Shown: positions 1-64,000 of the stretch, piece by piece
How positions within the stretch are numbered: the first letter of the stretch is position 1
How the letters are laid out: each line of letters begins with the position of its first letter
Assembly: GCA_036781185.1 (NCBI GenBank)
Contig: DAIQBL010000001.1
Coordinates: forward strand, 23,369-87,368
Length of the DNA stretch: 64,000 nt
Source: Thermoplasmatota archaeon
Lineage (GTDB): Archaea > Thermoplasmatota > Thermoplasmata > Lutacidiplasmatales > UBA184
Direction of reading: 5' to 3'
Notes under the pieces: model-generated
Databases searched by the model: none
Told to the model about the DNA's origin: nothing
Seen by the model: the letters and a program-made list of their open reading frames with translations, nothing else
Program-made: the position numbers and the translations under genes

Positions 1-1684
1 ACGCCGCCAGGGCCACCACCGAGGGGACGACCGTCACGTTCGCCGCGCCGGAGACGACGGTGCCGAGGGCATCGATGACCGTCAAGGTCACGAGCTCGGA
101 GCCGGCCGTGCCGGGGAGAAACGTGAGGGAGGGGATCGCGTCCGAGCCGGCGACTCCGGTCGCCACCGTTCCGCGGGGGACGCTCGAGTTCCACCAGAAG
201 TGGAGGGGGAGCGACCCACCCGTCAGGGAGGCCGTCGCGGTGACCGCCACCCCGAGCCGCACGCTGTTGGAGTTCAGCTGGACGGTCGGTGGGGTCGGTC
301 GGTTCGCGACCTCGACGGCGACGGGGACCGTGCGATTGGTGCCGGCCGAGTCGGCGACCGTCACGATGGCCGAGTCGTTGCCGGTATGGGTGTAGGAAAC
401 GGGGATCGTCCACGAGGGGCCGGCGCTCCGGTCGCAGAGGAACCGACCGTCCCCGGTAAGCAGGCACGCGGGCCCAAACGGCCCTGTCCCCGTGTTCGCA
501 ACGACGTCGACGGAGACCGTCACGTTGGTTCCCGTGTAGGCGTTCACCGGGTTCGGTCCGACGGAGACGGCGAGCGCGTTCGCGACGGCGACCGCATCGA
601 ACGAGAGCGTCGCGGACGAGTAGCCGTTCGTGACCGTGACGCTCGGCAACGCCTCTCCCGGCGCGGTGTAGGCGACCGTGAAGCCGCAGGCGATCGCCAC
701 CGTGCCCCCCGAGGCCCCGCCCGACTGGCAGGTGGTGCTGAGCGCTCGGCCACCGAGACCAGGCGTGAGCTTCGCGGTGTACACGTACCCCTCGGCTCCC
801 GTGGCGTTCACGCTAACGGCGGCCGGAACGCCGACGTCGAGCGCGTTCGGAGCGATCGTCCCGCTTCCCACCGCCGTCGCCACCGCGGCGAGGTAGACGT
901 GGACGGGCGGGAGCGCGATCGGGGTGCCGTTGAACGAGCCGTTGACCCAGACGGTGGCGGTGCCGGGCGGGCCGGCCGACGTGCCGTTGACGGTGATCGT
1001 CGAGTCGTACGAAGGTCCGCTCGCGACCCACCCGGTGCCGGCGAGCGCCCAGGCGTACGACACGTTCGCCGTCGACGGCGTGCCCGCTCCCGTCGAGGCG
1101 AACGCCGAAAGGATCGTCGGGGCATCGACGCTGACCGTCCCGAACTGGGACGGGGAGGTCGAGGCCGAGCTGAGGGCGGCGACCCAGTCGAGCGCGACCG
1201 AGGAGCCGTTCCGGGCGCTCGACAGGAAGTACCCGGCGGCGTGGCCTCCCGCGACCCGGTAGGACGTCGGCGTGAACGGTCCGGTGTACGAGAGGCATCC
1301 GGTTGGGCCGCACGAGAGCCCCGGCAGGGTGAGGTTGAGCACGAACCCGCCGGAGGCGTTCGTCACCGCGCTCGCGTTCGACTCCTGGCACCGGAGGGTC
1401 GTCCCGTACTTCGTGGTCTGGTTCGATTCGACCTCGATGGAGATCGTCACCGTGGCATTCGCGACGGTCGGCCGCGGCACGAGGGTGCCTTCGTCGCCGA
1501 GCATGCCGTGGAGGATCGTCGGGACGCTCGCCCCGGGGCAGGAGGCGGACGGCAGCACCGAGACCGTCGGGGCCGATGGGTGGCTCCCAACGGAACTGGT
1601 CGGGGGCGGAGAGTGGAGGGCGACCAGGAGGAGCGCGGCCAGGCCGAGCACCCCGAGGACTCCGAAGGTACGGCGGGCCGGCAC
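1..1684 (-). CDS. Secreted/cell-surface glycoprotein rich in N-glycosylation sequons; partial, its 3-prime end lies beyond the window start
   Basis: I translated the minus strand by hand: it is open from about 1684 down to position 1. A GTG start gives MPARRTFGVLGVLGLAALLLVALHS (basic n-region plus hydrophobic h-region), followed by a Thr/Ser/Val/Gly-rich sequence with many N-x-S/T sequons. The plus-strand ORFs 60..395, 678..896 and 924..1262 are its antisense frames. Confidence 0.6.
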   Translation of the reverse strand, partial: MPARRTFGVLGVLGLAALLLVALHSPPPTSSVGSHPSAPTVSVLPSASCPGASVPTILHGMLGDEGTLVPRPTVANATVTISIEVESNQTTKYGTTLRCQESNASAVTNASGGFVLNLTLPGLSCGPTGCLSYTGPFTPTSYRVAGGHAAGYFLSSARNGSSVALDWVAALSSASTSPSQFGTVSVDAPTILSAFASTGAGTPSTANVSYAWALAGTGWVASGPSYDSTITVNGTSAGPPGTATVWVNGSFNGTPIALPPVHVYLAAVATAVGSGTIAPNALDVGVPAAVSVNATGAEGYVYTAKLTPGLGGRALSTTCQSGGASGGTVAIACGFTVAYTAPGEALPSVTVTNGYSSATLSFDAVAVANALAVSVGPNPVNAYTGTNVTVSVDVVANTGTGPFGPACLLTGDGRFLCDRSAGPSWTIPVSYTHTGNDSAIVTVADSAGTNRTVPVAVEVANRPTPPTVQLNSNSVRLGVAVTATASLTGGSLPLHFWWNSSVPRGTVATGVAGSDAIPSLTFLPGTAGSELVTLTVIDALGTVVSGAANVTVVPSVVALAA

Positions 1685-1745
1685 GGCCTCCCCGAGAGGC
1701 GACGGGCGGGGCTTAATCGTGTCGTTGTCGGTCCGGCCGCGGACG

Positions 1746-2708
1746 ATGAGACAAGCGGCTCCCTCGGTCCCCCCGTCGCGAGCGCGCCGGAATCCGCACC
1801 GCCCCACGGCCGTCGTCGAGATCGTGCCCCCCAAGCTCAGCTCGTTTCCCCAGGAGCGCGACCAGCTCGAGTACTCGAGCCGCTCGCTCGTGTTCGCCTC
1901 GGACGGCGGTCGGGTTCTCCGGGCGTGGGGTCCGCCGGAGCGGCCGTGGGTGCTCGCGGTGGAGGAGCTCGGGACCCGGTGGCGCGCGACCGCCTACGGC
2001 CCCGGCCCGGACGCGACCCGGCGGGCGGTACGGTCGCTCTTCTCGCTCGACCACCCGATCGAGCAGTTCTACCGGCAGGTTCGCAACGAGCCGGTCCTCG
2101 CGGGAACGGAGCGGACGTTTCGCGGCCTTCGGCTGCCGCGGGACGCCAGCGTCTACGAGGCGCTGTTCCACTCGATCCTCGGCCAGCAGGTCTCGGTCCG
2201 GGCGGCGAACGCCATCAAGCAACGGTTGATCGACGCCGCCGGCGCGCGGCTCGAGGCCGACGGGATCGGGGTCCCTCGGATCCCCTCCCCCGGTGAGCTC
2301 CTCGCGCTCGGGCCGGACGGCCTGCGCGCCCACGGCACCAGCGGCTCGAAGGCCCAGAGCCTGATCGCGCTCGCCCGCGACGAGCTCGCGGGACGGTGGA
2401 CGTCCGAAGCGCTCGAGCCACTGGCCACCCCGGACCTCATCGTCGCCCTCGACGCCGCCCGGGGCGTCGGCCGATGGACGGCGGAGAACGCGGCGCTGCG
2501 CGGGCTCGGACGGCCGGACGCCTTCGTCGCCGGCGACCTCGGCGTCCGCGTGGCGCTCGATGCGTACGGCGCGGTGGACCGCGCCGCGGGGGAGTCCGAA
2601 GCGCGTGCCTGGGGGGAACGACACTACCCGGGGTGGGGCAGCTACGCAACCCTGTACCTGTGGCGGAAGTGGGTGACCGAAGGGGCTCCGAAACGACCAC
2701 CCGGTTAG
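1746..2708 (+). CDS. alkA: DNA-3-methyladenine glycosylase II-like (AlkA, HhH-GPD superfamily)
   Basis: C-terminal 320 aa of track ORF 1272..2708, starting at an internal ATG (MRQAAPSV). Motifs YEALFHSILGQQVSVRAANAIKQRL and GVGRWTAENAALRGLGRPDAFVAGDLGV are typical of AlkA/HhH-GPD proteins. The N-terminal 158 aa of the track ORF is antisense to the upstream minus-strand gene. Confidence 0.7.
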   Translation: MRQAAPSVPPSRARRNPHRPTAVVEIVPPKLSSFPQERDQLEYSSRSLVFASDGGRVLRAWGPPERPWVLAVEELGTRWRATAYGPGPDATRRAVRSLFSLDHPIEQFYRQVRNEPVLAGTERTFRGLRLPRDASVYEALFHSILGQQVSVRAANAIKQRLIDAAGARLEADGIGVPRIPSPGELLALGPDGLRAHGTSGSKAQSLIALARDELAGRWTSEALEPLATPDLIVALDAARGVGRWTAENAALRGLGRPDAFVAGDLGVRVALDAYGAVDRAAGESEARAWGERHYPGWGSYATLYLWRKWVTEGAPKRPPG

Positions 2709-3226
2709 AGCTTCGGCCGTTCCGAGAGCGGGAACCGGTCGAGCTCGCGGTGGATCGCCCCTTCCCGGCGGAGCTCGCTCGAGTTCAGGACGACGTCCCG
2801 GATCTCGGTCCGGCCGAACACCCGGTCCGGACCACCCGACAGCCACGCGCGGGCTCGCTCGGCGTCGCGGGGTCCCCGGACGCGGAGGATCGTCACGTGG
2901 GCGAGAAACGGCCGGGGCTCCCGCGCGAGCCCCACGGCGGCGGCGGCGTCCTCGACGCGCCGGGCGAGTTCCGCGAGCTCGTCGGCCCCGTCCCCGATCC
3001 CCGCCCAGACGACACGGGGGCGCTCGGGGTCCGGGAACGCCCCGACGCCCCGCAGCTCCAGCGCGAACGCCGGCACGGGCGCGACGGCCGCGCGGACGGA
3101 GGCGGCGAGACGCTCCGCGGCGTCGACCGAGATCTCCCCGAGGAACTTGAGCGTCAGATGGGACGGGGAGCGGCCCGGTGGCGTCTCCCTCGGATCCGGG
3201 ACGTCGACGGAGAGGAACGCCCGCAT
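2705..3226 (-). CDS. thpR: RNA 2',3'-cyclic phosphodiesterase / 2'-5' RNA ligase (2H phosphoesterase, LigT/ThpR family)
   Basis: Two H-x-T-x motifs (HLTLKFLGE and HVTILR) with the spacing typical of 2H phosphoesterases. Length is 173 aa. Confidence 0.8.
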   Translation of the reverse strand: MRAFLSVDVPDPRETPPGRSPSHLTLKFLGEISVDAAERLAASVRAAVAPVPAFALELRGVGAFPDPERPRVVWAGIGDGADELAELARRVEDAAAAVGLAREPRPFLAHVTILRVRGPRDAERARAWLSGGPDRVFGRTEIRDVVLNSSELRREGAIHRELDRFPLSERPKL

Positions 3227-3230
3227 CGCC

Positions 3231-4037
3231 TTAGGTGCGAAGGGAGCCGGTTCGCTCCGCCGCCCCGACGCGAAGCGCGCCCGTCAGCTCGGGGTCGACC
3301 TCGACCCCGACCGAATCCCGACCGAGCTCGTGGGCGGCCCAGAGCGTCGTGCCGGTGCCGGCGAACGGGTCGAGGACGCAGTCCCCGGCGACGGAGAACA
3401 TCCGGATCAGGCGCCGAGGGATCTCCGGTGGGAACGCGCCCGTGCGGCGGCCGACCGGTCCCTGCCGTACCCCGCGGACATCGTCCCAGATCTGCGAGAA
3501 CCACCGATCCCGTTCGGCCTTCGTGTACCGGCTGTCGGATCGGCGAGGGTCGGCGCGTGGGAACGCGCGGAGCGCACCCCGTCGGAAGAGGAGGATGAAT
3601 TCGCAATCGAGCGTGACGTAGGCGTTCGGCGGAAGGAACCCCGAGCCGAGGAACGCGTTCGGCTTGTTGGTCGGCTTCTTCCACAGGATGTAGGGCAGCG
3701 GCCGGAAGCCGGCGGCCTCGCACGCCCGCTCGACGTCCACGTGGTTCGGCCACAGCCGGAATCCGTCGTCGCCGGTCCGAAGGGCGTCGCCGATGTTGAC
3801 GGCGAGGAGACCCCCCGGGACAAGGGCTCGGTGGCAGGCCGTCCACACCTCGGCGAGACGTTCGTGCATCTCCGGGTAGGTCCGAGCGCCCCAATGGCGG
3901 AACGACTCGTCCCACTGCGGGATCATCGGATACGGCGGGGAGGTGACCACGAGCTCCACCGATCCCGGAGCCACTCCGGGGAGGTCCCGCGCGTCCCCTT
4001 CCTCGATGCGGATCGTCGGAGCGGCCCGCGGCATCAC
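3231..4037 (-). CDS. DNA methyltransferase, beta-class amino-methyltransferase (N4-cytosine or N6-adenine); apparently orphan
   Basis: Motif IV TSPPY lies N-terminal and motif I DPFAGTGTT lies C-terminal; this permuted order defines beta-group MTases. No restriction endonuclease candidate lies adjacent. The gene is co-oriented with thpR and sits immediately upstream of it. Confidence 0.8.
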   Translation of the reverse strand: MMPRAAPTIRIEEGDARDLPGVAPGSVELVVTSPPYPMIPQWDESFRHWGARTYPEMHERLAEVWTACHRALVPGGLLAVNIGDALRTGDDGFRLWPNHVDVERACEAAGFRPLPYILWKKPTNKPNAFLGSGFLPPNAYVTLDCEFILLFRRGALRAFPRADPRRSDSRYTKAERDRWFSQIWDDVRGVRQGPVGRRTGAFPPEIPRRLIRMFSVAGDCVLDPFAGTGTTLWAAHELGRDSVGVEVDPELTGALRVGAAERTGSLRT

Positions 4038-4066
4038 CGGCGCGCGAGCCGGCCCGGGGGTTTATA

Positions 4067-5392
4067 GTGCGGCTCCCTCGACGGTCCATGCGGCTCGAGC
4101 GGCCGGTCCTCCAGGTCGCCCTCGACTTCGAGAACCTCTCGCGCGCCGTTCAGGCCGCGACGGAGGCGGTCGCCGGCGGCGCCGACTGGGTCGAGGCCGG
4201 GACGCCGCTCATCAAGAGCGAAGGGCTCGACGCGGTCCGGGCGCTGAAGAAGGCGTTTCCCGCGCACCGGATCGTCGCCGACATGAAGGTGATGGACACC
4301 GGCGCCTTCGAGGTCGAGATCGCCGCCAAGGCGGGGGCTGACCTCGTCACGGTGCTCGGCACCGCGGACGACGACACGATCGCGGAGGCCGTGCGGGGCG
4401 GGCATCTGTACGGCGCGGAGGTCGTGGTCGACCTGCTGAATGTGGCCGACCCGATCGCGCGCGCGAAGCGGGTCGCCGAGCTCGGCGCGGCCGCGGTCTG
4501 CTGGCACATCGGCATCGACATGCAGATGGCCGGACGGACTCCGTTCGAGCAGCTCGAGGGGCTCGCGAAGGCGTCCCCGATCCCGGTCGCCGTCGCCGGG
4601 GGGCTCACCTCGGAGACGGTCGCCGCCGCCACGCGCGCCGGCGCCGGGATCCTGATCGTCGGCGGGGCGATCACGAAGAGCCCGAACATCCAGGCCGCGA
4701 CCGAGGCGGTCCGCCGGGCGATCGACTCGAAGACGGAGGTCGCGAGCGAGCACTTCCGGCGGTTCGCCGAGGCCGACGTCCGGACCGCGTTCGCGAAGGT
4801 CTCCTCCCCGAACCTCTCCGACGCGATGCAGCGCCACGGGGCGATGCACGGCCTCCATGCGCACCTGCCGCTTCCGACGACGAAGGTGATCGGCCCGGCG
4901 GTGACGGTCGTCACGCGCGACGGGGATTGGGCGAAGCCGGTGGAGGCGATCGACCGCGCCGGCGCGGGCGATGTGATCGTCGTCGACGCCGGCGGCGGCA
5001 CCACCGCGGTTTGGGGCGAGCTCGCGAGCTGGAGCGCCCAAGGCCGAGGCGTCGCCGGGGTCGTCATCGATGGCGCGGCGCGGGACCTCGACGCGATCCT
5101 CGAGCTCGGTTTCCCGGTGTTCAGCCGGCACGTCTCGCCGAACGCGGGCGAGCCGAAGGGCCACGGCGAGATCGGCGTGGAGGTCGTGGTCGGGGGCGAG
5201 AAGGTCCGGCCCGGGGACTGGATCGTCGGCGACCTTTCTGGGGTCGTCGTCGTCCCGCGGGAGCGCGCGGCCGAGATCGCCAACCGGGCGCTCGACGTGC
5301 TCGAGCACGAGAACCGGGTTCGCGAGGAGATCCGGCGCGGTTCGACCCTGAGCGCGGTCCAGAAGTTGGAGCGGTGGGAACGTGTCGGCTGA
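4067..5392 (+). CDS. Fusion protein: 3-hexulose-6-phosphate synthase (HPS/KGPDC fold) N-terminal domain plus RraA/MenG-like C-terminal domain
   Basis: The N-terminal half has LQVALDF...VEAGTPLIK...IVADMKVMDTG (HPS). The C-terminal half has GDVIVVDAGGG...VVIDGAARD...GFPVF...PGDWIVGDLSGVVVVP (RraA/MenG-like fold). The true start may be the second Met at about 4088. Confidence 0.75.
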   Translation: MRLPRRSMRLERPVLQVALDFENLSRAVQAATEAVAGGADWVEAGTPLIKSEGLDAVRALKKAFPAHRIVADMKVMDTGAFEVEIAAKAGADLVTVLGTADDDTIAEAVRGGHLYGAEVVVDLLNVADPIARAKRVAELGAAAVCWHIGIDMQMAGRTPFEQLEGLAKASPIPVAVAGGLTSETVAAATRAGAGILIVGGAITKSPNIQAATEAVRRAIDSKTEVASEHFRRFAEADVRTAFAKVSSPNLSDAMQRHGAMHGLHAHLPLPTTKVIGPAVTVVTRDGDWAKPVEAIDRAGAGDVIVVDAGGGTTAVWGELASWSAQGRGVAGVVIDGAARDLDAILELGFPVFSRHVSPNAGEPKGHGEIGVEVVVGGEKVRPGDWIVGDLSGVVVVPRERAAEIANRALDVLEHENRVREEIRRGSTLSAVQKLERWERVG

Positions 5393-5444
5393 GGTCGGGG
5401 TCCCCGGCGAAACGCTTTACGAGAGGTCCCCTCGACGGGGCGGC

Positions 5445-5519
5445 GCTCCCGTAGTCTAGTCCGGTCAAGGATATCGGGCCTTCGACCCGACAACGCGGGT
5501 TCGAATCCCGCCGGGAGCA
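5445..5519 (+). tRNA. tRNA-Arg (anticodon TCG)
   Basis: Folded by hand. Acceptor GCTCCCG pairs with CGGGAGC. Anticodon stem TCGGG/CCCGA with loop CCTTCGA gives anticodon TCG. T-arm is GCGGG-TTCGAAT-CCCGC and the discriminator is A. CCA is not encoded. A weak TATA-like element lies about 28 bp upstream. Confidence 0.85.
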
Positions 5520-5825
5520 TCCGAACTCCCCCGGGCGCTTCCCCAAGCTCCGACGGCCTGGTCCGCCGATTCCCGCGCTCGGTGGGGCCGGCGGTCTCGT
5601 ACAACGTGGTTCGGCAGGACCCTACCTGGCCGTCCGAACGGTCACCGTGACCAACGGGGAGCACCGGCGACTCTGCGTCTCCCCCCGCGGGGTCGCTCGG
5701 GCTCGACCCCACCGGACGGTCGAGCTGCCCTCGCGCCCTCGGAGCCAGGTCTCGCCGTCGTACGGCCGAACCGGTGAGCCCGGGAAGAGGTTGTCGCGGC
5801 CCACCGGAGGGGGCCTCGTGGGTCC

Positions 5826-6230
5826 CTACGCCGCCACGACGGTGTGGGCCGCCCGCTTCATCGGCTCGAGGAGGTAGAGGACCCCCGCGAGCGCGACGAG
5901 CACCGCGCCCAAGACCGCCAGCACCCCCATCCCCGGCGCCAAGACCACCGCCGCCAGGAAGGCGACGACGATCAGGAGGACCGCGGCGGAGAGCGCCCGC
6001 TCTCGCCAGACGGTGTACCCGAGGTGGCTGAACAGGATCGCCAGCCCCCCGAGGACCGCGAGGACCAGGGCGTCCGACCACGCGTTGAACGCGCCATACG
6101 TCCGCCCGAGCACGAGGTCGACGGACCCGGTGAGCCACGTCACGGCCGCCGCGAGGAGGAACAGGACCCCTCCCACGAGACCGAGCGCGTACCCGACCTT
6201 CTCTTCGTTCCAGATTGTCATGATTTGCAA
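5826..6230 (-). CDS. Small integral membrane protein (about 4 TM), hypothetical
   Basis: The ORF has normal composition. Hydrophobic segments include GYALGLVGGVLFLLAAAV, LVLAVLGGLAILF and AAVLLIVVAFLAAVVL. Confidence 0.55.
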   Translation of the reverse strand: MQIMTIWNEEKVGYALGLVGGVLFLLAAAVTWLTGSVDLVLGRTYGAFNAWSDALVLAVLGGLAILFSHLGYTVWRERALSAAVLLIVVAFLAAVVLAPGMGVLAVLGAVLVALAGVLYLLEPMKRAAHTVVAA

Positions 6231-6392
6231 TCACCTCCCATCCCTACGCTCCCCGAGGAGCACACCGGCGTGCGCCGGGGTCGCCCTCGAGGGCCTCGCC
6301 ATCTCCGGTCGCGCCCGCGGGATCCACGGGTGCGCGGTCCGGTCGTCATCGTCCAGGTTGGACGTCCGGGGGCCGAACGGCCCGGGACCGCC

Positions 6393-6656
6393 CTAGCTCG
6401 TCGGCCTCGGCCCGAACCGCCGGGTCCGGCGGGCCGGCCGGAGGGCCGGATGCGGCCGGGACGTGTGCGCCGCCAGCGCCTCCGGCGTGGCGAAAGTCGT
6501 CCCGCAGAGGGAGCAGGTGACCCCCGGCGTCAGGTAGTACGGGTTCATCGCCAAGCTGGCGTTCGGGTCCCCGCCCCCGTGGACCTTCGCGACGTGATGG
6601 ACGAGATCGGCGGGTTCGGCAAAGACGGCACCGCAGTCGGGACACTCTTCGGACAT
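6393..6656 (-). CDS. Small protein with two C2H2-type zinc-finger motifs
   Basis: Starting from the internal Met (MSEECPDCG) the protein carries CPDCGAVFAEPADLVHHVAKVH and CSLCGTTFATPEALAAHTSRPH. Each is C-x2-C-x12-H-x3/4-H. Confidence 0.55.
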   Translation of the reverse strand: MSEECPDCGAVFAEPADLVHHVAKVHGGGDPNASLAMNPYYLTPGVTCSLCGTTFATPEALAAHTSRPHPALRPARRTRRFGPRPTS

Positions 6657-6930
6657 GGTTCCACCTCCAGGGACCTCGATTGGAGTCTCGAAAGCATCCG
6701 TAATGAACCCTTGTCCAACGGGGGCCACCACCGACGACGATTGCCGGACTCGGCGGGCCGAAAGTTCCTCGATTGTCGAACTTTCCCGTCCGCCGCGGAC
6801 CGGGGTGCACCGGCCTCTTCCCCGCGTCCGAGCCGCGAGGGTCCCAGGAATACCGCGGCGGCCCAGGCGCGGTTCCGGCGACCCCCGACGGGAGGCGCCG
6901 GTCCGGCCCCCCGTGTCCCGCCGGTCGAAC

Positions 6931-7437
6931 CTACCTTCGTCCGACGCGGGCCGTCCCGGCGGCGGCCGCTCGCGACGCCGTCGATTCGGCGGCGGTCCGC
7001 GCGTAGGCGGCGACCGGACCGAGCAGGAGCGGCGCGTCGCGGGGATAGATGTCCTGGAGGTCTCGGGGCCGGCCGTCGGCGAACACCGCCGCCGCGTGGT
7101 TCCGCGTCCCGTACTGGAACAGCGACGCGAGGATTGGCCACACCTCGAGACCTTTCGGCGTGAGCTCGTAGTAGGGCCGGCGCGGCTCGCCGGGCGGCGT
7201 CGCCTTCCGGATCAGGTCCTCCGACTGGAGCTGCCCGAGCCGGATCGACAGGGTCCGCTGCCGCAGTCCCGGGTTCCGCTTCCGGATCAGACCGAACGTC
7301 GCCTTCGGGAAGAACGCGATGTCCCGAAGGACCGTGAGCGTCCACTTCCGGCCGAGCGTCTGCAGCGTGGTGGCGATCGGGCACGCCTCGAGCGGGACCG
7401 CGGCTGGCGCGGGGTAGGAGACGTTCGGCGAGCCCAT
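6931..7437 (-). CDS. HxlR-family winged-helix transcriptional regulator
   Basis: CPIATTLQTLGRKWTLTVLRDI...LIRKRNPGLRQRTLSIRLGQLQSEDLI...YELTPKG matches the HxlR (DUF24) signature. The start was set at the internal Met (MGSPNV); the longer track ORF adds a low-complexity N-terminus. Confidence 0.75.
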   Translation of the reverse strand: MGSPNVSYPAPAAVPLEACPIATTLQTLGRKWTLTVLRDIAFFPKATFGLIRKRNPGLRQRTLSIRLGQLQSEDLIRKATPPGEPRRPYYELTPKGLEVWPILASLFQYGTRNHAAAVFADGRPRDLQDIYPRDAPLLLGPVAAYARTAAESTASRAAAAGTARVGRR

Positions 7438-7525
7438 CGATCCTCCCGAGGCGACCGGACTTGGTAAGGTATCGCCCGAAACTCCCGCGGCGACGAGGGG
7501 GGCGGAAAGGGTTCGGTCGGCGGAC

Positions 7526-7960
7526 CTACTTCTTGGCCGCGAAGTGCTTGATGGCCGCGTTGTCCTCATCGTAGGCGTGCGCCAGGTTGGCGAGGACCAT
7601 CTGCTCGAGCTGCGCGGCCGGGATCATCTTCGAGTGGAAGTCCCCGACGACGTTGACGGTCGTCTTCGCGCCGTTCGGGCGGTAGTACATCATGAACTTC
7701 GACCCGGCGAGGGGGCCTTCGAGCGAGTGGACCATCATCGCGAGCGGCGGGAAGTACGTCACGTGGTTGACGACCTTCACCCAGTTCCCCTCGACGTTCT
7801 GCTCCCAGGAGAGGCGCATGCCGCCCTCGGGGTGCGGGCCGCCCTCGACGTTCCGGCGGTCGCTGTGGGACTGGCCGTGGTCGACCGGCGAGTCGATGAA
7901 CTTCCAAACGGTCTCGATCGGCGCGTCAAAGTTGCTTCCGAGGTCTTCGATGTGGGCCAT
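7526..7960 (-). CDS. Hypothetical cytoplasmic protein (144 aa), possibly SRPBCC-like
   Basis: The C-terminal 144 aa of track ORF 7526..9271 has normal composition (MAHIEDLGSNFDAPIETVWKF...). The rest of that ORF is Arg/Glu/Asp-rich antisense to the membrane gene 8099..9427. Confidence 0.5.
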   Translation of the reverse strand: MAHIEDLGSNFDAPIETVWKFIDSPVDHGQSHSDRRNVEGGPHPEGGMRLSWEQNVEGNWVKVVNHVTYFPPLAMMVHSLEGPLAGSKFMMYYRPNGAKTTVNVVGDFHSKMIPAAQLEQMVLANLAHAYDEDNAAIKHFAAKK

Positions 7961-8098
7961 GGTTCGCAAGGCCCCCCGGGCTACTTGAATCGAAGCGGCC
8001 GGAAAGGATACCATCGGTGTCCGGACGACGACGCCGGCCGGGGGTTCGTACCCCGCCGCCTTAAGCGGGCCCCCTCGTAACCGACGACCGACGCCGAC

Positions 8099-9427
8099 AT
8101 GACGGACGAGCCTCCGACCGACGGAACCCTCGGCCGGCTCACGCTCGCCCGGAGCCGGGCGCTCCTGCGGACCCGCGTCGGCGTCCTGATGGTCGCGTTC
8201 GTCGCGATCCTGTACGGGTTCCTGTCGCTCCTGCTCGGCCAGATGCTGGTGCTGGGCCGGACGGACTTCCGATCCGTCCAGGTGACGGTCCTGAACGGTC
8301 AGGGCGCCGCGGCGTGGTGGAACTACCCGGCGCTGATCGTCACCGCCCCCGGGGGCGTCCTGGTCCTCCCGTTCCTCGCAACGATCACGATGGTCGTCGT
8401 CTCGCTCGGGGTCGGCATCGGGATGTCGGTCGGCCTCGTCCTCGCCTACCGATTGCTGCGCCGGAACCGGACCGGGTCGGCGCGCCCGGCCGCGGTCGGG
8501 TCGATCTCGGGGTTGACCCCGGCGATGATCGCGCTGGTCACGCTCGGGGCCTGCTGCTCGACCACGGCCGCTGCGACCGCGGGGATCGGCGTCGTCGCCC
8601 AGGCGAGCGGGGCGACCATCCCGGATCTGCTCGCCAACACCTGGTACCTGAACCTGTTCCAGGTCGGGGTCCTCTGGATCGCGCTCGTGGCCCAAGAGCA
8701 GCTCCTGAGCGTGTACGGCCGGGTGCTCGGCGGAGCCACGGCCGACGGGTCCGTGTCGGACCCGGTGCCGCTCGACGCGCGGTTCGCCGCCGGCGCGGCC
8801 CTCCGGGTGGCGCTCCTCGCGGGCGGGGTGACGTGGGGGCTCGCCACGATCGCCGAGTGGACGACCCCGAACCCGCCGATGGCGACCCCGGCGCTCGCGT
8901 TCCAGTGGCTCGCCCAACACGCCCTCCTGGGCGCGTTCGCGACCGGGGCCGGGCTGTTCGTGCTCGGCACGTATCGCCGCCTCCGGGACGCGGCGACGCC
9001 GGCGGCGAGCCGGATCCTCCGGGGGGCGTTGTTCGTCGGAGGGCTCTCGGTGTTGACCTGGACCCCACCCGTTCTCGCGTCCGCCGGGGTGTTCGGACTC
9101 GTCAACGAGATCCTCGGCGCGTTCGGACGACCCGCGTCGTGGGGGGCGGTCGTTCCGCCGTCCATCGGCCCGGTCGCCCTCGGCCTCCGGTGGCTCCTGC
9201 AGTTCGGATTGCTCGGGGCCTTCGCCGTGATCGCGGCGCTCTCGCCGGAGCTCGCGTTCCTGCCCCTCCAATGGACGACATCGGCCCGCCCGGCCCGGAC
9301 CCGCTCCGAGGACGGCGATGTCGGCGGGCGGTCGACCGCCCCGCCTTCGGTCCGTCCGAGCGGCCCAGGGACGTTCGCCGCGGCGACGATCGCGGCGGTG
9401 GAAGTCCAGACGACGCCGAAGAGCTGA
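8099..9427 (+). CDS. Polytopic integral membrane protein, hypothetical
   Basis: 442 aa with at least 10 hydrophobic helices and Cys/Thr-rich loops. Composition is consistent throughout. Confidence 0.6.
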   Translation: MTDEPPTDGTLGRLTLARSRALLRTRVGVLMVAFVAILYGFLSLLLGQMLVLGRTDFRSVQVTVLNGQGAAAWWNYPALIVTAPGGVLVLPFLATITMVVVSLGVGIGMSVGLVLAYRLLRRNRTGSARPAAVGSISGLTPAMIALVTLGACCSTTAAATAGIGVVAQASGATIPDLLANTWYLNLFQVGVLWIALVAQEQLLSVYGRVLGGATADGSVSDPVPLDARFAAGAALRVALLAGGVTWGLATIAEWTTPNPPMATPALAFQWLAQHALLGAFATGAGLFVLGTYRRLRDAATPAASRILRGALFVGGLSVLTWTPPVLASAGVFGLVNEILGAFGRPASWGAVVPPSIGPVALGLRWLLQFGLLGAFAVIAALSPELAFLPLQWTTSARPARTRSEDGDVGGRSTAPPSVRPSGPGTFAAATIAAVEVQTTPKS

Positions 9428-9437
9428 CGACCGGCCG

Positions 9438-10076
9438 TCAGTTCGGCCTCGGCTCGTCGTCCCGCGAGGGGCCCGAGGGGAAGTACGGGGTCCCGACGCG
9501 CCGGTCCCACCCGCGTTCGCCGCAGACGGAGCACGTGAGATAGCCCGAGCCGCCGACGTGAGGTCCGAGGACCCAACGTAGGGTCGGGGCCGAGAACGTC
9601 GCCCCGCACGAGGAGCACTCGAATTGGGGCGCGGAGTTCGGGGCGGGGGTCGGTCGCGGCCGTGAGCCGAAGACGGCCACGAGGACCATGAGCGGCACGA
9701 TCAGGAAGGCGACCCCGGCGATGAGCGCCGTTTCTCCGCCGGCGGAGACGAGGCCGGCGTCGGGGAGGAGGAGGAGGGTGGTCGGCCCCGAGACGACGAT
9801 AGCGACGGCCGACAGAACGAGGCCGACCGCGGGCCCGAACCCGGGGCCGTGCTGATGCTCGATCACCCCGTTCCGCAGCGTGAGAAGCAGAACGAGGGCC
9901 AGGACCGCGGTCGCCGCGACCTGGATCGCGAGGCCGGTGACGAGGAACGTGAGCGGCGGCAGGGAGGCGGTCACCTGGCCGAACGCCCCGTAATGGCTCG
10001 GGACCTCGGCGGGCAGGCGAGGCCGGACGGCCACGAAGGTGAGCGCTTCGAGGAGACCGCCGGGCGCCCCGGCCAT
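9438..10076 (-). CDS. Membrane protein with C-terminal zinc-ribbon (CxxC...CxxC)
   Basis: Real part starts MAGAPGGLLEALTF and includes several TM helices plus C-terminal CSSCGATF...CSVCGERGW. It lies downstream of, and co-oriented with, the PadR gene. Confidence 0.6.
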   Translation of the reverse strand: MAGAPGGLLEALTFVAVRPRLPAEVPSHYGAFGQVTASLPPLTFLVTGLAIQVAATAVLALVLLLTLRNGVIEHQHGPGFGPAVGLVLSAVAIVVSGPTTLLLLPDAGLVSAGGETALIAGVAFLIVPLMVLVAVFGSRPRPTPAPNSAPQFECSSCGATFSAPTLRWVLGPHVGGSGYLTCSVCGERGWDRRVGTPYFPSGPSRDDEPRPN

Positions 10077-10153
10077 CGCGACACGGAGCCAGGGACGCCC
10101 TCGGCCCCCCGGAAGGAGGGGCGCGATCCGGCTCGGAGCGCTCGGGATCGCGC

Positions 10154-10552
10154 TCACGGAACTCCGACTCCGGTCGGACCGGCCCGGGGTGTTCCGCTCG
10201 CCGCCGCGTTGACGTCGGAGAGCGCCCGGAGCGTCAACGCCAGGGCGCGGACCTCCGGCAACATCGCGCGGCCGCGCGGCGTGAGCTCGTAGTACTTTCG
10301 CACCGGGCCCCGGCTCTCGGTCCCGTGGTACGTGCGCACGAGGCCATGGGCCCGCAGGCGGGCCAGCACGGGGTACAGCCGCGACGGGGTGGCCGCGAAC
10401 TCCTCGCCGTGGCGCGCCCGCAATCGCTCCAGGAGCGCGTAACCGTAGGACGGTCCGTCTTCGAGCGACTCGAGGACCCAGACGGGGAGGATGCCGTGCC
10501 GGAGCTCCCGACGGAGGCCGGTGAGGAACGTCGACGGCCGGCTCGGCGCCAT
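10154..10552 (-). CDS. PadR-family transcriptional regulator
   Basis: ILPVWVLESLEDGPSYGYALLERL...LYPVLARLRAHGLV...YYELTPRG is a classic PadR winged-helix signature. Confidence 0.8.
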   Translation of the reverse strand: MAPSRPSTFLTGLRRELRHGILPVWVLESLEDGPSYGYALLERLRARHGEEFAATPSRLYPVLARLRAHGLVRTYHGTESRGPVRKYYELTPRGRAMLPEVRALALTLRALSDVNAAASGTPRAGPTGVGVP

Positions 10553-10618
10553 CGGCGTCTACTATGTCGCTAAGAGATATAGGGTACGCGGGCCCGCGCC
10601 CGGCGACCGATCGACGCC

Positions 10619-11554
10619 CTAGGGGCGAGCGGGGGCCGTGGGTCGGGCCGTCCCGGAAGCGACCCCGAGGGAGGTCGGGCTCACGGACTCGGTGGCCGGA
10701 TGCCCGTCGAGCCGGACCAATCCTTCCCGGACCAGGAAGAGGAATTCCCCCGTCATCGTGACCGCCATGACCCCTCCGAAGGCGAGCGTCGGGGCGAGGA
10801 GGTCCGGGGCCACGGCGAGGGCGACACCCGTGAGGCTCATCGCGAGGAACGCCCCGACGACGGGAGTCAGCACCCGGTCCAGCCCGGCGCCGCGGCCGGT
10901 CCGAAGCAGCTGGAGGGCCCCGATCACGGTCAGGGCCATCACGGCGCCCATCAGGCCCGCCCCCACCGGCGGGTCGACGGGGACGAACGGCGCCACGATG
11001 CCGGCGGCGGCGAGCCCGAGGAGCGGGTCGCGGACCCCGCGTGCCATCGGGATCCACAATAGGAGCGCGACCATCGCCGCGGCCATCGACCAGAGGAACC
11101 ACGCCGACGTCAGGGTCCCCGCCAGGACCGGCAGGAACCCCGGCGGGCTGCCGCCGGCGACGGTGAAGAACAGGCCCATCAGCACCTCGGCCGACGTCGC
11201 CATCGCGGTGATGGCGACCGGCCAGAACCAGCGGGTTCGACGGATCCGCCGGTCCTCGAAGACGATGAGCGAGATGAACCAGAGTCCCGGCGGGACGAGC
11301 ATCATCGAGTTGAACGTCATCAGGACGACGGTGTACGTATTCAGGTCCGGTTGCGCGAACGCCGCGAGGGCGGCCATCAGGACGCCGGAGCTGCCGAGCA
11401 GCGCGCTCGACCCGATCACCATCCGGGTGAGCGGGGGCAGCGGACCGGACCGCGGGACGATCTGGGTGAGGATGAACACCTCCGCGGCGACCATCCCGAG
11501 GGCGACGAACACGTACGCCGCGAGGTCGAGGTTGAGGACGAACAGCGCCGGCAC
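10619..11554 (-). CDS. Polytopic integral membrane protein, hypothetical
   Basis: 311 aa with about 9 predicted hydrophobic helices. Confidence 0.55.
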   Translation of the reverse strand: MPALFVLNLDLAAYVFVALGMVAAEVFILTQIVPRSGPLPPLTRMVIGSSALLGSSGVLMAALAAFAQPDLNTYTVVLMTFNSMMLVPPGLWFISLIVFEDRRIRRTRWFWPVAITAMATSAEVLMGLFFTVAGGSPPGFLPVLAGTLTSAWFLWSMAAAMVALLLWIPMARGVRDPLLGLAAAGIVAPFVPVDPPVGAGLMGAVMALTVIGALQLLRTGRGAGLDRVLTPVVGAFLAMSLTGVALAVAPDLLAPTLAFGGVMAVTMTGEFLFLVREGLVRLDGHPATESVSPTSLGVASGTARPTAPARP

Positions 11555-11662
11555 GGGACCGGCCGGCGGAGCGGGGCGCGGCTCAAGTCATGCGGGTACG
11601 AACGGGGCTCGCGCGCGGGGTCCACCGGCAAGGTTCTACTACCTCACCCGCATCGGGCCCTC

Positions 11663-12325
11663 GTGACGACCATCCGCGGGATCGACCGTCAGATTGCGCG
11701 CCGGCACCTGCTCCGCCACCCGTTCTACCAAGCGTGGTCGCACGGCGAGGTCCCGCTCGACACGTTGCGGTCGTACGCGGGCCAGTACTACCAGTTCGAG
11801 CGGAGCTTCCCGAAGTATGTCGCCGCCGCCTACGCGCGGGTCGACGACCCGGCGGGTCGACGCGCGCTCCTCGGCAACCTCCTCGACGAGGAGGGCCGCG
11901 ACCCCACCCATCCGGAGCTGTGGCGACGGTTCGCCGAGGGGCTCGGCGTTCCTCGGACCGAACTCGAGAAGGCCCCGACCCACCCGGCGACCCGCCGCCT
12001 GCTCGCGACGTATGAGCGGCACGCCGTGCGGGGCACGACGGGCTCGGCGCTTGGCGCGCTCTACGCCTACGAGTCGATCTTCCCGGAGGTCGCGGCGGAG
12101 AAGGCCCGCGGCCTCGCGAAGTTCTACGGCGTGACCGACGAGCGGTCCCTCGAGTTCTTCCGCGTCCACACGGTCGCCGACGTCGAGCACGCCGGGGCGG
12201 AGCGCCGGTTGATCGCGAAGGAGCTTACGAACGGTTCGGCCCCGCGCGTCGAGCGCGCCGTCACGGAGACGGTCGACGCTTGGTGGCGGTTCCTCGATCC
12301 CTTCGTCGGGCCGGGCGCCGGCTGA
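11663..12325 (+). CDS. Heme-oxygenase-like fold protein (TenA/PqqC/CADD-like iron-containing redox enzyme family)
   Basis: A GTG start gives MTTIRGIDRQIARRHLLRHPFYQAW...YAGQYYQFERSF...ALYAYESIFPE, which resembles the PqqC/TenA_C family. The upstream part of the track ORF is low-complexity. Confidence 0.55.
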   Translation: MTTIRGIDRQIARRHLLRHPFYQAWSHGEVPLDTLRSYAGQYYQFERSFPKYVAAAYARVDDPAGRRALLGNLLDEEGRDPTHPELWRRFAEGLGVPRTELEKAPTHPATRRLLATYERHAVRGTTGSALGALYAYESIFPEVAAEKARGLAKFYGVTDERSLEFFRVHTVADVEHAGAERRLIAKELTNGSAPRVERAVTETVDAWWRFLDPFVGPGAG

Positions 12326-12379
12326 ACCGCGCTAGCGCCGCGGCCTCGGGGGTTCCTCCCCGGGGCCCGTCTGGTCGCC

Positions 12380-13174
12380 TTAGGTCGCGTGCATCCAGGT
12401 GACGTTGAAGCTTGTCCCGTCCGGCGTCAGCGCGGACGTGGCCGCCTTGGTGTGAAGGGTGGTCGTCATGTTGATCCGCTGGATCGTCGACGAAGCGAAC
12501 CCGCCGATCACGTGGGTCGTGCCTCCGATCGTGGCTTCGTTGGTGTTCGCCACGTTCGTCTTGTCCTTGCCGAAGTGGGCCGTCCCGAAGTCGGAGAGCG
12601 GCAGCACCGAGCTGCTCGACGGAGCCTCGGCGATCCACTCGGCCGAGTGGTGCTTCGCCGTCGGGACCTTCTTCGAGTGGTGGGAGCTCACGCCGGTGGT
12701 CACGTCGGTGAGCGTGACGGTGAACCCGACGGTCGAGCTCACGTACTTCACGGACGCCTTCATCGTGTCCCCCGGGTGGACCGTGATGGGGAAGTTGAAC
12801 GGGAAGGCGGGGTAGAACTCGTACCAGGCCGAGTACACCGCGGTACCGCTGCTGCAGTCGGCCTCGGTCCCGGTCTGCTCGACCGTGTTGGAGCCGTCCC
12901 CATCGATCCCGACCCAGAACGAGGACCAGCGGTTCGCGGAGGTGCACGTCAGCGTCGGCTGGACCCACGACCCCTGCACGTACGTGACCTTGTTCGTCGA
13001 GCTGATCACGGCGTAGCCGGCCCAGTTCGAGCTGTGGGACGTCGGGTGGGGGCCGGAGAGGAAGAGCGCGTTCTCGGGGGTGACGACGGGTGTGACCACC
13101 ATGGTCGCCGCGACGGCGGCGGGTAGGACGACGATCGACACGAGGAGCATCAAGGCCGACAGATTGCGACGCAT
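12380..13174 (-). CDS. Secreted glutamic peptidase, G1/eqolisin (peptidase A4) family
   Basis: Signal/TM MRRNLSALMLLVSIVVL, then SNWAGYAV, FWVGIDGDG...VEQTG (Gln aligned to the catalytic Gln of scytalidoglutamic peptidase), YSAWYEFYP and SAEWIAE (catalytic Glu motif). Confidence 0.7.
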   Translation of the reverse strand: MRRNLSALMLLVSIVVLPAAVAATMVVTPVVTPENALFLSGPHPTSHSSNWAGYAVISSTNKVTYVQGSWVQPTLTCTSANRWSSFWVGIDGDGSNTVEQTGTEADCSSGTAVYSAWYEFYPAFPFNFPITVHPGDTMKASVKYVSSTVGFTVTLTDVTTGVSSHHSKKVPTAKHHSAEWIAEAPSSSSVLPLSDFGTAHFGKDKTNVANTNEATIGGTTHVIGGFASSTIQRINMTTTLHTKAATSALTPDGTSFNVTWMHAT

Positions 13175-13336
13175 ACCGTTCCTTCGCCTCGGGGGAGGCG
13201 GGCGAGCTACGGGCTCCTCGGTCATCAACCCTCTCCTTCCGGCGCGAAGCCGGGTCCGGACGAGACCGGTGGGGTCCGCGGACTCGGTCGTCCCCAGAAA
13301 GTCTCTTACGGGAGAGCCCGCGCACAGTAGTGTTCA

Positions 13337-14587
13337 ATGACGACCCGCGGCCGGCACGGGCTCGACGGACGTCCGCACGGCCTCCGAGGCAACCTTCTCG
13401 TGGCCCTCCTGATCGTACCCCTCCTGGTCGGGACGGCGGCGGCCGCCCCGGTCCGCGGAGCGAGCCTCCTCGTTCGGACGGACGCCGGTGCGATCTCGGG
13501 GGGTCACTGGTCGTCGACCCCTCCCCAGCGCGACGAGCAACCGGGCGCGCGGGCGTTCCCGGCCGTGACCTTCGACGTCACCGGCACGCTCGGGGTCGTC
13601 TACGGCGGCGAGGGACCGGGGGGCGCGGCGCTCAACGATACCTTCGCCAACGACGGCGACTTCCCGGGGGAATGGTCGGGTTTCTCCGACCACGTCGTCG
13701 GAACGCCGCCGCCCCTCATCGGCGCGACGATCGTGTACGACCGGCCCGACAGCGTGTTCGTGATGTTCGGGGGAGTCTTCGCCAACCACTCGGCGTCCGG
13801 CGAGACGTGGGAGCTCCGGAACCTGACGAACTGGGTCGAGGTCCCCTCGTCGAGCGGTGGCCCGCCCGCCCATGCCGGGGCGGTCCTCACGTACGACGCC
13901 GCCGATGGATACGTCGTCCTGTACGACCCGGCGGGGAACGGCTCGACGTGGAAGTTCCTCGGCGGCGCCTGGTCGCTCCTCCCGACTTCGACCTCCCCGC
14001 TCGCCCGGACCGGGCCCGTGTTCGCCTACGACCCGGCGGAGCGCGCGGTCCTCCTGTTTGGGGGGGCCTCCGCGACCGGCCCGCGCAACGACAGCTGGGA
14101 GTTCGCCGCGGGCCAATGGCGGGAGCTCCCCGGGGCGGAGCCGACCCCCCCGGCGAGCGCGGCCCCCGTCGGCACCTTCGATCCCCGGACCGCGGGCGTC
14201 GTCGTCTACGAGGGCGACGCCGGGGGGGTCACCTTCGAGTTCGCCGGCGGTCACTGGACGGCCCTTTCCGCAGGCGGTTCCGGAAGCCCTCCGGCCCGGA
14301 TCGGTGCGGGGTTCTACTTCGACTCGATCGTCGACTACGCCATTCTGTTCGGTGGAGAGGCGGTCGCCAATGCGACGGTCGTGTCGGACGTTTGGGGATG
14401 GAACGTTCCCCCACCCACGGTCGACCCGACCGTGACGCCCTCGGCGTTCCCCCCCGAGGAAGTGGGGCTGCTGGCCGCGGCCGTCGCGATCCCCGTGGTC
14501 GTCGCGTGGTGGCTCCGGCGTCGCCCGCCCCGCAAGCTCCCCGTCTCGGCGCCCCAGTCCGCCGCGTCGGCCGCGCCGGGCGGCTAG
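13337..14587 (+). CDS. Secreted Kelch-repeat (galactose-oxidase-like beta-propeller) protein with C-terminal membrane anchor
   Basis: N-terminal signal peptide, repeated VYGG/LFGG/MFGG plus W/Y-containing blades, N-x-S/T sequons, and a C-terminal LLAAAVAIPVVVAWWLRRR anchor. Confidence 0.65.
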   Translation: MTTRGRHGLDGRPHGLRGNLLVALLIVPLLVGTAAAAPVRGASLLVRTDAGAISGGHWSSTPPQRDEQPGARAFPAVTFDVTGTLGVVYGGEGPGGAALNDTFANDGDFPGEWSGFSDHVVGTPPPLIGATIVYDRPDSVFVMFGGVFANHSASGETWELRNLTNWVEVPSSSGGPPAHAGAVLTYDAADGYVVLYDPAGNGSTWKFLGGAWSLLPTSTSPLARTGPVFAYDPAERAVLLFGGASATGPRNDSWEFAAGQWRELPGAEPTPPASAAPVGTFDPRTAGVVVYEGDAGGVTFEFAGGHWTALSAGGSGSPPARIGAGFYFDSIVDYAILFGGEAVANATVVSDVWGWNVPPPTVDPTVTPSAFPPEEVGLLAAAVAIPVVVAWWLRRRPPRKLPVSAPQSAASAAPGG

Positions 14588-16212
14588 AGCCCGAGGACCC
14601 CGGCGGTCGGGAGCGCGACCGCGACGACCGCCAGCACGCCGATCGCGAGAGCGATCCCCGCTGCCGCGGCCCGCCATCCGGTTCCGGGGTCGAACGCCGC
14701 CGCGAGCGCGGTGCGGCTCGGGAACCCCGGCGACACCCCGACCTGGAGGGAGGCGGCGGCCTCGCGGGTCGCCGCCCAGAAGATCCCGAGGGGCAGGCCC
14801 GTCAGGGCGGCCCCGAGGACCAGCCCGACGAGGGCGGCCGGACCGAGCCCGAGCGCCGCAACGACGACGACCACCACCGACACGCCCGCGGCCGCCCAGC
14901 GACGGCCGGGGGCGAAGGGCCGGCGCGTGTCCGGGCGTCCCGGCACCGAGGCGAGGAGGAACGGCACGAGCGCCCCGAGGACGAGGCCACCGAGGGTCGC
15001 GGGCGACCCGAGGCCGAGGGCGGGCCCGAGGACCGCCGGGGAGATCCCCGCCACCCCCGGGATCACGTAGGGAAGCGCGAGGGCGGCGCCGAGCCCGGCC
15101 CACCCCGCCGCCGTGGCGTCGAGGATCTCCGGGACGCGACGAGGCCCCCCGGAGGGCCCGGAGCTGACCCGGAGCGTCGCCAGCACGGCCGCGGCCGACG
15201 TCGCCCCGACCCCGGCCAGGACGACGCCGAACGCGCCCTCTGGGGAGTAGGCGACGATCGCCTCGTACGCGACGAAGGTCGGGACGGCGACGACGAGCAC
15301 CCCTGCCCCCACCGAGCGCAGCCCCCGGGCGAGCGAGCCGATGACGCCGAGGGCGACGCCGGCGCGGACGGACGCTTCCGCCTCCGCCGGCTCGAACACC
15401 GCGAGCCGCAGGACGTACATCGAGCCGACCGAGGCGAGCCAGCCGGCGAACACGACGACCGTCACCTCGGCGTTCCCCGGCATCCAGAGCGCGACGGCTG
15501 CGGCCGAGAGCAGGACGGCGGTGAGGGCCGCCGCCGGGGCCCCGAGCCGGTACGGTCCCTCGATCCGGTCGAAGAGTAGGCCGACGAGTCCCGCCGCTGT
15601 CCCGAGGGCGGCGACGAGGAGCGGCAGGAGGAGCGCGTCGGGCACGATCGTCCGGAGCACGACCATGTCGGGGACCACGGCCGTGGCCGCGGCGAGGGCC
15701 GCGACCAGGGCGGCGAACCGGAGTCGCGGGTCGAGGCGCGACGCCGGCTCACCGAGGAGGAGCAAGAGGCCGGGACCGACGGCGACCCCGAGCAGGGCCG
15801 CCGGGCCCGTACCGCCGAGGAGGAGCACCGAGAGGACCGCGAGGATCGCGAGACCCGAAGCTCCGAGTCCGACAGCGACCGTCGAAACCGGAAGCGCCCG
15901 CTCGGCCGGCTCCGGCCCGTCGGGGACCTCGCCGGCGCCGTTCAGCCCGAGGAGGGCAAAGGCGGCGATCGCACCGACCACGAGCCCGAGGTCGAACGGC
16001 GAGCCGTTCGTGCTGCCGCCGAGGGCCCGGCCCACGAGGAGCAGGACGAACGTGGCGATGATCGCGGGCGAGGCCCGGAGGATGGCGGCCGTGGCCGTCC
16101 CCGACTCGGCTCCCTCGGAGAGCCGGAGGATCCGAAGCGCGAACGCGCCGCCCACGGCCAGGGTCCCGATCGCGGCGACGACCGTCTCGATTGGGGCGAA
16201 GTCGACGTTCAT
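14584..16212 (-). CDS. Large polytopic membrane protein (543 aa), hypothetical
   Basis: Starts MNVDFAPIETVVAAIGTLAV and has many Ala/Leu/Gly-rich TM helices. The track's N-terminal extension is Arg-rich junk. It overlaps the truA stop by 4 nt. Confidence 0.55.
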   Translation of the reverse strand: MNVDFAPIETVVAAIGTLAVGGAFALRILRLSEGAESGTATAAILRASPAIIATFVLLLVGRALGGSTNGSPFDLGLVVGAIAAFALLGLNGAGEVPDGPEPAERALPVSTVAVGLGASGLAILAVLSVLLLGGTGPAALLGVAVGPGLLLLLGEPASRLDPRLRFAALVAALAAATAVVPDMVVLRTIVPDALLLPLLVAALGTAAGLVGLLFDRIEGPYRLGAPAAALTAVLLSAAAVALWMPGNAEVTVVVFAGWLASVGSMYVLRLAVFEPAEAEASVRAGVALGVIGSLARGLRSVGAGVLVVAVPTFVAYEAIVAYSPEGAFGVVLAGVGATSAAAVLATLRVSSGPSGGPRRVPEILDATAAGWAGLGAALALPYVIPGVAGISPAVLGPALGLGSPATLGGLVLGALVPFLLASVPGRPDTRRPFAPGRRWAAAGVSVVVVVVAALGLGPAALVGLVLGAALTGLPLGIFWAATREAAASLQVGVSPGFPSRTALAAAFDPGTGWRAAAAGIALAIGVLAVVAVALPTAGVLGL

Positions 16213-16997
16213 CCGGATCCGGCCCGGGATGGCGGGCGCCGGGCGATAGACGCTTCGGCCGCGGGGTCCGGGGTCGCGCGAAGCGAATCGAGGAGGAGCG
16301 CGCGCTCCCGGGCCACCCGCCGCTCGCTTGCGAAGTACGCCGACCGCCGGACCCGGAACGGGTCGACCGTCACGGTCCAGGGCCGGTCGTACTCCACGCT
16401 CCAGAGCATCAGCGGCTCCGGTTCCGCCAGCGGGAGCGTGAGCCGGTGCTCCCCGGAGAGCGCCGCCTGGAACTCGTCGGTCCCGAGGGTTCCCCGGACG
16501 ACGTCTCGCGTCGCCGCGACGAGCTTGCGGACCATCCCCCAGACGAACGACGGCGCCTCGATCTCGAGGCTTAGGCCCGACTCGGCCGGACGGACGTCGA
16601 ACCTCCGGACGCTCCGGACGACCGGCCGGTCGGCGGAAAGACCTCGGCCGAACGACCGGACGTCGATGTCGCCGACGGCGAGCGCCGCGGCCCGCCGGTA
16701 CGCCGCGGCCGGCCCGACCGGTTCGGATTCGAGGTAGTGGTACTCCCGCGAGCGGGCCGCGCGCGGCCGGAACGAGTCGTCGACCTCGGCCGCGGCGGAG
16801 AAGAAGATCTCCGGGGTGATCCCGTTCAACGCGCCGAGGAGGGCCCGGCCGGCGAGGGCCGAGGTCAGCACGAGCGCGTTGCCCCGGGCGCTCACCCCGC
16901 GGTCGGTCCGGCTCGCCACGTCGACCGCGGCCCGGGAGCTCCCGAAGACGCCCGCCGCCGCGGCGCCGCGCAGGATCTCGCCCTCGACGGTGCGCAA
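16209..16997 (-). CDS. truA: tRNA pseudouridine synthase TruA (N-terminus probably extends upstream of the track start)
   Basis: SRTDRGVSARGNALV (catalytic Asp region) and EYHY motifs. The same frame stays open upstream of the TTG at 16997 and encodes RWLVRFGYDGRRFYGWARQPG, the canonical TruA N-terminal motif. I could find no ATG/GTG/TTG start before about 17170. Confidence 0.7.
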   Translation of the reverse strand: MRTVEGEILRGAAAAGVFGSSRAAVDVASRTDRGVSARGNALVLTSALAGRALLGALNGITPEIFFSAAAEVDDSFRPRAARSREYHYLESEPVGPAAAYRRAAALAVGDIDVRSFGRGLSADRPVVRSVRRFDVRPAESGLSLEIEAPSFVWGMVRKLVAATRDVVRGTLGTDEFQAALSGEHRLTLPLAEPEPLMLWSVEYDRPWTVTVDPFRVRRSAYFASERRVARERALLLDSLRATPDPAAEASIARRPPSRAGSG

Positions 16998-17088
16998 GCC
17001 CGGCTGGCGCGCCCAGCCGTAGAACCGGCGGCCGTCGTACCCGAACCGGACCAGCCAACGCGCCGTGGCCGGGGACGGGGCGCCCGGC

Positions 17089-17742
17089 CTAAGACGGCTT
17101 GGTTCGCGACTTCCGCTTCGGGGGAGTCGCGGCGGGAACCGGGTCCGGCGGAGTGGCGCTCGGGGGAGCGGGGGCTGGGCCGACGGCCGCCGCCGCCGGG
17201 GCCGCGGGACGCTCGAACAGCCGCCGGAACGTCTCGAAGTGGGGAATGAACCGGTCGGCCCGGCGCCGCTCCTCGAGCTCGCCCAGGGAGATCTCGAGCA
17301 GCGCCTTCGTTTTCGGGTCGCCGTCGCGCGCCTTCACGAGGTAGACGCAAAGGAGCTGGTACTGCGGCAGGACGTAGGCGTCGGTTCGCGGCGTGCTCAT
17401 GTCGCCCTTCCGAGGCCGGTACACCTTCTCGAGCGGGACCCGTTCGGCGACGGCCCGCCGGTGCGAGAAGCCGAAGTACCGTCCTGGGCCGACGACGCGG
17501 GTCACGTCGCGGACCGAACCGTTGAACGCGTTCTGCAGCCGGTCGGACTCGTGCCAGAGCCACAGGCCGAACCCGTAGTCCCCCTCCTGGTACGCCTCCC
17601 ACGCGCGGCCGTAGAGCGCGGCCTCCTTGGCCTCGTGCGGGAGCGCGGGGTCGAGCTCGCTCCGCCAGTCGGAGACGAGGACGTCCACGCGCATCGTCGG
17701 GGAGAACGTCTTGAACGTCGGCACCCCCTCCGGCTCGGCCAT
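17089..17742 (-). CDS. Hypothetical protein with Lys/Arg/Pro-rich C-terminal tail
   Basis: 217 aa of normal composition (YGFGLWLWHESDRLQNAF...PQYQLLCVYLVKARDGDPKTKALLEIS), ending PPKRKSRTKPS. I do not recognise a family. Confidence 0.5.
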   Translation of the reverse strand: MAEPEGVPTFKTFSPTMRVDVLVSDWRSELDPALPHEAKEAALYGRAWEAYQEGDYGFGLWLWHESDRLQNAFNGSVRDVTRVVGPGRYFGFSHRRAVAERVPLEKVYRPRKGDMSTPRTDAYVLPQYQLLCVYLVKARDGDPKTKALLEISLGELEERRRADRFIPHFETFRRLFERPAAPAAAAVGPAPAPPSATPPDPVPAATPPKRKSRTKPS

Positions 17743-17767
17743 CGGGCGATAGCACGTCGCGAGGCTC

Positions 17768-19306
17768 TTATCGTTCGCCGGCGCCGCGGCGGCGTCCGAC
17801 CCGCGCGCCCTCCCGCCAGACTCGGCGGACCCGGCTCGCCCCGGCGGACGCGACTCGGGTGAGGTCTAGGCCCCCGCATTCGACGAGGTCCGCGACCCCG
17901 CCGACCTCGAGGCTCCCGAGACCGGGCCAGCCGAGCACGGCGGCGGCGTTCTCCGAGTACATCCGGATCGCCGACGCGGCATCGACGGACTCGGGCGCCC
18001 CGGTCCGTCGCGGGGCCATCGCGGCCGCGATCCCCACCCACGGGTCGAGCGGTTCGACCGGCGCGTCGCTCGAGGCGACCGGGGCGTGGCCGTGGGCGAG
18101 GAGTGTCCGGAACGGGTACGTATAGCGCGCCCGCCGGGCCCCGAGCCGGTCGACGATCCACGCGTCGCTCGGGACGAATCCGGGTTGGACGACGAGGTGG
18201 GGGCGGACCCGGTCGAGCCGGGCGAGGAGGTCGGGGGGGATTAGCGAGGCGTGTTCGACGCGCGGTCGGATGGTCGGGCGGCTTCGGGCGAACACTCGCA
18301 GGGCGCCGAGGAGGGCCCGGTCGCCGATGGCGTGCACCGCGAGCCCGGCGCCCAGTCGTTCGGCTTCGACCGCGAGCTCGGTCAGGGCCTCCTCCGACAG
18401 GAGCCGGAAACCGGACTCCTTCGGCCGGTCGCGGTACGGGGTCCGCAGCCACGCCGTTCGCGGTCCGAACGCCCCGTCGGCGACGACCTTGAGGCCTACG
18501 AGCCTCGTCGAGCCGGTCGCGGCGCGCCTCCGGAGCGCGACGAACCTCCCGTGGGCCTCCGCCCGCAGGTAGATCGCGAGACGCGCCGGCAGCCGGCGGC
18601 GGCGGGCGATGCGGCCGAGCGCCTCGGCTTCCGAGGCGGAGGCGCTCATCGGAGCCAGCGTCGTCAGGCCGAACGACGCGGCGCGGTCGAGGAGCCGTTC
18701 GAGTTCGCGGGCGGTCGGGGGGAACGCCCGTTCGCTCCACGGTCTGAGCGACTCGAGGGCGTTGTCGAACAGGAGCCCGTTGGGTCGGCCGGTCGCGTCG
18801 CGTCCGATCCGTCCTCCCGGCGGGTCGGGGGTGTCGCCGTCGATTCCGACCTCGGCGAGCACGCCCTCGCTGACCAATGAGGCGTGCCGGCACACCCTCT
18901 CGAGAACGACCGGCCGGTCGGGCGCCCAGCGTTGCAGGTCGATGGCCGTCGGGTATCGGCGCTCTCGGAGCCGCTCCTGGTCCCAGCCGGCCCCGACGAC
19001 CGGTCCGTTCGGGTGGCGGACGGACCAAGCCCGGAGCTTCCGGCCCATCTCGACGATCGACCGGCATCCGGTCAGATCGAGCGTTACGGAGGCCCGCGCG
19101 AGCGCGGACAGGTGGAGGTGGGAGTCGGTCAGCCCGGGGACCGCGAGGCGACCACCCAGGTCGACCCGCTCGGCGCCCGTAGCAGTCGATCGCCGGACCG
19201 TCCGAAATCGCCCCGAGGCGACGACCCGACCGTCCTCGGCGGAGACCGCTTCGACGAGGCGCCGGCCCGTGAAGATCCGCCCGCGGACCCAGGTGATCGC
19301 CGGCAC
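17768..19306 (-). CDS. Metal-dependent amidohydrolase (amidohydrolase-3 / COG1574-like)
   Basis: N-terminal TDSHLHL metal-binding motif, VHAIGD, HASLIPPD and SDAPVEP (terminal Asp). Confidence 0.75.
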   Translation of the reverse strand: MPAITWVRGRIFTGRRLVEAVSAEDGRVVASGRFRTVRRSTATGAERVDLGGRLAVPGLTDSHLHLSALARASVTLDLTGCRSIVEMGRKLRAWSVRHPNGPVVGAGWDQERLRERRYPTAIDLQRWAPDRPVVLERVCRHASLVSEGVLAEVGIDGDTPDPPGGRIGRDATGRPNGLLFDNALESLRPWSERAFPPTARELERLLDRAASFGLTTLAPMSASASEAEALGRIARRRRLPARLAIYLRAEAHGRFVALRRRAATGSTRLVGLKVVADGAFGPRTAWLRTPYRDRPKESGFRLLSEEALTELAVEAERLGAGLAVHAIGDRALLGALRVFARSRPTIRPRVEHASLIPPDLLARLDRVRPHLVVQPGFVPSDAWIVDRLGARRARYTYPFRTLLAHGHAPVASSDAPVEPLDPWVGIAAAMAPRRTGAPESVDAASAIRMYSENAAAVLGWPGLGSLEVGGVADLVECGGLDLTRVASAGASRVRRVWREGARVGRRRGAGER

Positions 19307-19328
19307 CCGTCGCCTCCGGACGCCGGGG

Positions 19329-21770
19329 CTACGGACCCGCCGGAGGGGCGAGCGCCGGCGGGTCCGTCGGGCCGTCGGCCGGCGGCTCCGATGGTCCGCT
19401 CTCGGGCGGTCGCCGGCGACGCGACCGGGCGTACAGGGCGATGGCGGCCGCCGCGAGGATCAGGATCCCGCTCAGCACGAGCGGGTTCAGCAGGAACCCC
19501 GTGAGCGAGGAGACGAACGGCGCGACCGTGACGTTCACGGACCGGACCGCGGATCCCCCGGCGCTGTCGTTCCACCACGCGGTGGCGGTGAACGTGCCCG
19601 AGGATCCGTACGAGTGATTCGGGTCGAGCCCGGTGCCGACGTGCCCGTCGCCGAACGTCCAGTTCATCGTCCCGGGGGGTACGCCGCCCGCGACGGTGGC
19701 GGCGAACCCGACCGTACCTCCGGCCGTCGGGATTGCGGGGGAGGTGGAGATCGCCGATACGGTCGGGAACGACGCGACAGAGACCGTCGCGGCTCCGTTT
19801 GCCGAACCGCCGCCCGAGTCGGCGAGCGAGACCGAGACGGCCCGCACGGCCGGCGCCCCCCCGAACGAATGGCTGGGTCCGGGTCCGAACCCGTCGCTCC
19901 CGTCGCCGAACTCCCACGTGAAGTTGAACGGTCCCGTGCCTCCGGTGACCCGGGCGAGGAGCGAGGTGGACACCCCGGAGTCGGCGACCGCCCGTCCGTT
20001 CACGACATACTCCGGGACGATCGCCACCGCGGGGTCTGGGGCGACGGAGACGTTCACGGACCCTTCTGTCCGGAGCCCGAGCGCATCGACGACGCTCGCG
20101 ACGACGGTCTGGTTCCCCGCGGCCGGGAACGTATGGACGACCGACGCGCCGTACTCGACCGGCCCGGCGCCGAAGTTCCAGGTGATGTTGAACGGGGTCG
20201 TCCCGTTGCCGAGGACCGGCGCGGCGGTGAACGTGTCCGAAGCGCCCACGTCGACGCCGGGATAGAGGACGACGATCGTCACGGCCGGCCCGGCGTGGAC
20301 GATCAGCTGGAGGTCGTGGACGTTCGCCGAACCGTTCGGGTCGATGACGGCGACGGTGACGTTCTCCACCCCCGGCTGCAGGTAGGTGTGCGGGATCAGG
20401 CCCGGGGTCGACCGGACGGACGTGCCGTCCCCCCAGAGGACCCGGATGGTGGCGTTCACCGAGCCGACGGCGGAGACGTTGAGGTCGACGGGACGACCGA
20501 CCTCCGGCGTCGAGGGGACGACCCCGACGTTCAGGTCGGGCACGGCGGAGTACGTCCACGTCGCGTTCGTGACCAATCCCGACGCGGTCGCTCCGCCGAC
20601 GGAGATCGGGTTGAGACCGGAAGAGTTCGAGGCGAGGGCGGCTCCCGAGACACCGGTCCCGGCTCCCGGAACGGGTCCGGTCCAGTTGCACGGGGCGCTC
20701 GGCCCACGGCAGACGAGCGCGTAGGTCGAGTTCGACAGCGCGCCGGCGGGGGAGGTGGTGCCGCCGGTGAGAAGGAGCTCGCCGAGCGCCGGGTCCCACG
20801 TGAGGGAGCCTCCGACCCGGCCGGCCGGCACGACCCCTCCGAACGAGCTCGTGACGTTGGTCCAGGTTCCGGCGCCGTACGTCCAGCTGTCCGACTCCGT
20901 GCAGTTCGTTGAGCCGCACCGGGCATTTCCTCCGAACAGCACGAGCGCCTGCAGGGTCGGGTCGTACGCCATCGCCGCCCCCGCCCGGGCGGAGGGTGCG
21001 CCGAACGGAGGAAAGCCGGACTCGAGGAGCCAATGGCCCGACGTGCCGTTGAACCACCACGTCTCGTTGTCGAACGCCGTGCACCCGAGGAACGCGAAGC
21101 AGCCGCCGAACAACACCGAGGCGTTGACGGACCGATTGGCGTCGAAGGCGAAGCTCGACTCGCTTTGGGGATTGAGGCAGGCGGCGGCGTTCGTCGCACA
21201 GGGGGACCCGATCGGGCTCCACCGTCCGTGGGCGAACTCCCAGGTGTCGTTCGAGAACCGGTTCCCGACGCCGCCCCCGTTCCCGTCCACGTGTCCGCCG
21301 AACAGCACGATCGCGCCGGCGAGCGGGTCGTAGTCGATCATCGCCTCGGAACGGGAGGCCGGAGACCGAAATCCGAGGCCGGTCAGATTGCTCGTATCGT
21401 CGACCCAGCTCGAGTTGCGGTACAGCCACGTCTGATTGGACGCGCAGCCCGACGCGAGGCAACCGCCGAACCAGACCGCCTCCTGGTCGGCGAAGTCGTA
21501 GGCCATCGACGCCCCCGTGCTCGCCGGGGGCAGGTCTCCGAACTGCTCGGTCGTCACGTTCTGCCAACCGACCGCCGCGCCGGCGCCCCGAACCACGGTG
21601 CGGTCTTGACCCAGGCAGCCCCGGCAGCTCGTCGGGGTCACGCGCCCATTCGCCGCGGAGGTGGGGGACGATGGGGCGAAGGTGCTCAGCAGGCCCGGCG
21701 CCACGAGGAGGAGGAAGACGATCCCGGCGGCGACAAGCCCGGCGAGAGCGGAGCGGCGGGCCGCGGCCAT
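19329..21770 (-). CDS. Large cell-surface glycoprotein: Kelch beta-propeller plus PKD domains, C-terminal TM anchor
   Basis: Starts MAAARRSALAGLVAAGIVFLLLVAPG (signal). Kelch-like LFGG/WFGG blades, PKD-like motifs NITWNFGAG, NFTWEFGDGS and NWTFGDGHVG, very many N-x-S/T sequons, and a C-terminal LVLSGILILAAAAIALYARSRRRR anchor. The track's N-terminal 367 aa is out-of-frame junk. Confidence 0.65.
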   Translation of the reverse strand: MAAARRSALAGLVAAGIVFLLLVAPGLLSTFAPSSPTSAANGRVTPTSCRGCLGQDRTVVRGAGAAVGWQNVTTEQFGDLPPASTGASMAYDFADQEAVWFGGCLASGCASNQTWLYRNSSWVDDTSNLTGLGFRSPASRSEAMIDYDPLAGAIVLFGGHVDGNGGGVGNRFSNDTWEFAHGRWSPIGSPCATNAAACLNPQSESSFAFDANRSVNASVLFGGCFAFLGCTAFDNETWWFNGTSGHWLLESGFPPFGAPSARAGAAMAYDPTLQALVLFGGNARCGSTNCTESDSWTYGAGTWTNVTSSFGGVVPAGRVGGSLTWDPALGELLLTGGTTSPAGALSNSTYALVCRGPSAPCNWTGPVPGAGTGVSGAALASNSSGLNPISVGGATASGLVTNATWTYSAVPDLNVGVVPSTPEVGRPVDLNVSAVGSVNATIRVLWGDGTSVRSTPGLIPHTYLQPGVENVTVAVIDPNGSANVHDLQLIVHAGPAVTIVVLYPGVDVGASDTFTAAPVLGNGTTPFNITWNFGAGPVEYGASVVHTFPAAGNQTVVASVVDALGLRTEGSVNVSVAPDPAVAIVPEYVVNGRAVADSGVSTSLLARVTGGTGPFNFTWEFGDGSDGFGPGPSHSFGGAPAVRAVSVSLADSGGGSANGAATVSVASFPTVSAISTSPAIPTAGGTVGFAATVAGGVPPGTMNWTFGDGHVGTGLDPNHSYGSSGTFTATAWWNDSAGGSAVRSVNVTVAPFVSSLTGFLLNPLVLSGILILAAAAIALYARSRRRRPPESGPSEPPADGPTDPPALAPPAGP

Positions 21771-21823
21771 CCGCCGGTCGAGCGGGTGGCCGCCCTTAAG
21801 GGGTTTCGCGACCGGATTCTTCC

Positions 21824-23350
21824 CTAGACGTCGAGGTACCGGTAGAACTCGTACGGGTGGGGCCGCAGGTTGAGCTGCAGCTGCTCGTCGCGCTTGATCT
21901 CCCGGAACGAATCGAGCACTTCCGAGTCGATCACCGGCTTCAGGAAGGCGTCGTCCGAGCTCAAGCACTCGAGCGCCTCGCCGAGCGAACCCGGCAGCTC
22001 CCGGATCCCGAGCTCCTTCCGGCGACCCGGGGACAGCTTGTAGATGTCGGCGTCGACGGGCGGCGGGGGCTCGATCTTCCGCCGGATCCCGTCGAGGCCG
22101 GCCATCGAAAGCGCCGCCTCGGTGAGGTAGATGTTCGCGGCGGAGTCCGGCGTCCGGTATTCGACGCGCTTCGCCGCCATCCGTCCCTTGTGGTAGAACG
22201 GGATCCGGACGTTCGCCGACCGGTTCGACCGGCTCCACGCGATGAACACCGGGGCCTCGTACCCCGGAACCAGGCGCCGGTAGGAGTTCGTGGTCGGGTT
22301 CGTGATCGCGCAGAGCGCGCGGGCGTGGGTCAGGAGCCCGCCGACGTAGTACCGGCACGTCTGGCTGACCTCGGCGTAGGAGTCGTTCGGGTCGTAGAAC
22401 GTGTTCGACCCGCCACTCCACAGCGACTGGTTCATGTGCATCCCGATGCCGTTGTCGCCGAACACCGGCTTCGGCATGAACGAGGCGACCTTGCCGTGCT
22501 GGGCGGCGACGTTCTTGATCACGAACCGGACGTCCTGGACGTGGTCGGCCGCCGGGACGAGCTCGTCGAACCGGATGTTGATCTCGCCCTGACCGGCCGT
22601 CGCCACCTCGTGGTGGTGCGCGTCCATCCGGATGTGGAAGTCGTCGGCGAGGATGTTGCACACCTCGCTCCGCATCCCCTCGAGGATGTCGTGCGGCGCG
22701 GCGCGGTGATATCCTTCCTTGAACCGGATCGACCCGTGGCCGTCCGCCGCGGCCCACGGAGCTTCCGCGCTCTCGATCAGGTATCCCGAGCCGCCCCAGG
22801 CGTCGCGGACCGAGTCCGCCGAGGGGAGGAGCTTGACCGAGTCGAAGACGAAGAACTCGATCTCGGGCCCCCAATAGGACAGGTCGTATCCCGCGTCGGC
22901 GAGGACGGTGTTGGTCCGCCGCGCGATGCCGCGGGGGTCGTGGCTGTACGCCTCCTTCGACGCACCGGTGAGGATGTCGCAGATGAACCGGGCCGTCCCG
23001 CCGTGCTCCGCGCCCCAGGGGACGACGCCGAAGGTCGAGGGGTCGGGCAGAAGGATCATGTCGGATTCAAAGATCTCCCGGAACCCGCGGACCGACGAAC
23101 CGTCGAGCTTCGGGATCCCGCCGACGAACGAGTCCTCGTCGAGCGTGTCCGTGGGGAGGTGGATGTGGTTGAACCCGCCGAGGAGGTCGGTGTAGAACAG
23201 CTCGACCCAGCGGAGCTTCCGCGCCCGGATCTCCTCCAGCACGCGCACGCCGTGTTCGGCCCTCGATACTCCCGGCACGCCCGCTACCGCCGACCGTTCC
23301 GCGACCGCCATCCGACGCCCCTCGGCGCTCGGGACGAAGCCCCGGTACAT
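21824..23350 (-). CDS. glnA: Glutamine synthetase, type I
   Basis: KPVFGDNGIGMHMNQSLW, NPTTNSYRRLVPGYEAP and SRSNRSANVRIP are unambiguous GS-I signatures. Confidence 0.9.
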   Translation of the reverse strand: MYRGFVPSAEGRRMAVAERSAVAGVPGVSRAEHGVRVLEEIRARKLRWVELFYTDLLGGFNHIHLPTDTLDEDSFVGGIPKLDGSSVRGFREIFESDMILLPDPSTFGVVPWGAEHGGTARFICDILTGASKEAYSHDPRGIARRTNTVLADAGYDLSYWGPEIEFFVFDSVKLLPSADSVRDAWGGSGYLIESAEAPWAAADGHGSIRFKEGYHRAAPHDILEGMRSEVCNILADDFHIRMDAHHHEVATAGQGEINIRFDELVPAADHVQDVRFVIKNVAAQHGKVASFMPKPVFGDNGIGMHMNQSLWSGGSNTFYDPNDSYAEVSQTCRYYVGGLLTHARALCAITNPTTNSYRRLVPGYEAPVFIAWSRSNRSANVRIPFYHKGRMAAKRVEYRTPDSAANIYLTEAALSMAGLDGIRRKIEPPPPVDADIYKLSPGRRKELGIRELPGSLGEALECLSSDDAFLKPVIDSEVLDSFREIKRDEQLQLNLRPHPYEFYRYLDV

Positions 23351-23430
23351 GAACTCTTGGCCGCCAAAATTGGACGTGCGTCCAGAAATAATCGATAGGC
23401 TAATTAGTTCGTGCGCAATTACCGATATTC
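23351..23430. promoter_or_regulatory. Divergent glnA/lrp control region with AT-rich TATA-like elements and a GGACG-TG-CGTCC inverted repeat
   Basis: The only AT-rich stretch locally (aaataatcgataggctaattagttcgtgcgcaattaccgatattc). A 5-2-5 palindrome ggacgtgcgtcc sits about 60 bp upstream of the lrp ATG. Confidence 0.4.
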
Positions 23431-23925
23431 ATGGGACGGACGTCCAGCCTCGACGGGCTCGACCGCGGCATCCTCGAGGAGCTCAACGTCGACGCGCGCC
23501 GCAGCCACCGCGAGATCGCGGAGCACCTGAAGGTCTCCCCGACGACCGTCGGGCTGCGGATCGAGCGGATGGAGCGCGACGGCATCATCCGCGGCTACGT
23601 GCCGCTGCTCGACGATGAGGCGCTCGGCTGGGAGCTCTCGGCCACCATCGGCATCCGGATCTCGAAGGGGAAGCTCCGGGAGGTCGAGGAGCGTCTCGGC
23701 AAGGACCCGCGGGCGTACGCGATCTACGACGTCACCGGCGACTTCGACGCGCTCCTCATCGGCCGGTTCCGCGACCGCCGGGACCTCGACCGGTTCGTCA
23801 AGCACGCCCTCCAGGACCCCCAGGTGGAGCGGACCAATACTCAGGTCGTGCTCAACCGGGTGAAGGAGGACCGCCGAGTGCCCATTCTCGGCCGCTCATC
23901 GGACCGCCCGGCGGGAAACGCATAA
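23431..23925 (+). CDS. lrp: Lrp/AsnC-family transcriptional regulator
   Basis: LDGLDRGILEELNVDARRSHREIAEHLKVSPTTVGLRIERMERDGII (HTH) plus a C-terminal RAM domain. It is divergent from glnA. Confidence 0.85.
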   Translation: MGRTSSLDGLDRGILEELNVDARRSHREIAEHLKVSPTTVGLRIERMERDGIIRGYVPLLDDEALGWELSATIGIRISKGKLREVEERLGKDPRAYAIYDVTGDFDALLIGRFRDRRDLDRFVKHALQDPQVERTNTQVVLNRVKEDRRVPILGRSSDRPAGNA

Positions 23926-23959
23926 GAGGCGCCGCCCGGGTGGCCGGCCGAGGACGCCG

Positions 23960-24781
23960 ATGGACTGGGGACTGCGGAACCGGATCGCCCGGATGTTCCC
24001 GGCCGCGTCCGGGAACTCCGTGATGCTCGCCGTCGACCACGGCTACTTCATGGGCCCGACCCGGAACCTCGAGAACGCGGGCGCCACGATCCGCCCGCTC
24101 CTCGCTCACGCGGACGCCATCGCGCTCACCCGCGGCATCCTGCGGACGTCGGTGCCCCCGGACTCGATGACCCCGATCATCCTCCGTGTCTCCGGCGGCG
24201 CGACCATCCTGAAGGAGGACCTCTCCGACGAGAGGATCACCACCTCGATGGAGGAGGCCCTGCGCCTCAACGTCTCCGCGGTCGCGCTCTCCGTCTTTGT
24301 GGGGGCCCCGCACGAGCACCAGTCGCTCGCCAACCTCGCCGAGCTCGTCGACGACGGGGAATCGTGCGGGATGCCGGTACTCGCGATCACCGCGGTGGGG
24401 AAGGAGCTCGAGAAGCGGGACGCGCGGTACCTGGCGCTCGCCTGCCGGGTCTCGGCCGAGCTCGGGGCTCACCTCGTCAAGACGTACTACTGCGACGGGT
24501 TCTCGAAGGTCGTCGACGCCTGCCCGGTCCCGGTCGTCGTGGCCGGGGGGCCGAAGCTCGACACGGTCGAGGCGGCGTTCGCTCTCGCCCACGGCGCGAT
24601 CGCCGATGGGGCCCGGGGGATCGACATGGGCCGGAACATCTGGCAGTCCGAGCACCCGGTGGCGATGCTGAAGGCGCTCCGGGCGATCGTGCACGACGGG
24701 GCGACGGTGCGCGAGGCGATGCAGACGTTCACCGACGCGTCCACCCTACGGGCCCCCGTCGTGCCGACCGCCCCGGCGTGA
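23960..24781 (+). CDS. DhnA-type class I aldolase (archaeal fructose-bisphosphate aldolase FbaB / ADH synthase AroA'-like)
   Basis: SVMLAVDHGYFMG...RGIDMGRNIWQ and the Schiff-base Lys region LVKTYYCDG are typical of the archaeal class IA aldolase family. Sequence alone cannot separate FBP aldolase from AroA'. Confidence 0.7.
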   Translation: MDWGLRNRIARMFPAASGNSVMLAVDHGYFMGPTRNLENAGATIRPLLAHADAIALTRGILRTSVPPDSMTPIILRVSGGATILKEDLSDERITTSMEEALRLNVSAVALSVFVGAPHEHQSLANLAELVDDGESCGMPVLAITAVGKELEKRDARYLALACRVSAELGAHLVKTYYCDGFSKVVDACPVPVVVAGGPKLDTVEAAFALAHGAIADGARGIDMGRNIWQSEHPVAMLKALRAIVHDGATVREAMQTFTDASTLRAPVVPTAPA

Positions 24782-24833
24782 GCGCGGCGCGGGCGCAAGG
24801 TTTCATATCTCGCGGCCGGTAGAACCGGCCCGC

Positions 24834-24918
24834 GCGGGGATCGCCCAGCTTGGTCAAAGGCGCCAGATTCAGGGTCTGGTCTCGTAGGAGTTCGTGGGTT
24901 CAAATCCCTCTCCCCGCA
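24834..24918 (+). tRNA. tRNA-Leu (anticodon CAG), long variable arm
   Basis: Folded by hand. Acceptor GCGGGGA pairs with TCCCCGC. D-stem CGCC/GGCG. Anticodon stem CCAGA/TCTGG with loop TTCAGGG gives anticodon CAG. A 14-nt variable arm with a CTC/GAG stem. T-arm GTGGG-TTCAAAT-CCCTC with one U-U mismatch. Discriminator A; CCA is not encoded. TATA-like tttcatat lies about 28 bp upstream. Confidence 0.8.
24897..24918 (+). repeat. 22-nt direct repeat, copy 1 (3-prime end of tRNA-Leu): ggttcaaatccctctccccgca
   Basis: Copy 2 at 25601..25622 is an exact match. Confidence 0.8.
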
Positions 24919-25050
24919 GTTTCCTATTATTTCTAGCTGTGTCAATCGGTGAATGCTGAACCGAGCTTGCTACGGAGGCTACCCAGCTCGCAACGCGCTC
25001 CATTCATGCATATAGCAAGCTATATGGATGCCATAGACCATGGATCGGCC

Positions 25051-25287
25051 ATGATCACGACCATCCAGCTAACCCCGCAGACCCGCTCCCGCCTCGCCGA
25101 ACTGAAGCAGAGTCCTCGTGAGTCCTACGACGAAGTCCTCACCAAGCTTCTTGCCCTTATCCCGGAGGGGGATGAGGAGGGGGCGTACACTCAGCCGTTC
25201 CGCGTCGCCCTACTTCGCTCCCGATTGGAAATTCGCGACGGCCGGACACTCCCCCACGCTCAGCTCAAGCGACGGCTAGGCCTCTGA
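25051..25287 (+). CDS. Antitoxin, ribbon-helix-helix/CopG-like DNA-binding protein (78 aa)
   Basis: MITTIQLTPQTRSRLAELKQSPRESYDEVLTKLLALIPEGDEEG. Its stop overlaps the start of the downstream RelE-like ORF. The start was placed at the internal ATG; the track ORF begins at an upstream GTG. Confidence 0.55.
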   Translation: MITTIQLTPQTRSRLAELKQSPRESYDEVLTKLLALIPEGDEEGAYTQPFRVALLRSRLEIRDGRTLPHAQLKRRLGL

Positions 25288-25538
25288 AGGCTTGGTCCAT
25301 CGTCTGGTCGGAGACGGCGGCGCGCGATCTCTCGGGTCTCGACCTCCCGGTCGCGAGACGGGTGGTCCGGAAACTCGAAGAAGCCGCCACTGACCCCGAG
25401 CGGTACTTCGAACGACTGGTCGCCACCGAGGACTCGAAGCTTCGGATCGGGGATTATCGACTCTTGGCTCTGCTCGACCGTTCGACCCGCACGATCCTGA
25501 TTGAGCGAGTAGACCACCGATCCCGGGTGTACCGGTGA
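25284..25538 (+). CDS. RelE/ParE-family toxin (mRNA interferase); no canonical start codon, possibly CTG-initiated or a pseudogene
   Basis: Hand translation of the frame overlapping the antitoxin stop gives (L)KAWSIVWSETAARDLSGLDLPVARRVVRKLEEAATDPERYFERLVATEDSKLRIGDYRLLALLDRSTRTILIERVDHRSRVYR. This is the classic RelE/ParE pattern (W-x-I-x-W...RIGDYR...HR). There is no ATG/GTG/TTG in frame between the upstream stop (25173) and codon 60, which is why the ORF track omits it. Confidence 0.6.
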   Translation: MKAWSIVWSETAARDLSGLDLPVARRVVRKLEEAATDPERYFERLVATEDSKLRIGDYRLLALLDRSTRTILIERVDHRSRVYR

Positions 25539-25600
25539 CCAGTGGCGGAACCCTGGGTCGGGACACGAAGGCTCCGTGCCATGGAGTCAAGTTCGGGATT

Positions 25601-25622
25601 CGAACCGCCGGGCGGTTCAAAT
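25601..25622 (+). repeat. 22-nt direct repeat, copy 2 (putative attR), embedded in an inverted repeat
   Basis: Exact match to the tRNA-Leu 3-prime end. The upstream flank ggattcgaacc is the near-reverse-complement of ggttcaaatcc. Confidence 0.75.
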
Positions 25623-25754
25623 CCCTCTCCCCGCATCGTCCTGGTATTCCGGCTCTTCCAATTGGTACGCCCTGAACCGGGCCGGCCCTCGGAGCCGCCG
25701 ATCCGTCTCGAATGAGGGGTCGGGGCCTCGCGGAACGTCCTCGGCGGTCCGCGA

Positions 25755-26543
25755 TCAGGGCCCCGCGGACTTCCAGGTCACCTTGAACGTCTTGCCGCCG
25801 TTCGACAACGCGCTCGGCACCGCCATCTTCGTCGTGGTCGATGCTTTCAGCATCGTGAGGGCCTGGTTCGAGAAGCCGCTGATGGAGTGGCTGTGACCGT
25901 GGATCGTCGCGGAGGCGTTGGTGAACGTCACCGACCCGAAATCCGTGAGGCGCGTGCTCGTGCTCGAGATCTCCGTGATCCACTCGGCGGAGACCCGCAG
26001 CGCCCCGGGGTCGGCCACGTACTGGGTGACGTGTTTTCCGCTCGTGGTGTCCTTGAGGGAGAGCGTGAACAACTTGCTGGCCTTGCTGAACTGGATTTCC
26101 GCGTGGATGGCGTCGCCCGCCTTGATGGAGAGAGAGAACGTACCGGCCCGGACCGGAGCGACCTCGTACCAGGCGTAGTACTGCGGCGAGCCCGATTGGC
26201 AGTTCGTCGCCGTGCCGATCTCCTCGAGGGTCGTCGAAGAGGTCGCTCCGTCAATGCCGACAAAGAACCCCGCGTTCCGGGCGGAACTCGGGCAGGCGGC
26301 GGCGACCCCCGGCGCGTGCCAGCTGCCCTGGACGTCGGTCACGCCTCCGCCGGTCGTCGTGATGACGTAACCCGACCAGTAGAACGACGGGTGGTGGGTC
26401 GTTCCGAACACGGCGGCGGGAACCATCGGTGCTACCGAGGTGGTCGCGGCGGACGAGGAGGCGACCGCAAGGCCCGAAAGCCCCACGCCGAGAAGCGCGA
26501 ACGTGGCGGTCACGACCATCAGTCGGTGGCGGGTTCGGCCCAT
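25755..26543 (-). CDS. Secreted G1/eqolisin-family glutamic peptidase paralog with Glu in place of the catalytic Gln
   Basis: Signal MGRTRHRLMVVTATFALLGVGLSGLAVASS, then YWSGYVI, FFVGIDGATS...LEEIGT (Glu where paralog 12380..13174 has Gln), YYAWYEVAP and VSAEWITE (catalytic Glu motif). The start was set at the internal Met. Confidence 0.65.
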   Translation of the reverse strand: MGRTRHRLMVVTATFALLGVGLSGLAVASSSAATTSVAPMVPAAVFGTTHHPSFYWSGYVITTTGGGVTDVQGSWHAPGVAAACPSSARNAGFFVGIDGATSSTTLEEIGTATNCQSGSPQYYAWYEVAPVRAGTFSLSIKAGDAIHAEIQFSKASKLFTLSLKDTTSGKHVTQYVADPGALRVSAEWITEISSTSTRLTDFGSVTFTNASATIHGHSHSISGFSNQALTMLKASTTTKMAVPSALSNGGKTFKVTWKSAGP

Positions 26544-26985
26544 GGACACTCCCGCGGGGCCAACGGAGAAGCCCCGTTTAAATCCGCGTTCGACCCGGGC
26601 CCATTCTCCGGGCCGACGGAATCCGAGTCCTCGCGCCGGGTTGGGAACCGGCGCCCGGCCGGTGAGACCACCCGGAGCCGCGGACCGGAACTCCGCGTCG
26701 AGTCGGCCCATTAATCCTGGTCCGTCGGGCCACGCTCCGGAGCTTCGGCTGACGGGGGATCAGGCCGCCCGCGCAGGATCGGACAGGGTCCGCCGCCGAG
26801 CAATGACCGTCGGTGCCGGCCGGCGGGTCCCGGACCGTCGCCCGCGGCCGGTCGGTCGCAGCGACTCCTCCCCCGACGAGACCGAACGTGCGGGGGTTAT
26901 ACAGCAGCCGGGAGAATATCCGCAACAAGCGAGGTGACGCGGACGGACACCCGGCTCCTGAGCCGGCCCGGTTCGCCCCGCTCTC

Positions 26986-28032
26986 ATGGGGAACAAGCTA
27001 GCGAGCGCCCGTCGGCCGCGGTGGAAGCGGTCCGGTCCTGGGGGACACCTCGTCTCCGCCCTGTCTCCGGCCCTGCTCGTCGGGTTGCTGGGCCTCGCCG
27101 GGGTGACCACCGGGTATCCGACCCCACTGCCAGCGCAATCCTCGCCCGCCCTCCCCGCTCAATCCGCGGGCAACTTCTCGCTCGCCGCCGTGACCTACCC
27201 GACGGCGATTCGGCACGTGATCGTCGTGATGGAGGAGAATCACGACCTCGTGTGGACCCTGACGAACCCGGCCTTCCTCTCGCTCTACTCGCATAGTGCC
27301 CACGCCACCCGGGCATACGCGATCTGCCACCCGTCGGCGCCGAACTACATCGCGATCAGCAGCGCGGTCGACCAACGGTGCGGCTCGGACCGGGTCACGT
27401 ACCTCAAGGCGACCAACCTCGCGAGCGACGCGGCGAGCCACTCGGTCTCCTGGCAGGGGCTGTTCGAGTCGATGCCGTCCGCGTGCGACCGTACCGACGC
27501 CTACCCGTACATCGCCCACCACAATCCGTGGGTCTACTATTCCGACCTGAAGTCGACATGCGCGGCCCACGACCTGTCGTTCTTCACGCCGACCGGGGCG
27601 TCACGGCTGCAACTCGAGCTGAACGGCTCCACGCTGCCCGCCCTGACGTACATCTCCCCGAACATGCTGCACGACGCCCACGACGGTTCGCTTGCCGCCG
27701 CCTACAGCTGGCTCGCGAAGTACGTCCTGCATCCGGTGCACGCCTCCTCAACGTACGCTCCGACGACGGCAGTGATCGTGCTGTTCGACGAGGCGTACAA
27801 GCAGAGCTGCCGATGCTCGGAAGGCGGGGGGTACACCGCCGGCACCATCACCGTCTCGGGCGGACCGATCTACCTCGTGGTCCGGTCGCCCGTGTCAAAC
27901 GGGACGGACGTGGTCACGGTGCACGTGACCGAGTTCAACGTGGTCTCGACCATCGAGTGGCTCCTCCGGCTTCCGTCCCTCGGACACCAGGACAACACCA
28001 AGTTCCCGGCGATGAAGTCGCTCTTCACCTAG
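26986..28032 (+). CDS. Secreted phosphoesterase-family protein (acid phosphatase/phospholipase C-like)
   Basis: Signal/TM LVSALSPALLVGLLGLAGV. HVIVVMEENHD, CHPSAPNYIAISS and AHHNPW are hallmarks of the phosphoesterase family. Confidence 0.7.
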   Translation: MGNKLASARRPRWKRSGPGGHLVSALSPALLVGLLGLAGVTTGYPTPLPAQSSPALPAQSAGNFSLAAVTYPTAIRHVIVVMEENHDLVWTLTNPAFLSLYSHSAHATRAYAICHPSAPNYIAISSAVDQRCGSDRVTYLKATNLASDAASHSVSWQGLFESMPSACDRTDAYPYIAHHNPWVYYSDLKSTCAAHDLSFFTPTGASRLQLELNGSTLPALTYISPNMLHDAHDGSLAAAYSWLAKYVLHPVHASSTYAPTTAVIVLFDEAYKQSCRCSEGGGYTAGTITVSGGPIYLVVRSPVSNGTDVVTVHVTEFNVVSTIEWLLRLPSLGHQDNTKFPAMKSLFT

Positions 28033-28189
28033 TCCGTTCCGGACCCATCCAGGTCAGCCGACCACCTACGGGTCCCATCCGGGTGGGGCGGTCGCCCGAG
28101 CCGGGGGCGAAACTCGGGCAGGATTCGGGCCGGACTGGGGGACGATTGCGGGCTTTCGATATCCCCTACCTGGCCGCTCCGCGGGCACC

Positions 28190-29344
28190 ATGCCGAGACC
28201 GAGTGCCCTTTGGCTGATGCCCGTAGCGGCCGTGCTGCTGCTGCTGGTACCCGCCGCCGCCGCGTCTTCGCCCACGACGATCTCGCCTCCGACTCACGGA
28301 CTGCCCGCCGGTTCGGGAGGGCTCGTGTTCACGATGTCGAACGCCGTCTCCGGGAACGTCGTCTGGGCGTACCACATCGCGGCCGGCGGCTCGCTCGTGC
28401 CCGTCGGGCACTTCGCGACCGGCGGAAAGGGGACCGGCGCGAGCCTGGCCGACGCCAACTCGGTCGTACTCTCGACCGATCACCGATACCTCTTGGTGGT
28501 GAACGCCGGCAGCAACACCGTCACGGTGTTCGGCGTGCACGCGCCGGCCCCCGGGTCGGCGGTCCTCTCCGTCCTCGACCGCGCGAACTCTCGGGGCGTC
28601 GGGCCGGTGAGCCTCGCCGTCCACGGCCCGTTCGTGGAAGTGCTCAACGCGGGGAACTCGACGGTCGCGGGCAACATCGCCGGCTTCCTGCTCGCCGACC
28701 ACGGGCTCCTGCTTCCCCTGCCCCACTCCCGCCAGCCGCTGAGCACGAGCGCTCCGGCGGGCCCGGCCCAGATCGGGTTCAACCCCTCCGGAACGGTGCT
28801 CGTCGTCACCGAGAAGGCCACGAACCAGATCGACACCTACCCGGTCTCGAGCCAGGGGATCGCGGGGAGTCCGACGTTCACGACCTCGAACGGCACGACG
28901 CCGTACGGCTTCGCGTTCGACCCGAACGGCGCCCTGATCGTCAGCGACGCCGCCTCGGGAGCGCTGTCGTCGTACACGGTCGCGGTCTCCGGTGCCCTCA
29001 CCCTGGTCAGCGGGACGGTCGTCGACAACCAGCTCGCCCCGTGCTGGGTCGCGGTCGCCCACGGAGGGAAGATCGCCTACACCACGAACGCCCACAGCAA
29101 CAGCATCTCGTCGTACACCGTCGGGCGAGGCGGCGCGCTTACGCTCCTCACCTCGGTCGCGGCCACGACGGGGACGGCGGACACGGACCTCGCGGTGGCG
29201 GGGACCCACGGGCAGTACCTGGTCGTCCTCGACGCGGGCGCCGCGGAGGTCCAGGAGTTCCGGATCGGCGCGAGCGGGGGGCTGACGCTCCTCTACACCG
29301 TCTCCGCCCTGCCGAGCGCCTCGGAGGGGCTGGCGGCGTTCTGA
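28190..29344 (+). CDS. Secreted 7-bladed beta-propeller lactonase-family protein (6-phosphogluconolactonase-like, COG2706)
   Basis: Signal peptide LWLMPVAAVLLLLVPAAAASS, then repeated blade-like segments (VWAYHIAAGGSLVPV, YLLVVNAGSNTVTVF, FVEVLNAGNSTVAG, VLVVTEKATNQIDTY, ALIVSDAASGALSSY, IAYTTNAHSNSISSY, YLVVLDAGAAEVQEF). Confidence 0.65.
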   Translation: MPRPSALWLMPVAAVLLLLVPAAAASSPTTISPPTHGLPAGSGGLVFTMSNAVSGNVVWAYHIAAGGSLVPVGHFATGGKGTGASLADANSVVLSTDHRYLLVVNAGSNTVTVFGVHAPAPGSAVLSVLDRANSRGVGPVSLAVHGPFVEVLNAGNSTVAGNIAGFLLADHGLLLPLPHSRQPLSTSAPAGPAQIGFNPSGTVLVVTEKATNQIDTYPVSSQGIAGSPTFTTSNGTTPYGFAFDPNGALIVSDAASGALSSYTVAVSGALTLVSGTVVDNQLAPCWVAVAHGGKIAYTTNAHSNSISSYTVGRGGALTLLTSVAATTGTADTDLAVAGTHGQYLVVLDAGAAEVQEFRIGASGGLTLLYTVSALPSASEGLAAF

Positions 29345-29431
29345 GCGGGGACGACCGACGGGCCGCCGACGGGCCGACGTGGGCGAAGAGGAACCCCTGA
29401 TAAGGAGCGGGCCGCTCGGCCCGGGCACGCC

Positions 29432-29788
29432 ATGAGCCCGGGCTTCCGCTCCCTGATGTGGTACGTCCTGTTCGGCACCCGCGGCGGCCCGAACCGACGC
29501 CGGATCCTCGACGAACTCCTTCGCTCCCCCGCCAACGCCCACCAGTTGGCGGGGACGCTCGGCCTCGACTACCGTACGGTCCGGCACCACCTCCGCCTCC
29601 TCGAGCGGAGCGGCGCGGTCACCCGGCCGGTCGGCGACGCCTACGCCACGCCGTACGAGATCGCCGCTTCCACCGCCGCGTACCTGGAGACCGTGACCGA
29701 ACCGGCCGCGCGCCCCGACCGGCCGCCCGTCCCCGCCCGCCGTCGGACCCCGACGCGGCCGGGCGGGGCCGGAGGCGTCGTCCGATGA
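29432..29788 (+). CDS. Winged-helix (ArsR-like) DNA-binding protein
   Basis: RRRILDELLRSPANAHQLAGTLGLDYRTVRHHLRLLERSGAV is an ArsR/SmtB-type HTH. It overlaps the downstream small membrane protein gene by 4 nt. Confidence 0.6.
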   Translation: MSPGFRSLMWYVLFGTRGGPNRRRILDELLRSPANAHQLAGTLGLDYRTVRHHLRLLERSGAVTRPVGDAYATPYEIAASTAAYLETVTEPAARPDRPPVPARRRTPTRPGGAGGVVR

Positions 29789-30072
29789 CAAACCTCCTCA
29801 TGGAGGCGAGCGTCGCGCTCGGCCTCGTCAGCATCGTCCTCGCCGGGGGCCTGTTCCTGCTCTACCGCCGAATTTACACCCAGACGAGAACCGGGTTCGG
29901 CCTCGCGCTCCTCGTCTTCGCCGGCGCCTTCGTCGTCCAGAGCGCCCTGACCGTGTACTCCTACCTCGCCGCGATGCCGATCATCCCCGACTCGTTCGCT
30001 CCGTTCCTGTTCGGGATCGGCCTCTGCGAAGCGACCGGTCTGGGGGCGGTCGTCTGGACCGCCTCGCGCTGA
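29785..30072 (+). CDS. Small membrane protein (3 TM), partner of the upstream HTH protein
   Basis: MTNLLMEASVALGLVSIVLAGGLFLLY...LALLVFAGAFVVQSAL...FLFGIGLCEATGLGAVVW. The start overlaps the stop of 29432..29788. Confidence 0.5.
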   Translation: MTNLLMEASVALGLVSIVLAGGLFLLYRRIYTQTRTGFGLALLVFAGAFVVQSALTVYSYLAAMPIIPDSFAPFLFGIGLCEATGLGAVVWTASR

Positions 30073-30170
30073 GCGCGGCGACGGAACCCGCTTCCGCGGG
30101 TCGGGGGATCGCTCGACCGACCGGCGTCCGGGCGAAAGACGATTAGAGGCGCCGGCCGCTGGCGGCCCCG

Positions 30171-30674
30171 ATGGAACTCCTAGGCCCCGGCCTCCGCGTC
30201 CGAAACCTCGCTCGCTCCCTCCAGTTCTACACGAGTGCGCTCGGGCTTCGGGAGGTCCGCCGCGGGGATACCCGGTCGTGGGGCGGGGGCCTCTGGGTAC
30301 TTCTCGAAGACCGGAAGTCGCGCCAGCGGGTGGAGTTGAACTGGTACCCTCGAGGTTCGATCTTCCACGGACCGTTCCGGGCCGGCGATGCCCTCGACCA
30401 TCTCGATTTCGACCTCGGAGCGGTACCGGTGGCGGAGCTCGAGCGGGCGTACCGGCGGGTGGTCCGCGGCGGTGCGCGCGGTACCCGATACACGCCGTCC
30501 AGAACGGCCGGGTGGATGGCGAGCGCGATCGACCCGAACGGGGTTTGGATCGTGCTCACCCGGCGACCGACCCCCGCCGAACATCGCGCGATGCAGCGGG
30601 TCGACGCAGGGGTGCCGGCGACGAAGAGGTCCGGAGCGAAACGCCCGCGACCCCGCCCGCGCGCCCGGTCGTAG
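30171..30674 (+). CDS. VOC/glyoxalase-bleomycin-resistance-fold protein
   Basis: MELLGPGLRVRNLARSLQFYTSALGL...DHLDF...IDPNGVWIVL is typical of VOC-domain proteins. Confidence 0.6.
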   Translation: MELLGPGLRVRNLARSLQFYTSALGLREVRRGDTRSWGGGLWVLLEDRKSRQRVELNWYPRGSIFHGPFRAGDALDHLDFDLGAVPVAELERAYRRVVRGGARGTRYTPSRTAGWMASAIDPNGVWIVLTRRPTPAEHRAMQRVDAGVPATKRSGAKRPRPRPRARS

Positions 30675-30716
30675 CCGAGGTCGGCGGAGCGTGCCGGGGC
30701 GGCCGAGGAGGATTCC

Positions 30717-31472
30717 GTGAAACCGAGGAACGGCCGGCGACCCGAGGGCCCTCCCGTCCGAATCGCCCCGCTCACGACCAAGCGATGGACCGACCTCCAG
30801 AGCCTCTTCTCCGAGAGTGCGACCACCGACGGGTGCCAGTGCACCTGGTTCTTCCGGACCGGACCGGAGTTCCGGGACGGCTACGGGCCGGGCAACCGGA
30901 ACGCGCTATACGACCGGGTCTTGGCCGGCGGGCCCCCGGGCGTGCTGGCGTATGTCGGCGGGGCACCGGCCGCGTGGTGCGCCTTCGGGCCCCGGGAGTG
31001 GTATCCCCGCGTGGACCGTTCCCGACTGTTCCGCGGGGTGGGCCGGCCCGGAACGTGGGCGATCGTCTGCTTCTTCGTGCCAAACCGGTTCCGGGGGTCG
31101 CGCCTGATGGATCGGCTCATCGAGGCGGCCGTGGAACGGGCGAGCGAAGCGGGTGCGTCGGCCGTCGAGGCGTACCCGGTCGTCGTCGAGCCGGGCGGCC
31201 GCACCGACCCGGGGAGCGGGTACCACGGCTTCGTCGGGCCGTTCCTCCGGTCCGGCTTCCGCGTGGTCGGCCGGCCGTCCCCGGCGCGGGCCGTCGTCCG
31301 GAAGGAACTTCCCGGCGCGTCCCTCAGGGGCGGCCGGCGGCGAGAAGGCGGCCCGGGTCCGCGAGCAGCCGCTCCCACATCGCGCGGGTCACGGCCGTCG
31401 GCGACCCGCGTTCGGCGACCAGGATCGCGTCGACCCGGCCGTCGTCCCACTCGAGGAACAGCTGCGGAATGA
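30717..31472 (+). CDS. GNAT-family N-acetyltransferase with low-complexity C-terminal tail
   Basis: WAIVCFFVPNRFRGSRLMDRLIEAAVERASEAGASAVEAYP is a GNAT motif A/B region. The last 60 aa or so are Arg/Pro/Gly-rich and overlap the convergent thioredoxin-like gene. Confidence 0.6.
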   Translation: MKPRNGRRPEGPPVRIAPLTTKRWTDLQSLFSESATTDGCQCTWFFRTGPEFRDGYGPGNRNALYDRVLAGGPPGVLAYVGGAPAAWCAFGPREWYPRVDRSRLFRGVGRPGTWAIVCFFVPNRFRGSRLMDRLIEAAVERASEAGASAVEAYPVVVEPGGRTDPGSGYHGFVGPFLRSGFRVVGRPSPARAVVRKELPGASLRGGRRREGGPGPRAAAPTSRGSRPSATRVRRPGSRRPGRRPTRGTAAE

Positions 31473-31668
31473 CGTAGTCGTCGTCCCAGAGGCCCTGAGC
31501 TTCGACGATCCGGTCGGCCTCCTTCGCCGTCGCGGGACTGTCGATATCGAGCATCCGGAGAGCGACCCCGAGACGCTTCGCGAGGAGCGGGGCGCGCTCG
31601 GTCGACACCGGGTCGCAGTGCGGGCACCAGACCGCGTAGACTAGGGAAAGTCGGGTCGGTTTCGCCAC
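31324..31668 (-). CDS. Thioredoxin/glutaredoxin-fold protein (WCPHC active site)
   Basis: LVYAVWCPHCDP...YVIPQLFLEW. The start was set at the GTG (VAKPTR) to give about 114 aa; the track ORF extends to 31710. Confidence 0.6.
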   Translation of the reverse strand: MAKPTRLSLVYAVWCPHCDPVSTERAPLLAKRLGVALRMLDIDSPATAKEADRIVEAQGLWDDDYVIPQLFLEWDDGRVDAILVAERGSPTAVTRAMWERLLADPGRLLAAGRP

Positions 31669-31714
31669 GAGCCCTCGCCCTCCGGCCGCGTCGACCGCCG
31701 GGCCCCGCATATCG

Positions 31715-32074
31715 ATGTCGCGGGGTGTCGTGCCCGGACCACCAAATAGGGGGCCGGAGTGGACCCCGAAGATGCCAACGAAGCGGCGCGCCCCGCGTCA
31801 CCGAAGCTCCGGACCCGCCGTCCGACGGTCGCAATCTCCGCTCGCCTCCACGCCGGCCTCACCGGCGCCGCTCCACATCGAATCCCCCCCGACGGGCCAC
31901 GAGGTGTGCCGGAGCTGCGGCCGGATCGTCCGGCTCGAACTGTCCGAGGGGGATTCGGCGAATCTCGTCGCCTTCGCCGACCGCCGCCCCGACGGGTGGT
32001 CCGCCGACGGCGTCAGCTTGACCGTCACGGGCGTCTGCCCCCGTTGCCGCGAGGGCTTGGCCGCCCGGCCGTAG
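31715..32074 (+). CDS. Possible small zinc-ribbon protein
   Basis: CRSCGRI...GVCPRCREG pair of CxxC motifs. The composition is partly low-complexity, so it may be spurious. Confidence 0.3.
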   Translation: MSRGVVPGPPNRGPEWTPKMPTKRRAPRHRSSGPAVRRSQSPLASTPASPAPLHIESPPTGHEVCRSCGRIVRLELSEGDSANLVAFADRRPDGWSADGVSLTVTGVCPRCREGLAARP

Positions 32075-32093
32075 GGAGCCATCGGGCCGGCCG

Positions 32094-33251
32094 ATGCAGG
32101 GCGTCTTCTCGGCCCCGCGGATCGTCACCGGCCCGGGCGCGATCGAGGCGCTCAGCGGGTTCGGCGCCCGGCGGCCGCTCGTCGTCGTCGACCCGGCCAT
32201 CGCGACCTCGACCGGGGCGCGGCGGGTCGTCGAGGAGCTCGAAAAGCCGGACGGCGTCGTCGTCACGACGTTCTCCGACGTGACGATCGAGCCGACGATC
32301 GACGACGTGGAACGGGGCGTCGCCGCCGTCCGGTCGGCGGGTCCCGACCTGATCGTGGCGCTCGGAGGGGGCAGCACGATCGACACCGCGAAGGCGCTCT
32401 GGATCCGGTTCGTCCGGCCGGACGTCGCCCTCGAGACGATCACCCCGCTCGTCGAGCTGGGACTCCGTCCGGGCGCCACGTTCGTGGCGATTCCCACGAC
32501 CAGCGGCAGCGGCGCCGAGGCGACCTGGACGGCGGAGCTGCGGGCGGACGACGGCCGCCCGGTCGACGTCGCGACCCGCGAGTTGGTCCCCGACTGGGCG
32601 CTCCTCGACGCTTCCCTCGCCCGTTCCGCCCCGTCCTCGGTCCGGGCGGACGCCGCCGCGGACCTGCTGGGCCACGCGCTGGAGGCGCTCGGCTCCGAGT
32701 GGGCGAACCCGTTCTCCGATGCCGCCGGCCACGACGCCCTCGCCACGGCGCTCACCACGCTCCCGAAGATCGCCAAGCACCCAGACGATGAGGAGGCGCG
32801 CGCGACCCTGCACCACGCCGCCACGCTCGCCGGGATCGCCGCCTCGAACGCCCAGGTCGGCGTGGCCCACGCGCTCGCCCGGGCGCTCCGACCGTCCACC
32901 TCTCTCTCGCACGGCCGGCTCGTCGGGATCCTGCTCCCGTACGCGACCGAGTTCAATTATCCGAGCGCGCGGGACCGGTACGCCCGACTGACCGGCCCGC
33001 TCGGCCCGCCGATCGCCGCGAACCGGAGCGCCCTCGCCGAGCGGCTCCGCGCGGTCCTCGGGCCCCTCGGCATTCCCCGGACGCTCGCGGAGGCCGGCGT
33101 CGACCGGCTCCGAGCGGACGGGGGCCGGGCCGCCGCCATCGCGCACGCGGCCCGGACCCCGGCGGCGATCGCGAACCCGCGGGTACCGTCCGAGGAGGAG
33201 CTCGGCCGGCTCCTCGACGCCGCGTGGTCCGGCGCCCCCGTGACGTTCTGA
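32094..33251 (+). CDS. Iron-containing alcohol dehydrogenase family protein
   Basis: LIVALGGGSTIDTAKAL (GGGS NAD site) and His-rich metal site LHHAATLAGIAASNAQVGVAHAL. Length 385 aa. Confidence 0.8.
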   Translation: MQGVFSAPRIVTGPGAIEALSGFGARRPLVVVDPAIATSTGARRVVEELEKPDGVVVTTFSDVTIEPTIDDVERGVAAVRSAGPDLIVALGGGSTIDTAKALWIRFVRPDVALETITPLVELGLRPGATFVAIPTTSGSGAEATWTAELRADDGRPVDVATRELVPDWALLDASLARSAPSSVRADAAADLLGHALEALGSEWANPFSDAAGHDALATALTTLPKIAKHPDDEEARATLHHAATLAGIAASNAQVGVAHALARALRPSTSLSHGRLVGILLPYATEFNYPSARDRYARLTGPLGPPIAANRSALAERLRAVLGPLGIPRTLAEAGVDRLRADGGRAAAIAHAARTPAAIANPRVPSEEELGRLLDAAWSGAPVTF

Positions 33252-33448
33252 CCGACGAAGCTCGCCCTCGGTCGGCGAGAGGCCACAGATTCGACCGGGC
33301 GGGTCGCGAACCGGGCGCGGATGGGGAGCGCCACGACGTCGGACGGCCGGGAGTCCCGGCTCCCCGACCGCCCAGTCGCGTGGAGCCGGCTCGACCGAGC
33401 ATTTATCCCCGAAATTCCGCTATCGCGCGCTCAGGGAGATGCTCGGGT

Positions 33449-34180
33449 ATGGCGTTCGTTGATGATTTGGGGTTCGTAGTTGCGTTGATCCTCGCCGGCG
33501 CGGCGGTCCTTTCGTGGACGTCCGTCAAGGTGTTCCTCGCGATGTATCAGAACAACCCGACGAAGCTTCGGGCGAGCCTCCGGGGCTCCGCGGTGCCCGT
33601 GGGGGTCATTGGCGTCATCGCCGGGGCCATGGGGTTGGACATCGAGTTCACCTGGCCGTTCCCGGCCTCGTTCAACCTCGGGTCGTACAACATTTTCTTC
33701 GGCGACGTTCTGATGCTGTTCGCGATGGTCACGGTCGTCTACGCGGTCGTCGCGTTCTACGGCCTCAAGCTCGAGTACGCCGGGGTCTTCGGATTCGTCG
33801 CCGGCGTGATGACCGCCTGGTACGGCTACTGGGGCTACACGACGCTCGTCAAGCCCGGGGTTCTTGGGCTGACGAAGGACCCGCTGGAGACGTTCCTGCT
33901 CTACGGGGCGTTCGCGGCCGCGGGCGTGTTCTCCCTGCCGGCGGCGTTGGCCGTGGACTGGTTCCTCGACCACCCGGGGCCGACCTGGACGCCGATCTCC
34001 CTGAGCGGGCGGCCCACGCCCGCGCCAACGGCGGACGAGACGAAGGAGGCCCGGTTCCGGCTGCCGGCCTACGTCTACCTGCTGGTCGTCTGGTTCCCGA
34101 TCTTCGTGACGCTGGCGGCCATCGCGGCGTGGTTCTACATGGGCGACATCCTGCCCGGCCACCTCACCAGTGCCCCCTGA
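33449..34180 (+). CDS. Integral membrane protein (about 7 TM), hypothetical
   Basis: Starts MAFVDDLGFVVALILAGAAVL, rich in aromatic TM helices. The track ORF begins 75 codons upstream with Arg-rich junk. Confidence 0.55.
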   Translation: MAFVDDLGFVVALILAGAAVLSWTSVKVFLAMYQNNPTKLRASLRGSAVPVGVIGVIAGAMGLDIEFTWPFPASFNLGSYNIFFGDVLMLFAMVTVVYAVVAFYGLKLEYAGVFGFVAGVMTAWYGYWGYTTLVKPGVLGLTKDPLETFLLYGAFAAAGVFSLPAALAVDWFLDHPGPTWTPISLSGRPTPAPTADETKEARFRLPAYVYLLVVWFPIFVTLAAIAAWFYMGDILPGHLTSAP

Positions 34181-34239
34181 GTCCGGGCGCCGAGGGCCGG
34201 CCGGGCTCCGGGGGGTCTCCCCCCGGGTTCGGACGACGT

Positions 34240-35300
34240 CTACGCCGGCGCCGCGGCCTTGCCGGCCGGGTTCTCGGCGTCGCGCTGGGCGACGGCGTGG
34301 TTGATGGCGATCTCGGCGAGGTCGGCCGCGTACGAGGCGGAGCGCTCGACGCTCTCGAGGACGTAGGCGAGCGAGACGGCGACGCGCCCGCGCTTCGTCG
34401 CGAGCTCGTGGAGGATCTTCTGGCGTTCCCGGGAGACCCGGTGGGCGGAATCGACGACCGCGTTCGCGCGGGCGATGTCCGAGGTGTCGAGCGCGTCGAG
34501 CGCCTCGGCGAGCCCGTTCGCGGCGATGGCGTGGAGCTTGTCGAGCGAATCGACCACCGACGACGGAGGCTCCTCCTTGCCGAGCATGTCGAGCGTTTCC
34601 GCGATCTTCACCGCGTGGTCGGCGATCCGCTCGAGGACGCGGGAGGCGAGAAGGAACGTCGCGCAGTCCGGGAGCGTGAGCCCGAGGCTCGTCAGGGTGC
34701 GGGCGTCCCGGAGCGCCGTCGTCACCTGCTTCTCCACGAACCAGTGGAGCCGGTCGACCTCCCAGTCCCGCTCGACGACGTCCTTCGCGATCAGCGGGTC
34801 GCGCGCGTGGAAGGCGGCCATGGCGTCGACCTGCATCGACCGGACCATCTGGTGCATCCGGCGGATCACCGACGGGATCGGGAGCGGGTTCGCCCCCACG
34901 ACGTCCTGGAGGACGACCGCGTCGGCCGTCTCCTCGAGGATCTCCGGGCCGATCATCCGCTGGGCGAATCCCCGGACGATGTTCCGCGTCCTCGGGCTCA
35001 TCCGGCCCGGCGTCCGGACCTCGAGGAGCGGGGCGCCGGCGATGTACTCCGCGATGAGCCGGCGGAACAGGTGGTCCTCGTCCATGTCGTTCGAGACCTC
35101 GACCGACCGCTTCACGCCCTCCGAGCGCGGTCCCTCGTCGGCGTAGAGCGTCAGCGACCCGTCGGAGCGCGGGGAGAACAGCAACACGTCCCCCTCGTGA
35201 AGGCCGCGGCTCGTCACCCAGTTCTTCGGGAGCGAGACGATGTAGGTCGAGCCACCGGTCTTCTGGATCCGGCGACCGTGGAACCCGCCGGTGCTCCGCA
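34240..35300 (-). CDS. Phosphate-uptake-regulator-like protein: N-terminal AbrB/SpoVT swapped-hairpin domain plus tandem PhoU domains
   Basis: GGSTYIVSLPKNWVTSRGLHEGDVLLF (AbrB-like) followed by PhoU-like helical repeats (ERIADHAVKIAE, ASYAADLAEIAINHAV). The start is at the internal Met; a TATA-like tctataaagtataga lies about 30 bp upstream. Confidence 0.7.
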
Positions 35301-35447
35301 TAGGAGGAGTCGACCACCCATCTCTATACTTTATAGATTTGCGCGGGCGGACGCTCCCGGGCGAGGGAAACGGGACGCCGGAGGCGTCCGGCGGAGCGCC
35401 CGGAGTACCGCCTAAATAGCTACGCGGACGCTGGCGACTCCGGACCC

Positions 35448-37067
35448 ATGGACCCCGTGCCAGCTCCGCGGCCCGGGGGCGGATCCCCCGTCCCCGACCT
35501 GCGCGCGCTCCGGACCCGCTCGACCCGCTACCACCGCCCGCGCGCCCCGTTCTGCGGCGTCGGCTACTGCACGAACTGCCTCGTCCGGGTGAACGGCGTC
35601 CCGAACGTCCGCGCCTGCCGGACCGAGTTCGCCCCCGGTGACGCGGTCTCGGTCGAGAACGCGTGGCCGTCCGCCCGGTTCGACCTCCTCGCCGCCTTTG
35701 ACCTTCTGTTCCCCAAGGGGATCGATACCCTCCGGGGGTTCCGGAGGCCGGCGTTCGCGCGCGGTCTCTACCAGACGGTCGTGCGTCGCCTCGCCGGCAC
35801 CGGCTCGCTCCCGACGCCGTCCCGACCGGTCCCAATGGCCCCGGCCCGGAGCGTGGCGACCGACGTCGTCATCGTCGGAGCGGGGGCCGCCGGCCGGACG
35901 TGCGCGTCCGCCCTCATCGCGGCCGGGGTCACCGCGGTGGTCCTCGAGCGGGAGCCGGGCGTCCCCGCGGTCGAGGGATGCGAAACCCTCGTCGGTACCA
36001 CGGCCGTCTTCCTGCCGCCCCCGGACCTCGCTCGGCCCCATCCGTTCCAGCTGATCGCCAGCGCGCTCGGCGGGACGGCCGTCGACGTACGGGCCCGGCG
36101 GGTCGTCGTCGCCACCGGCGGCTACGACGCGGGTCTCTGGTTCGCGGGAAGCGACCGGCCCGGCGTTCTGACGGCGGAGGGGGCCGAGCGGATGCATCCG
36201 GTGAACGCGCCGGGGTTCCGGCACGCCGTCGTCTTCGGGGGAGGGCCGAGGGCCCTCGAGATCCTCGACCGGTTTCCCGAGCAGGCCGAGGCGGTCGTTG
36301 CCCCCGGCGCGATCGACCCCGACGTCAGCCGTCGCGGCTCGGAGCTCGACATTCCGCTCTACCCTCGGACGCTCCTTCTCTCGGCCATCGGACGCGGCGG
36401 GGTCCGGAAGGTGCGGCTCGCCCGTCGGGGCGGGAACTCCCCCACGTTCGACGTCGCGGCGGACGCGGTGATCCTCGCCCACCGGCGCCTCCCCCATGCC
36501 CAGCTGTTCTTCCAGGCGGGGGCCGCGATGACGTGGCATCCCGAGGTCGGGGCGTACGGGCCGGTGCTGGGGGCCGGCGGGGAGACGACCGTCCCGGGCC
36601 TGTACGCGGTCGGCGAACCCGCGGGGGCGCGGGACCGCGACGGCGCCCACCGAAGTGGGGCGACCACCGGAACCGCCGTGCTCGCCAACGGATCCTGGCC
36701 GACCCCGTCAACGCCACCGGTCGACGCGGCGCACCACGAGCTCGAGGGGTACTATCAGGAACTGCTGACGGCCGGTCCGGGCCCCGGGAAGGTCGTCGCC
36801 TGCCCGTGCGAGGACGTGCTCCTCGGCGAGCTCCTCGAGGCGACCGAGCGGGGGTACCGGGGAATCGAGGTCGCCAAGCGCTACACCGGCCTCGGCACCG
36901 GCCTCTGCCAGGGCCGCTACTGTCTTCCGGAAGCGCTGCTCGTGCTGGCGGTCCGGGAGCATCGACCGGTCCAAGAGGTCGGGTACATCACCCAGCGACC
37001 CCCGGTCGTGCCGACGTCGCTCGGCGCATTGGCCGGCCTCCCCGACCCGGGAGCCCCGAGCCCATGA
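35448..37067 (+). CDS. Sarcosine-oxidase-alpha/opine-oxidase-A/archaeal proline-dehydrogenase-like FAD/NAD oxidoreductase with N-terminal and C-terminal [2Fe-2S] motifs
   Basis: N-terminal CGVGYCTNCLVRVNGVPNVRAC, a DVVIVGAGAAG dinucleotide fold, and a C-terminal BFD-like CPCEDV...GLCQGRYC. Confidence 0.65.
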   Translation: MDPVPAPRPGGGSPVPDLRALRTRSTRYHRPRAPFCGVGYCTNCLVRVNGVPNVRACRTEFAPGDAVSVENAWPSARFDLLAAFDLLFPKGIDTLRGFRRPAFARGLYQTVVRRLAGTGSLPTPSRPVPMAPARSVATDVVIVGAGAAGRTCASALIAAGVTAVVLEREPGVPAVEGCETLVGTTAVFLPPPDLARPHPFQLIASALGGTAVDVRARRVVVATGGYDAGLWFAGSDRPGVLTAEGAERMHPVNAPGFRHAVVFGGGPRALEILDRFPEQAEAVVAPGAIDPDVSRRGSELDIPLYPRTLLLSAIGRGGVRKVRLARRGGNSPTFDVAADAVILAHRRLPHAQLFFQAGAAMTWHPEVGAYGPVLGAGGETTVPGLYAVGEPAGARDRDGAHRSGATTGTAVLANGSWPTPSTPPVDAAHHELEGYYQELLTAGPGPGKVVACPCEDVLLGELLEATERGYRGIEVAKRYTGLGTGLCQGRYCLPEALLVLAVREHRPVQEVGYITQRPPVVPTSLGALAGLPDPGAPSP

Positions 37068-38230
37068 CCGCGCCGGAGCGACGGAGCTACCGGACCGCGA
37101 TCATCGGCGGCGGCATCGTCGGACTGTTCACCGCCTACCACCTGCTGCGGGCCGGCGCCGGTCCGGTCCTCGTGCTCGAGCGGGGGTTCCTCTCCTCCGG
37201 CGCGTCCGGGCGCAACGGCGGCGGCGTGCGCCAGCAGTGGGAGACCCGACCGACGGTCCGGTTGATGCGCGAGGCGGTGGGCGCCTGGAAGCGGTTCGGC
37301 GCCGAGTTCGGCACGAACGTCTGGTTCCGCCAGGGGGGCTACCTGTTCTTGGCGAACACCGCCGCGGAGGTCGAACGCCTCCGGCAGGTCACCGAGAGCG
37401 TGCGCGCCGAGGGGCTCAATGGGCGGCTCCTCGACCCGGCCTCGGCCGGGCGGCACGCCCCCGCCCTCTCGCTCGACGGAGTCCTCGCCGCGACGTTCCT
37501 CGAGACCGATGGCACGCTCTACCCGTTCCCCGGGGTCTGGGGCGTGTACGAGGCGGTCCGCGCCCTCGGGGGCGAGGTCGCCCTCGGCGTCGCGGTCACC
37601 GGGATCCGGACCGAGGGCGGCCGGGTGGTCGGCGTGTCCACGACGGCCGGCCCGGTCGATGCCCCCGTCGTCGTGAACGCCGCCGGCGGGTGGTCGGCCG
37701 ACGTCTCGCGCCTCGCGGGCCTCGAGGTCCCGAACGTCGCGAGCCGGCACGAGATCCTCGCGACCGAGCCGCTAAAGCCGTTCCTCGACCCGATGGTGAT
37801 CCGCCTCTCGGATGGCCTGTACTTCAGCCAGACGATGCGCGGGGAGGTCGTCGGCGGACTCTCGATTCCGCATCCCCCCGGAACCCGGGCCGGCGTGCCG
37901 ACGTCGCCCGCCTTCCTGCGGGCGATGGCGCGCTCGCTCGTCGCGATCGTCCCGGCGCTCGCGCCGGTCGGGGTGCTGAGGGCCTGGTCCGGCTACTACG
38001 ACGACACGCCCGACGGGTTCCCCGTGATCGGCGAAGACCCGCGACTGCCGGGGTTCGTCCACGCGAACGGCTTCGGCGGCCACGGGTTCATGCTCTCGCC
38101 CGTCTCCTCGAAGCGCGTCGCGCAGGCGGTGCTCGGCGAACGGACCGACCTCGACCCCGCGCTGTTCTCGCCCGGGCGGTTCCTCGACCCGAACCGGCCG
38201 ACGCGGGCCGAAGGGCTCCAGCCGGGCTAG
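37064..38230 (+). CDS. FAD-dependent oxidoreductase (DAO family; sarcosine oxidase beta / proline dehydrogenase beta-like)
   Basis: TAIIGGGIVGLFTAYHLLRAG...SGASGRNGG...GFGGHGFMLSP. Its start overlaps the stop of the upstream gene (ATGA). Confidence 0.75.
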   Translation: MTAPERRSYRTAIIGGGIVGLFTAYHLLRAGAGPVLVLERGFLSSGASGRNGGGVRQQWETRPTVRLMREAVGAWKRFGAEFGTNVWFRQGGYLFLANTAAEVERLRQVTESVRAEGLNGRLLDPASAGRHAPALSLDGVLAATFLETDGTLYPFPGVWGVYEAVRALGGEVALGVAVTGIRTEGGRVVGVSTTAGPVDAPVVVNAAGGWSADVSRLAGLEVPNVASRHEILATEPLKPFLDPMVIRLSDGLYFSQTMRGEVVGGLSIPHPPGTRAGVPTSPAFLRAMARSLVAIVPALAPVGVLRAWSGYYDDTPDGFPVIGEDPRLPGFVHANGFGGHGFMLSPVSSKRVAQAVLGERTDLDPALFSPGRFLDPNRPTRAEGLQPG

Positions 38231-38288
38231 GCCGGCGGGGCGACGGGCGGCGCGGCAAACCTTTCCTCCCGGTCCCGGTCGGGACGAC

Positions 38289-39596
38289 GTGTTCGACCGC
38301 TCCCCGGCGAATCCGTTCCCCGGTCCCCCGTCGGACGGGAAGGGGAGGGACGCGATGCACGCCGTCGCGTTCCGGGCGGCCGTCGAGGGGGCCGACGCCT
38401 ACCATGGGGTCCGCTCCGCCCTCCGACGGGACGGCCCGACGGTCCGGCTCGGGAACCGGTTCGCCCCGATCGCGCGGTTCCGCGAGGTCGCGTTCGTCGC
38501 GCTCGGCCACGCCGCCGTCTCCGCCGCGTTCGGGGCGCACGACGCGCTCGGGAGCGCCCTCACGCAAGGGTACATCGCCGGCCCGAACGCGGTCCCGCCG
38601 GAGATCCCGTTCCGCGGAACCGTGGTGGCGCCGGGCCGGCCCGGATCGCCGGGGGCCGCCGCGGCGCTCGCGGACGTCCTCGAGCTGGCGAGCGGTCTCA
38701 CGGAGAAGGACCTGCTCGTGCTCCTCATCACCCCGGGCGCTTCGGTGACGCTCGCCGCCCCGCCGCCCGGGTTCGACGGCGCCTCCTGGGGCGCGTGGCT
38801 GGCGGACGTGCGGAGCGTGGGCGCCACCGCGATGGAGGTCGCCGGACTGGTCCGGGTCCTCGGCCAGGGCGGCGTCGGCGGACGGCTGGCGCACGCCGCC
38901 GGATCGGCCGAGGTGCTCCCGTTGATCGTCGACCGGGGCGAGGGGGGGGTGACGGTCGGCGGCGGACCGACCGTCCCGGTCCTCCCCACCGAACGGGCCG
39001 GCGCCCGGGCCACGCTCGAGCGCCTCGGGCGATTCGCGTCCCTCCCCGCCCCGGCCCGGGCGGCGTTGTCGGCCGACGTCTCGCTCCCCCTCGGGTCGTC
39101 CCGGAAGCTCCACCGCCCGGTCGCCGTCGCCGGACCCGCGGACGCGCTCCGCGCGGCGGGCGACGCGATCACGAACCGGGGGTACACTTCGCGCCTTGCC
39201 GCGATGACAATCCCGGGGGACGCCGCCACGGCCGCCACCTCGTTCGTCGACCTCGCCGACGTGGTCGTCTCGGCCGCCTTCGCCGGCGGGGCGCCGAGGT
39301 CGAAGGGCGTGGTCGCGTTCGCGCCCTCGACCCTCGAAGTCCCGGAGGGCGACGACGAGCGGAGGTCGTTCGCCGAGTTCGCGCGAGCCGCCTCGCTCCG
39401 GATCCGCCGCCGCGGGATGACGGTCGGAGTCTACCAGACGAGCGCGCTCCCCGACCCAAAAGGCGCCGCCGGGATCGTCGTTGACGCGGCGGGAAGCACG
39501 GGCCCGTCGACCCCGCGTCCCCTCGCGATGCGGCCCGGGATCACCGACGTCGGCTGCCTGCTCGTCGCCTTCGCCCCCTCGGAGCCTCCGTCGTGA
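38289..39596 (+). CDS. Glycerate kinase (MOFRL / glycerate-2-kinase GckA family)
   Basis: N-terminal DUF4147-like region (FVALGHAAVSAAFGA) and a C-terminal MOFRL region. Family-level call only. Confidence 0.55.
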   Translation: MFDRSPANPFPGPPSDGKGRDAMHAVAFRAAVEGADAYHGVRSALRRDGPTVRLGNRFAPIARFREVAFVALGHAAVSAAFGAHDALGSALTQGYIAGPNAVPPEIPFRGTVVAPGRPGSPGAAAALADVLELASGLTEKDLLVLLITPGASVTLAAPPPGFDGASWGAWLADVRSVGATAMEVAGLVRVLGQGGVGGRLAHAAGSAEVLPLIVDRGEGGVTVGGGPTVPVLPTERAGARATLERLGRFASLPAPARAALSADVSLPLGSSRKLHRPVAVAGPADALRAAGDAITNRGYTSRLAAMTIPGDAATAATSFVDLADVVVSAAFAGGAPRSKGVVAFAPSTLEVPEGDDERRSFAEFARAASLRIRRRGMTVGVYQTSALPDPKGAAGIVVDAAGSTGPSTPRPLAMRPGITDVGCLLVAFAPSEPPS

Positions 39597-40852
39597 GCGT
39601 CGCCGGTCCGGCGATCGCCTCGCCGGTCCCGGCGGCCGGGCTCGCCGGGTACCGCCGCCTCTTCCGGCAGCGGCGGTTCACGTGGTTCTTCCTCTCGCAG
39701 GCGACCGGCGACGCGGGGTACGCGATCTACACGATCGCGATCCCGTACCTCGCGTTCCGGATCTCGGGCAGCTTCGCCGTCGCGGGGCTCGTCCTCGGCG
39801 TCGAATTCGGCGTGTACGCCCTCTCGTTCCTCGCCGGCCCCGTCATCGACAAGGTCGCGGACCTCCGCACGATCCTCCTCGTCGGCTACCCGATCCAGGG
39901 GGCCGTCGCCCTCCTCCTTGGCTACCTCGCGGCGACCGGGGCGCTGACCGTTCCGGTCCTGCTCGTGCTCGTCGTCGCGCTCTCGTTCCCGTGGAACTTC
40001 ACCTGGACGGCCACGAACGCGATCCCCCCGAAGATCGTCGGCGCCGACGAGCTGTTCCCGGCGAGCGCGCTCATGTCGGCGACCTCGGATGCCACCCAGG
40101 TCGCGGGGTACGCCGCCGGCGCGGCGCTCATCCTCCTCCTGAGCCCGGCCGCCGGCCCGATCCTGTACGGGATCGCGAACTTCGTGGCCGCCGCGCTCGC
40201 TGTCCCGGTCCTCGTCCCGCAGGCGAGCGCCGCCCGAGCCTGGTGGACGGACCTCGTCGAAGGCTGGCGGGCCTTCCGGGACGGCGGGGGGCGTCCGCTG
40301 ATCGCGCTCAGCACGTTCTCGGCGGCCGAGGCGTTCTTCAGCGCCGGCCCGCCGCTCCTGATCCTCGCCGCGGCGAACCTGCGCGGCCCGAACGCGGCGC
40401 TGACGTACGGGGTGCTCTTCACGTCGTTCGCCGTCGGCGGCGTCGTCGGGTCGCTCGTTCTCGGCGTGGCCAACCCCCGCTCCCGACTCGGACTCGCGCT
40501 CATCGGGTCCACGGTGTCGGAGGGGGTCCTGATCGTCCTCGCCGTGCTCCTCGCACCGCTCGGGCTCGTCGCCGCCCCCGTCTGGTTCGCCGCCGGTGCA
40601 GTGGACGTCGTGTTCTATCAATCGGTCATCGTCTTCCTCCAGGCGACCTCGCCACCCGACCTCGTCGGCCGGACGCTGACCAACCACTACCTGTTCCGGG
40701 GGACCGGACGGGCGGCGGGGGCGACGGGGATCGGGTTCGTGCTCGCCGCGGCCCCGTTCCTTCTCGTCGGGCTGGCGAGCGGGCTCGCGTTCCTCGTGGT
40801 CGCGGGGCTCGCCGTCGCCCTCGTGCCGACGGTCCGACGGCTTGCGTTCTAG
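39593..40852 (+). CDS. MFS transporter
   Basis: 12 predicted TM helices with a two-halves architecture. The start overlaps the upstream stop. Confidence 0.7.
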   Translation: MSVAGPAIASPVPAAGLAGYRRLFRQRRFTWFFLSQATGDAGYAIYTIAIPYLAFRISGSFAVAGLVLGVEFGVYALSFLAGPVIDKVADLRTILLVGYPIQGAVALLLGYLAATGALTVPVLLVLVVALSFPWNFTWTATNAIPPKIVGADELFPASALMSATSDATQVAGYAAGAALILLLSPAAGPILYGIANFVAAALAVPVLVPQASAARAWWTDLVEGWRAFRDGGGRPLIALSTFSAAEAFFSAGPPLLILAAANLRGPNAALTYGVLFTSFAVGGVVGSLVLGVANPRSRLGLALIGSTVSEGVLIVLAVLLAPLGLVAAPVWFAAGAVDVVFYQSVIVFLQATSPPDLVGRTLTNHYLFRGTGRAAGATGIGFVLAAAPFLLVGLASGLAFLVVAGLAVALVPTVRRLAF

Positions 40853-41448
40853 GGCGGTGGGGTCGGCGCCTCGGCGGGGCCGAAGTGGCGCTTCAGCGCC
40901 ATGTACTCCTCGAACGAGATCTGCCGGCGGGCCCGGACGGCCCCGGCCTGACGGAGCGATTCGATGTGGTACTGCGCGATCAGGTCGGACACGGGCCGCG
41001 CGCGGCTCGGTGTCCGGTCGCTCTCCAGGGGGGCGGCCGCGATCGGCCGGTCGGTGATCGGCACCTCGTCCCGCGGTCGGGCGGGCGCCGCCGCGATTCC
41101 CGCCGGGCCGGCGAGGTAGTTCCGGAGAGCCTCCGCCTCTCCGACCGTCACCTCCCCCTCGGCGAGCAGGAGCTCCACGAGCTCCGCTTGCCGCGGGCGG
41201 TACGTCTCCACGAGCTCCGTCAGGGGCCGGTCCGGCCGGGGGGGTGAGGTCGGCGTGAATCCGGCGAGCCGGGCCGCCTCGGTGAGGTCTCGGTCGAGCG
41301 ACGCGATCGCTTCCCCAAGCTCCGCCGGGGTCGGGCGCTGGCCGGAGACCCGGAACCGGGCCTCCAGGCGGATCCGCCGGGGCGGATTCCCGGGCCGGGC
41401 CGCCTCGCCCTCGACACTGAGGACGACCTCGCTGGGATCGAGCGTCAT
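40849..41448 (-). CDS. Hypothetical protein
   Basis: 199 aa of normal composition (TELVETYRPRQAELVELLLAEGEVTVGEAEALRNYLAG...ISFEEYMALKRHF). I do not recognise a family. Confidence 0.45.
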   Translation of the reverse strand: MTLDPSEVVLSVEGEAARPGNPPRRIRLEARFRVSGQRPTPAELGEAIASLDRDLTEAARLAGFTPTSPPRPDRPLTELVETYRPRQAELVELLLAEGEVTVGEAEALRNYLAGPAGIAAAPARPRDEVPITDRPIAAAPLESDRTPSRARPVSDLIAQYHIESLRQAGAVRARRQISFEEYMALKRHFGPAEAPTPPP

Positions 41449-41520
41449 CGACGGCCGGAGGCGGGGCGGGGGAAAAGGAGTTCGCGCCGATCGGGGGCAT
41501 CGACCACGAATCGGTTACCT

Positions 41521-41569
41521 TGCTTTATCAGATATTTTGGGATGACGAGATATAGCACAGTAACTATTT
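41521..41569 (+). promoter_or_regulatory. AT-rich promoter-like region upstream of the HxlR gene
   Basis: ttgctttatcagatattttgggatgacgagatatagcacagtaactatttatgg is the only AT-rich island in a high-GC context. Confidence 0.4.
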
Positions 41570-42082
41570 ATGGCGCGCCGGCCTCCTAGTGGCGAGAGGT
41601 CCCCCATGTCCTACCGTGATCCCAGCCGCCGTGTCCCGCCCTCCGGGGCGCCGGACGGTATGTGCGCCCCGGGCGAAGCGTCGCTCTGCCCCGTGCTCGC
41701 GGCCGTCGGCGTCATCGGCACCGAATGGCGCCTCGCGATCGTCCACCGGCTTTTGAACGGGCCGCAGCGATTCAGCGAGCTCCTCCGCTCGAACTCGAGA
41801 CTCAACGCGAAGACGCTCAGCGCGACCCTGAAGTTCCTCGAGAGCTCCGGCGTCGTCCAGCGGACCGTCGTCAGTACGCGGCCGTTCTCGGTCGTGTACT
41901 CGCTCACGGAGATGGGCCTCGGGCTCGCGCCCGCCGCCCGTGAGCTCCGCGCCTGGGGCGAACGCTGGCTCCTCCCGCGCGTCGCCGCCGGGCAGCGCCC
42001 GCCGGTCCCGAGGACGCCCGCCATCCAGGGCGAGCTCCCGCGGATCGTCGTCTCCGAGGGCCCGATCCGCCGGGGCTCCTAG
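41570..42082 (+). CDS. HxlR-family transcriptional regulator
   Basis: CPVLAAVGVIGTEWRLAIVHRLLNGPQRFSELLRSNSRLNAKTLSATLKFLESSGVV...VYSLTEMG. The true start may be the second ATG (MSYRD, about 41606). Confidence 0.75.
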   Translation: MARRPPSGERSPMSYRDPSRRVPPSGAPDGMCAPGEASLCPVLAAVGVIGTEWRLAIVHRLLNGPQRFSELLRSNSRLNAKTLSATLKFLESSGVVQRTVVSTRPFSVVYSLTEMGLGLAPAARELRAWGERWLLPRVAAGQRPPVPRTPAIQGELPRIVVSEGPIRRGS

Positions 42083-42187
42083 GGCGACGGCCGGGCGCCG
42101 GGGGGCAACGGTCCTACGGGGACCGTTTCGCCCCCTCCCGTCCCCGGTTCAAATACCCCGGGAACGGACTTCGTCGTGCAACCACCC

Positions 42188-42250
42188 GGAAGGACCCCCT
42201 TACATCCCCAAGGAGACGGCACCGCGTCTCGGGAGTGCGGGGGGTCCTTC
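42188..42250. terminator. Nested stem-loop (12-bp outer stem ggaaggaccccc/gggggtccttcc enclosing the hairpin gagacg-gcaccg-cgtctc) between convergent genes
   Basis: Seen directly in the sequence. It sits in the 200-bp gap between the 3-prime ends of 41570..42082 (+) and 42282..42710 (-). Confidence 0.4.
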
Positions 42251-42281
42251 CAACCCTTCTTCCCTTCGATTCCTTCCACGA

Positions 42282-42710
42282 TCAGACCGGCGCGCGCAGG
42301 TGGTACCCCGCGGCGCGGTCGGCCGTGATGTGCCCGGCCCAGGCGAGCATCGGCCACGGGACCTCCCGGGTCAGCAGTGCCCAAACCGAGAACACCGCTC
42401 CCCAGACCAGGAGGTTGTGGAACGTGTTGTACAGCGTCGGCCCCCAGCTGGGCCAGTCCCGGGATCCCCGGGACCCAAGGCCGATCGGCACGAACGCCGC
42501 GATGTCCGGCCAGAGCGCCCAGAAGATCGTCAGGAGAACGCTCGTCAGCGGAAAGTCGTGCAGCACCCCCCATCGCCAGCCGAACAACGCGAGTAGGATC
42601 GCGATCGTCGCGGCCGCGTACTCGGCCCGGTAGAGCGTCGAGTTCAGGCGCAGGAATGCCGGACCCCACGGGGGGGCCGGCGCGTCGGAGCTCCGGATTT
42701 CCACGGCCAC
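42282..42710 (-). CDS. Small membrane protein (about 4 TM), hypothetical
   Basis: A GTG start gives MAVEIRSSDAPAPPWGPAFLRLNSTLYRAEYAAATIAILLALFGW...; the rest of the 394-aa track ORF is Arg-rich junk. Confidence 0.5.
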   Translation of the reverse strand: MAVEIRSSDAPAPPWGPAFLRLNSTLYRAEYAAATIAILLALFGWRWGVLHDFPLTSVLLTIFWALWPDIAAFVPIGLGSRGSRDWPSWGPTLYNTFHNLLVWGAVFSVWALLTREVPWPMLAWAGHITADRAAGYHLRAPV

Positions 42711-43304
42711 GTGAGACCTCCGGATTAGAGAAGCTTGGCCGAACTTCGTCGGGGCATCGGGGCCGGCCCAGTGATTCGACGGTCCCGTGTCCGTGGGAGC
42801 CCTACGGGGAGGGTTCGACCGTTGGCGCGGACCCCCTCCACCGTTCACCGTCCGTCCGCCCGCGAGGGAACGTGACCCCTCGCCCGGTCCCTCGCTCAAC
42901 ACACCCAACGAGCATCGGCCGGACCCCCGTCGCGCGGCTCCCACACCAGGGATCCCTCGCCACCGATCCGCCCGATCCTCCGAACCTCCCCCGTCGTCCG
43001 ACCGGCGCGACCGTCCGTCGCCCCGAGAAGGCCGACCGAACGACCGGACCCCGAGGCGGGCCGGAGCGCGGGGACGCTCCGACCACCGCCGGGCGCTGAG
43101 CGGGCACGCTGCCGGAAGTCGGCCGCCTAGCCGCTCCTCGGCGCGCCTCGGGGTCCGGGATCTTCCCGGTGCCCGCACCGGACCGGGTCGCTCCCAGATT
43201 CTGCTCCCCGACTCCGAGGAGCGGGCGGACAACGGGCGCGGCCCTCGAGCGAACGACCGACCGAGCGGGACGCCCCCCGCGTCCCGACCGTAGCCCGCCC
43301 ACCG

Positions 43305-43670
43305 GTGGTCCGCCGGCGGGAGGGAGGATGGTCCCGAATGTTGACATCGCGAAGCGCCGTACGGCGCCCCCCGGAACCGGTTCGCGCTCCCACACCCGAA
43401 CTCCCTGCGTCCCTTCCCCGCATCCGCCGCCTGGGCCGCGTTCGACTGCCGGTCACCCTCGGCCACCGACCGTGGGCGACCGCCTACCGGATGCCGAACG
43501 GCCGGGTCGTCTGGTGCGTCCGCCTCTGGCAGGACGGCTCCGTCGTCCGCGCCGTGGTCAGCACGGCGGTCGTCCGCTCGTACGCCGAACGATCCGGACT
43601 CGCGCGACTTCTCGCCGAGGTCGAAGCGCTGGCGGAGCCGGAGGGAGGAGCGTGCCCGACGGTCGCGTGA
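43305..43670 (+). CDS. Hypothetical small protein upstream of the VirD4/HerA-like ATPase
   Basis: 121 aa (RVVWCVRLWQDGSVVRAVVSTAVVRSYAERSGLARLLAEVEALAE). It overlaps the next gene start. Confidence 0.4.
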   Translation: MVRRREGGWSRMLTSRSAVRRPPEPVRAPTPELPASLPRIRRLGRVRLPVTLGHRPWATAYRMPNGRVVWCVRLWQDGSVVRAVVSTAVVRSYAERSGLARLLAEVEALAEPEGGACPTVA

Positions 43671-46267
43671 CCTCCGCCGCGTGGTTCGAGCCGCGCAGCG
43701 ACCACTGGTCGGGCCCGTTCCTCGACCGTCTTGCCTCGCTCGCCGCCGCCACTCGGTTCGGGACCGCCTGGCTGGTGGTCCGCCGGACCGGCCTCGCCGG
43801 GGCCGTGGTCCTGGGAAGCGACCCGGTGGCCCGGGACCTGATCGAGTCGGCCGCCAGCCCGTGGCCGGCTCGGGTCACCCCGGTCGGCCCGGCGGCGTTC
43901 GGGTCGCCCTCTCCGCTCGACGGCCTGGCGGCGTTGGCTCGCCCAGGATGGGGCTGGCGAACGACCGAGGCCGGCGTCCCCGCGCCGGACCGAGCAGCCC
44001 CGGACCGCGATCGCGTCCCTCCCGAACTCTCGGTTCCGCCCGGCGGGCGACAGTGCCACTGGTTCTCGACGGGCACCGGCCGGCTCGCGGTTCGTGTCCG
44101 AGTCTGGGCGCGGGCCCAACCGACCGCCGCCCCAGGGTCGCTCGCCCGGCTCGCCCTCGACGGGATCGAGACGTTCCGTCACGCGGGCGTCCCGGCCGAG
44201 CTCCGCGAGCTCCGGAACACGACCGGGCGACGGGAGGCGTGGCGGACCGGGCGGGTCGGCTCGTTCGCCTCAGGCCCGCTCGAACGCCTTCTGCCGGCCG
44301 TCGCGGCGCGGCTCGCCCTCGGCTCGTCCCCGCCGGTGCGGCTCGACGATTCGGCCGTCGGGCGCCACATCGTGGCGGTCGGCGCGTCGGGCGCCGGGAA
44401 GACGTCGTTCCTCGCCGACCTGGCCGCCGCCCGGATCGGGCGCGGCGGCGCGGTCCTCGCCATCGACCTGCACGGCGACCTCGCCCCCGCGATCGTGGCG
44501 CGACTGGCGCCGGCGATCCGGACATCGGTCGTCGCGGTCGACGCCGCCGGTCCGCTCGACCAAGTGCAGGGCGTGCGCCTCCTGGGAGGTCGGAATCAGA
44601 CGGCGGAGGATCCGGGGCCCGCGCACCTCGTGGCGGCCCTGAAGCGCCTCACCTCGGATTCCGGCGACGTCTACTGGGGGTTCCGACTGGAACGGACGCT
44701 CGAGGCGTTCGTGCGGCTCGCCCACGAGGAGGGCGGGGGACTGCTCGACGTGTACGAGCTCCTCACGGACGCCCGTCGGAGGGACGCCGCCCGTCTCACG
44801 ACGCGGGACCGAGCGCTGGCCAACTTTCTGGATGAGATCCCGACCCTGTTGCGGCGCAACCCCGAGTACCTCGCGCCCGCGACCGCGCGCGTCGCGAAGG
44901 TCGCTCTCGCGCCCCGAATCGCGCGGCTGCTCGACCCGGCCGGCCCCGGTCTGCCGGTCGAATCTCTTGTCGGGCGCGGACGGTCGATCCTCTGGCGGAT
45001 CCCGTTCGCGCAGCTCGGACCGGAGGCGGCCAGCTTCGCGGCGACGCTGCTCGTGGCCCACGCGTACTTCGGTCTCGCCGCGCTGGGCCCCGGCCGACCC
45101 GACGAGCTTCGGGTCGCGCTCATCGTCGACGAGGCCTCCGCGCTCTCCCCGCGCCTCCTCGCCGAGATCCTGTCGGAGGGCCGGAAATTCGGCGTCGGGG
45201 CGGTCGTGGCCACGCAGTATCCCGGGCGCCTCGCCCCGGAGGCCCGGGCCGCCGCGGAGGGCGCCGCGGGCACGCACGTCGTGTTCCGCGTCCCCCCGCC
45301 GGTGGCCGCGGCGACGGCGGCCTGGGCCGGCCTCGACCGGTCCGCCGAGGCCTGGCTGCCGGCCCTACCGGACGGCACGGCGGTCGCGGTCCGTTCCGGG
45401 GACTCCGGCTCCCGCGGCGCGATCCAAGTGGCGCGGGGACCGCCCGACGACCCGGCGGCCTGGGAGGAGGTGTGCGAAGCGAGCGCTCTCGCGGCGGCGG
45501 AGTCCGACGGGGAACCCGGCGACGTTCCCCGCACGGTCTCGGACGCCGTCATGTTCTCGCTCGCCGCGGGACTCGGCGACGCGGGCACCCTCGCCGCCCG
45601 GGTCGTCGGGGTTCTCGGAGAACCGGTGGAGCCGGCGGTCGTGAACGAGAGCCTCGTCCGTCTCGGGCGACGTGGCTGGGTGACGAACATCGACGGCCGG
45701 TTCGACCTCACGGACGCCGGCGCGCGGTATCTGGGGGTCGGGGCGCCCACCGGGGCGATCCGCGAAGGCGCGGAGCATCGAGCGCTCCTGTACCACGCGT
45801 TCGGGATCCTCGCCCGCCGGGGCGCCCGGCTGGAGCTGGTCCGGCAGGGGCGGTTCGACCGTCGGCTCCCGGACGCGGTCGTCCGGCTCCTCCCCCCCGG
45901 GGTCGGTCACCGAGGTCCGGCGGAGCTGGCCCGCGCGGTGGATGCGGCGCGCTCGACGTGGGCGTGGCGCTACTTTGGCGGACGAGACGTGGACGTCGAA
46001 GCCGAGGTGAGCGGGGCGCTGCGCCCCGACCGGGTCCGGCGCAATCTGGCGAAGGCATCGGACCAGGGTCATTTTGCCCTGTTCCTCGTCGCGGACCCCG
46101 CGCGGGCGCGACGGATCCGGACCGTCCTCGCCGAAGCGGCGGCGGGAATCGGGACCGCTCAGGTCTGGACGCTCGTCCGGGCCCGGGCGGCGTCGCCGTC
46201 GGCCGGCGAGGGGACGGACGGGAGCGGTGGGGCGGTCCGTGGCGGCAGCCCCCCGCCCTCACCGTAG
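43652..46267 (+). CDS. FtsK/HerA-superfamily P-loop ATPase (VirD4/TraG-coupling-protein-like or DUF87) with a C-terminal winged-helix and extra domain
   Basis: Walker A HIVAVGASGAGKTSF followed by AIDLHGD; Walker B RVALIVDEASAL; and GVGAVVATQYPGRL (TQ-P motif). GTG start at MPDGRVTSAAWFEP. No TM helix. The roughly 350-aa C-terminal extension includes MFSLAAGLGDAGTLAARVVGVLG (wHTH-like). Confidence 0.6.
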   Translation: MPDGRVTSAAWFEPRSDHWSGPFLDRLASLAAATRFGTAWLVVRRTGLAGAVVLGSDPVARDLIESAASPWPARVTPVGPAAFGSPSPLDGLAALARPGWGWRTTEAGVPAPDRAAPDRDRVPPELSVPPGGRQCHWFSTGTGRLAVRVRVWARAQPTAAPGSLARLALDGIETFRHAGVPAELRELRNTTGRREAWRTGRVGSFASGPLERLLPAVAARLALGSSPPVRLDDSAVGRHIVAVGASGAGKTSFLADLAAARIGRGGAVLAIDLHGDLAPAIVARLAPAIRTSVVAVDAAGPLDQVQGVRLLGGRNQTAEDPGPAHLVAALKRLTSDSGDVYWGFRLERTLEAFVRLAHEEGGGLLDVYELLTDARRRDAARLTTRDRALANFLDEIPTLLRRNPEYLAPATARVAKVALAPRIARLLDPAGPGLPVESLVGRGRSILWRIPFAQLGPEAASFAATLLVAHAYFGLAALGPGRPDELRVALIVDEASALSPRLLAEILSEGRKFGVGAVVATQYPGRLAPEARAAAEGAAGTHVVFRVPPPVAAATAAWAGLDRSAEAWLPALPDGTAVAVRSGDSGSRGAIQVARGPPDDPAAWEEVCEASALAAAESDGEPGDVPRTVSDAVMFSLAAGLGDAGTLAARVVGVLGEPVEPAVVNESLVRLGRRGWVTNIDGRFDLTDAGARYLGVGAPTGAIREGAEHRALLYHAFGILARRGARLELVRQGRFDRRLPDAVVRLLPPGVGHRGPAELARAVDAARSTWAWRYFGGRDVDVEAEVSGALRPDRVRRNLAKASDQGHFALFLVADPARARRIRTVLAEAAAGIGTAQVWTLVRARAASPSAGEGTDGSGGAVRGGSPPPSP

Positions 46268-46791
46268 GCGCGGTGGTGCATCTCCTCGAGGACCGCCTGG
46301 CTGAGATAGGTCAGCGCCGCGTCGTTGAGCCGGTCGAGGTGAAGGAGGAGGTAGTGCAGGTAGATCCGCTCGGGACGATGGGACGGTCCGGGCGGGCGTT
46401 CCGGATGCCCCAGGGAGGGGACAGAGTCCGAGGCGACGGTCGCCAACGTCTCGGCATGGTGCTCGGCGTTCTTGCCGTGCAGCGACCGCCCCGTCGGACC
46501 CACGAGCGGCGGGTAAACGCGCGAGATCGGGTCGTCGGGCCCGTCCGAGGCGATCGACGCCGCGCGCGCGCTCTCGGCCGCGGCGTCCGTCTCGAGCCGC
46601 CACTTCGTGTACGGGTGCGCGGGCCGGTTCGGATCCTGGAACTCGGCGATCGGTCGTCCCCCGACGTCCTCGACGATCGACTTCAGGCTCCAGCTGTCGC
46701 GACGCCGGCCGGGCCCATCCATCGAGGGAGCGGGCTCGGCGGACACGAAGTCCGCGAGCCCCGACCCCCGCTCATAAACGTGCGGTTCCAT
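46159..46791 (-). CDS. Hypothetical protein, last gene of the minus-strand T4SS-like operon
   Basis: 210 aa of normal composition. It overlaps the VirB4-like gene by 20 nt, and its 3-prime end overlaps the convergent ATPase gene. Confidence 0.45.
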   Translation of the reverse strand: MEPHVYERGSGLADFVSAEPAPSMDGPGRRRDSWSLKSIVEDVGGRPIAEFQDPNRPAHPYTKWRLETDAAAESARAASIASDGPDDPISRVYPPLVGPTGRSLHGKNAEHHAETLATVASDSVPSLGHPERPPGPSHRPERIYLHYLLLHLDRLNDAALTYLSQAVLEEMHHRAYGEGGGLPPRTAPPLPSVPSPADGDAARARTSVQT

Positions 46792-48439
46792 CGGCCCGCG
46801 CCTCGGCGTCGGTCGGGGAACGGAGCGAGCGGGCGAGGAGCTCGAACTCCGGCGTCGAGGCGACGACCGCGACCGGGAGGTGCGACGGGCCGAACCGCAG
46901 GAGTCCCTCGGAGTACCCCGCCTCCCGGGGGAGCCGGCATTGGGGAAGCCAGCCGGCCTCCGCGTCGGTGAGCGCGAAGAACCGACGGGTCGCCTCGGAG
47001 ACCTCGGCCAGGTGGAGGAGGAGCGTGGCCCGGAGATTCCGCAGGAGCGACCGCCCTCCGTCGGTCCCCAGAAAGTCGTCCGGGTTCTGGCTGAGCAACA
47101 CGACGCCGGTCCGGTAATGCCGGACGTGCCGGACGATCCGGTCGAGGAACTCGGCGGTGGCGGGGTCCCGAGCGAGGAGGTGCGCCTCGTCGATGACGAG
47201 GAGCTTCGGTCGGTCGTCGCGCCGGATCCGTCCGTACAGGGCGTCGAGGACCACCGCGAGGTGGAACGCCCGCTGACCCGCCGGGACCTCGTGCAGGTCG
47301 ACCACGAGCGAGCCGGTCGGCGGGGGCTCGACGGCCACGCGGTCGAGGTGCGCGAGCGATCCGGAGACGAAGACGTCGAGGAGCCCGGCGAGTCGCCCGG
47401 GTCGGTCCGCGGCGAGGACGATCTCCCGGAGTCGGGCGAGCGTCGGCCGCTCGACTCCCGCGTACAGCCGGGCCACCGAGGCGTCGAGAAGCGCGACCTC
47501 CTCGTCCGCGAGCGAGGGGAACGCGGCCCGCAGCGCCGTCACCACCCGGGCCGCCTTCTCCGGTAGGTCGCCGCCGGTCGTGGCGGCGTCGAGCGGGTGA
47601 AAGCGCGCCGGGGCATTTCGTCCGACGCCGACCACGGTCGCCCCGAGCGGGCCGGCGAGGCCGGCGAACTCCCCGAGCGGGTCGACGATGTACACCTCGA
47701 GGCCCGGCGTCATCCAGCGGGTCCGGAGCGCGAGCAGCGCGGCGGCGAACGACTTCCCGGACCCCGTCGCCCCGAACACCCCCCAGGAGTAGCTCGCATG
47801 CCGCCACCGGTCGAGGAACACCGGGGCCGCGTCGTCGAGGAGGAGGCCGACGAGGACCCCGTGCGGCTCGACGATGGCCTCGTCGACGAAGGGGAAGAAC
47901 GCCGCGACCGCGTCGGTCGGGAGGGTCTGCCAGTAGCCGGGCGGCCGCGGCTCGCTTCCGTCGAGCGCCGGAGCGGCGGACGCGGCGGCGGCCTCGTACG
48001 GCGCGGTCGACATCCCGAACCCGAGGGCAGCGAGACGGCGGGCCAGCTCGGCTCGCTCCCGCTCCAAGCTCGCGGGCGATGTCGCGAGGGCGTGGAACGA
48101 GAGGCCGACGCGGAACAGCTGCTGGTCGTTCGCGGCGAGCCGGCGCTCCAGGTCGTGCGCGCTCTCCGCCTCGAGCTCGAGTTCCGGCAGGTCCCGGGCG
48201 CCCCCCGATTCGATCTCTGCCTCAGCAACCACGGCCGCGCTCCGGACCATCGATAGGGCGCGGTCGCGGCCGATTCGGTGCAGCTGGAGGCGGAACTCGA
48301 ACGTTCGGCTCGTGGGGAGGACGCGGGACAGGAACCCGAACGGGACGGCCTTCGGGAGGGTCCGCGCGAGGAGGGTTCCGTCCAGCCGACCCCGTCGGAT
48401 CACGAACCGCGGGGCCTCGTGCTCCGGTCGCCCCGTCAT
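46772..48439 (-). CDS. VirB4/TrbE/CedB-like type-IV-secretion ATPase
   Basis: Walker A VFGATGSGKSF followed by YIVDPLGEF; Walker B KLLVIDEAHLL; and GVVLLSQNPDDF. This is the CagE/TrbE/VirB (AAA_10) pattern. The start is at the internal Met (MTGRPEHEAPRF). Confidence 0.75.
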   Translation of the reverse strand: MTGRPEHEAPRFVIRRGRLDGTLLARTLPKAVPFGFLSRVLPTSRTFEFRLQLHRIGRDRALSMVRSAAVVAEAEIESGGARDLPELELEAESAHDLERRLAANDQQLFRVGLSFHALATSPASLERERAELARRLAALGFGMSTAPYEAAAASAAPALDGSEPRPPGYWQTLPTDAVAAFFPFVDEAIVEPHGVLVGLLLDDAAPVFLDRWRHASYSWGVFGATGSGKSFAAALLALRTRWMTPGLEVYIVDPLGEFAGLAGPLGATVVGVGRNAPARFHPLDAATTGGDLPEKAARVVTALRAAFPSLADEEVALLDASVARLYAGVERPTLARLREIVLAADRPGRLAGLLDVFVSGSLAHLDRVAVEPPPTGSLVVDLHEVPAGQRAFHLAVVLDALYGRIRRDDRPKLLVIDEAHLLARDPATAEFLDRIVRHVRHYRTGVVLLSQNPDDFLGTDGGRSLLRNLRATLLLHLAEVSEATRRFFALTDAEAGWLPQCRLPREAGYSEGLLRFGPSHLPVAVVASTPEFELLARSLRSPTDAEARADGTARL

Positions 48440-48792
48440 CGCTCGACCTCCGGACCGGCCAGCGTGCGCTCCGTCGTAACGGCGAGCGCGGCCGTGGCGA
48501 GTCCGAGGAGGCTCCCGCGGAGTATCGCCCAGGGGGGGACGGCGAAGAGCGCGAACGCCAAGGCCCCCGATACCCCGACCACGACCCAACGGTCGCGTGC
48601 AGGGGACGTCCGAAGCCGGCGGGTCCGCACCCGGACCGCCCAGGCCAGTAGGCCGATCGCCGCGAGCGCCTCGGTCAGTCCGAGGAGGTACGGCTCGAGG
48701 AGGGAGCCGACCCCGGCCAAGGCCCCGAACGCTCCGGCGGCGCGGAGCGGGTCGATCTCGAGCGGCGCGCGGAGCAACCCGCCAATCTTCAC
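48436..48792 (-). CDS. Small membrane protein (3 TM) in T4SS-like operon (CedA2/VirB3-like position)
   Basis: A GTG start overlaps the upstream stop (GTGA). VKIGGLLRAPLEIDPLRAAGAFGALAGVGSLLEPYLLGLTEALAAIGLLAWAVRV. Confidence 0.5.
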   Translation of the reverse strand: MKIGGLLRAPLEIDPLRAAGAFGALAGVGSLLEPYLLGLTEALAAIGLLAWAVRVRTRRLRTSPARDRWVVVGVSGALAFALFAVPPWAILRGSLLGLATAALAVTTERTLAGPEVER

Positions 48793-49565
48793 GGCCGCCG
48801 CTCCGGCAGAAGCGCGAGACGGTCGAGCTCCGCCCTCAGGGCGCGGCCGGTCAATCGCTCCGCGTCGACGCCGAGGACCCTGAGCGAGGCCGACGCGGCG
48901 TTCAGCCGGACCTCCAGCCGGGCCGCGCCGGCGCGGTCGGCGGGCTCCCAGAGGACCAACGCCACGCTCCGGGTGCGCCGGCGACGGACGAGAAGCTCGA
49001 CGACGTCGCGGTAGCCGTCCTGGGCCGTGCCTTCGGCCGATCCGGCGGCGGCCGGAGCGGGTGGCCGGAGCGTCGCGGGGGAGAGCGGTTCCGAGCGGGC
49101 GACCAGGTAGACCGGCCCGTCGAGCGAGGCCAGCCACTGCCGCGTCGCCTCGAACAGGGCCCGGGCATCGGCGGGCGGCAGGTACGCGACCGGCACCCCG
49201 CCGGACCGGAGTACGGCGGCGATCCGGCCGGACCCAACCCGCATCGTCCTAAGCCGGGCCGACGCGGGGGAGGCCGACCCCGACCCGCCCCGGGTCCGGG
49301 TCCGTCGGCGCCATTGCCAGCCGAGGTAGCCGGTGACCCGCTCGTCGAGGGACCGCCCGTCGCGGCGATGGACCGCGACGAGGAATCCCAGGGCGGCGAA
49401 CGGCAGCACCGCGAGCGGTCCCGCGAGCGGGACCGCGACGAGCCCGGCGCACGCGAACCCGGCGAACTTGAGCGCGTCCCGGGCGGAGGGGAACGGTCCG
49501 AGGTGGAGCCGCCGGTCGACCGGCCTCGGGAGAGCGACTTGGCCCGGGGGTGCCTCCTCGATCAT
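48789..49565 (-). CDS. Membrane-anchored hypothetical protein in T4SS-like operon
   Basis: N-terminal two hydrophobic helices (FAGFACAGLVAVPLAGPLAVLPFAALGFLVAV), then a soluble domain. Confidence 0.5.
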   Translation of the reverse strand: MIEEAPPGQVALPRPVDRRLHLGPFPSARDALKFAGFACAGLVAVPLAGPLAVLPFAALGFLVAVHRRDGRSLDERVTGYLGWQWRRRTRTRGGSGSASPASARLRTMRVGSGRIAAVLRSGGVPVAYLPPADARALFEATRQWLASLDGPVYLVARSEPLSPATLRPPAPAAAGSAEGTAQDGYRDVVELLVRRRRTRSVALVLWEPADRAGAARLEVRLNAASASLRVLGVDAERLTGRALRAELDRLALLPERRP

Positions 49566-49569
49566 CGGG

Positions 49570-50712
49570 TCACCGTAGGTCGCGCAGCCGCTCCGGGTGG
49601 TCGCGGTCGAGACCGCCGAACCGCCGCGAGGCGGCCGCGAGTCGGGCGCCTTTCAGATGGCCGAACAGCGCCTCGGCGCCCCGCCCGATCCCTTCGGCGG
49701 CGAGGAGCGGAGCCGCGAACGGGAGCGGGGCCCGGACGGCGGCCACGACCCCTCCGGCGGCGGGGCGAACCTTGGACGTCCCCCGAGCGGCCGACGCCAG
49801 AGGGCGACCGATCGACGCGAGCCCGGCGGAGGCCGACGATAGGCCGCGCTCGACCCCACCCGTCAGCGCGCCGCCGGCCGAGGGAAAGCCGATCCGCCCG
49901 AGCTGCACCCCGGCGACGTTGAGGAGCGACGGAGCCCCGAGCGCGATCGCCAGGTAGGCGACGAGGAGGAGGGCCGAGGGCGCGCCGACGGCCAGCTCGA
50001 GCGGGATGACGACCGCGACCGGGAGGAACGCGAGCTCGCCGAACAGGAGCCACGACCGCCGGGCGAGCGGGGCGAGCGCCGGGATGGGCCAGACGAGGCT
50101 GAACGCCGGAAGGAGGACGAGCAGCACCGCCAGCATCGCATCCCGGGCGGCGACGGCGATCGCGAGCAGCAGGACGAGCGAGAACAGCGTGAACGAGAGG
50201 ACGAAGGCGAGAAGTCCGTTGTCCCACGAGAACTTCAGCCCGCCGATCCCGGTGAGGTTGGTCCAGGACTGCCACGCCCCGCCATCGAATCCGGCGACGA
50301 CCGGGTACACCGACCCGGCGACGTCGAGGATCGCGGCCGCCACCGGAACGGTGACGTTCGCCAGCACGACCGACACGACGAGCCGCGGGAGGAGAGACTC
50401 GAGGCGGGTCCGCGTGGGGGAGGTCACGGCCCGGGCCAGGTACACCGCGCCGACCGCGAGCACGACGAGGACGACCGCCGGGTCGACCACGTTCGCGACC
50501 AGGTAGTCGGAGAACTGCGCCGCGAGAGTCAGGAACGACGACGACCCGCCCGAACCCGGACCGAGCAGGGGCGGATACGCCGAAGCGGGGGCGAGCTCCG
50601 GAACGAGGAGGTCGTCGTACGTCGGGAGCGTGACCGCCCACAGGATCCCGGTCAGCGAGGCGAACAGCGCGAACAGGAGGGCCTGGACCGCGTCCGACAG
50701 CGAGGCGCCCAT
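49570..50712 (-). CDS. Polytopic membrane protein, VirB6/TrbL/CedA-like candidate
   Basis: 381 aa from the internal Met (MGASLSDAVQALLFALFASL), with about 8 TM helices and a hydrophilic C-terminus. Confidence 0.55.
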   Translation of the reverse strand: MGASLSDAVQALLFALFASLTGILWAVTLPTYDDLLVPELAPASAYPPLLGPGSGGSSSFLTLAAQFSDYLVANVVDPAVVLVVLAVGAVYLARAVTSPTRTRLESLLPRLVVSVVLANVTVPVAAAILDVAGSVYPVVAGFDGGAWQSWTNLTGIGGLKFSWDNGLLAFVLSFTLFSLVLLLAIAVAARDAMLAVLLVLLPAFSLVWPIPALAPLARRSWLLFGELAFLPVAVVIPLELAVGAPSALLLVAYLAIALGAPSLLNVAGVQLGRIGFPSAGGALTGGVERGLSSASAGLASIGRPLASAARGTSKVRPAAGGVVAAVRAPLPFAAPLLAAEGIGRGAEALFGHLKGARLAAASRRFGGLDRDHPERLRDLR

Positions 50713-50720
50713 CCGGCCCC

Positions 50721-51092
50721 CTAGGCACCGGTCAGGACCCACTGGGCGAGTCCCCAGATCAGGCCGGAGAGCGCGGCCGCGAAGATCAGGGTACCGACGA
50801 GCGCGTCCCGGGCCCGGTCCTTCGCCTGGATCTTCTTCGTCACGTCGTTCGAGAACCAGGAGAGGGCGACCCGGGCCCACACGATGGCGAGCAACCCACC
50901 ACCGGAGAGTCCGAGAAGGACCACGATCCGGTTCACCACCTCCGAGAAGTTTGCGACCGCGGAGCCGTTCGCGCCGGCCGATGTGGCCGGATGGAGCGGA
51001 GCGAGCGGCGGGACGCCGAGCGACGTCCCTCCGACGAATCCGAGGAGCACCAGCGTCAGGGCAGCGAAGGCCGCGGGGAGCGCGGCGGTCAC
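50721..51092 (-). CDS. VirB2/TrbC/TedC-like conjugative-pilin candidate (signal peptide plus two hydrophobic helices joined by a basic loop)
   Basis: MTAALPAAFAALTLVLLGFVGG (signal), helix 1 VVNRIVVLLGLSGGGLLAIVWARVALSWF, basic loop SNDVTKKIQAKDRARDA, helix 2 LVGTLIFAAALSGLIWGLAQWVL. Length 123 aa. Confidence 0.5.
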   Translation of the reverse strand: MTAALPAAFAALTLVLLGFVGGTSLGVPPLAPLHPATSAGANGSAVANFSEVVNRIVVLLGLSGGGLLAIVWARVALSWFSNDVTKKIQAKDRARDALVGTLIFAAALSGLIWGLAQWVLTGA

Positions 51093-52903
51093 GGCGCCCC
51101 CGCGCTCTCATCGGTCGAAGTCGGGACCGAGGTCGGTTCCGGCGTGGGGGGGGCTGCGACCCACCGCACCAGTTCTCGCCCGTCCCCGTCGTCCCCGATC
51201 CGCACGCGCCCGGCTCGACGCCAATAGTCGAGCGCCGAGCCCAGTTGCTCGGAGGTCATGCGACGCTCCTCGGCGAGCAGTTCCAGCGTGGCCCGGTCGA
51301 CGCCGTCCTCGGCGTCTTCGAGGAGCTCTCGGACCGTCGTCCGTCCGGGTCCTTCCGGCGCGGACGGCTTCGGGGTCCGGCGAAGCCTCCGGCCCCATCG
51401 CCGGATCGAGTACCCTCCGACGAGGGCGAAGAGGGCTCCCCCGAGCGCTCCTGCCAGGAGCCATCCGGACGCCGACGGATTTCCGGCGAGCGGCGGGGCC
51501 GGAGCGGCCCCACTCGAGGCGACGTAGAAGGTGAAGGTCACGTTCGCGGAGCGCCCGGTCGCATCCGTCACCGACCCCCGGAGCGTGACGTAGCCCGACG
51601 CCACCGGCTCGATGGTCCAGGGAACGACGCCGGACGCGGAGGTGTTGCCGGCACTCGACTCCCCATCCGATAGGGACAGTCGGTAAGCGTAGGGGGCCAG
51701 CCCCCCGGCGATCGCGGCGCGCACGGCCACTCCCGCGTCGACGCTCGGGTCGGTCGTTCCGAGGGCGACCGTCAGGTTGAGGCCGGCGGCGACGTCGACG
51801 GTCACGTTGGCCGTCACCCGGACGCCCGAGCCGTCGACGAGCGACAGGGGGAACGCGACCGGTCCGACCTCGGCAAACGTGACCGAGAGGCCGATGGGGC
51901 CGTCGTTCGGGAGCATGCCGTCCGAAGGTGATTCGGCGCTGACTCCGCCGGTCGGTTGGGCTTCCCAGGCGAAGGGGGGCGTCCCCCCGGCGACCTCGAC
52001 CGACAGCGGGGTCGGGTATCCGACCTCGGCGAACGGCACGCTCGGTCCGCTGAGCGATGGGCCGGGCGTCGCCCGCCCGACCGGCGTCAGGCCATCGAAG
52101 CTCCGATTCCAGACGTCGACGACGGAGGCGAGGACCCAGACCGGACCGGGGCTCGACGGGACGACCGCGAGCTCGTACGTCCCGTCGGACGGGACGACGG
52201 TCGTGCCGTTCGAGCGACCGTCCACGACGGACCAGTCGACGGTGAACGGGCCGGATCCGGCGGTGAGATTGGCGGAGAAGACGAACGGCACGCCGACGTC
52301 GCCCAGCCCACTCGCGCTCGCCACCTCGAGGAACGGAGCCCCGACGACGTCGATCGTCGTGGTCGCGTACGCGTACGCCCCGGCGTGGTCGCGGACCTCG
52401 AACAGGACTTCAACGGAGCGTACGGCATCGGGGGCGGTCCAGTCGAGGGACCATCCGGAGGTGACGTTCCCCGTTTCGAGGCTCCAGAACGGATCGTACG
52501 GTTCGGCACCCCCCGAGGCCGTCCCGGCCAGCCTCACGGTGACGCCGACGTCGACCCGCGACGGGGCCGAAACGATCGTCGCCACGAGCGCTCCGGTGCT
52601 GGGTCGACTCCCGATGGTCCGGCTCGGGTGCGATTCCGGGGGGGCGGCGTCGAGCGCCGAGCCGAGGGTGGGGTTCCCGGCGCGCGGCGGAGTCGTCGGG
52701 AGTCGCGACTCCGTCGCCGAGGGAACGAGAACGGGTGTCGCCGTTCGGTGGGTCGGGAGACCGACCAAGGGCGGGAGGTCGGGCCGAGTCGGTGGGATCC
52801 CCGGCACTCCGCCGGGGAGGGCGCTCAGGATCAGCAGGGCGGCGACGGGTCCAACCAGCCACGGGTCCACGGTTCGCGTCGAGGGCGTTCGCACAGCAAC
52901 CAC
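51089..52903 (-). CDS. Secreted surface protein with PKD/Ig-like repeats and a C-terminal TM anchor plus a cytoplasmic tail; first gene of the T4SS-like operon
   Basis: Signal peptide, repeated beta-rich segments with N-x-S/T sequons, a C-terminal TM (GWLLAGALGGALFALVGGYSI) and a tail containing ELLAEERRMTSEQLGSALDYWRRAGRV. Confidence 0.55.
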   Translation of the reverse strand: MVAVRTPSTRTVDPWLVGPVAALLILSALPGGVPGIPPTRPDLPPLVGLPTHRTATPVLVPSATESRLPTTPPRAGNPTLGSALDAAPPESHPSRTIGSRPSTGALVATIVSAPSRVDVGVTVRLAGTASGGAEPYDPFWSLETGNVTSGWSLDWTAPDAVRSVEVLFEVRDHAGAYAYATTTIDVVGAPFLEVASASGLGDVGVPFVFSANLTAGSGPFTVDWSVVDGRSNGTTVVPSDGTYELAVVPSSPGPVWVLASVVDVWNRSFDGLTPVGRATPGPSLSGPSVPFAEVGYPTPLSVEVAGGTPPFAWEAQPTGGVSAESPSDGMLPNDGPIGLSVTFAEVGPVAFPLSLVDGSGVRVTANVTVDVAAGLNLTVALGTTDPSVDAGVAVRAAIAGGLAPYAYRLSLSDGESSAGNTSASGVVPWTIEPVASGYVTLRGSVTDATGRSANVTFTFYVASSGAAPAPPLAGNPSASGWLLAGALGGALFALVGGYSIRRWGRRLRRTPKPSAPEGPGRTTVRELLEDAEDGVDRATLELLAEERRMTSEQLGSALDYWRRAGRVRIGDDGDGRELVRWVAAPPTPEPTSVPTSTDESAGAP

Positions 52904-52968
52904 CGTCGGACGGAGCGGGAGCCCAAGTACATGGGCCGGCCCCGCCGGCCGAACGATGAACGGAGGAC

Positions 52969-53619
52969 TCAGAGGTCGATCGGGAGCGCCACGTGCTCCC
53001 GGGAGAACGGCCCGAGGTCCACGCCGGCCCCGACCCGATGGCCGGCGTCCGTCAGCTCGCGACGGGCCAGCCGCGCCACCTCGCCAGGCGCCCTACGCTG
53101 CGTGACCGAGCGGATCTTCAGCATGAGAAGTCCGGTCCGCGCCCGGCACGTCACCGCGTTCTCGCGGTAGATCCTCGGCTGATCCCGCTGCGCCACGTCC
53201 TGGTAGAGGAGGTCCACCGGGCCGACGTCGGCGGCGTATCGCTCCGGGAGCTGGGCGTCCGCGAGGATCGGGAGCACGTTCGAGCGACGCCGGGCGAGTG
53301 CGAGCAGGGGCGCGAACGAGGGCGGGCTCTTCTCGATCGCGAAGATCGTGGCATCCGGAAGAGCGTCAGAGAGATGGCTCACCGTCGTCCCGTGGGCGGC
53401 GCCGAGATAGAGAACGGTCCGAACGCCCTGGAACAGGGGAAACGGTTCGGCCTTGCCGAGGTACGCGGCGAGCTTCGACCGCCAGGGGTCCCATCGGCGG
53501 AACTCGGAACCGGACTCCGAGCGGAGGTCTTCGCCGTACACCGCCTCGCCGGGGACGGCGTTCCGTGTGTACAGGTCGCGCCCGATCCGGTACACCCCGG
53601 GCCAGCCGGTCGGCTCCAC
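52969..53619 (-). CDS. flpA: Fibrillarin-like rRNA/tRNA 2'-O-methyltransferase
   Basis: GVYRIG...AVYGE...RRWDPWRSKLAA...VLYLGAAHGTTVSHLSD...IFAIEKSP is the canonical fibrillarin pattern. No Nop5 or L7Ae gene lies adjacent. Confidence 0.8.
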   Translation of the reverse strand: MEPTGWPGVYRIGRDLYTRNAVPGEAVYGEDLRSESGSEFRRWDPWRSKLAAYLGKAEPFPLFQGVRTVLYLGAAHGTTVSHLSDALPDATIFAIEKSPPSFAPLLALARRRSNVLPILADAQLPERYAADVGPVDLLYQDVAQRDQPRIYRENAVTCRARTGLLMLKIRSVTQRRAPGEVARLARRELTDAGHRVGAGVDLGPFSREHVALPIDL

Positions 53620-53629
53620 GATCGCCCCG

Positions 53630-54094
53630 CTACCTCAGCCGGACGAGCAGTTCGACCTCGACCGAGGCCCCGAGCGGGAGCGACGCGACGCCCATCGAGA
53701 CCCGCGCCGGCCGACCGTCCTCGCCGAAGACGCGGATGAGCAACTCGGTCGCGCCGTTGGCGACGTCGGCGTGCTGGGTGAACTCCGGTGTGGACGCGAC
53801 GTACACGGCCACTCGCACGACGCGGGCGACCCGGTCGAGCGTCCCGAGCTCGGCCGAGAGCGCGCTCAGCGCCTGCAAGGCGGCCTGCTCGGCGGCCAGC
53901 TTCGCCTGGGCCAGCTCCACCGTGCGGCCCACGATCCCCGGGTGGACCGGGCGGCCGTCGACGTGGGGGATTTGGCCGGCGACGTACGCATGGTCCCCGT
54001 CGACGACGACCGGGCGGTACGTACCCGCCGGCCTCGGCGGTGGAGGGAGCGTGACCCCGAGCGCGCGCAGCCGCTCCGCGACGTCGGGAGCCAT
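53630..54094 (-). CDS. RidA/YjgF/L-PSP-family protein
   Basis: 154 aa with DRVARVVRVAVYVAS...ARVSMGVASLPLGASVEVE, characteristic of the Rid family C-terminus. Confidence 0.7.
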   Translation of the reverse strand: MAPDVAERLRALGVTLPPPPRPAGTYRPVVVDGDHAYVAGQIPHVDGRPVHPGIVGRTVELAQAKLAAEQAALQALSALSAELGTLDRVARVVRVAVYVASTPEFTQHADVANGATELLIRVFGEDGRPARVSMGVASLPLGASVEVELLVRLR

Positions 54095-54185
54095 CGCCGT
54101 CGGACCGATGGCGGCGAGAAAAGCGTGTTGGGGCGCGGAGAGGCGGCCGGTCCGCGCGGGATATCGCTATAGTCCGAACGCCGTA

Positions 54186-54677
54186 GCCGAGCCGATGTCC
54201 GGCATCTTCCGCCGGTTCCGCCGCCCGAAACCGAAGGAGGAGGACGACGAGCCGTCCGACGCCCCGGAGGGCGAGGCCGGCGAAGAGTCCGACATCTACC
54301 CGAACCGGCCGTTCGAGCGACCGGGAGACCCGGACATCGAAGGCGAACCGAAGGCAGATACCTCGGACGACGACGAGGACGACGCCGTGGCGGGACCGCC
54401 CGTGATCCCGGAGGAGATCGGACCCGCGGCGCCCGAGCCCTCCCTAGCCACCCGCCCCGAAGTTCCGTCCCCTCCGACGCCTTCGACCCCGGAGTCGGCC
54501 CCGGATGTGGCGGCCCGCGAGGCTCCGACCGGCCCACGGCCGCCACTTCCCGAAGCCGATGCGGGGGCGGGCCGGTCGGTCCACCGTCCGCTCAACCCGC
54601 CGACGCGCTGCTTCCTGTGCGGCACCGAAATGACGGGCTCGTTCTGCCCGACGTGCCGGATGACCTGGAACGATTGA
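54186..54677 (+). CDS. Acidic, low-complexity protein with C-terminal zinc-ribbon
   Basis: MSGIFRRFRRPKPKEEDDEPSD... acidic/Pro-rich, ending CFLCGTEMTGSFCPTCRMTW. Confidence 0.45.
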   Translation, partial: AEPMSGIFRRFRRPKPKEEDDEPSDAPEGEAGEESDIYPNRPFERPGDPDIEGEPKADTSDDDEDDAVAGPPVIPEEIGPAAPEPSLATRPEVPSPPTPSTPESAPDVAAREAPTGPRPPLPEADAGAGRSVHRPLNPPTRCFLCGTEMTGSFCPTCRMTWND

Positions 54678-54736
54678 TACGGAGTCCGTAGGACTCCGCC
54701 GTCGGCGCGGGGGCTCGCCCTGATAAGTAGCCGTTT

Positions 54737-56389
54737 GTGACTCGGCCGAACACCATGCCGAGCCCATCGCCCGCGGCGGCCGAGTTCGACCGGCTCGAGC
54801 GCGACGTCGTCGACCACTTCTTCCTCCTCCAGCCCGGCTACGCCGTGTTCCTCGGCCTCCACGAGTACGACGGGCGAGTGCCCGACCTCTCCCGGTCGGG
54901 GACCGACGCCTGGGTGACGAAGGCCGACGGGCTCCTCGCCCGGGTCCGGGCGACGGCGCCCTCGGAGCTCACCAAGGCCCGCGCGATCGACCGCTCGCTC
55001 CTCGAGCTCTTGCTCGAGTCGCCTCGGTTCGACCTCGTCGACAGCCGGGACCTCGAACGGAACCCGATGTCGTACGTGGGCGCGATCTCGCTCACCCAGT
55101 ACATGGTCCGGGATTACGCCCCGGTCGCGGCTCGGGCCCAGGCGATCGTCCAGACCCTCGAGGCGGCCCCGAAGCTGCTTCACGACGGCGCGAGCCGCCT
55201 CGACAAGACGCTCGCGAAACCGTTCCTGACGCTCTCGCTCGCCATCGGCGGCGGACTTCCGTCCCATTTCGCCGAGGCGGAGGCGTTCGCCCGGAAGGAG
55301 TCGGCCGCGCTCGGCGACCGGGTGAAGGGCGCCCGCGAGGCCGCCGAGGCGGCCGTCGAAGCGTTCCTCGGTCGGATCCGGACGGAATGGATGCCGACCG
55401 CGCACGACGACTTCGCGCTCGGCGGCGCGCGGTACCAGAAGCTCCTGTGGGTGCGCGAGGGGATCCGCACGCCCTTCGAGGAGATCCGGAGATCCGGCGA
55501 AGCCGACCTCGCCCAGAACCAGGCGCGGCTCGAGGCGATCGCGGGCCCGTCCCGCCGGCCTTCGGAGCTGTTCGAGGCGTTGTTCCAGGACCACTCGACC
55601 GCCCCCGACCTCATCCCCACCGCCCAACGGCTCGTCGACGAGACGAAGCGGTTCGTTCTCGAGAAGGACCTCGTGACAATCCCCGAACCGTCGGTGTGCC
55701 GGGTCGAGGAGACCCCATCGTACGGGCGGGCGCTCTCGACGGCGAGCATGAACCCGCCGGGACCGTTCGACGTCGGCGGCGACGAGGGGATCTACTACGT
55801 CACGCCGGTCGACTCCACCTGGCCGGCCCCTCGGCAGGAAGAGTGGCTGCGCTCGCTCAACCGGGTGATGCTGAAGAACATCACCGTCCACGAGGTCTGG
55901 CCCGGCCACTACCTTCAGTTCCTCCACTTCCGCCACTCGGCGGGTTCGCTCACCCGGAAGGTGTACCTCTCCCCGTCGTTCACCGAGGGGTGGGCCCACT
56001 ACTGCGAGCAGCTCGCCATCGAGGCGGGGATTGGCGGGACCGACTGGAAGGCGGAGGTCGCCCAGATCCACGACGCGCTGCTGCGCGATTGCCGGCTGAT
56101 CGCCTCGGTCGGGCTCCATACCGGCGGAATGACGCTCGCGGAGGCGACGAAGCTGTTCGTCGAGAAGGCCCACTTCGAGCAGCTGCCGGCGGAACGCGAG
56201 GCGATCCGCGGCACGTTCAACCCGGAGTACTTCTGTTACACGCTCGGCAAGCTCCGGATCCTGGAGGCCCGTCGGAAGTTGCTCGACCCCGTGTTCCACG
56301 GGTCCCGCAAGGCGTTCCACGACCGGCTCCTGTCGACGGGCGCGCCGCCGGTCGGGCTCCTCGAGACGCTGCTGCAAACCCCCGGCTGA
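54737..56389 (+). CDS. DUF885-family protein (putative metallopeptidase-like)
   Basis: 550 aa with HEVWPGHYLQ (H-E-x-x-x-G-H) and a conserved C-terminal helical region; the family was assigned from memory of the DUF885 signature. Confidence 0.6.
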   Translation: MTRPNTMPSPSPAAAEFDRLERDVVDHFFLLQPGYAVFLGLHEYDGRVPDLSRSGTDAWVTKADGLLARVRATAPSELTKARAIDRSLLELLLESPRFDLVDSRDLERNPMSYVGAISLTQYMVRDYAPVAARAQAIVQTLEAAPKLLHDGASRLDKTLAKPFLTLSLAIGGGLPSHFAEAEAFARKESAALGDRVKGAREAAEAAVEAFLGRIRTEWMPTAHDDFALGGARYQKLLWVREGIRTPFEEIRRSGEADLAQNQARLEAIAGPSRRPSELFEALFQDHSTAPDLIPTAQRLVDETKRFVLEKDLVTIPEPSVCRVEETPSYGRALSTASMNPPGPFDVGGDEGIYYVTPVDSTWPAPRQEEWLRSLNRVMLKNITVHEVWPGHYLQFLHFRHSAGSLTRKVYLSPSFTEGWAHYCEQLAIEAGIGGTDWKAEVAQIHDALLRDCRLIASVGLHTGGMTLAEATKLFVEKAHFEQLPAEREAIRGTFNPEYFCYTLGKLRILEARRKLLDPVFHGSRKAFHDRLLSTGAPPVGLLETLLQTPG

Positions 56390-56454
56390 AACGGGCCATC
56401 CGCCGGGGCCGGCCTCCATTCTCTACGGCCGACTCTGTGGGCCTATAGAAGCAA

Positions 56455-56503
56455 CTATAGTCTAAATCATAATTCTATATATCCCCACGTGCGGGTCGCC
56501 CAT
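56455..56503 (+). promoter_or_regulatory. AT-rich promoter (TATA-like ttctatatat) immediately upstream of the pst regulon; probably a leaderless transcript
   Basis: ctatagaagcaactatagtctaaatcataattctatatatcc is exceptional for a 68% GC context. It ends about 20 bp before the ATG at 56506. Confidence 0.5.
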
Positions 56504-56505
56504 CG

Positions 56506-57642
56506 ATGCCGCGCGCCGAGACCGTGAAGAGCCCCCCGCGCCCCCCGGCGCCGGAGCTCGACCCGGGCGTCGAGGAGCGTCGGCTCCATCGCCTCGGGTC
56601 GGTCAGCATCGGAATCGCGCTCCCGCGTCGATGGGTCGCTCGGCACGGCTTGGCGAGCGGCGGTGCCGTGTACGTTTCGACTCGCCCGGATGGCACGATC
56701 CTCGTCCGCGACGGCCGGGACCTTCCCGCATCGGCGACGGCGCAGCTCCACGTCGCGCCCGGCGGGACGCCGGAGCATCTGTTCCGTCAACTTCTCCGGG
56801 CGTACCTTTCCGGCGCCCAGAGGTTCGAGGTCGTAGAGGCGGGCGGCCTTTCGCCCGCGACGCGCACCGCGGTGGTCGACTTCGTCCGCCGCACGATCCG
56901 GCCCGAGGTCGTGAACGACGACGGCCGCCAGATCGTGGTGGCCGACGTGAGCCGGGGCGCCGACCTGGCGGTGGGACCCGTCTTGCGACGGATGTCCCAG
57001 GTGGTCCTTGAGCGGATCCGCAACGCCGGACGCTCCTGGGTCGACCCGAACGCCGCCCGCAAGGACGACTGGCGCGCGCGTGACGACGAGGTCGACCGGC
57101 ACGCGTGGCTAATCGAGCGGATCCTCGTGCTCCGCCCGTGGCCGGAGGCCGGTCCGGGTGGATTCCCTTCGGCGCTCTCCGAGACGTTCGCGCCGTTATT
57201 CCTGGCCCGCTCGCTCGAGCGCGCGGCCGACCACGCGGTCCTGATCGCCGAACGCGGCGCCCGGCTCCGGGAGGCGAACCTTCCCGAGGCGACGTACCGG
57301 GCCCTCACCGCCTATCACAAGCAGGTCGTCGACCACCTCGAGCTCGCGTGCCGGGTGGCCGAGGCGCGCGACCCGACCGACGCGAACCTCGTCGTGGACG
57401 CCGGCGAGGCGCTCCACGAGACCGCGGCCGCGCTGCGCGAGCGGTTCTGGACGCGCGGGCTCACGAGCTCGATCCCCCCGAGCGTCATCGCGAACCTGGG
57501 ACTTCTGATCGAGTCGCTCGACCGGATCACGGCCTACGCCCAGGACATCGCGCAGCTCGCCGTGCCGCCGTCCGACCGGGTCACCGTCCGGCCGACGCTG
57601 GCCTCCGACAGCCGCGCCTCCGACCTACCTCTCCCCAAATAG
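56506..57642 (+). CDS. AbrB-domain/PhoU-domain phosphate uptake regulator (paralog of 34240..35300)
   Basis: LGSVSIGIALPRRWVARHGLASGGAVYV (AbrB/SpoVT-like) plus PhoU-like helical repeats (SLERAADHAVLIAE, ITAYAQDIAQLAV). It sits directly upstream of pstS. Confidence 0.7.
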   Translation: MPRAETVKSPPRPPAPELDPGVEERRLHRLGSVSIGIALPRRWVARHGLASGGAVYVSTRPDGTILVRDGRDLPASATAQLHVAPGGTPEHLFRQLLRAYLSGAQRFEVVEAGGLSPATRTAVVDFVRRTIRPEVVNDDGRQIVVADVSRGADLAVGPVLRRMSQVVLERIRNAGRSWVDPNAARKDDWRARDDEVDRHAWLIERILVLRPWPEAGPGGFPSALSETFAPLFLARSLERAADHAVLIAERGARLREANLPEATYRALTAYHKQVVDHLELACRVAEARDPTDANLVVDAGEALHETAAALRERFWTRGLTSSIPPSVIANLGLLIESLDRITAYAQDIAQLAVPPSDRVTVRPTLASDSRASDLPLPK

Positions 57643-57670
57643 GGAAACGAACCGGGAGGAACAAACCGAA

Positions 57671-58897
57671 ATGAGTGCGAACAACGCAAGCGGAACGAAC
57701 GCCAGCGCGTCGGCCGGCCCGAGCGCCTCCGACAAGAGCATGCTGCCGAAATCGTCGTCGTCGAGCCACATGGCCCTCTACGCGGCCGTCGTAATCGTGG
57801 TCATCGTGATCGCGGTCGTCGGCTACGGTGCCTACGCCGGATGGTTCACGAAGAAGACCGCCGCGACCTCGGCCTGCCCGGCCGGGACCGGCCAGACAAT
57901 TGCCGGCGCCGGCTCGAGCCTCGCCGCCCCGCTGATGACTCTCTGGGCGAGCCAATACTCCTGCGGCCAGCTGAACTACAACAGCGTCGGTAGCGGTGCC
58001 GGGGTCACGAGTCTCACGCAGAAGACGGTCGACCTCGGTGCCTCCGATGCTCCGCTCTCGTCCACACAGGTGAGTGCGCTCCCCGCGGGCTCCACCGTGC
58101 TGACGATCCCCGAACTCGTTGCCGGGGTCGCCATCATCTACGACATCTCGGGCGTCTCGAAGGGCCTCAACCTCTCCGGGTCGGTGCTGGCCGGGATCTA
58201 CCTCGGCACGATCACCACCTGGAATAACGCGGCGATCACCTCGCTGAACCCGGGCGTCAAGCTCCCGAGCGCCAATATCACGGTCGTGGAGCGAGCGGAT
58301 TCGAGCGGGACCACCTACGTCTACACGAGCTGGCTCTCGCTGGAGAACTCGACCTGGAAGACCAAGGTCGGCGCGGCGACGACGGTCAACTGGCCGGTCG
58401 GCATCAAGGAGAGCGGCTCGCTCGGCGTCGCTGGGACCGTCAAGTCCGACCCCAACTCGATCGGGTACGCCGACCTGGCGTACGCGATCACGAACGGGCT
58501 CGCGTACGCCGCGGTCCAGAACCCCGCGAACACCTACGTTCTGCCAAACGTGACCAACGTGGCGGAGGCCGCCGCGCAGGCCCCGAGCCTGCCGGCACCG
58601 AATGCCGAGGCGGGATGGGATTCGTTCTCGATCCTGAACGAGGCGGGGACCTCCACCTACCCGATCGCGACGTTCTCCTACGTGATGGTCTACTCGGACC
58701 TCGGGGCGGTGTACGGCTCCAGCGAGTCGCACGCCCACGCGCAGGGGGTCGTGGCGTTCCTCTGGTGGGCCGTGACGACCGGTCAGACGTACTCGACGGG
58801 GTTGTCGTACGTGCCGCTCTCGTCGAACGTCGTGATCGCGGACGAGGCGGCGATCAACAGCGTCCTGTACAACGGACAGACGCTGCAGTCCCACTAG
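57671..58897 (+). CDS. pstS: Phosphate ABC transporter substrate-binding protein PstS (membrane-anchored, glycosylation-sequon-rich)
   Basis: N-terminal TM anchor, then AGSSLAAPLMTLWASQY...NSVGSGAGV...SSGTTYVYT, typical of PstS. Confidence 0.85.
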   Translation: MSANNASGTNASASAGPSASDKSMLPKSSSSSHMALYAAVVIVVIVIAVVGYGAYAGWFTKKTAATSACPAGTGQTIAGAGSSLAAPLMTLWASQYSCGQLNYNSVGSGAGVTSLTQKTVDLGASDAPLSSTQVSALPAGSTVLTIPELVAGVAIIYDISGVSKGLNLSGSVLAGIYLGTITTWNNAAITSLNPGVKLPSANITVVERADSSGTTYVYTSWLSLENSTWKTKVGAATTVNWPVGIKESGSLGVAGTVKSDPNSIGYADLAYAITNGLAYAAVQNPANTYVLPNVTNVAEAAAQAPSLPAPNAEAGWDSFSILNEAGTSTYPIATFSYVMVYSDLGAVYGSSESHAHAQGVVAFLWWAVTTGQTYSTGLSYVPLSSNVVIADEAAINSVLYNGQTLQSH

Positions 58898-58924
58898 CGG
58901 AGACTCGGTCGGGACGGTCGCCGC

Positions 58925-59965
58925 ATGGGGGAGGCTCCGGTCGGATCGGGCGCGGGCGCCGACGCGCGGCCCGGGCCGCCCGGGGTCCCCCCCGCAACCA
59001 CTTCCCCCCTCGCCCGAGGAGCAGCCCGGCGGCTCCGGGCACGCGCTGCGGACCTCGCCTTCGGCTGGGTCGCCCTCGCCGCCGCTGGGGCGCTGGTCGT
59101 CCTTCCGGTGTTGCTCGTCATCGTCCTCGCCCAGAACTCCTGGATGTCGCTCGTCCGGTTCGGTCCCGGGTTCCTATTCGGCCGGACGTGGGACCCGAAC
59201 CTCGCCCCGATCACCTTCGGGGCGGTCCCGTTCGTTGCGGGAACGATCGAGACGAGCGTGATCGCGCTCCTCATCGGAGTTCCCCTCTCGCTCGGCGCCG
59301 CGGTGTTCCTCGCGGAACTCGCGCCGGACTGGCTGCGGGCCCCCGTCGCCTCAGTGGTCGACCTCCTGGCCGCGGTCCCGTCGGTGGTGTTCGGCCTCTG
59401 GGGCCTCTACGTACTGGTCCCGTTCATGCGGACCTCCGTCGACCCGTTCCTCGTCAAGTACTTCGGCTGGTCGCCGATCTTTGCGGGACACGCGGGGAGC
59501 CAGAGCGGCCAGAGCATCCTCACCGCGAGCATCATCCTCGCGGTCATGATCCTCCCGACGATCTCGTCGGTCAGCCGGGAGGCGCTCCGGGCGACCCCGG
59601 ATAGCCAGCGGGAGGCGGCCCTGAGCCTCGGCGCAACCCGCTGGGAAGCGACCCGGCTCGGCCCGCTCGCGTACGCTCGGTCGGGGATCTTTGGTGCGGC
59701 CGTCCTCGGCTTGGGCCGGGCGATGGGCGAGACCATGGCCGTGACGATGACGATTGGCAATTCCAACCGGGTCGCCACCTCCCTTCTCGACCCGGGTCAG
59801 ACGCTCTCGAGCCTAATCGCGATCAACTTCGGCAACGCCCTCCCGCTCGAGCTGTCGGCGCTCGTGGAGCTCGGCCTGATCCTGATGGCGCTCTCGCTCC
59901 TGGTCAACGTCGTCGCACGGCTGATGCTGCGGTCGATTACCCGGCTCGGGGGGTCGACCGCATGA
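58925..59965 (+). CDS. pstC: Phosphate ABC transporter permease PstC
   Basis: 6 TM helices with the EAA-like permease loop (REAALSLGATRWE). The stop overlaps the pstA start. Confidence 0.85.
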   Translation: MGEAPVGSGAGADARPGPPGVPPATTSPLARGAARRLRARAADLAFGWVALAAAGALVVLPVLLVIVLAQNSWMSLVRFGPGFLFGRTWDPNLAPITFGAVPFVAGTIETSVIALLIGVPLSLGAAVFLAELAPDWLRAPVASVVDLLAAVPSVVFGLWGLYVLVPFMRTSVDPFLVKYFGWSPIFAGHAGSQSGQSILTASIILAVMILPTISSVSREALRATPDSQREAALSLGATRWEATRLGPLAYARSGIFGAAVLGLGRAMGETMAVTMTIGNSNRVATSLLDPGQTLSSLIAINFGNALPLELSALVELGLILMALSLLVNVVARLMLRSITRLGGSTA

Positions 59966-60861
59966 GGCCCCCGAAGCGCCTACGCCGGCGGCTGAAGAGC
60001 GCCGTCTTGCTCGGCCTCTGTGGCATCGCCGTTCTGCTCATGCTGGTGCCGCTGGCCAGCATCCTGTACGCCTGCTTCGTGAACGGCGCGGGCGCGATCA
60101 CCCCGGACTTCTTCCTGAAGAACCCTCCGCCCCCCTGCAACCCTGCGGCGGGCGCGCCGTGTCCGGTCGGAGGGGTCCAGGATGCGATCCTCGGTACGTT
60201 ACTGCTCGTCGGGCTGGCGTCGCTCATCGCGCTTCCGGTGGGCATTCTTGCCGGGATCTACCTTTCCGAGTTCGAGGATCGTCCGCTCGCGCGACCCGCC
60301 CGCTTCCTGGCCGACGTCATGACCGGGATCCCGTCGATCGTGATTGGGGTCTTCGTCTTCGGGATTTTCTACTCGTTCGCCGAAGCCGGGTGGATCAGCC
60401 CGTTCAGCGTCATCTCGGGGTACACCGGAGCGGTCGCCCTCGCCGTGATCATGATCCCGGTCGTGGCGCGGACCTGCGAGGAAGCGCTCCGCCTCGTCCC
60501 GACCTCCATCCGCGAGGCGTCGCTGGCCCTCGGGATTCCGCGCCACCGGACAATCCTCCGCATCGTGCTGTCGGCCGCCCGCGGAGGGGTCATCACCGGG
60601 TCGCTCCTCGCGGTCGCGCGGGCCGGGGGCGAAACGGCGCCGCTCCTCCTCACCGCCGGATTCACGACGGGATCGATCTTCGGCCTTTCCGGCTGGACGC
60701 CGTCGCTCCCGGTGATGATCTACGAGTTCGCGTCGGCGAACTACCCGAACACGACCCAGCTCGCGTGGGGAGCGGCGCTGGTGCTCGTCCTTATGATGCT
60801 CCTGATTAGCGTGGGAGCGCGGCTCGCGCTGCGGAACCGGTTCGGAGGGAGAGTCGCATGA
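59962..60861 (+). CDS. pstA: Phosphate ABC transporter permease PstA
   Basis: 6 TM helices with permease loop [12 protein letters not shown]. It overlaps pstC and pstB. Confidence 0.85.
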
Positions 60862-61613
60862 CCGACAACAAGCTCGTCGTCCAGAACCTGCACGCCTGGT
60901 ACGGCAAGACCCACGCCGTGCAGGACATCTCGCTCTCGTTCCCCGACAAGCAGGCGACGGCGATCATCGGCCCGTCCGGGTGCGGGAAGTCGACGTTCAT
61001 CCGCTGCCTCAACCGGATCCACGAGACCCAGCCGAAGGCGCGCGCGGAGGGGAAGGTCCTCCTCGACGGGCAGGACGTCTACCAGGAGGACCCGACGGAG
61101 ATTCGGCGGAAGATCGGGATGGTGTTCCAGCGCCCGAACGTCTTCCCCACGATGTCGATCTACGGGAACGTCGCGGCCGGCCTGAAGCTCCATGGCGGCT
61201 ATTCGCAGGACGAGATCGACTCCGCCGTCATCGAGAGCCTGAAGAAGTCCGCCCTCTGGGAGGAGGTCAAGGAGAAGCTCGACGAGAGCGCGCTCCAGCT
61301 CTCCGGGGGCCAGCAGCAGCGCCTCTGCATCGCCCGGGCGCTCGCCGTCCAACCAGAAGTCCTCCTGATGGACGAGCCCGCGAGCGCGCTCGACCCGATC
61401 TCGACGGCGCGGATCGAGGACCTGATCTTCGACTTGAAGAACCAGGTGCCCGTCGTCATCGTCACACACAACATGCAGCAGGCCGCCCGGGTCGCGGACC
61501 GGACGGCGTTCCTCTATCTCGGGAAGCTCATCGAGGTCGCGCCGACGCGCGATCTCTTCGAGCGGCCCTCGGAAAAGCTCACCGAGAGCTACATCACGGG
61601 ACGGTTCGGGTAG
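60858..61613 (+). CDS. pstB: Phosphate ABC transporter ATP-binding protein PstB
   Basis: Walker [13 protein letters not shown] signature LSGGQQQRL, Walker [12 protein letters not shown], and an H-loop VTHN. Confidence 0.9.
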
Positions 61614-61618
61614 GAACG

Positions 61619-62320
61619 ATGGCGGGAACGGTCGAGCGGAAGGCGCTCTCCGAGGAGCTGCACCAGCTCCAGGAGAACATGCAGACGATCGCGACGCTGA
61701 GCGTGCAGGCGATCGAGCGCGCCGTCGCCGGCCTCGACTCGCCGGACACCGGCGTCGTCGGGGACGTGAGCGCCCTCGACCGGGAGGTGTACGGCCTCAA
61801 GGAACGGATCGTCCGCAACTGCGTCGAGACGATCGCCCTCCACGCACCGGTCGCGAAGGACCTTCGGACGATCACCGTCGCCCTCGAGGTGACGACCGAC
61901 CTCGACCGGATCGGCCGGTACGCGAAGGACATCGCCGAGGCCGCGCACGAGCTCCACCGGGAGGGGGACGGGCGCGAGAGCCTCCCGAAGCTCCGGACGA
62001 TGGGGAACCTCACGGTCGGTATGATCCGGACGGCCGTGAACGCCTACTTGGCCCGCGACGCGGCGCCGGTCGCCCACATCCACGATGACGACGACGCGGT
62101 CGACGACTTCCACGACGAGTTGTTCCAGGCGATCATCGACGGGATGGCCCGCCGGTCGGTCACGCCCAGGACCGGCGCGGAGTGCATCCTGATCAACCGG
62201 TATCTCGAACGGCTCAGCGACCACGCCGTCAACATCGGGGAATGGGTTGTCTACCTGGTCTCGGGGGAGCGGCCGGTCCGGCTCCCCCGGCACAACGCCG
62301 AGGGGCCCGGGCGGCCGTAG
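61619..62320 (+). CDS. phoU: Phosphate transport system regulator PhoU
   Basis: Two PhoU repeats (DLDRIGRYAKDIAE and ERLSDHAVNIGEWV). The start is at the internal ATG of track ORF 60980..62320. Confidence 0.8.
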   Translation: MAGTVERKALSEELHQLQENMQTIATLSVQAIERAVAGLDSPDTGVVGDVSALDREVYGLKERIVRNCVETIALHAPVAKDLRTITVALEVTTDLDRIGRYAKDIAEAAHELHREGDGRESLPKLRTMGNLTVGMIRTAVNAYLARDAAPVAHIHDDDDAVDDFHDELFQAIIDGMARRSVTPRTGAECILINRYLERLSDHAVNIGEWVVYLVSGERPVRLPRHNAEGPGRP

Positions 62321-62330
62321 GACCGACGAC

Positions 62331-62927
62331 CTAGGCGGCCACCGGGGGGGCCGCCGGCGCGGCGGTCGGGACGACCGCCGGCCGGTAGGGCTTGAGCTCC
62401 GCAATCTTCGCCCACCAGGGGAACCGCTTCTCAATCCAGTAGTCGAGGCTCCACTTGCTGGGTCCGTAGGTCGCGTTGATCAGAATCAACGCGAGGAACA
62501 GGAGCGCATACATCGCGCCCGTGCCGATGTCGGTCGAGCCGGGGCCGTACGGGCCGCCGAACCCCTCAGGGACCGCCCAGATGAACAGGCTCAGGATCGC
62601 GCCGCCGGCGTAGGCGACCTTCCGCATGAACCCGAAGATCAGCGCGAGGCCGAGGGCAACCTCCATCGTTCCGACCATGTACACCCAGAACGCGGTGTTC
62701 GAGCTCACCGTGTTCGCCCAGAACGTGAACCAGCCCCCGAGCCACCCGGGCTGGCCGTCGCCCGAGATCGAGCCCGCGAACTGGTCGACGAAGCCCGCCG
62801 CGAACTTGAGCGCCCCATCGATCAGCCAAATCACGCCGAACAAGATCCGGAAGGCGCTCTTCAGGGAATGCGCGTTCCGGGCCCACCATCCGCCAGCGGC
62901 GTACGCCGCCGGTTCCGTCTCCGTCAT
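62331..62927 (-). CDS. DoxX-family membrane protein
   Basis: FRILFGVIWLIDGALKF...WANTV... has the DoxX-like 4-TM pattern. Confidence 0.6.
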   Translation of the reverse strand: MTETEPAAYAAGGWWARNAHSLKSAFRILFGVIWLIDGALKFAAGFVDQFAGSISGDGQPGWLGGWFTFWANTVSSNTAFWVYMVGTMEVALGLALIFGFMRKVAYAGGAILSLFIWAVPEGFGGPYGPGSTDIGTGAMYALLFLALILINATYGPSKWSLDYWIEKRFPWWAKIAELKPYRPAVVPTAAPAAPPVAA

Positions 62928-63384
62928 GGGATTCCTCGACCGCTCAGGGGCCGCCGAGGGGGTTAAGGGTGCGGTAAAACGCCCTTGACGTTCCGAGCGC
63001 GAAACCGCTCACGAGGGGGAGGCCGCGTCGCGACCGGGGGGAGTGTTCGCTCGGCCATCGGCCCAAGCCTCGGCGCGGGATTTGCGGCCGCCGACGAGTT
63101 CCCGGGGGAGGCGAAGCCGCGGCTCACGACCACGGGGGACGGAATCTGCTCCGGACTCGCGTTCTCGACCCGGTGGCTCGTCGTGTTGTCGAGCAGCGAG
63201 CAGTTGAACCACCATTCCGCGGCGAGGGACGAGGTCGCCTCGCGTGGGCCAATGGGGTCCGTGCGATCCGCCCTTGCCGGACCCGGAAGAACGGCCCGGG
63301 CACGGTGCCGTTGTACGTCGAGTGCTGGTAATCCCGCGCCGGGGGGCCGTACGGCAGGGCAGGCCGAATCGCCGCGGTCCCGGT

Positions 63385-63747
63385 TCAGGGCGAGGGACGC
63401 GGAAGGGTCGTCCGCGCCTTGCGAAGCAGGGACCAGTTGATCGCCGTGAAGATCGCCCCGACGAGTATGAGGACCCCGGCCGTCCCTTGAAGGGCGTTCA
63501 GGACGAGCACCTGGGTCGCGAAATTGCCGCTGCCGTTCGTGGTAAACCATCCAATTTGCCACACGGCGAACACCACGGCATAGAGCGCCATCCCGGCCAC
63601 AAGCAGCCCCTCGCTGAGGCGCAGATCCCGCTCGACCTTTCGCCGCTCGAGGGTCACCACGGGGGCCGACGGGTGGATTGCGGCGGACATCGAACTCGCC
63701 GGCGTCAGCCGCTCCGAGCCCTTGAGGCCGAGGTCAACCCGGCTCAA
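63385..63747 (-). CDS. Small membrane protein, hypothetical
   Basis: LVAGMALYAVVFAVWQIGWF...VLVLNALQGTAGVLILVGAIFTAINW. Confidence 0.45.
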   Translation of the reverse strand: MSRVDLGLKGSERLTPASSMSAAIHPSAPVVTLERRKVERDLRLSEGLLVAGMALYAVVFAVWQIGWFTTNGSGNFATQVLVLNALQGTAGVLILVGAIFTAINWSLLRKARTTLPRPSP

Positions 63748-63780
63748 CGGGCGGAGCTCGGCCCGCGATGCCGGTCGACG

Positions 63781-64000
63781 CTAGCTCGAGCGGGACGAGG
63801 CCGAGTTCGATCCGGACGGTACCGGACCGGTGGCCGGAGCGCCCGACCGTCGGACGATTTGGGGTTGATTCGCGAACTTCTCGTGCCGACGGGGTCCGAG
63901 GACCTCCTGGCCGAGCACGACCGCGACGCCCCCGACCAGCGTGATCACGGCCGCGATCCAGAACGCGTACTGGAATCCGAGCAGCGCGGGGAGCGCGAGG
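63781..64000 (-). CDS. Membrane protein, partial (5-prime end beyond window end)
   Basis: Hand translation of the minus strand is open from the window end to a TAG at 63781: LALPALLGFQYAFWIAAVITLVGGVAVVLGQEVLGPRRHEKFANQPQIV... Confidence 0.4.
   Translation of the reverse strand, partial: LALPALLGFQYAFWIAAVITLVGGVAVVLGQEVLGPRRHEKFANQPQIVRRSGAPATGPVPSGSNSASSRSS

Follow-up and report, generated by a model that had tools for sequence, protein, structure and literature searches.

Two G1 family genes on the minus strand

The window, that is, the whole stretch of 64,000 nucleotides that was analysed, contains two open reading frames of the G1 (eqolisin/Peptidase_A4) family, here called par1 and par2. 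Their positions and those of the associated features are as follows.

12380..13174, minus strand: par1, canonical G1 (eqolisin/Peptidase_A4) glutamic endopeptidase precursor, 264 aa
13106..13174, minus strand: par1 signal-peptide-like N-terminus, MRRNLSALMLLVSIVVLPAAVAA, with an Arg-rich start, a hydrophobic core and an A-V-A motif
25755..26543, minus strand: par2, divergent G1-family paralogue with the altered dyad Glu108/Glu187, 262 aa
26460..26543, minus strand: par2 signal-peptide-like N-terminus, MGRTRHRLMVVTATFALLGVGLSGLAVA, with A-V-A followed by SSS
26577..26582, minus strand: TTTAAA, TATA-box-like, approximately 35 nt upstream of the par2 ATG, read from the sequence

Both reading frames lie at the coordinates given in the initial annotation, which had not stated the strand, and all of the G1 hallmark motifs that it quoted were found in both proteins (SSNWAGY, FWVGIDG, VEQTG, AWYE and AEWIAE in par1; SFYWSGY, FFVGIDG, LEEIG, AWYE and AEWITE in par2). 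When compared with Pfam PF01828 (Peptidase_A4), which has a gathering score of 22.3 bits, par1 and par2 scored 118.8 bits (E 2.8e-34) and 113.8 bits (E 9.7e-33), respectively. In phmmer searches, par1 matched AGP at 5.8e-16 and SGP at 2.7e-09, and par2 matched them at 3.8e-13 and 1.4e-04. SGP (MEROPS G01.001), AGP (G01.002) and pepG1 of Alicyclobacillus belong to the same Pfam family and share its conserved motifs with par1 and par2; par1 has the same Gln/Glu dyad as SGP and AGP, and both window proteins keep the catalytic Glu, AWYE and GIDG. The par1 protein is identical to NCBI HXQ94923.1, "G1 family glutamic endopeptidase [Thermoplasmata archaeon]", and the par2 protein is identical to HLM69841.1 and HXQ94935.1. 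NCBIfam had no model for either protein, and no third G1 copy was found within the window. The identity between par1 and par2 was only 36.5%, indicating that they are old paralogues.

The N-termini of both proteins consist of a basic start, a hydrophobic stretch of 15–20 residues and an A-V-A motif. The Kyte-Doolittle maximum over 15 residues was 2.76 for par1 (residues 7–21) and 2.26 for par2 (residues 8–22), and residues 1–31 of the par2 AF2 model had a pLDDT below 50. These features suggest that both proteins may be exported, with putative cleavage sites. Approximately 20–25 residues separate the signal-like segment from the first conserved motif, compared to a preprosegment of approximately 55 residues in the fungal enzymes (PMC6154417). 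The TTTAAA element ahead of par2 may be an archaeal promoter. The G+C content near par2 was 0.66–0.68 compared to 0.72–0.77 elsewhere, and its GC3 of 0.86 was slightly lower than that of most neighbouring genes.

Equivalence of the catalytic residues

The codons that correspond to the catalytic centre of SGP are the following.

12875..12877, minus strand: par1 Gln100 codon, equivalent to SGP Gln53
12638..12640, minus strand: par1 Glu179 codon, equivalent to SGP Glu136
26262..26264, minus strand: codon of par2 Phe94, found where WVGIDG has its Trp (SGP Trp39, AGP Trp B10)
26220..26222, minus strand: GAG, codon of par2 Glu108, found where SGP has its catalytic Gln53
25983..25985, minus strand: par2 Glu187 codon, equivalent to the catalytic SGP Glu136, retained
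25971..25973, minus strand: codon of par2 Glu191, which retains the Glu of SGP position 140

In phmmer alignments to AGP (1y43_B) and SGP (1s2b_A), par1 Gln100 and par2 Glu108 faced the Gln of ILQTG in an ungapped block; counted along the aligned chain, this Gln is SGP Gln53 and AGP Gln B24. The alignment of par2 to AGP had no gap from GIDG to the site, with the same 8-residue spacing. Glu187 of par2 faced the Glu of AE(W/F)I, SGP Glu136, in both the AGP and SGP alignments, and Glu179 of par1 faced it in the AGP alignment, the par1–SGP alignment ending before this block. When more than 400 homologous domains were aligned with MAFFT and with an HMM, the residues fell into the same columns, and no other Gln of par2 stood at the catalytic position in any alignment. 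The alignment to the structurally characterised family therefore bore out the original proposal that the catalytic Gln is conserved in par1 and replaced by Glu in par2, with the catalytic Glu kept. The GAG codon of par2 is one transversion away from CAG. Judged by these residues, par2 is a G1 homologue without the catalytic Gln and hence not a demonstrated peptidase of the family.

A second difference from SGP was found at the WVGIDG motif, where par1 has Trp87 and par2 has Phe94. The AGP counterpart of this Trp forms a hydrogen bond with the catalytic Glu B110 (PMC8147669). The loss of the Trp had been missed in the initial annotation.

Conservation of the remaining positions was high in both proteins. 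par1 agreed with the consensus at 42 of 42 conserved columns. Of the columns conserved at 80% or more, par2 kept 38 of 42, which places it at the 29th percentile of canonical sequences, and of those conserved at 95% or more it kept 16 of 17. Most of the remaining homologues with an altered dyad fell in the bottom 5% for this measure, and par2 is much less degenerate than they are. Besides Glu187 and Glu191, par2 retains Asp98, Trp125, Glu127 and the glycines equivalent to SGP Gly41, Gly44 and Gly55. The position of SGP Gly8 falls within SFYWSGY, where its exact mapping is ambiguous. The retention of these columns and residues indicates that the cleft is still constrained or that the change is recent.

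Predicted fold of par2

The AF2 model of par2 was all-beta, with a pLDDT of 85.2. Its best Foldseek match was SGP (2ifw_A, E 2e-13, TM 0.82 on the target), and the top matches were 2ifw_A, 2ifr_A, 1s2b and 1y43_B, with TM values of up to 0.82. The model predicts for par2 the G1 beta-sandwich known from SGP and AGP, in which two antiparallel sheets have seven strands each. A lectin-like identity was considered and rejected, since legume lectins appeared only as distant Foldseek matches (TM 0.25–0.35), behind SGP, AGP and neprosin. The Pfam matches, the sequence matches to PDB chains and the best structural match of par2 to SGP all show that the genes had rightly been called G1 (eqolisin) homologues and not lectins.

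Close relatives and host

par1 has thousands of close relatives, including proteins of 86% and 70% identity, and the nearest known relative of par2 was 51% identical. Among 5.8 billion proteins, no close relative of par2 was found beyond the same population. Synteny of the par2 locus with its nearest relatives P0002 and P0004 was looked for and not found. The closest homologues of both proteins, from a GTDB scan that used a 5-sequence alignment, were found in Lutacidiplasmatales MAGs from soils below pH 4.5, from the study of Sheridan et al. (2022) or from the same order. A Lutacidiplasmatales archaeon of acidic peat or soil is the most likely host, in agreement with the earlier suggestion, drawn from the presence of acid-active proteases, of an acidophilic host. 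The G1 family is also characterised by an acid pH optimum, insensitivity to pepstatin and autocatalytic propeptide removal, traits for which the acidic habitat of the related MAGs would be an indirect indication here.

Survey of dyad variants

The homologue search returned 4,749 representatives, of which the best 150 were examined. The Gln/Glu dyad was present in 383 of the 407 G1 domains surveyed. Glu at the Gln site occurred in six lineages among these 407 domains, with the catalytic Glu kept in four of them, and in none of the six was it found to be common to close relatives; in two of the six (P0107 and P0109) the altered domain is fused to a canonical G1 domain. These counts show that the Glu variant is as unusual as had been supposed.

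The equivalent of Trp39 was Trp in 381 of the 383 canonical domains and was lost in 13 of the 18 domains without the Gln. The two canonical Gln/Glu sequences that differ carry Phe at this position, indicating that W39F alone need not be fatal. The equivalent of Glu140 was Glu in 382 of the 383 canonical domains and was lost in 14 of the 18 Gln-less domains. Of these two losses that accompany loss of the Gln, par2 shows that of Trp39 and keeps the Glu140 equivalent. The C-terminal "...TWKSAGP" was tried as a subfamily marker and dropped, being common to 86 sequences across subfamilies.

Phylogenetic company and rate of par2

In an NJ tree of 244 sequences built without the catalytic columns, the 10-tip neighbourhood of par2 held 8 of the 18 non-canonical sequences. 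In this neighbourhood the Gln was replaced by Ala, Leu or Val and the catalytic Glu by Ala or Gln, replacements that, as read from the residues, are incompatible with catalysis. By its sequence, par2 belongs to a Thermoplasmata paralogue group in which the dyad appears to have been destroyed repeatedly. This company was an addition to what the initial annotation had described. The exact placement of par2, either as sister to the canonical trio L008, P0002 and P0003 or to the degenerate clade, was poorly supported (bootstrap 38%). The amount of unique substitutions in par2 was approximately twofold that in the canonical relatives P0002, P0003 and L008 in each of 15 comparisons, and significantly so (p < 0.05) in 12, in a relative-rate test which presumes that the chosen outgroups are truly outgroups.

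A syntenic tandem pair of G1 genes was found in genomes L007 and L086. The flanking genes were 81–90% identical between the two genomes, whereas the orthologues in question were only 55% identical and carried E/E/Y in one and L/Q/S in the other at SGP positions 53/136/140. These findings indicate that in this lineage Glu at the Gln site is tolerated rather than selected.

par2 as a putative pseudo-peptidase

We favour, with moderate confidence, the reading in which par1 is an ordinary exported acid endopeptidase and par2 is a dead or impaired pseudo-peptidase that keeps the fold, a putative export signal and the cleft. In par1, Glu179 would activate the hydrolytic water and the amide of Gln100 would stabilise the oxyanion. 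par2 would have the same fold, a signal-peptide-like N-terminus and a substrate cleft, with two first-shell residues of the catalytic centre changed, the catalytic Gln to Glu108 and the Trp that hydrogen-bonds the catalytic Glu to Phe94. Mutants of the two fungal enzymes bear on this reading: the Q107E form of SGP (precursor numbering, equal to Q53E) is reported to have no activity at all (Kataoka 2005, as cited in PMC9343461), and mutation of Gln133 abolishes the activity of AGP (Yabuki 2004, as cited in bioRxiv 10.1101/2022.02.22.481544). The company of dyad-destroyed paralogues, the approximately twofold rate, the W39F change and the reportedly inactive Q53E mutant of SGP together argue that par2 is probably inactive, and catalytic death or severe impairment is its most likely state as predicted from these data. 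It would then be a "non-peptidase homologue" in which folding, export and a peptide-binding cleft are preserved, perhaps with a binding role, and one of several Thermoplasmata G1 paralogues that may have left catalysis. The original wording, according to which the variant is either inactive or altered in pH dependence, was the right framing, and the evidence now shifts it towards inactive or strongly impaired.

Alternative readings

A less probable reading, one that still deserves to be weighed, is that par2 works as an acid endopeptidase through its Glu/Glu dyad, with a shifted pH profile or specificity. Glu108 could be protonated at low external pH and provide a hydrogen bond in place of the Gln amide, or it could pair with Glu187 around a water molecule, as in neprosin and pepsin-like enzymes. 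Apart from the Gln53 and Trp39 equivalents, par2 keeps all that is conserved in active G1 enzymes, including the Glu136 and Glu140 equivalents. The reading frame is intact and has a TATA-like box, a signal-peptide-like N-terminus and a typical GC3, and the host lineage lives below pH 4.5 (PMC9287336).

The precedent for this reading is neprosin (Pfam PF03080), a glutamate-class prolyl endopeptidase that is active in acid, has the same beta-sandwich fold and uses a Glu188/Glu297 dyad, equivalent to SGP Q107/E190 in precursor numbering (PMC9343461). With par2 placed by the SGP and AGP alignments, its Glu108/Glu187 match this two-glutamate layout at the equivalents of SGP Gln53 and Glu136, and the neprosin structures 7zva, 7zu8 and 7zvb were among the Foldseek matches of the par2 model (E approximately 1e-5). 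This precedent for Glu/Glu in the fold had not been noted in the initial annotation. However, neither par1 nor par2 matched PF03080, and the identity of par2 to neprosin in the structural alignment was 8–9%, with no detectable sequence relationship. The glutamates of neprosin are held by His134, Tyr136, Tyr214 and Gln173, with Thr186 as a further supporting residue near the dyad, whereas the environment in par2 is otherwise G1-like by sequence. The single Q-to-E change kills SGP and the E188Q change kills neprosin (PMC9343461), which indicates that one dyad cannot be exchanged for the other unless its surroundings are remodelled; par2 shows, by sequence, no sign of neprosin-like remodelling and has lost a hydrogen-bond donor to the catalytic Glu. 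Moreover, Glu at the Gln site is conserved in no lineage, and par2 evolves faster than its canonical relatives. It is doubtful that par2 represents a living intermediate, which would show that a G1 scaffold can switch from Gln/Glu to a neprosin-like two-carboxylate mechanism with W39F and a few neighbouring changes as enabling substitutions, and in which the pH optimum or the specificity would be shifted for peat below pH 4.5.

Still less probable is that par2 is functionless and on its way to loss, with the Q-to-E and W-to-F changes as early lesions. The accelerated branch, the isolation among 5.8 billion proteins, the lower local G+C and the slightly reduced GC3 would fit such decay. They have to be set against a full-length reading frame free of frameshifts and stops, a confident AF2 model, and 38 of 42 conserved columns intact despite 51% identity to the nearest known relative. 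In addition, related paralogues with an altered dyad have survived in different genomes, intact and in syntenic positions, which favours a retained non-catalytic function over decay.

CAG and GAG differ by a single base, but that the Glu codon arose through an error of assembly or sequencing, or that a shifted alignment conceals another catalytic Gln, is highly improbable and, as regards the artefact, refuted: three further, independent JGI metagenome assemblies and two NCBI MAG records encode the identical par2 protein, and the gene itself showed 0 differences, so that Glu108 is not a sequencing error (L001–L003 and the window come from one population; over 6.7 kb they differ by at most 6 mismatches, none of which lies in the gene), and the ungapped phmmer alignment to AGP agrees with the HMM and MAFFT alignments, the remaining Gln residues of par2 lying outside this strand.

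Discussion

Among the catalytic classes of proteases, the glutamic peptidases have received the least study. When Jensen et al. (2010) surveyed the G1 family, the dyad was strictly conserved in every member then known (PMC3009609). Proteins of the G1 fold that lack one or both dyad residues are known and are routinely filtered from eqolisin datasets (PMC3009609, PMC6154417); the "non-peptidase homologues" of MEROPS G1 and the "non-functional homologues" of Stocchi et al. (2018), as far as they have been described, come mainly from fungi and were taken no further. Unlike those, the altered copies described here cluster among Thermoplasmata, where they occur as conserved tandem pairs or as fusions to canonical domains.

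Because the laboratory cross-mutants are dead, it is still a question how the eqolisin Gln/Glu dyad and the neprosin Glu/Glu dyad are related. If par2 were active, it would supply the missing natural example together with a short list of enabling substitutions, which would be useful for acid-protease engineering. If par2 is inactive, as we expect, acid-soil archaea carry exported G1 pseudo-peptidases beside true enzymes. The passages of Sheridan et al. (2022) considered here list A4, S53 and thermopsin as the most prevalent predicted extracellular peptidases of Lutacidiplasmatales; they count A4 by Pfam match and signal peptide and do not mention the catalytic residues (PMC9287336). Automatic annotation calls all such copies "G1 family glutamic endopeptidase", so that the numbers of extracellular acid proteases given for these genomes may be too high.

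Two G1 paralogues with different catalytic residues

The initial annotation had placed two G1 (eqolisin) paralogues in this DNA, and both open reading frames were present and matched Pfam PF01828 (Peptidase_A4), each approximately 90 bits over the gathering threshold and without a match to any other Pfam family.

12380..13174, minus strand: G1 copy 1 (par1), 264 aa
25755..26543, minus strand: G1 copy 2 (par2), 262 aa
26220..26222, minus strand: GAG codon of par2 E108, one transversion from CAG

The only significant solved structures by sequence were 1y43_B (aspergilloglutamic peptidase, AGP) and 1s2b_A (scytalidoglutamic peptidase, SGP). A local HMM search across all six reading frames showed no further G1 copy in the window. 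The identity between par1 and par2 was 36.5%, which marks them as old paralogues and not the products of a recent duplication; par1 is an ordinary, previously annotated G1 acid endopeptidase.

SGP numbering was taken directly from the chain in the phmmer output (E3...D43...Q53...W67...E69). Gln53 of SGP aligned with Q100 (VEQTG) of par1 and E108 (LEEIG, the second Glu) of par2. Glu136 aligned with E179 of par1 in the AGP alignment, the par1-SGP alignment stopping short of this block, and with E187 of par2 in both the AGP and SGP alignments. The par2-AGP alignment ran without gaps from GIDG to the site, the 8-residue spacing being equal in both proteins, and the column assignment was the same in MAFFT and profile alignments covering 95, 249 and 415 domains. 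These findings show that, as had been proposed, par1 has Gln and par2 has Glu at the catalytic Gln position, and that par2 keeps the catalytic Glu. No different Gln of par2 lies at the site, ruling out another catalytic Gln.

The AlphaFold2 model of par2 was all-beta (mean pLDDT 85.2, pTM 0.79), and its top PDB matches were SGP (2ifw_A, E 2e-13, TM 0.82 on target) and AGP, followed by neprosin and, far lower, by legume lectins, which rules out a lectin-like non-peptidase family. The fold was also matched by 8xai_B and 8pn5 (Foldseek E ~2e-5 to 1e-3). These two recently solved proteins are CPAVM1, a protease of Bacillus subtilis, and 'HC7', which carries Glu200Ala and has a triglycopeptide bound; the range of glutamic-type enzymes built on this scaffold is expanding.

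The par2 protein was called identically on contigs of the same population from three further JGI metagenomes, which showed 1 to 6 differences from the window over 2.4-6.8 kb and 0 inside the par2 gene. The exact 262-aa protein is deposited twice at NCBI (HLM69841.1 and HXQ94935.1, 'G1 family glutamic endopeptidase [Thermoplasmata archaeon]'), and par1 is HXQ94923.1, twelve accession numbers before HXQ94935.1 and apparently from the same record. The identical genes and deposits rule out an artefact in the Glu codon; par2 is a natural variant of the family whose Gln-to-Glu change is real and reproducible. Annotation pipelines had thus already filed both proteins as G1 peptidases, the dyad unremarked.

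Glu at the Gln site is rare

The survey of G1 homologues for the Glu variant, suggested in the initial annotation, pooled a word-indexed par2 search, an exhaustive representative search (best 150 of 4,749 proteins at E <= 1e-3), a par1 search and a search with a second Glu/Glu protein, giving 407 distinct complete domains. The canonical Gln/Glu dyad was present in 383 domains and the Gln position was changed in 18. Six of these 18 had Glu. In par2, L007a/P0365, P0107 domain 1 and P0176 the catalytic Glu remains, whereas P0096 and P0109 domain 2 have lost it as well. Because the sample is skewed to relatives of par2, the true family frequency is lower. Only two of the 120 best matches of par1 were non-canonical, and across 80 loci of GTDB species representatives altered dyads occurred in one Thermoplasmata MAG only (genes L007a and L007b).

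Relatives of par2 with destroyed dyads

In a neighbour-joining tree of 244 sequences, built with the catalytic columns left out, the 10-tip neighbourhood of par2 held 8 of the 18 non-canonical sequences. Besides the canonical P0002 and P0003, its homologues had Ala/Glu (P0004, P0099, P0103 and P0105), Glu/Ala (P0096) or Leu/Gln (P0097). A finer bootstrapped tree gave a degenerate clade (L007a, L007b, P0097, P0099 and P0105; 83%) and a canonical trio (L008, P0002 and P0003; 65%), and the place of par2 relative to these two groups was poorly supported (38%).

In the clearest case of dyad loss, two Thermoplasmata genomes (L007 and L086) keep a syntenic tandem pair of dyad-altered G1 genes in the order DUF3237, G1a, G1b, diphthamide synthase. 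Identity between them was 90% and 81% for the flanking genes, 69% for G1b and just 55% for G1a, which has E/E/Y in L007 but L/Q/S in L086. The dyad is plainly no longer under selection in this lineage, Glu being one tolerated residue. The MAG of L007 also carries a canonical G1 copy (L008).

Altered G1 genes and domains; letters are the residues at SGP positions 53/136/140
L007:1076-1840 and L007:2086-2925: tandem pair, E/E/Y and A/E/Q
L086:5001-5804 and L086:6043-6888: tandem pair, L/Q/S and A/E/Q
P0107, 59-281 and 289-510: domain 1 altered (E/E/G), domain 2 canonical
P0109, 16-246 and 241-458: domain 1 canonical, domain 2 altered (E/A/A)
P0132, 2-197 and 207-477: one of the two domains altered (Q/T/D), the other canonical

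Sequence divergence of par2

Two traits, its rate of change and the loss of a Trp, link par2 to the degenerate sequences. With five outgroups, the unique substitutions of par2 were approximately twofold those of each of three canonical relatives, an excess seen in 15 of 15 comparisons (p < 0.05 in 12). Its closest relative in 5.8 billion proteins was 51% identical, compared to 86%, 70% and so on for par1. The Trp of WVGIDG is Phe94 in par2; this Trp, which 381 of the 383 canonical domains have, was absent from 13 of the 18 Gln-altered ones (Fisher p ~1e-18, uncorrected for phylogeny). In the AGP crystal structure, the same Trp (B10) hydrogen-bonds the catalytic Glu B110 (PMC8147669). E108 and Phe94 thus amount to two changes in the first shell of the catalytic centre. 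Compared to its canonical relatives, par2 also has Asn-to-Tyr in SxNW, FYP-to-VAP after AWYE, and AEAP-to-TEIS after the catalytic Glu, followed by a shorter loop.

Otherwise par2 differs from the degenerate sequences. It retains Glu187 and Glu191, and the Glu at the second of these positions, present in 382 of the 383 canonical domains, is missing from 14 of the 18 altered domains. Asp98, Trp125, Glu127 and the counterparts of SGP glycines 41, 44 and 55 are retained as well. Overall, par2 matched 38 of 42 columns conserved at >= 80%, the 29th percentile of canonical sequences, whereas most altered homologues were in the bottom 5%.

Host and genomic setting

The closest homologues of both proteins came from Thermoplasmata MAGs AcS and SubAcS and a 'Candidatus Lutacidiplasmatales archaeon', and farther relatives from Streptacidiphilus, Kitasatospora, Acidimicrobiaceae and bog, fen and palsa MAGs. 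Sheridan et al. (PMC9287336) describe AcS/SubAcS MAGs from acidic Scottish soils, with G+C of 65-71% and habitats below pH 4.5, and name A4-family enzymes, with S53 and thermopsin, as the prevalent predicted extracellular peptidases. G1 peptidases in Lutacidiplasmatales were previously known, and the earlier hint of an acidophilic host is well supported by these nearest homologues.

The window has a G+C of ~72%. Housekeeping genes surround the two genes (glutamine synthetase, AsnC regulator, DeoC aldolase, tRNA-Leu and pseudouridine synthase), and neither clearly shares an operon with a partner gene. Each N-terminus begins with basic residues, followed by a hydrophobic stretch and an A-V-A motif, and a TTTAAA box precedes the par2 ATG by ~35 nt; from sequence, we infer that both proteins may be exported and expressed.

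Around par2 (22001-28000) G+C was 0.66-0.70 compared to 0.72-0.77 in most of the window, and its third-position G+C (0.86) was slightly under that of most neighbours (0.90-0.96). JGI calls on the identical contig L001 put two small genes between tRNA-Leu and par2 (25024-25287 and 25362-25538, plus strand); the small genes encode 87 aa with Pfam DUF7557 and 58 aa without a family. A protein with Kelch repeats and a hydrophobic anchor at its C terminus is transcribed divergently from par1 (13337-14587, plus strand), and very large Kelch/PKD proteins (L004:7063-12795) flank the locus of P0002, the nearest canonical relative of par2; these neighbours may be coincidence or a recurrent surface-protein neighbourhood. 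At 11351-12325 (plus strand) lies a TenA/PqqC, haem-oxygenase-like 'iron-containing redox enzyme' whose domain begins at approximately residue 120 of the ORF as listed; its Arg/Glu-rich first ~110 residues are probably untranslated, so that the true start is likely farther downstream. The ARAGORN call of tRNA-Pro(GGG) at 43770-43860 (plus strand; 91 nt, anticodon at position 30) exceeds standard tRNA length; it could be an archaeal tRNA with an intron, or else a doubtful call.

Discussion

According to Jensen et al., no G1 member then known, the few from bacteria and archaea among them, departed from the Gln/Glu dyad (PMC3009609), and Stocchi et al. dropped homologues without it, presuming them non-functional (PMC6154417). 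In AGP, activity was lost on mutation of Gln133 and the Q133E/E219Q swap was dead (Yabuki 2004, cited through bioRxiv 10.1101/2022.02.22.481544); the SGP Q53E mutant is likewise cited as dead (Kataoka 2005, through PMC9343461). Glu/Glu is not reached by simple substitution within the eqolisin environment.

We moderately favor par2 being a catalytically silent paralogue, predicted to be exported, because Glu at this site is rare and unconserved, neighbouring dyads are destroyed, the gene evolves fast, the SGP Trp39 equivalent is Phe (W39F) and the Q53E mutant is dead. An active Glu/Glu enzyme is an unlikely, minority reading, for which the otherwise intact cleft and the precedent of neprosin speak. 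Neprosin has the same fold as G1 and a Glu188/Glu297 dyad with a bridging water (PMC9343461), so such a dyad is feasible in this architecture; the surroundings in par2 are eqolisin-like, less one hydrogen-bond donor. That par2 is simply a decaying gene is more improbable still.

The dyad-altered tandem pairs of L007 and L086 are nevertheless still intact genes, an indication of a non-catalytic role. The two-domain proteins fit an accessory role and suggest that degenerate G1 modules act as accessories to active modules.

Follow-up and report, generated by a model that had tools for sequence, protein, structure and literature searches.

The 717 bp that directly follow a tRNA-Leu(CAG) gene in a soil Thermoplasmata genome (24919..25635) are, on balance, best read as a mini-element resembling a cis-mobilizable element (CIME) that was inserted by site-specific integration and moved in trans. 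The origin by integration is well supported; the cassette may still be mobile. It consists of a toxin-antitoxin (TA) pair and a right-end site and is part of a 64-kb window (the entire stretch of DNA analysed, 64,000 nucleotides) from a Lutacidiplasmatales-like soil Thermoplasmata MAG, for which 80 related genomes served as the comparison set. Site-specific integration into the tRNA gene had been proposed in a preliminary description of this DNA, and is supported by low GC and GC3, by repeat-bounded units and by integrases at the same tRNA in relatives. The GC content is 55-65% in the cassette region against ~70% in the flanks, and the cassette GC3 is 0.68 against 0.86-0.96 in host genes.

The tRNA gene is intact (Rfam tRNA 44.5 bits against a gathering score of 29, E 5.5e-8), with one non-standard U:U pair in its T stem. 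It is 93-100% identical to its counterparts in 80/80 relatives, and its sequence equals that of relatives without the insert, indicating that an intact tRNA was regenerated at attL. The last 22 nt, GGTTCAAATCCCTCTCCCCGCA, which cover the T loop, the 3' T stem and the acceptor 3' strand, recur exactly (22/22) downstream. Allowing up to three mismatches, this 22-mer has two matches in the window and none in 100 dinucleotide shuffles. The exact recurrence had been recognized before, but the second copy had been placed at 25601..25622; it lies at 25614..25635, 13 nt further downstream, and the end assumed earlier cuts through it. Similarly, 22 nt is the length of the exact core only, as the full direct repeat extends over 35 nt with 86% identity between its two copies (Table 1). 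The motif TTTCCTnnTATT of the left tail also stands 3' of repeat copies in L002, L003 and L006. Searches of the window with the 40-mer, the arm, the core and the tail, with many mismatches allowed, returned only the two known copies. A tRNA-Pro gene was considered as a second integration site and has no direct repeat of its 3' end within 14 kb.

The downstream copy sits in an imperfect palindrome, as described earlier, with 15-nt arms (25595..25609 and 25611..25625) that are 93% complementary. As single-stranded DNA it folds with -11.8 kcal/mol (z = -2.35), and its left half is the element-side arm adjoining the right repeat core.

Table 1 Features of the cassette and its surroundings in the window
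Feature	Position	Strand	Evidence and remarks
tRNA-Leu(CAG), intact, without encoded CCA	24834..24918	+	ARAGORN; Rfam RF00005; attL in 3' end
Left repeat (attL)	24897..24931	+	22-nt exact core 24897..24918 and degenerate tail GTTTCCTATTATT
Palindrome CATGCATATAGC-AA-GCTATATGGATG	25005..25030	+	Inverted repeat; invariant block in five-genome alignment
Antitoxin gene, 78 aa, DUF7557 family	25051..25287	+	Pfam PF24434, 4.4e-8
RelE/ParE-family toxin gene	25284..25538	+	Frame open 25287..25538; Pfam PF05016 (ParE_toxin) 1.3e-9, full profile length
Imperfect palindrome GGGATTCGAACCGCC-G-GGCGGTTCAAATCCC	25595..25625	+	Inverted repeat
Right repeat (attR)	25614..25648	+	22-nt exact core 25614..25635 and degenerate tail TCGTCCTGGTATT
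Rest of variable island (context, outside cassette)	25636..31323	.	Pfam; synteny
Thioredoxin-like gene, first syntenic gene	31324..31710	-	Synteny with relatives resumes ~31330

Between the repeats lies only the two-gene TA module, and no integrase, in agreement with the preliminary description. Its RelE/ParE assignment of the toxin stands (Pfam ParE_toxin), and the toxin also matches PDB entry 2khe (3.5e-7) and Rv2866 (5.8e-4). The antitoxin gene was likewise placed correctly and is called identically in public assemblies. Its description as ribbon-helix-helix-like is not established: the protein matches only Pfam DUF7557 and no PDB entry by sequence, and the AlphaFold model (pLDDT 61), whose confidence is too low for a fold search, has helices only at residues 9-18 and 26-35, which fits a beta-alpha-alpha order and is not diagnostic of ribbon-helix-helix. 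The toxin frame contains no ATG, GTG or TTG ahead of 25362, and translation probably starts at a CTG at 25284 that overlaps the antitoxin stop (CTGA). The toxin frame overlaps the antitoxin TGA (25285..25287) in a CTCTGA(A/G)G junction that is kept in 10 genomes. Both genes are under purifying selection, with dN/dS of 0.08-0.27 for the antitoxin (against 10 orthologs) and 0.10-0.17 for the toxin. Upstream, the palindrome at 25005..25030 contains a TATA-like CTATATGG ~24 nt 5' of the antitoxin ATG, and CTATATG is found ~24 nt ahead of the start codon in diverged TA copies as well. The palindrome may thus be the promoter/operator of the pair, which would be transcribed as a leaderless message. 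The probable role of the TA pair is addiction or stabilisation, by which the unit would be retained at its site.

The 64-kb window encodes neither an integrase nor a piece of one from the two families described below, as judged by Pfam on all large ORFs, precomputed Pfam matches in the central 20 kb and tblastn with both families, which gave nothing below E 0.01. ORFs overlapping the repeats show no integrase similarity either, so the cassette is not flanked by int(N)/int(C) fragments. On its 3' side follows a 5.7-kb island encoding a peptidase A4, a phosphoesterase, a lactonase-like protein, an ArsR-type regulator, DUF8036, a glyoxalase and one further ORF, with host-like GC3 (0.81-0.93). The island has no recognisable right border because the searches with parts of the att site gave only the two known copies.

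The junction between an aldolase gene and tRNA-Leu(CAG) is conserved in the 80 relatives, and the sequence 3' of the tRNA is hypervariable, with loss of synteny. Comparison with related genomes for an empty site, as proposed earlier, revealed near-empty sites: in L034, the downstream syntenic gene begins ~140 nt after the tRNA, against 6.4 kb in the window. The TA unit itself is far from universal. A TA homolog follows tRNA-Leu(CAG) in 10/80 relatives and the pair is absent from 70/80. The same unit is found in four other species (L001, L002, L003 and L006), with a repeat spacing of 716-718 bp, and homology among the five cassette copies stops just past the right repeat core. In L003 it stands second in a row of three, and arrays of up to three integrase-less units occur in L002 and L003, with modules shuffled among arrays. 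Diverged versions of the TA cassette are present in six more species, where the repeat comprises only CCCTCTCCCCGCA plus native flank. L096 carries a TA homolog with no tRNA within 10 kb and has the arm and CCCTCTCCCCGCA on both sides. GNAT acetyltransferases, methyltransferases and hydrolases abound in the wider variable islands 3' of the tRNA.

Between the window and L003 or L006, TA dS is 0.33-0.34 against 0.47-0.85 in four host genes for the same pairs, a contrast that is based on 161 codons and is modest against GlnA (0.47-0.48). We considered these values as proof of horizontal transfer and kept them as suggestive only, because of the small distance to GlnA. L006 is closest to the window by TA and most distant by aldolase. 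In four assemblies with this exact antitoxin, the antitoxin adjoins the peptidase A4 gene in 4/4 and the toxin ORF is called in 3/4; these assemblies showed neither an empty site within the species nor a circular junction. The comparison with plasmids and viruses that had been suggested for the TA pair gave no match: the antitoxin had none in plasmid and phage collections, and IMG/VR had none for the antitoxin, for the site or for the alignment of the integrases.

Secondary repeat copies have more in common than the tRNA end. All 22 distinct copies, whatever their cargo, share a 38-nt site in which the arm ATTTGAACCGCCGGGC is directly followed by GGTTCAAATCCCTCTCCCCGCA. The 16-nt arm is present on every secondary copy, missing from the tRNA, and 80-99% conserved over the 22 sites. 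The cargos are unrelated and include other ParE pairs, PKD/beta-propeller surface proteins, DUF998 and hydrolases; some units are 2-4.7 kb long, with several genes that point in both directions. In L064, L071, L054 and L085, the tRNA is followed by tandem sites without cargo. Most of the 80 loci are without recognisable sites and the arrays are short. A scan of metagenomes with the palindrome gave 10 matches, 7 of which are further cassette ends, all adjoining tRNA-Leu(CAG); the other three lack the core and are probably chance or unrelated matches. The site consensus, ATTTGAACCGCCGGGCGGTTCAAAT, is palindromic and, read from its sequence, has no attC core (GTTRRRY / RYYYAAC). Where secondary cores deviate from the tRNA, they do so mostly in the T loop: 20/30 mismatches lie in the first 9 nt (p = 0.005). 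Since the diverged cassettes also keep only CCCTCTCCCCGCA of the repeat, the likely place of the crossover is 3' of the T loop.

Five relatives (L031, L047, L050, L062 and L102) have a tyrosine recombinase gene 44–53 nt past tRNA-Leu(CAG). The L050 integrase matches Pfam Phage_integrase (4.9e-11). The other four, among them the L047 protein of which only the N-terminal 38 aa precede the contig end, belong to one family with 255 homologs at E <= 1e-10, which has no Pfam match and for which there are no Pfam or NCBIfam models. The predicted structure of the L062-type integrase (pLDDT 83) matches XerA, IntI, Cre and lambda Int; a sequence comparison with solved recombinases gave no match, so that the similarity is one of predicted fold alone. 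The family has invariant R, K, Y..R, H and Y residues. A regular expression for the canonical HxLR...LLGH failed to match it, and the family has YVLRS/ILGH variants. Elsewhere, homologs lie ~50 nt after tRNA-Val, tRNA-Gly and tRNA-Arg genes.

Integrases, where present, are part of plasmid-like elements that encode a DUF87 ATPase. None of the integrase-bearing elements was recovered in full with its two ends: the contigs of L031, L047, L050, L062 and L102 end inside, and in L098 and L099 the right end of such an element is >10 kb away. Because contigs break inside these elements, the one genome that may link the L062-type family to the palindromic right end is L060, which has a left end typical of integrase-bearing elements together with the palindromic right-end site. 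The left ends differ, with GTTTCCTATTATT in the TA cassette and GGCGGTTCAAATACCACAAATAG in integrase-bearing elements. No parent element carrying the TA pair was found in these comparisons.

The 3' end of tRNA-Leu(CAG) is an integration hotspot in this soil Thermoplasmata lineage. We propose that a circular precursor carried an attP in which a 22-nt copy of the tRNA 3' end stood between the arm ATTTGAACCGCCGGGC and the tail TTTCCTAnTATT, and that recombination of this attP with the tRNA was carried out by a tyrosine integrase. The product would be a regenerated, intact tRNA at attL, with the arm and the original tRNA end left downstream as attR. Cleavage is predicted 3' of the T loop, within TCCCTCTCCCCGC. 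On excision, the junction of the circle would be expected to read GGATTCGAACCGCCGGGC-GGTTCAAATCCCTCTCCCCGCA-GTTTCCTATTATT, and the cassette-free junction the tRNA followed by TCGTCCTGGTATTCC. As the cassette encodes no recombinase, it would rely on integrases in trans, and may persist through those supplied by larger tRNA-targeting elements, as in bacterial CIMEs. Like these, it retains attL and attR and has no integration or transfer genes, and integrase-bearing elements of the same site specificity exist. A more far-reaching proposal, which we consider speculative and rather improbable, is that soil Thermoplasmata harbour a tRNA-anchored integron-like cassette system. Its enzyme would come in trans from the large tyrosine-recombinase family missed by the domain libraries. 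Small integrase-less units with TA pairs, surface proteins or small enzymes, each closed by a conserved 38-nt site that forms a hairpin and imitates the 3' end of tRNA-Leu, would be captured at the tRNA, stacked, reshuffled and exchanged between species, with TA cassettes as array stabilisers.

The preliminary description had offered two readings of the cassette, a decayed integrated element and a unit mobilised in trans, and the evidence leans to the latter over a random decay remnant. An inert scar would derive from one ancestral insertion that lost all but its addiction module and was passed on vertically with some losses, so that the conserved right end would be merely historical; this has a real, if minor, chance of being correct. 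It would accommodate the absence of an integrase from the window, the presence of the TA pair in every assembly holding the exact antitoxin, and TA protein identities that roughly follow relatedness (88-94% in the closest relatives, 63-76% in distant ones). A subsequent insertion at the tRNA could account for the second position in L003, and archaeal elements that lost their integrase once integrated are on record (PMC8371274). We nevertheless favour mobilisation in trans because identical boundaries recur in five species at different array positions, because the right-end site is conserved across unrelated cargos, and because diverged TA copies still keep att-like flanks with arm and core, one of them without a tRNA nearby. 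A neutral scar would be expected to erode, and not to leave a non-coding 38-nt site so well conserved at 22 places. The TA dS below that of four host genes in two genome pairs, and the conflicting positions of L006 by TA and by aldolase, also speak against a scar.

It is unlikely that the locus is an integron-like capture platform, in which the tRNA end is the primary site and a host-encoded tyrosine recombinase captures and reshuffles hairpin-ended cassettes of one gene or a TA pair as a regular adaptive system. The integrase-less arrays of up to three units, the palindromic site at the end of each unit and the cargo-less tandem sites would suit such a platform, as would the integron-like cargo (several TA pairs, secreted and surface proteins) and the enzyme classes of the variable islands; archaeal integrons are enriched in TA cassettes and signal-peptide proteins (PMC9668308). 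However, no recombinase gene is fixed beside the array, and the integrase, where there is one, belongs to a plasmid-like element. Short arrays, the many loci without recognisable sites, the missing attC core, the promoter-like region of the TA pair and the multi-gene units in both orientations are further points against a platform. It is very unlikely that the repeat was produced, while foreign DNA was being taken up, by recombination that is not site-specific, whether homologous or illegitimate, or by a local duplication of the tRNA 3' end. The repeats are short and archaea are able to recombine on short homology, and integrase-independent exchange of modules between tandem elements has been proposed (PMC8371274). 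Yet every secondary copy carries the arm that the tRNA lacks, which argues for descent from a distinct attP-like sequence and not from tRNA duplication, and integrases occur at exactly the same site in relatives. The chance that another tRNA gene or pseudogene ends in the downstream 22-mer, as the preliminary description had considered for an intact gene, is practically negligible. Although a T-loop-like GGTTCAAATCC and an acceptor-like end are present, the upstream sequence is the palindrome and not D or anticodon arms, and this candidate was rejected as ARAGORN found no tRNA or tRNA-like match over 25540..25640 and Rfam none even at E <= 10.

Among known systems, the cassette resembles the Streptococcus ICESt1-type CIMEs, whose tandem accretion at tRNA genes has been reviewed (PMC5704250). 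In both, attL and attR stem from the target's 3' end, integration and transfer genes are missing, the units stand in tandem and integrase-bearing kin use the same site. Unlike them, the cassette is archaeal, measures 717 bp, holds only a TA pair and recurs in several species; its excision, its cis-mobilisation and its derivation from a known parent element are putative. The ssrA islands of Dehalococcoides are likewise tandem, with a ~20-bp direct repeat of a small RNA gene's 3' end at their borders, and 15 of them without an integration module are proposed CIMEs (PMC3146451). They share with the archaeal units a conserved motif, not part of the RNA gene, directly 5' of each repeat, and insertion near the T loop. 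They differ in using a serine recombinase (DsiB), a tmRNA target and a bacterial host, with the integrase mostly present (PMC3146451), whereas the archaeal units are inserted at tRNA-Leu(CAG), mostly have no integrase and have tyrosine recombinases as their candidate enzymes.

In its small self-promoted TA unit, its palindromic site and its array of unrelated cassettes, the locus is similar to the TA cassettes of chromosomal integrons (PMC13108822; archaeal integrons PMC9668308), and a stabilising role is plausible. It differs by the lack of IntI or attI beside the array and of an attC consensus, by the tRNA anchor and by repeats that are copies of the tRNA 3' end. Archaeal elements with pNOB8-type (non-suicidal) or SSV-type (suicidal) tyrosine integrases also target tRNA 3' ends, are bounded by repeats and integrate in tandem, with known loss of the integrase (PMC8371274; tandem arrays PMC6563490). 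In contrast to the SSV type, no split int(N)/int(C) flanks the cassette, which is therefore not an SSV-type capture, and the integrases in relatives are intact, adjoin attL and include the family without Pfam or NCBIfam models.

Textbooks cover integration at tRNA genes, islands in tandem and remnants without an integrase, but for uncultured soil archaea all three are poorly documented. New here are a minimal unit of 717 bp, made up of a TA pair and a site only, whose boundaries are kept across species, a 38-nt site common to unrelated cargos at one tRNA, and tyrosine recombinases at tRNA-Leu(CAG) that include a family of 255 detected homologs missed by Pfam and NCBIfam. If movement in trans is true, the cassette would represent an archaeal counterpart of CIMEs or integron TA cassettes and a concrete route of gene gain in Lutacidiplasmatales. 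The site consensus and the integrase alignment provide search keys for mobile DNA in Thermoplasmata MAGs. Contigs of such MAGs often break at elements of this kind.

The last 22 nt of tRNA-Leu(CAG), GGTTCAAATCCCTCTCCCCGCA, occur as exact copies at 24897..24918 and 25614..25635 of the 64-kb window. The preliminary description had recognized this recurrence but placed the second copy 13 nt too low, at 25601..25622. No third copy was found in the window with up to three mismatches tolerated, and 100 shuffles of the sequence gave no match. With a degenerate extension the repeat reaches 35 nt at 86% identity (24897..24931 versus 25614..25648). The imperfect palindrome described at the downstream copy is present, its two 15-nt arms, 25595..25609 and 25611..25625, showing 93% complementarity; as single-stranded DNA, 25595..25625 has a folding energy of −11.8 kcal/mol (z = −2.35). 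Neither ARAGORN nor Rfam, even at E <= 10, detects a tRNA-like match over the downstream copy, which is thus not the end of another tRNA gene. The repeats are attL, in the tRNA 3' end, and attR, downstream of the toxin-antitoxin (TA) pair, left by site-specific integration at the tRNA gene, as originally proposed.

The T arm of the tRNA (24890..24912) contains a U:U mismatch in its stem (GTGGG/CCCTC). In related genomes (loci designated L) the 5' strand of the stem is mostly GTGGG; L028 and L045 have GGGGG, and L063 and L064 have GAGGG, which pairs fully. The opposite 3' strand, inside the att core, is invariant. The mismatch may be a scar from replacement of the tRNA 3' end by an element-borne copy.

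Features of the tRNA-Leu(CAG) locus and of related loci
Feature	Position	Size	Evidence or remark
tRNA-Leu(CAG)	24834..24918		ARAGORN; Rfam 44.5 bits
Palindrome with TATA-like CTATATGG	25005..25030		TATA-like part ~24 nt ahead of antitoxin ATG
Antitoxin gene	25051..25287	78 aa	Pfam DUF7557, 4.4e-8
Toxin reading frame, RelE/ParE	25287..25538	83 codons	Pfam ParE_toxin, 1.3e-9
Island genes beyond cassette			Pfam: peptidase A4, phosphoesterase, lactonase-like protein, ArsR-type regulator, DUF8036, glyoxalase
Second-family integrases	L031:11008-12342; L062:11022-12428; L102:10001-11323		homologs P0121-P0240
Cargo-less arm-plus-core copies	L064:10945-11012; L071:10939-10990; L054:14339-14390; L085		L085: minus strand, after tRNA

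A predicted two-gene TA module, with matches to DUF7557 and ParE_toxin, is indeed the sole content between the repeat copies. Among PDB entries the toxin matches 2khe (3.5e-7) and Rv2866 (5.8e-4); the predicted antitoxin structure is of low confidence (pLDDT 61). Both genes are under purifying selection (dN/dS 0.08-0.27). The cassette has a GC content of 55-65% versus ~70% in its surroundings, and GC3 is 0.68 in the antitoxin ORF versus 0.86-0.96 in flanking genes. The palindrome ahead of the antitoxin is invariant in five close cassette copies and is a putative promoter/operator of the pair. The toxin frame holds no ATG, GTG or TTG ahead of 25362, that is, in its first 25 codons, and public annotations call its start differently (products of 79, 104 and 58 aa). 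At 25284, a CTG shares bases with the antitoxin stop codon TGA (CTGA), the CTCTGA(A/G)G junction is conserved in all ten genomes with the TA pair, and the N-terminal toxin residues are also under purifying selection. Together, these features suggest a non-canonical or coupled start, which would hold toxin translation low.

The locus was compared with the 80 best aldolase loci among GTDB species genomes, all from Thermoplasmata MAGs, Candidatus Lutacidiplasma among them. In at least 78 of the 80, a tRNA-Leu(CAG) 93-100% identical to ours lies downstream of the aldolase gene, in most cases directly. Synteny is kept upstream, is lost at the tRNA end and returns in the window only at ~31330, which defines 24919..31323 as a 6.4-kb variable island with the TA unit as its first 717 bp. 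The corresponding downstream gene lies ~330 nt past the tRNA in L046 and ~140 nt past it in L034, a near-empty site; the preliminary description had suggested looking for an empty one. The island beyond the cassette has host-like codon usage, and no further att copy was found in it. Two peptidase A4 (G1 family) paralogs occur in the window, at 12380..13228 and, directly after the cassette and inside the island, at 25755..26711. Island positions ~28100..30090 (lactonase-like, ArsR, DUF8036) share 72% identity with an L028 segment between aldolase and tRNA, so these same genes precede the tRNA in one genome and follow it in another.

TA homologs follow tRNA-Leu(CAG) in 10 of the 80 relatives; the arrangement is therefore not universal. 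In L001, L002, L003 and L006 the entire unit is alignable from left to right repeat, with a repeat spacing of 716-718 bp and homology ending just past the right copy. Apart from these relatives, four assemblies hold an antitoxin identical to that of the window, and all four carry the unit. L003 is an array of tRNA, 4.2-kb unit, repeat, TA pair (the second unit), repeat, 1.9-kb unit and repeat; in L002 the TA unit is the first of three. Modules have been shuffled between arrays: unit 1 of L007 corresponds to the left portion of unit 3 from L002 plus most of L003 unit 1, and L006 and L004 have a 90% identical downstream flank and different units. Between the window and L003 or L006, the TA pair has a synonymous divergence of 0.33-0.34, lower than that of host genes in the same genome pairs (aldolase 0.64-0.81, Lrp 0.71-0.80, GlnA 0.47-0.48, amidohydrolase 0.85), which is suggestive, although not proof, of exchange. 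In the L002 cassette, a 2-nt insertion frameshifts the toxin (L002:11327-11577) and the antitoxin is intact, an orphan-antitoxin state.

In relatives and metagenomes alike, every secondary copy of the tRNA 3' terminus is preceded by a common 16-nt arm that the tRNA itself lacks. Over 22 distinct secondary sites the consensus is ATTTGAACCGCCGGGC (arm) followed by GGTTCAAATCCCTCTCCCCGCA (core), 80-99% conserved per position. Units bounded by these sites carry unrelated cargo, including DUF998, hydrolases, PKD/beta-propeller proteins of 1100 aa and other ParE-type TA pairs; GNAT acetyltransferases, methyltransferases and alpha/beta hydrolases are also abundant in the wider variable islands that follow the tRNA. 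Mismatches between secondary core and tRNA concentrate at T-loop positions 6 and 8, and the first 9 nt of the core hold 20 of the 30 (p = 0.005). Diverged TA cassettes (L016, L018, L022, L037, L053) end in GGGATT(C/G)GAAC(C)-N11-12-CCCTCTCCCCGCA with native flank beyond it, and a TA homolog without a tRNA within 10 kb (L096) has this motif on each side. Together, these observations put the probable crossover on the 3' side of the T loop and indicate that the TA pair and its site move as a single unit.

More distant TA homologs at L095:9400-10700 and L097:9500-10500, also without a tRNA within 10 kb, are bracketed by another direct repeat, about AATGTCGGAGGGGGACACTACnGAATT; movement as repeat-flanked cassettes thus seems to be a general trait of this family of TA pairs. 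In several relatives a cargo-less second arm-plus-core copy (TTCCAATATTTGAACC-N7-GGTTCGAATCC...) lies 24-46 nt after the tRNA end. These copies resemble empty tandem att sites and are possibly excision footprints.

Pfam searches of ORFs and tblastn with both integrase families described below detected no integrase between the repeats, as noted earlier, or elsewhere in the window. The TA unit is a discrete integrase-less cassette whose site is maintained. In relatives, 144 ORFs from the islands were screened against Pfam and PHROG, and phmmer searches that followed identified recombinases encoded 44-53 nt past tRNA-Leu(CAG), reading away from the tRNA. The L050 recombinase matches Pfam Phage_integrase (4.9e-11). 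A second family occurs in L031, L047 (only the N-terminal 38 aa, where the contig ends), L062 and L102; it has 255 homologs in Thermoplasmata at E <= 1e-10, mostly annotated as hypothetical, no Pfam or NCBIfam match, and a match to the phrog_1 integrase (4.6e-8) in its N-terminal part only. Its alignment has invariant R143, K187, Y274, R277, H304 and Y312, and its predicted structure (pLDDT 83) matches archaeal XerA, integron integrase, XerH, Cre and lambda Int with E down to 1e-6. It is a tyrosine-recombinase family of Thermoplasmata.

Elsewhere, second-family homologs lie ~50 nt after tRNA-Val, tRNA-Gly and tRNA-Arg genes. Across the family, the tRNA-Leu loci included, a GG(C/G)GGTTCAAATAC motif is conserved between tRNA and integrase gene. 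DUF87/HerA ATPase genes follow the homologs at tRNA-Val, at tRNA-Leu(CAG) (L098, L102) and in L101 (no tRNA detected). One of these homologs shares an 888-kb contig with the L002 array, 215 kb apart. Contigs tend to break within integrase-bearing elements. L060, which has lost its integrase, is the sole locus with both the integrase-type left end GGCGGTTCAAATACCACAA and the palindromic right end. The integrase family, the TA pair and the 38-nt site were all absent from the plasmid, phage and IMG/VR collections searched, a comparison suggested at the outset for the TA pair.

Among described systems, those nearest to this one are the cis-mobilizable elements (CIMEs) of bacteria and their tandem accretion (PMC5704250), Dehalococcoides ssrA islands, tandem arrays and integrase loss in archaea, and integron TA cassettes. 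The ssrA islands have 20-bp repeats with a conserved motif upstream of each, and 15 are without integration modules (PMC3146451). For archaea, both phenomena have been described (PMC8371274; PMC6563490), and TA cassettes with terminal palindromic sites are typical of integron arrays, archaeal ones included (PMC9668308). The tRNA-Leu(CAG) cassette shares TA content and a palindromic end with the latter, but lacks the defining integron features. It represents a known kind of mobile DNA in an archaeal variant that has no integrase of its own, and is of moderate interest because of its shared site and the recombinase family that lacks annotation.

Within 43770..52903, a tRNA-Pro(GGG) gene is predicted at 91 nt, which may include an intron. 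Downstream of it, up to fibrillarin, lie two HerA/TraG/TrwB-like P-loop ATPases (44000..46264, plus strand; 46775..48589, minus strand) and three ORFs without Pfam matches. A search for a repeat of the tRNA-Pro 3' end within 14 kb found none. In L095, fibrillarin adjoins a 723-aa ORF without a Pfam match, and there is a weak TrbL_3 match. If the arrangement is conserved, this region may not be a mobile element but encode a native system for DNA transfer or secretion.

Follow-up and report, generated by a model that had tools for sequence, protein, structure and literature searches.

A split-VirB4 operon of Thermoplasmata as a candidate type-IV-secretion-derived system for DNA exchange

VirB4 is the only ubiquitous protein of type IV secretion systems (T4SS). 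The closest described systems are Ted of the Thermoproteales (TedA/TedB/TedC) and Ced of the Sulfolobales (CedA/CedA1/CedA2/CedB plus CedD/CedE); expression of Ced is induced by DNA damage, and its phenotype is DNA import. The ComB system of Helicobacter pylori, a chromosomal T4SS derivative as well, imports DNA with VirB2-, VirB3-, VirB4- and VirB6-like parts and without VirD4 or relaxase; it belongs to a diderm bacterium and includes the VirB7-10 core. Homologs of VirB4, VirB6 and VirB2 make up Ced and Ted, which are derived from T4SS and serve the exchange of chromosomal DNA (PMC9905601; PMC11868833). For Cuniculiplasma (Thermoplasmatales), "type IV secretion components" have been listed, comprising a VirB4 (arCOG04034), a multipass protein (arCOG05369) and a further membrane protein (arCOG05340) in one cluster, with a VirD4-like ATPase (arCOG04816) at a separate locus (PMC5155288). 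This arCOG-based list, which was the sole related mention in the literature searched, probably represents the same class-wide gene set as the operon described here; it is an annotation list that holds no VirB2, VirB3 or VirB6 assignment, no split VirB4, no synteny analysis and no function (PMC5155288). The paper describing the order of our host does not mention the operon (PMC9287336).

The operon lies in a window of 64,000 nucleotides, the whole stretch of DNA that was analysed. The host belongs to the Thermoplasmata and is a soil archaeon of high GC content, its closest named relative being Ca. Lutacidiplasma silvani. A preliminary description of the locus had claimed seven co-oriented, overlapping minus-strand genes at 46159-52903; they are present and closely packed, and all ORFs agree with the coordinates given there to within a few codons (Table 1). 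Likewise, the proposed translational coupling is seen as 4-nt overlaps at g1/g2 (GTGA), g4/g5 (GTGA) and g5/g6 (ATGA). Hereby, g6 and g7 overlap by 20 nt, g2 and g3 are separated by 8 nt and g3 and g4 by 4 nt, and the 3' ends of g7 and g8 form a convergent overlap of 109 nt. Translation of g3 starts at the ATG at 50712; 51111 is the start of a longer ORF and not the true start. The suggested check of GC content and codon use gave a native composition, with GC3 values of the operon genes (0.86-0.92) like those of the flanking housekeeping genes. Since in addition dozens of genomes carry orthologs of each gene at the corresponding position, the operon genes are coding and not chance ORFs. A scan for bacterial-type promoters and terminators found nothing. 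The start coordinate of the earlier finding, 43305, belongs to the small ORF g9, which overlaps the start of g8 by 19 nt, has no Pfam match and is kept upstream of the g8 orthologs in L001 and L002.

Table 1. Genes of the operon and its convergent neighbours (positions in the window; assignments by sequence comparison and prediction)
Gene	Position	Strand	Length	Assignment
g1	51089-52903	-	604 aa	Single-pass membrane protein, from ORF and hydrophobic segments
g2	50721-51092	-	123 aa	VirB2/TedC-like pilin candidate
g3	49570-50712	-	380 aa	Candidate VirB6/TrwI-like polytopic membrane protein
g4	48789-49565	-	258 aa	Predicted PrgI/VirB3-like hairpin and first part of the VirB4 N-domain
g5	48436-48792	-	118 aa	Small multi-pass membrane protein
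g6	46772-48439	-	555 aa	VirB4-family ATPase
g7	46159-46791	-	210 aa	Soluble His-rich protein, final operon gene
g8	43652-46267	+	871 aa	Convergent P-loop ATPase, neighbour
g9	43338-43670	+	about 110 aa	Small conserved ORF; 43338 is the likely start

The VirB4-family ATPase expected of a T4SS is provided by g6, which consists of the second part of a VirB4 N-domain and a RecA-like ATPase whose Walker A and Walker B motifs read GATGSGKS and VIDEAH. The VirB4 motifs that had been ascribed to this protein are found at residues 223 (GATGSGKS), 251 (IVDPLGE), 415 (VIDEAHLL) and 450 (SQNP). Its top NCBIfam match is the VirB4-like CD1110 family (2.3e-36, 438 residues aligned, below the equivalog cutoff); the Mycoplasma ICE VirB4 (2.7e-26), TraC (9e-14), CedD (1e-10) and HerA (1e-3) models match as well. 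A profile search of the PDB retrieved the solved VirB4 structure 4AG5 at 2e-26, as against 3e-7 or worse for HerA-like structures. The margin of VirB4-specific models and structure over HerA exceeds 20 orders of magnitude; g6 is a VirB4 and not a generic HerA. The preliminary description had held that failure of VirB4-specific profiles would speak against a type IV secretion origin of the cluster; because these models and the structure score far above HerA, that origin stands. The nearest plasmid-borne relatives of g6 are encoded on haloarchaeal megaplasmids and Gram-positive conjugative plasmids, and g6 is much nearer to these bacterial and haloarchaeal plasmid VirB4 proteins than to CedB or CedD.

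A separate gene encodes the first N-domain part. What had been termed a membrane-anchored protein, g4, is described more exactly, on the evidence of profile comparison, as a detached VirB4 N-terminus that combines a PrgI/VirB3-like transmembrane hairpin with the first N-domain part, i.e. one half of a split VirB3-VirB4. Hereby, the g4 profile aligns to the N-terminal 250-290 residues of VirB4 relatives of 750-1100 aa with E-values down to 2e-13, and the remainder of the same proteins matches the g6 profile. The N-termini of these fused relatives contain the PrgI domain above the Pfam cutoff in four of seven cases, and one such protein bears the NCBI name "PrgI family protein". The match to PrgI-VirB4 fusions thus places the VirB3/PrgI-like hairpin of a T4SS in g4. 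Among the g4 orthologs themselves, PrgI (PF12666) is matched by 9 of 30 and TraC_F_IV by 2 of 30, all weakly. No meaningful match to the g4 profile was found among all PDB chain sequences, and comparison of g4 and g8 with single Haladaptatus plasmid proteins (hhalign or BLASTP) was uninformative. Between the two VirB4 parts sits g5. Nearly all loci with both g4 and g6 also have an ortholog of g5 at this position, which is 113-131 aa long and whose start and stop codons overlap those of its neighbours (L082 yields an aberrant call in this tally). The protein is poorly conserved (39% mean column identity, alignment A7), matches no family and lacks an equivalent in the fused VirB4 relatives.

As candidate translocation channel we consider g3, for which a VirB6/TrwI-like polytopic architecture is predicted. 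The model, of moderate confidence (pLDDT 72), has a VirB6-like fold, as expected of a VirB6/TrbL-like channel, which agrees with the VirB6-like character claimed before; the number of about seven long helices does not agree with the roughly eight transmembrane segments claimed alongside. A precomputed TrbL_3 match of g3 is treated as weak, since hmmscan of the g3 orthologs did not reproduce it and returned no TrbL/VirB6 match. The architecture of g2 makes it a candidate for a VirB2/TedC-like pilin: a signal-peptide-like N-terminus is followed by a variable linker with conserved N-x-S/T sequons and by two highly conserved hydrophobic helices with a basic loop between them (SNDVTKKVQAKDRARD). 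The signal-peptide-like segment and the conserved two-helix hairpin are thus in line with the VirB2/TrbC-like pilin proposed earlier, but neither profile nor fold comparison matched it to a conjugative or archaeal pilin, and helical hairpins are common among proteins. Neither g2 nor g3 has an NCBIfam match at E<=0.1 or a meaningful profile match among PDB chain sequences (E<=10), and an hhalign comparison of g2 with the N-terminus of g3, testing for a CedA1/CedA-type relationship, detected no similarity.

The operon is led by g1 in most loci with enough flank. It encodes a single-pass membrane protein with an N-terminal signal or anchor, an extracellular part of about five PKD/Ig-like repeats, a transmembrane segment at residues 478-496 and a cytoplasmic tail. 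In alignment A9, the repeats show the conserved motifs GGxPPY...W..GDG. The name "PKD surface protein" given to it earlier holds for its orthologs, of which 9 of 28 match PKD (best 2.5e-9) and 15 of 28 Big_9, but g1 of the window does not itself reach significance for PKD. The C-terminal tail is conserved and winged-helix-like, matching DUF5817_CT in 11 of 28 orthologs and also EutK_C, Rrf2, GntR and MarR. At the other end of the operon, g7 follows g6 in most loci; in several of these the ORF call failed and the gene is seen as a tblastn match only. It has no Pfam or PDB match and carries the conserved motifs RRRxSWSLKxIVEDVAGRPI, YPPLVGPTGR..HG.EHEHH.ETL and PERIYLHYLLLHLDRL (alignment A8). 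An apparent g6-g7 fusion in L056 was dismissed as assembly frameshift noise.

The comparison with Ced and Ted drawn in the preliminary description is apt in that the operon is a chromosomal system without relaxase, as they are. Further likenesses are the lineage-wide occurrence and the combination of a VirB4-type ATPase with a polytopic protein resembling VirB6 and a small pilin-type protein of two helices. With Ted the operon has its component logic in common, and g2 and TedC both start with a signal-peptide-like segment. Ced resembles it in the spreading of the VirB4 N-domain over two polypeptides, CedB and CedD (PMC9905601; PMC11868833). In contrast to Ced and Ted, the operon belongs to another phylum, Thermoplasmatota, and includes g1 (PKD plus winged helix), g5 and g7, which have no Ced/Ted counterpart. 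Moreover, it separates a PrgI/VirB3-like hairpin and N-domain from one ATPase, whereas Ced has two paralogous ATPases. The ATPase and membrane orthologs that define Ced were not recovered: g2 and g3 show no detectable similarity to Ced models, CedB does not match g6, and CedD gives 40.5 bits against a cutoff of 600. Because g6 is nearer to plasmid VirB4 than to CedB or CedD, the likeness to Ced is one of system logic and not of orthology.

The best sequence matches of g6 lie in MPF-FATA systems (PrgI/PrgJ/PrgH of pCF10, CD1110-family VirB4 of Firmicutes ICEs) and in the VirB4 loci of haloarchaeal megaplasmids. With MPF-FATA the operon has in common a VirB4-associated PrgI/VirB3-like hairpin, a VirB6-like channel and the lack of outer-membrane core components. 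It differs from them in not being on a mobile element, in its candidate pilin and split VirB4, and in lacking a relaxase, a VirB8-like protein, a cell-wall hydrolase and a conserved coupling protein (T4CP), all four of which were detected neither in the block nor in its flanks. Monoderm bacterial conjugative systems are usually without a pilin. ComB is alike in being a chromosomal T4SS derivative without relaxase, but its diderm host and VirB7-10 core set it apart, and direct relatedness to the operon is without support.

Taken together, our analysis makes it on balance probable that g1-g7 constitute one vertically inherited operon for a monoderm-type (MPF-FATA-like) T4SS-derived machine, most likely for DNA exchange or uptake between cells. 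Hereby, a g6 hexamer would dock at the membrane via g4 and energise the g3 channel, while g2 would be pulled out of the membrane to polymerise as a VirB2/TedC-like pilus or a short conduit. With its PKD repeats outside and its winged helix inside, g1 could mediate cell-cell contact and bind DNA or regulate the operon. Cells of one species would import DNA from each other or exchange it, like in Ced, Ted and ComB and without a relaxase; in the closest clade, g8 may act as a coupling-type motor.

A T4SS-derived operon could also serve a purpose other than DNA movement, namely as an adhesive or contact pilus or in protein secretion, acting in attachment, cell-cell contact or antagonism. It would then resemble effector-translocating T4SSs or the T4SS that Patescibacteria require for epibiotic growth. 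The structural evidence (VirB4 identity of g6, predicted fold of g3, split-off g4) fits this explanation equally, the locus lacks a relaxase and a conserved coupling ATPase, a large PKD-repeat surface protein heads the operon, and a 2025 T4SS review notes non-conjugative roles of chromosomal monoderm-type T4SSs (PMC12857230). However, those archaeal T4SS-like systems whose function has been studied (Sulfolobus plasmids, pT33-3, Ced, Ted) move DNA, in the literature examined (PMC9905601, PMC12857230, PMC11868833), effector-like or toxin/immunity genes are absent from the conserved block, and the cytoplasmic winged-helix tail of g1 suits nucleic-acid binding or regulation. We regard a role apart from DNA as unlikely, though as more probable than the alternatives that follow.

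Far more doubtful is that the block belongs, as mating-pair-formation module, to an integrated conjugative element or to the remnant of a plasmid, with g8 as VirD4/TraG coupling protein. The g6 ATPase is encoded in 123 species-level genomes. In the about 60 species-level Thermoplasmata loci with enough flank, g2-g4, g6 and g7 follow immediately on DUF885/RidA/fibrillarin and keep their order, even where VirB4 identity has fallen to 51%; as exceptions, g1 was not detected by tblastn in a few complete loci, two loci carry one additional gene in front of g7, and L032 is without the fibrillarin block. The flanks are made up of housekeeping genes. The absence of relaxase and integrase stated in the preliminary description extends to the flanks, and neither replication genes nor an att-like tRNA were found there or in the operon. 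A tRNA-Pro called by ARAGORN at 43770-43860 was considered as att site and rejected as false positive, since it falls inside the g8 coding sequence and is not confirmed by Rfam. A scan of viral and MGE contigs gave distant P-loop matches only and no close relatives. Given the same order and neighbours in about 60 species, the native composition and the lack of integrase and relaxase, the operon is, as judged from its genomic context, a vertically inherited host system and not a conjugative element. The block is not variably present but fixed at one chromosomal site in all relatives recovered with enough flank, which removes the reading as mobile-element conjugation and fits a domesticated, Ced/Ted-like system.

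What speaks for an integrated element are the plasmid relatives of g6, a Haladaptatus plasmid locus with the analogous order of PrgI-like protein, VirB4 and giant P-loop protein, and the matches of g8. The latter is a P-loop ATPase of the HerA/FtsK/VirD4 superfamily (GASGAGKT, IVDEAS), and the C-terminal winged-helix-like extension claimed for it is seen, with a weak HVO_A0261_N match. In Pfam, TrwB_AAD_bind alone exceeds the cutoff (25.4 bits, confined to the P-loop region); PDB matches are HerA (2e-4) and TrwB (3e-3), and one plasmid match, a T4SS DNA-binding protein, was obtained at 3e-5. Thus, g8 is weakly VirD4-like, as its earlier assignment as VirD4/TraG coupling protein would have it, but its synteny is with the HxlR block and not with the operon: it adjoins the operon in the seven closest loci only, and a 46%-identical homolog retains the HxlR/p199 neighbours without the operon. 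Hence g8, which as T4CP candidate is not co-conserved, is probably a neighbour and not a core part of the operon, and the integrated-element explanation is largely refuted by synteny.

Least probable of all is that the ATPases are generic HerA/FtsK helicases in repair or anti-phage defence (MADS-like, HerA-partnered) next to unrelated membrane genes: PADLOC mad8 matches g6 (8.5e-18) and g8 (1.9e-13) and HerA models match weakly (for g6 at 1e-3 or worse in NCBIfam), but NCBIfam, PDB and g4 profile results refute this for g6, a NurA, nuclease or methylase partner is absent from the conserved block, translational coupling and co-conservation tie the membrane genes to g6, g4 is itself a piece of VirB4, and a defence role is rejected because PADLOC gave generic ATPase (mad8/HerA) matches only.

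Returning to DNA exchange as the favoured function, the operon may represent, a proposal we make tentatively and at somewhat less than even confidence, an archaeal "domesticated conjugation machine" that is independent of Ced and Ted and the third of its kind. As a chromosomal system for DNA exchange throughout the Thermoplasmatota, it would have retained a VirB3/PrgI homolog, split its VirB4 around an inserted membrane protein and joined, in a single protein, an extracellular PKD-repeat sensor or adhesin to a cytoplasmic winged helix. To our knowledge, a VirB3/PrgI component has recently been stated to be absent from archaea; judged from g4, an element of this type does exist in archaeal systems. 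The natural "split VirB4" offers a handle on how the ATPase is linked to the VirB6 channel through its N-domain and the membrane hairpin. Archaeal chromosomal DNA exchange by T4SS-derived machines is so far documented for Crenarchaea only (Ced, Ted), and, if the operon exchanges DNA, the principle would reach beyond them into another archaeal phylum, the Thermoplasmatota, and there into a soil order that is abundant and uncultured. In that case the operon could underlie the extensive homologous recombination in natural Thermoplasmata populations, and it provides a concrete gene set for testing the cause of this recombination.

The seven co-oriented minus-strand ORFs (g1 to g7) and the converging plus-strand ATPase gene (g8) of the preliminary description are all present, and the GC3 of these genes (0.86-0.92) equals that of the flanking housekeeping genes in a window of about 72% G+C. 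The proposed translational coupling is borne out by 4-nt GTGA or ATGA overlaps at g1/g2, g4/g5 and g5/g6; g6 and g7 overlap by 20 nt, and the gaps measure 8 nt (g2-g3) and 4 nt (g3-g4). Close homologs of the cluster proteins all stem from uncultured Thermoplasmata archaea, the nearest named species being Candidatus Lutacidiplasma silvani (81% ATPase identity); the description of its order (PMC9287336) is based on acidic soils. The conserved ORF g9 accounts for the left boundary at 43305 proposed earlier. A tRNA predicted by ARAGORN inside the g8 coding sequence lacks an Rfam match and is a false positive. The very GC-rich stretch before g9 yielded neither a convincing ORF nor an Rfam match and may hold the g9-g8 promoter or some unannotated feature. 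Upstream of g1, the fibrillarin and RidA/YjgF genes are syntenic in nearly all loci with enough flank, so the operon may be co-transcribed by read-through from a core RNA-modification gene.

Coordinates of the features (window positions unless a compared locus is named)
Feature	Position	Strand	Size	Remark
Intergenic stretch	42720-43330		~600 bp	between small membrane-protein gene (minus strand, end ~42700) and g9
g9	43338-43670 (likely)			small conserved ORF, overlaps g8 start
g8	43652-46267	plus	871 aa	convergent ATPase
tRNA-Pro(GGG)	43770-43860		91 nt	rejected
g7/g8 overlap	46159-46267		109 nt	convergent genes
g1-g7	46159-52903	minus		operon
g3	start 50712	minus	380 aa	polytopic gene
Fibrillarin, RidA/YjgF	52969-54094	minus		directly upstream of g1, 65-nt gap
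L029 ORF	11693-12927			nucleotidyltransferase-like, between g6 and g7
L060 ORF	11636-12759			glutamine-amidotransferase-like, between g6 and g7
L056 ORF (OY970259.1)	9959-12484		841 aa	apparent g6-g7 fusion, most likely frameshift error
L085 cluster	7238-15100			Haladaptatus sp. DYSN1 megaplasmid

The top NCBIfam match of g6 is the VirB4-like conjugal ATPase CD1110 family (2.3e-36, residues 85-522), followed by Mycoplasma ICE VirB4 (2.7e-26), TraC (9e-14) and CedD (1.4e-10), with HerA models reaching ~1e-3 at best. Against the PDB, a profile of 12 g6 orthologs matches the solved C-terminal domain of VirB4 (4AG5) with 2e-26 over 348 positions, and HerA-like helicases with 3e-7 or worse over short stretches. 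Since VirB4 models and 4AG5 outscore HerA so clearly, a generic HerA helicase, the main refuting possibility named beforehand, is ruled out, and by these profile matches g6 is VirB4, in agreement with the VirB4/TrbE-like identity first proposed. Among plasmids, its nearest relatives lie on haloarchaeal megaplasmids ('DUF87' proteins; 24% identity, 95% query coverage), on Gram-positive conjugative plasmids and on one Sulfolobus plasmid. On the Haladaptatus plasmid, which MOB-suite types as MPF_T and 'non-mobilizable', a counterpart with related gene order encodes a PrgI-like hairpin protein (132 aa), a further protein (352 aa), a VirB4 (745 aa) and a P-loop protein (1441 aa), with primase genes after them.

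With the g6 profile as query, exhaustive searching by HMMER returned 7467 relatives, many of them 750-1100 aa long and aligned only from about residue 320 on. In over 30 of these longer relatives, the first 250-290 residues are matched collinearly by the g4 profile (E down to 2e-13). PrgI, the VirB3 equivalent in Gram-positive systems, lies at their extreme N-terminus (above the Pfam gathering cutoff in four of seven tested), followed by weak CagE_TrbE_VirB or TraC_F_IV matches and then P-loop domains; one such relative is named 'PrgI family protein' at NCBI, and another comes from a Thermoplasmata archaeon. Pfam PrgI is weakly matched by nine of 30 g4 orthologs, and TraC_F_IV by two. Thus, g4 and g6 together correspond to one PrgI(VirB3)-VirB4 protein, and g4, previously described as a membrane-anchored protein, is, as judged from profiles, the detached N-terminus of VirB4. 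Between both parts lies, in this lineage, g5, a small, poorly conserved membrane protein for which no counterpart was found in the fused proteins, whereas in Ced the VirB4 N-domain is divided in another way, between CedB and CedD (PMC11868833).

Sequence searches of g3 against Pfam, NCBIfam and PDB chains gave no match. An AlphaFold2 model based on 39 homologs (mean pLDDT 71.7, pTM 0.63) predicts a VirB6-like fold, as anticipated, with about seven long helices in place of the eight transmembrane segments assumed. A precomputed Pfam match to TrbL_3 (PF19590) exists for the g3 orthologs P0137 (unmarked, i.e. E<=1e-5), P0203 and P0234; hmmscan against the current Pfam copy did not reproduce it for any of them. 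Alignments of g2 show a variable, signal-peptide-like N-terminus, a variable linker ending in conserved N-x-S/T sequons, and a pair of hydrophobic helices, nearly invariant and connected through a basic loop (KKVQAKDRARD), a picture with which the predicted structure agrees. VirB2/TraA-type propilins have a known membrane topology, and with sequons outside and basic loop inside that of g2 is predicted to be the same. No relationship between g2 and the N-terminus of g3 was found, and the supposed VirB2/TrbC-like protein stands as a pilin candidate by architecture only.

Orthologs of g1 match PKD and Ig-like families, consistent with the PKD surface protein described, and their conserved tail beyond the second transmembrane segment matches several winged-helix families; g1 is therefore bitopic, its PKD repeats facing outwards and its wHTH lying in the cytoplasm. 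The g7 protein is conserved, soluble and His-rich, with no relatives found in Pfam and PDB searches; its C-terminal tail (..ARARTSVQT), conserved in the closest relatives, may merely reflect opposite-strand constraint from g8. In two species (L029, L060) an extra unrelated gene precedes g7, which is kept downstream. The apparent fusion in L056, whose translation degenerates past the g7 core motif, is most likely a frameshift error in a long-read assembly.

Genes for the ATPase occur in 123 genomes at species level; nearly all carry the label Thermoplasmata, and one record is called 'bacterium'. About 60 loci have enough flank, and there tblastn recovers g2-g4, g6 and g7 in one constant order that directly follows DUF885(-)/RidA/fibrillarin, down to 51% VirB4 identity; g1 went undetected in a few, g5, too divergent for tblastn, was recovered by position, and L032 shows no fibrillarin block. 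The flanks consist of housekeeping genes and contain no integrase, relaxase or replication gene; viral contigs hold no close relatives, and the composition proved native. Such a pattern, shared with Ced and Ted (PMC9905601), is that of a vertically inherited host system and contradicts a conjugative element.

By contrast, g8, a HerA/FtsK/VirD4-superfamily protein, adjoins the operon in the seven closest loci only, and a 46%-identical homolog keeps its HxlR/p199 neighbours with the operon absent within 10 kb, so that g8 is a neighbour by local arrangement. It resembles VirD4/TraG, as presumed, only weakly (TrwB_AAD_bind, in the P-loop region, is the sole Pfam match above cutoff; HerA and TrwB score alike in the PDB; plasmids yielded a single T4SS DNA-binding protein, at 3e-5), and its C-terminus is weakly wHTH-like. 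Synteny does not tie it to the operon. A functional link is possible; in Cuniculiplasma, too, the VirD4-like arCOG04816 gene lies at a separate locus (PMC5155288).

In conclusion, a membrane-tethered split VirB4, a VirB6-like predicted fold, a tight operon and lineage-wide vertical inheritance are established. Mechanistically, a g6 hexamer would be anchored by g4 beneath a g3 channel, g2 would polymerise into a conduit or pilus, and g1 would establish contact and would either bind DNA or act in regulation. The substrate may, in analogy to Ced, Ted and ComB, be DNA exchanged between conspecific cells; these systems, like the operon flanks, lack a relaxase. Chief among the competing explanations is a role that does not involve DNA, such as adhesion, contact or protein secretion. 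Literature searches linking Thermoplasmata with VirB2, VirB6, CedA or TedA returned nothing, and the one related mention for T4SS was a list, compiled from arCOGs, of 'type IV secretion components' in Cuniculiplasma (PMC5155288); the order's description (PMC9287336) and a 2025 T4SS review (PMC12857230) leave the operon unmentioned. The operon extends domesticated T4SSs to a new phylum and stands out by its split PrgI-VirB4 and by new accessory genes.
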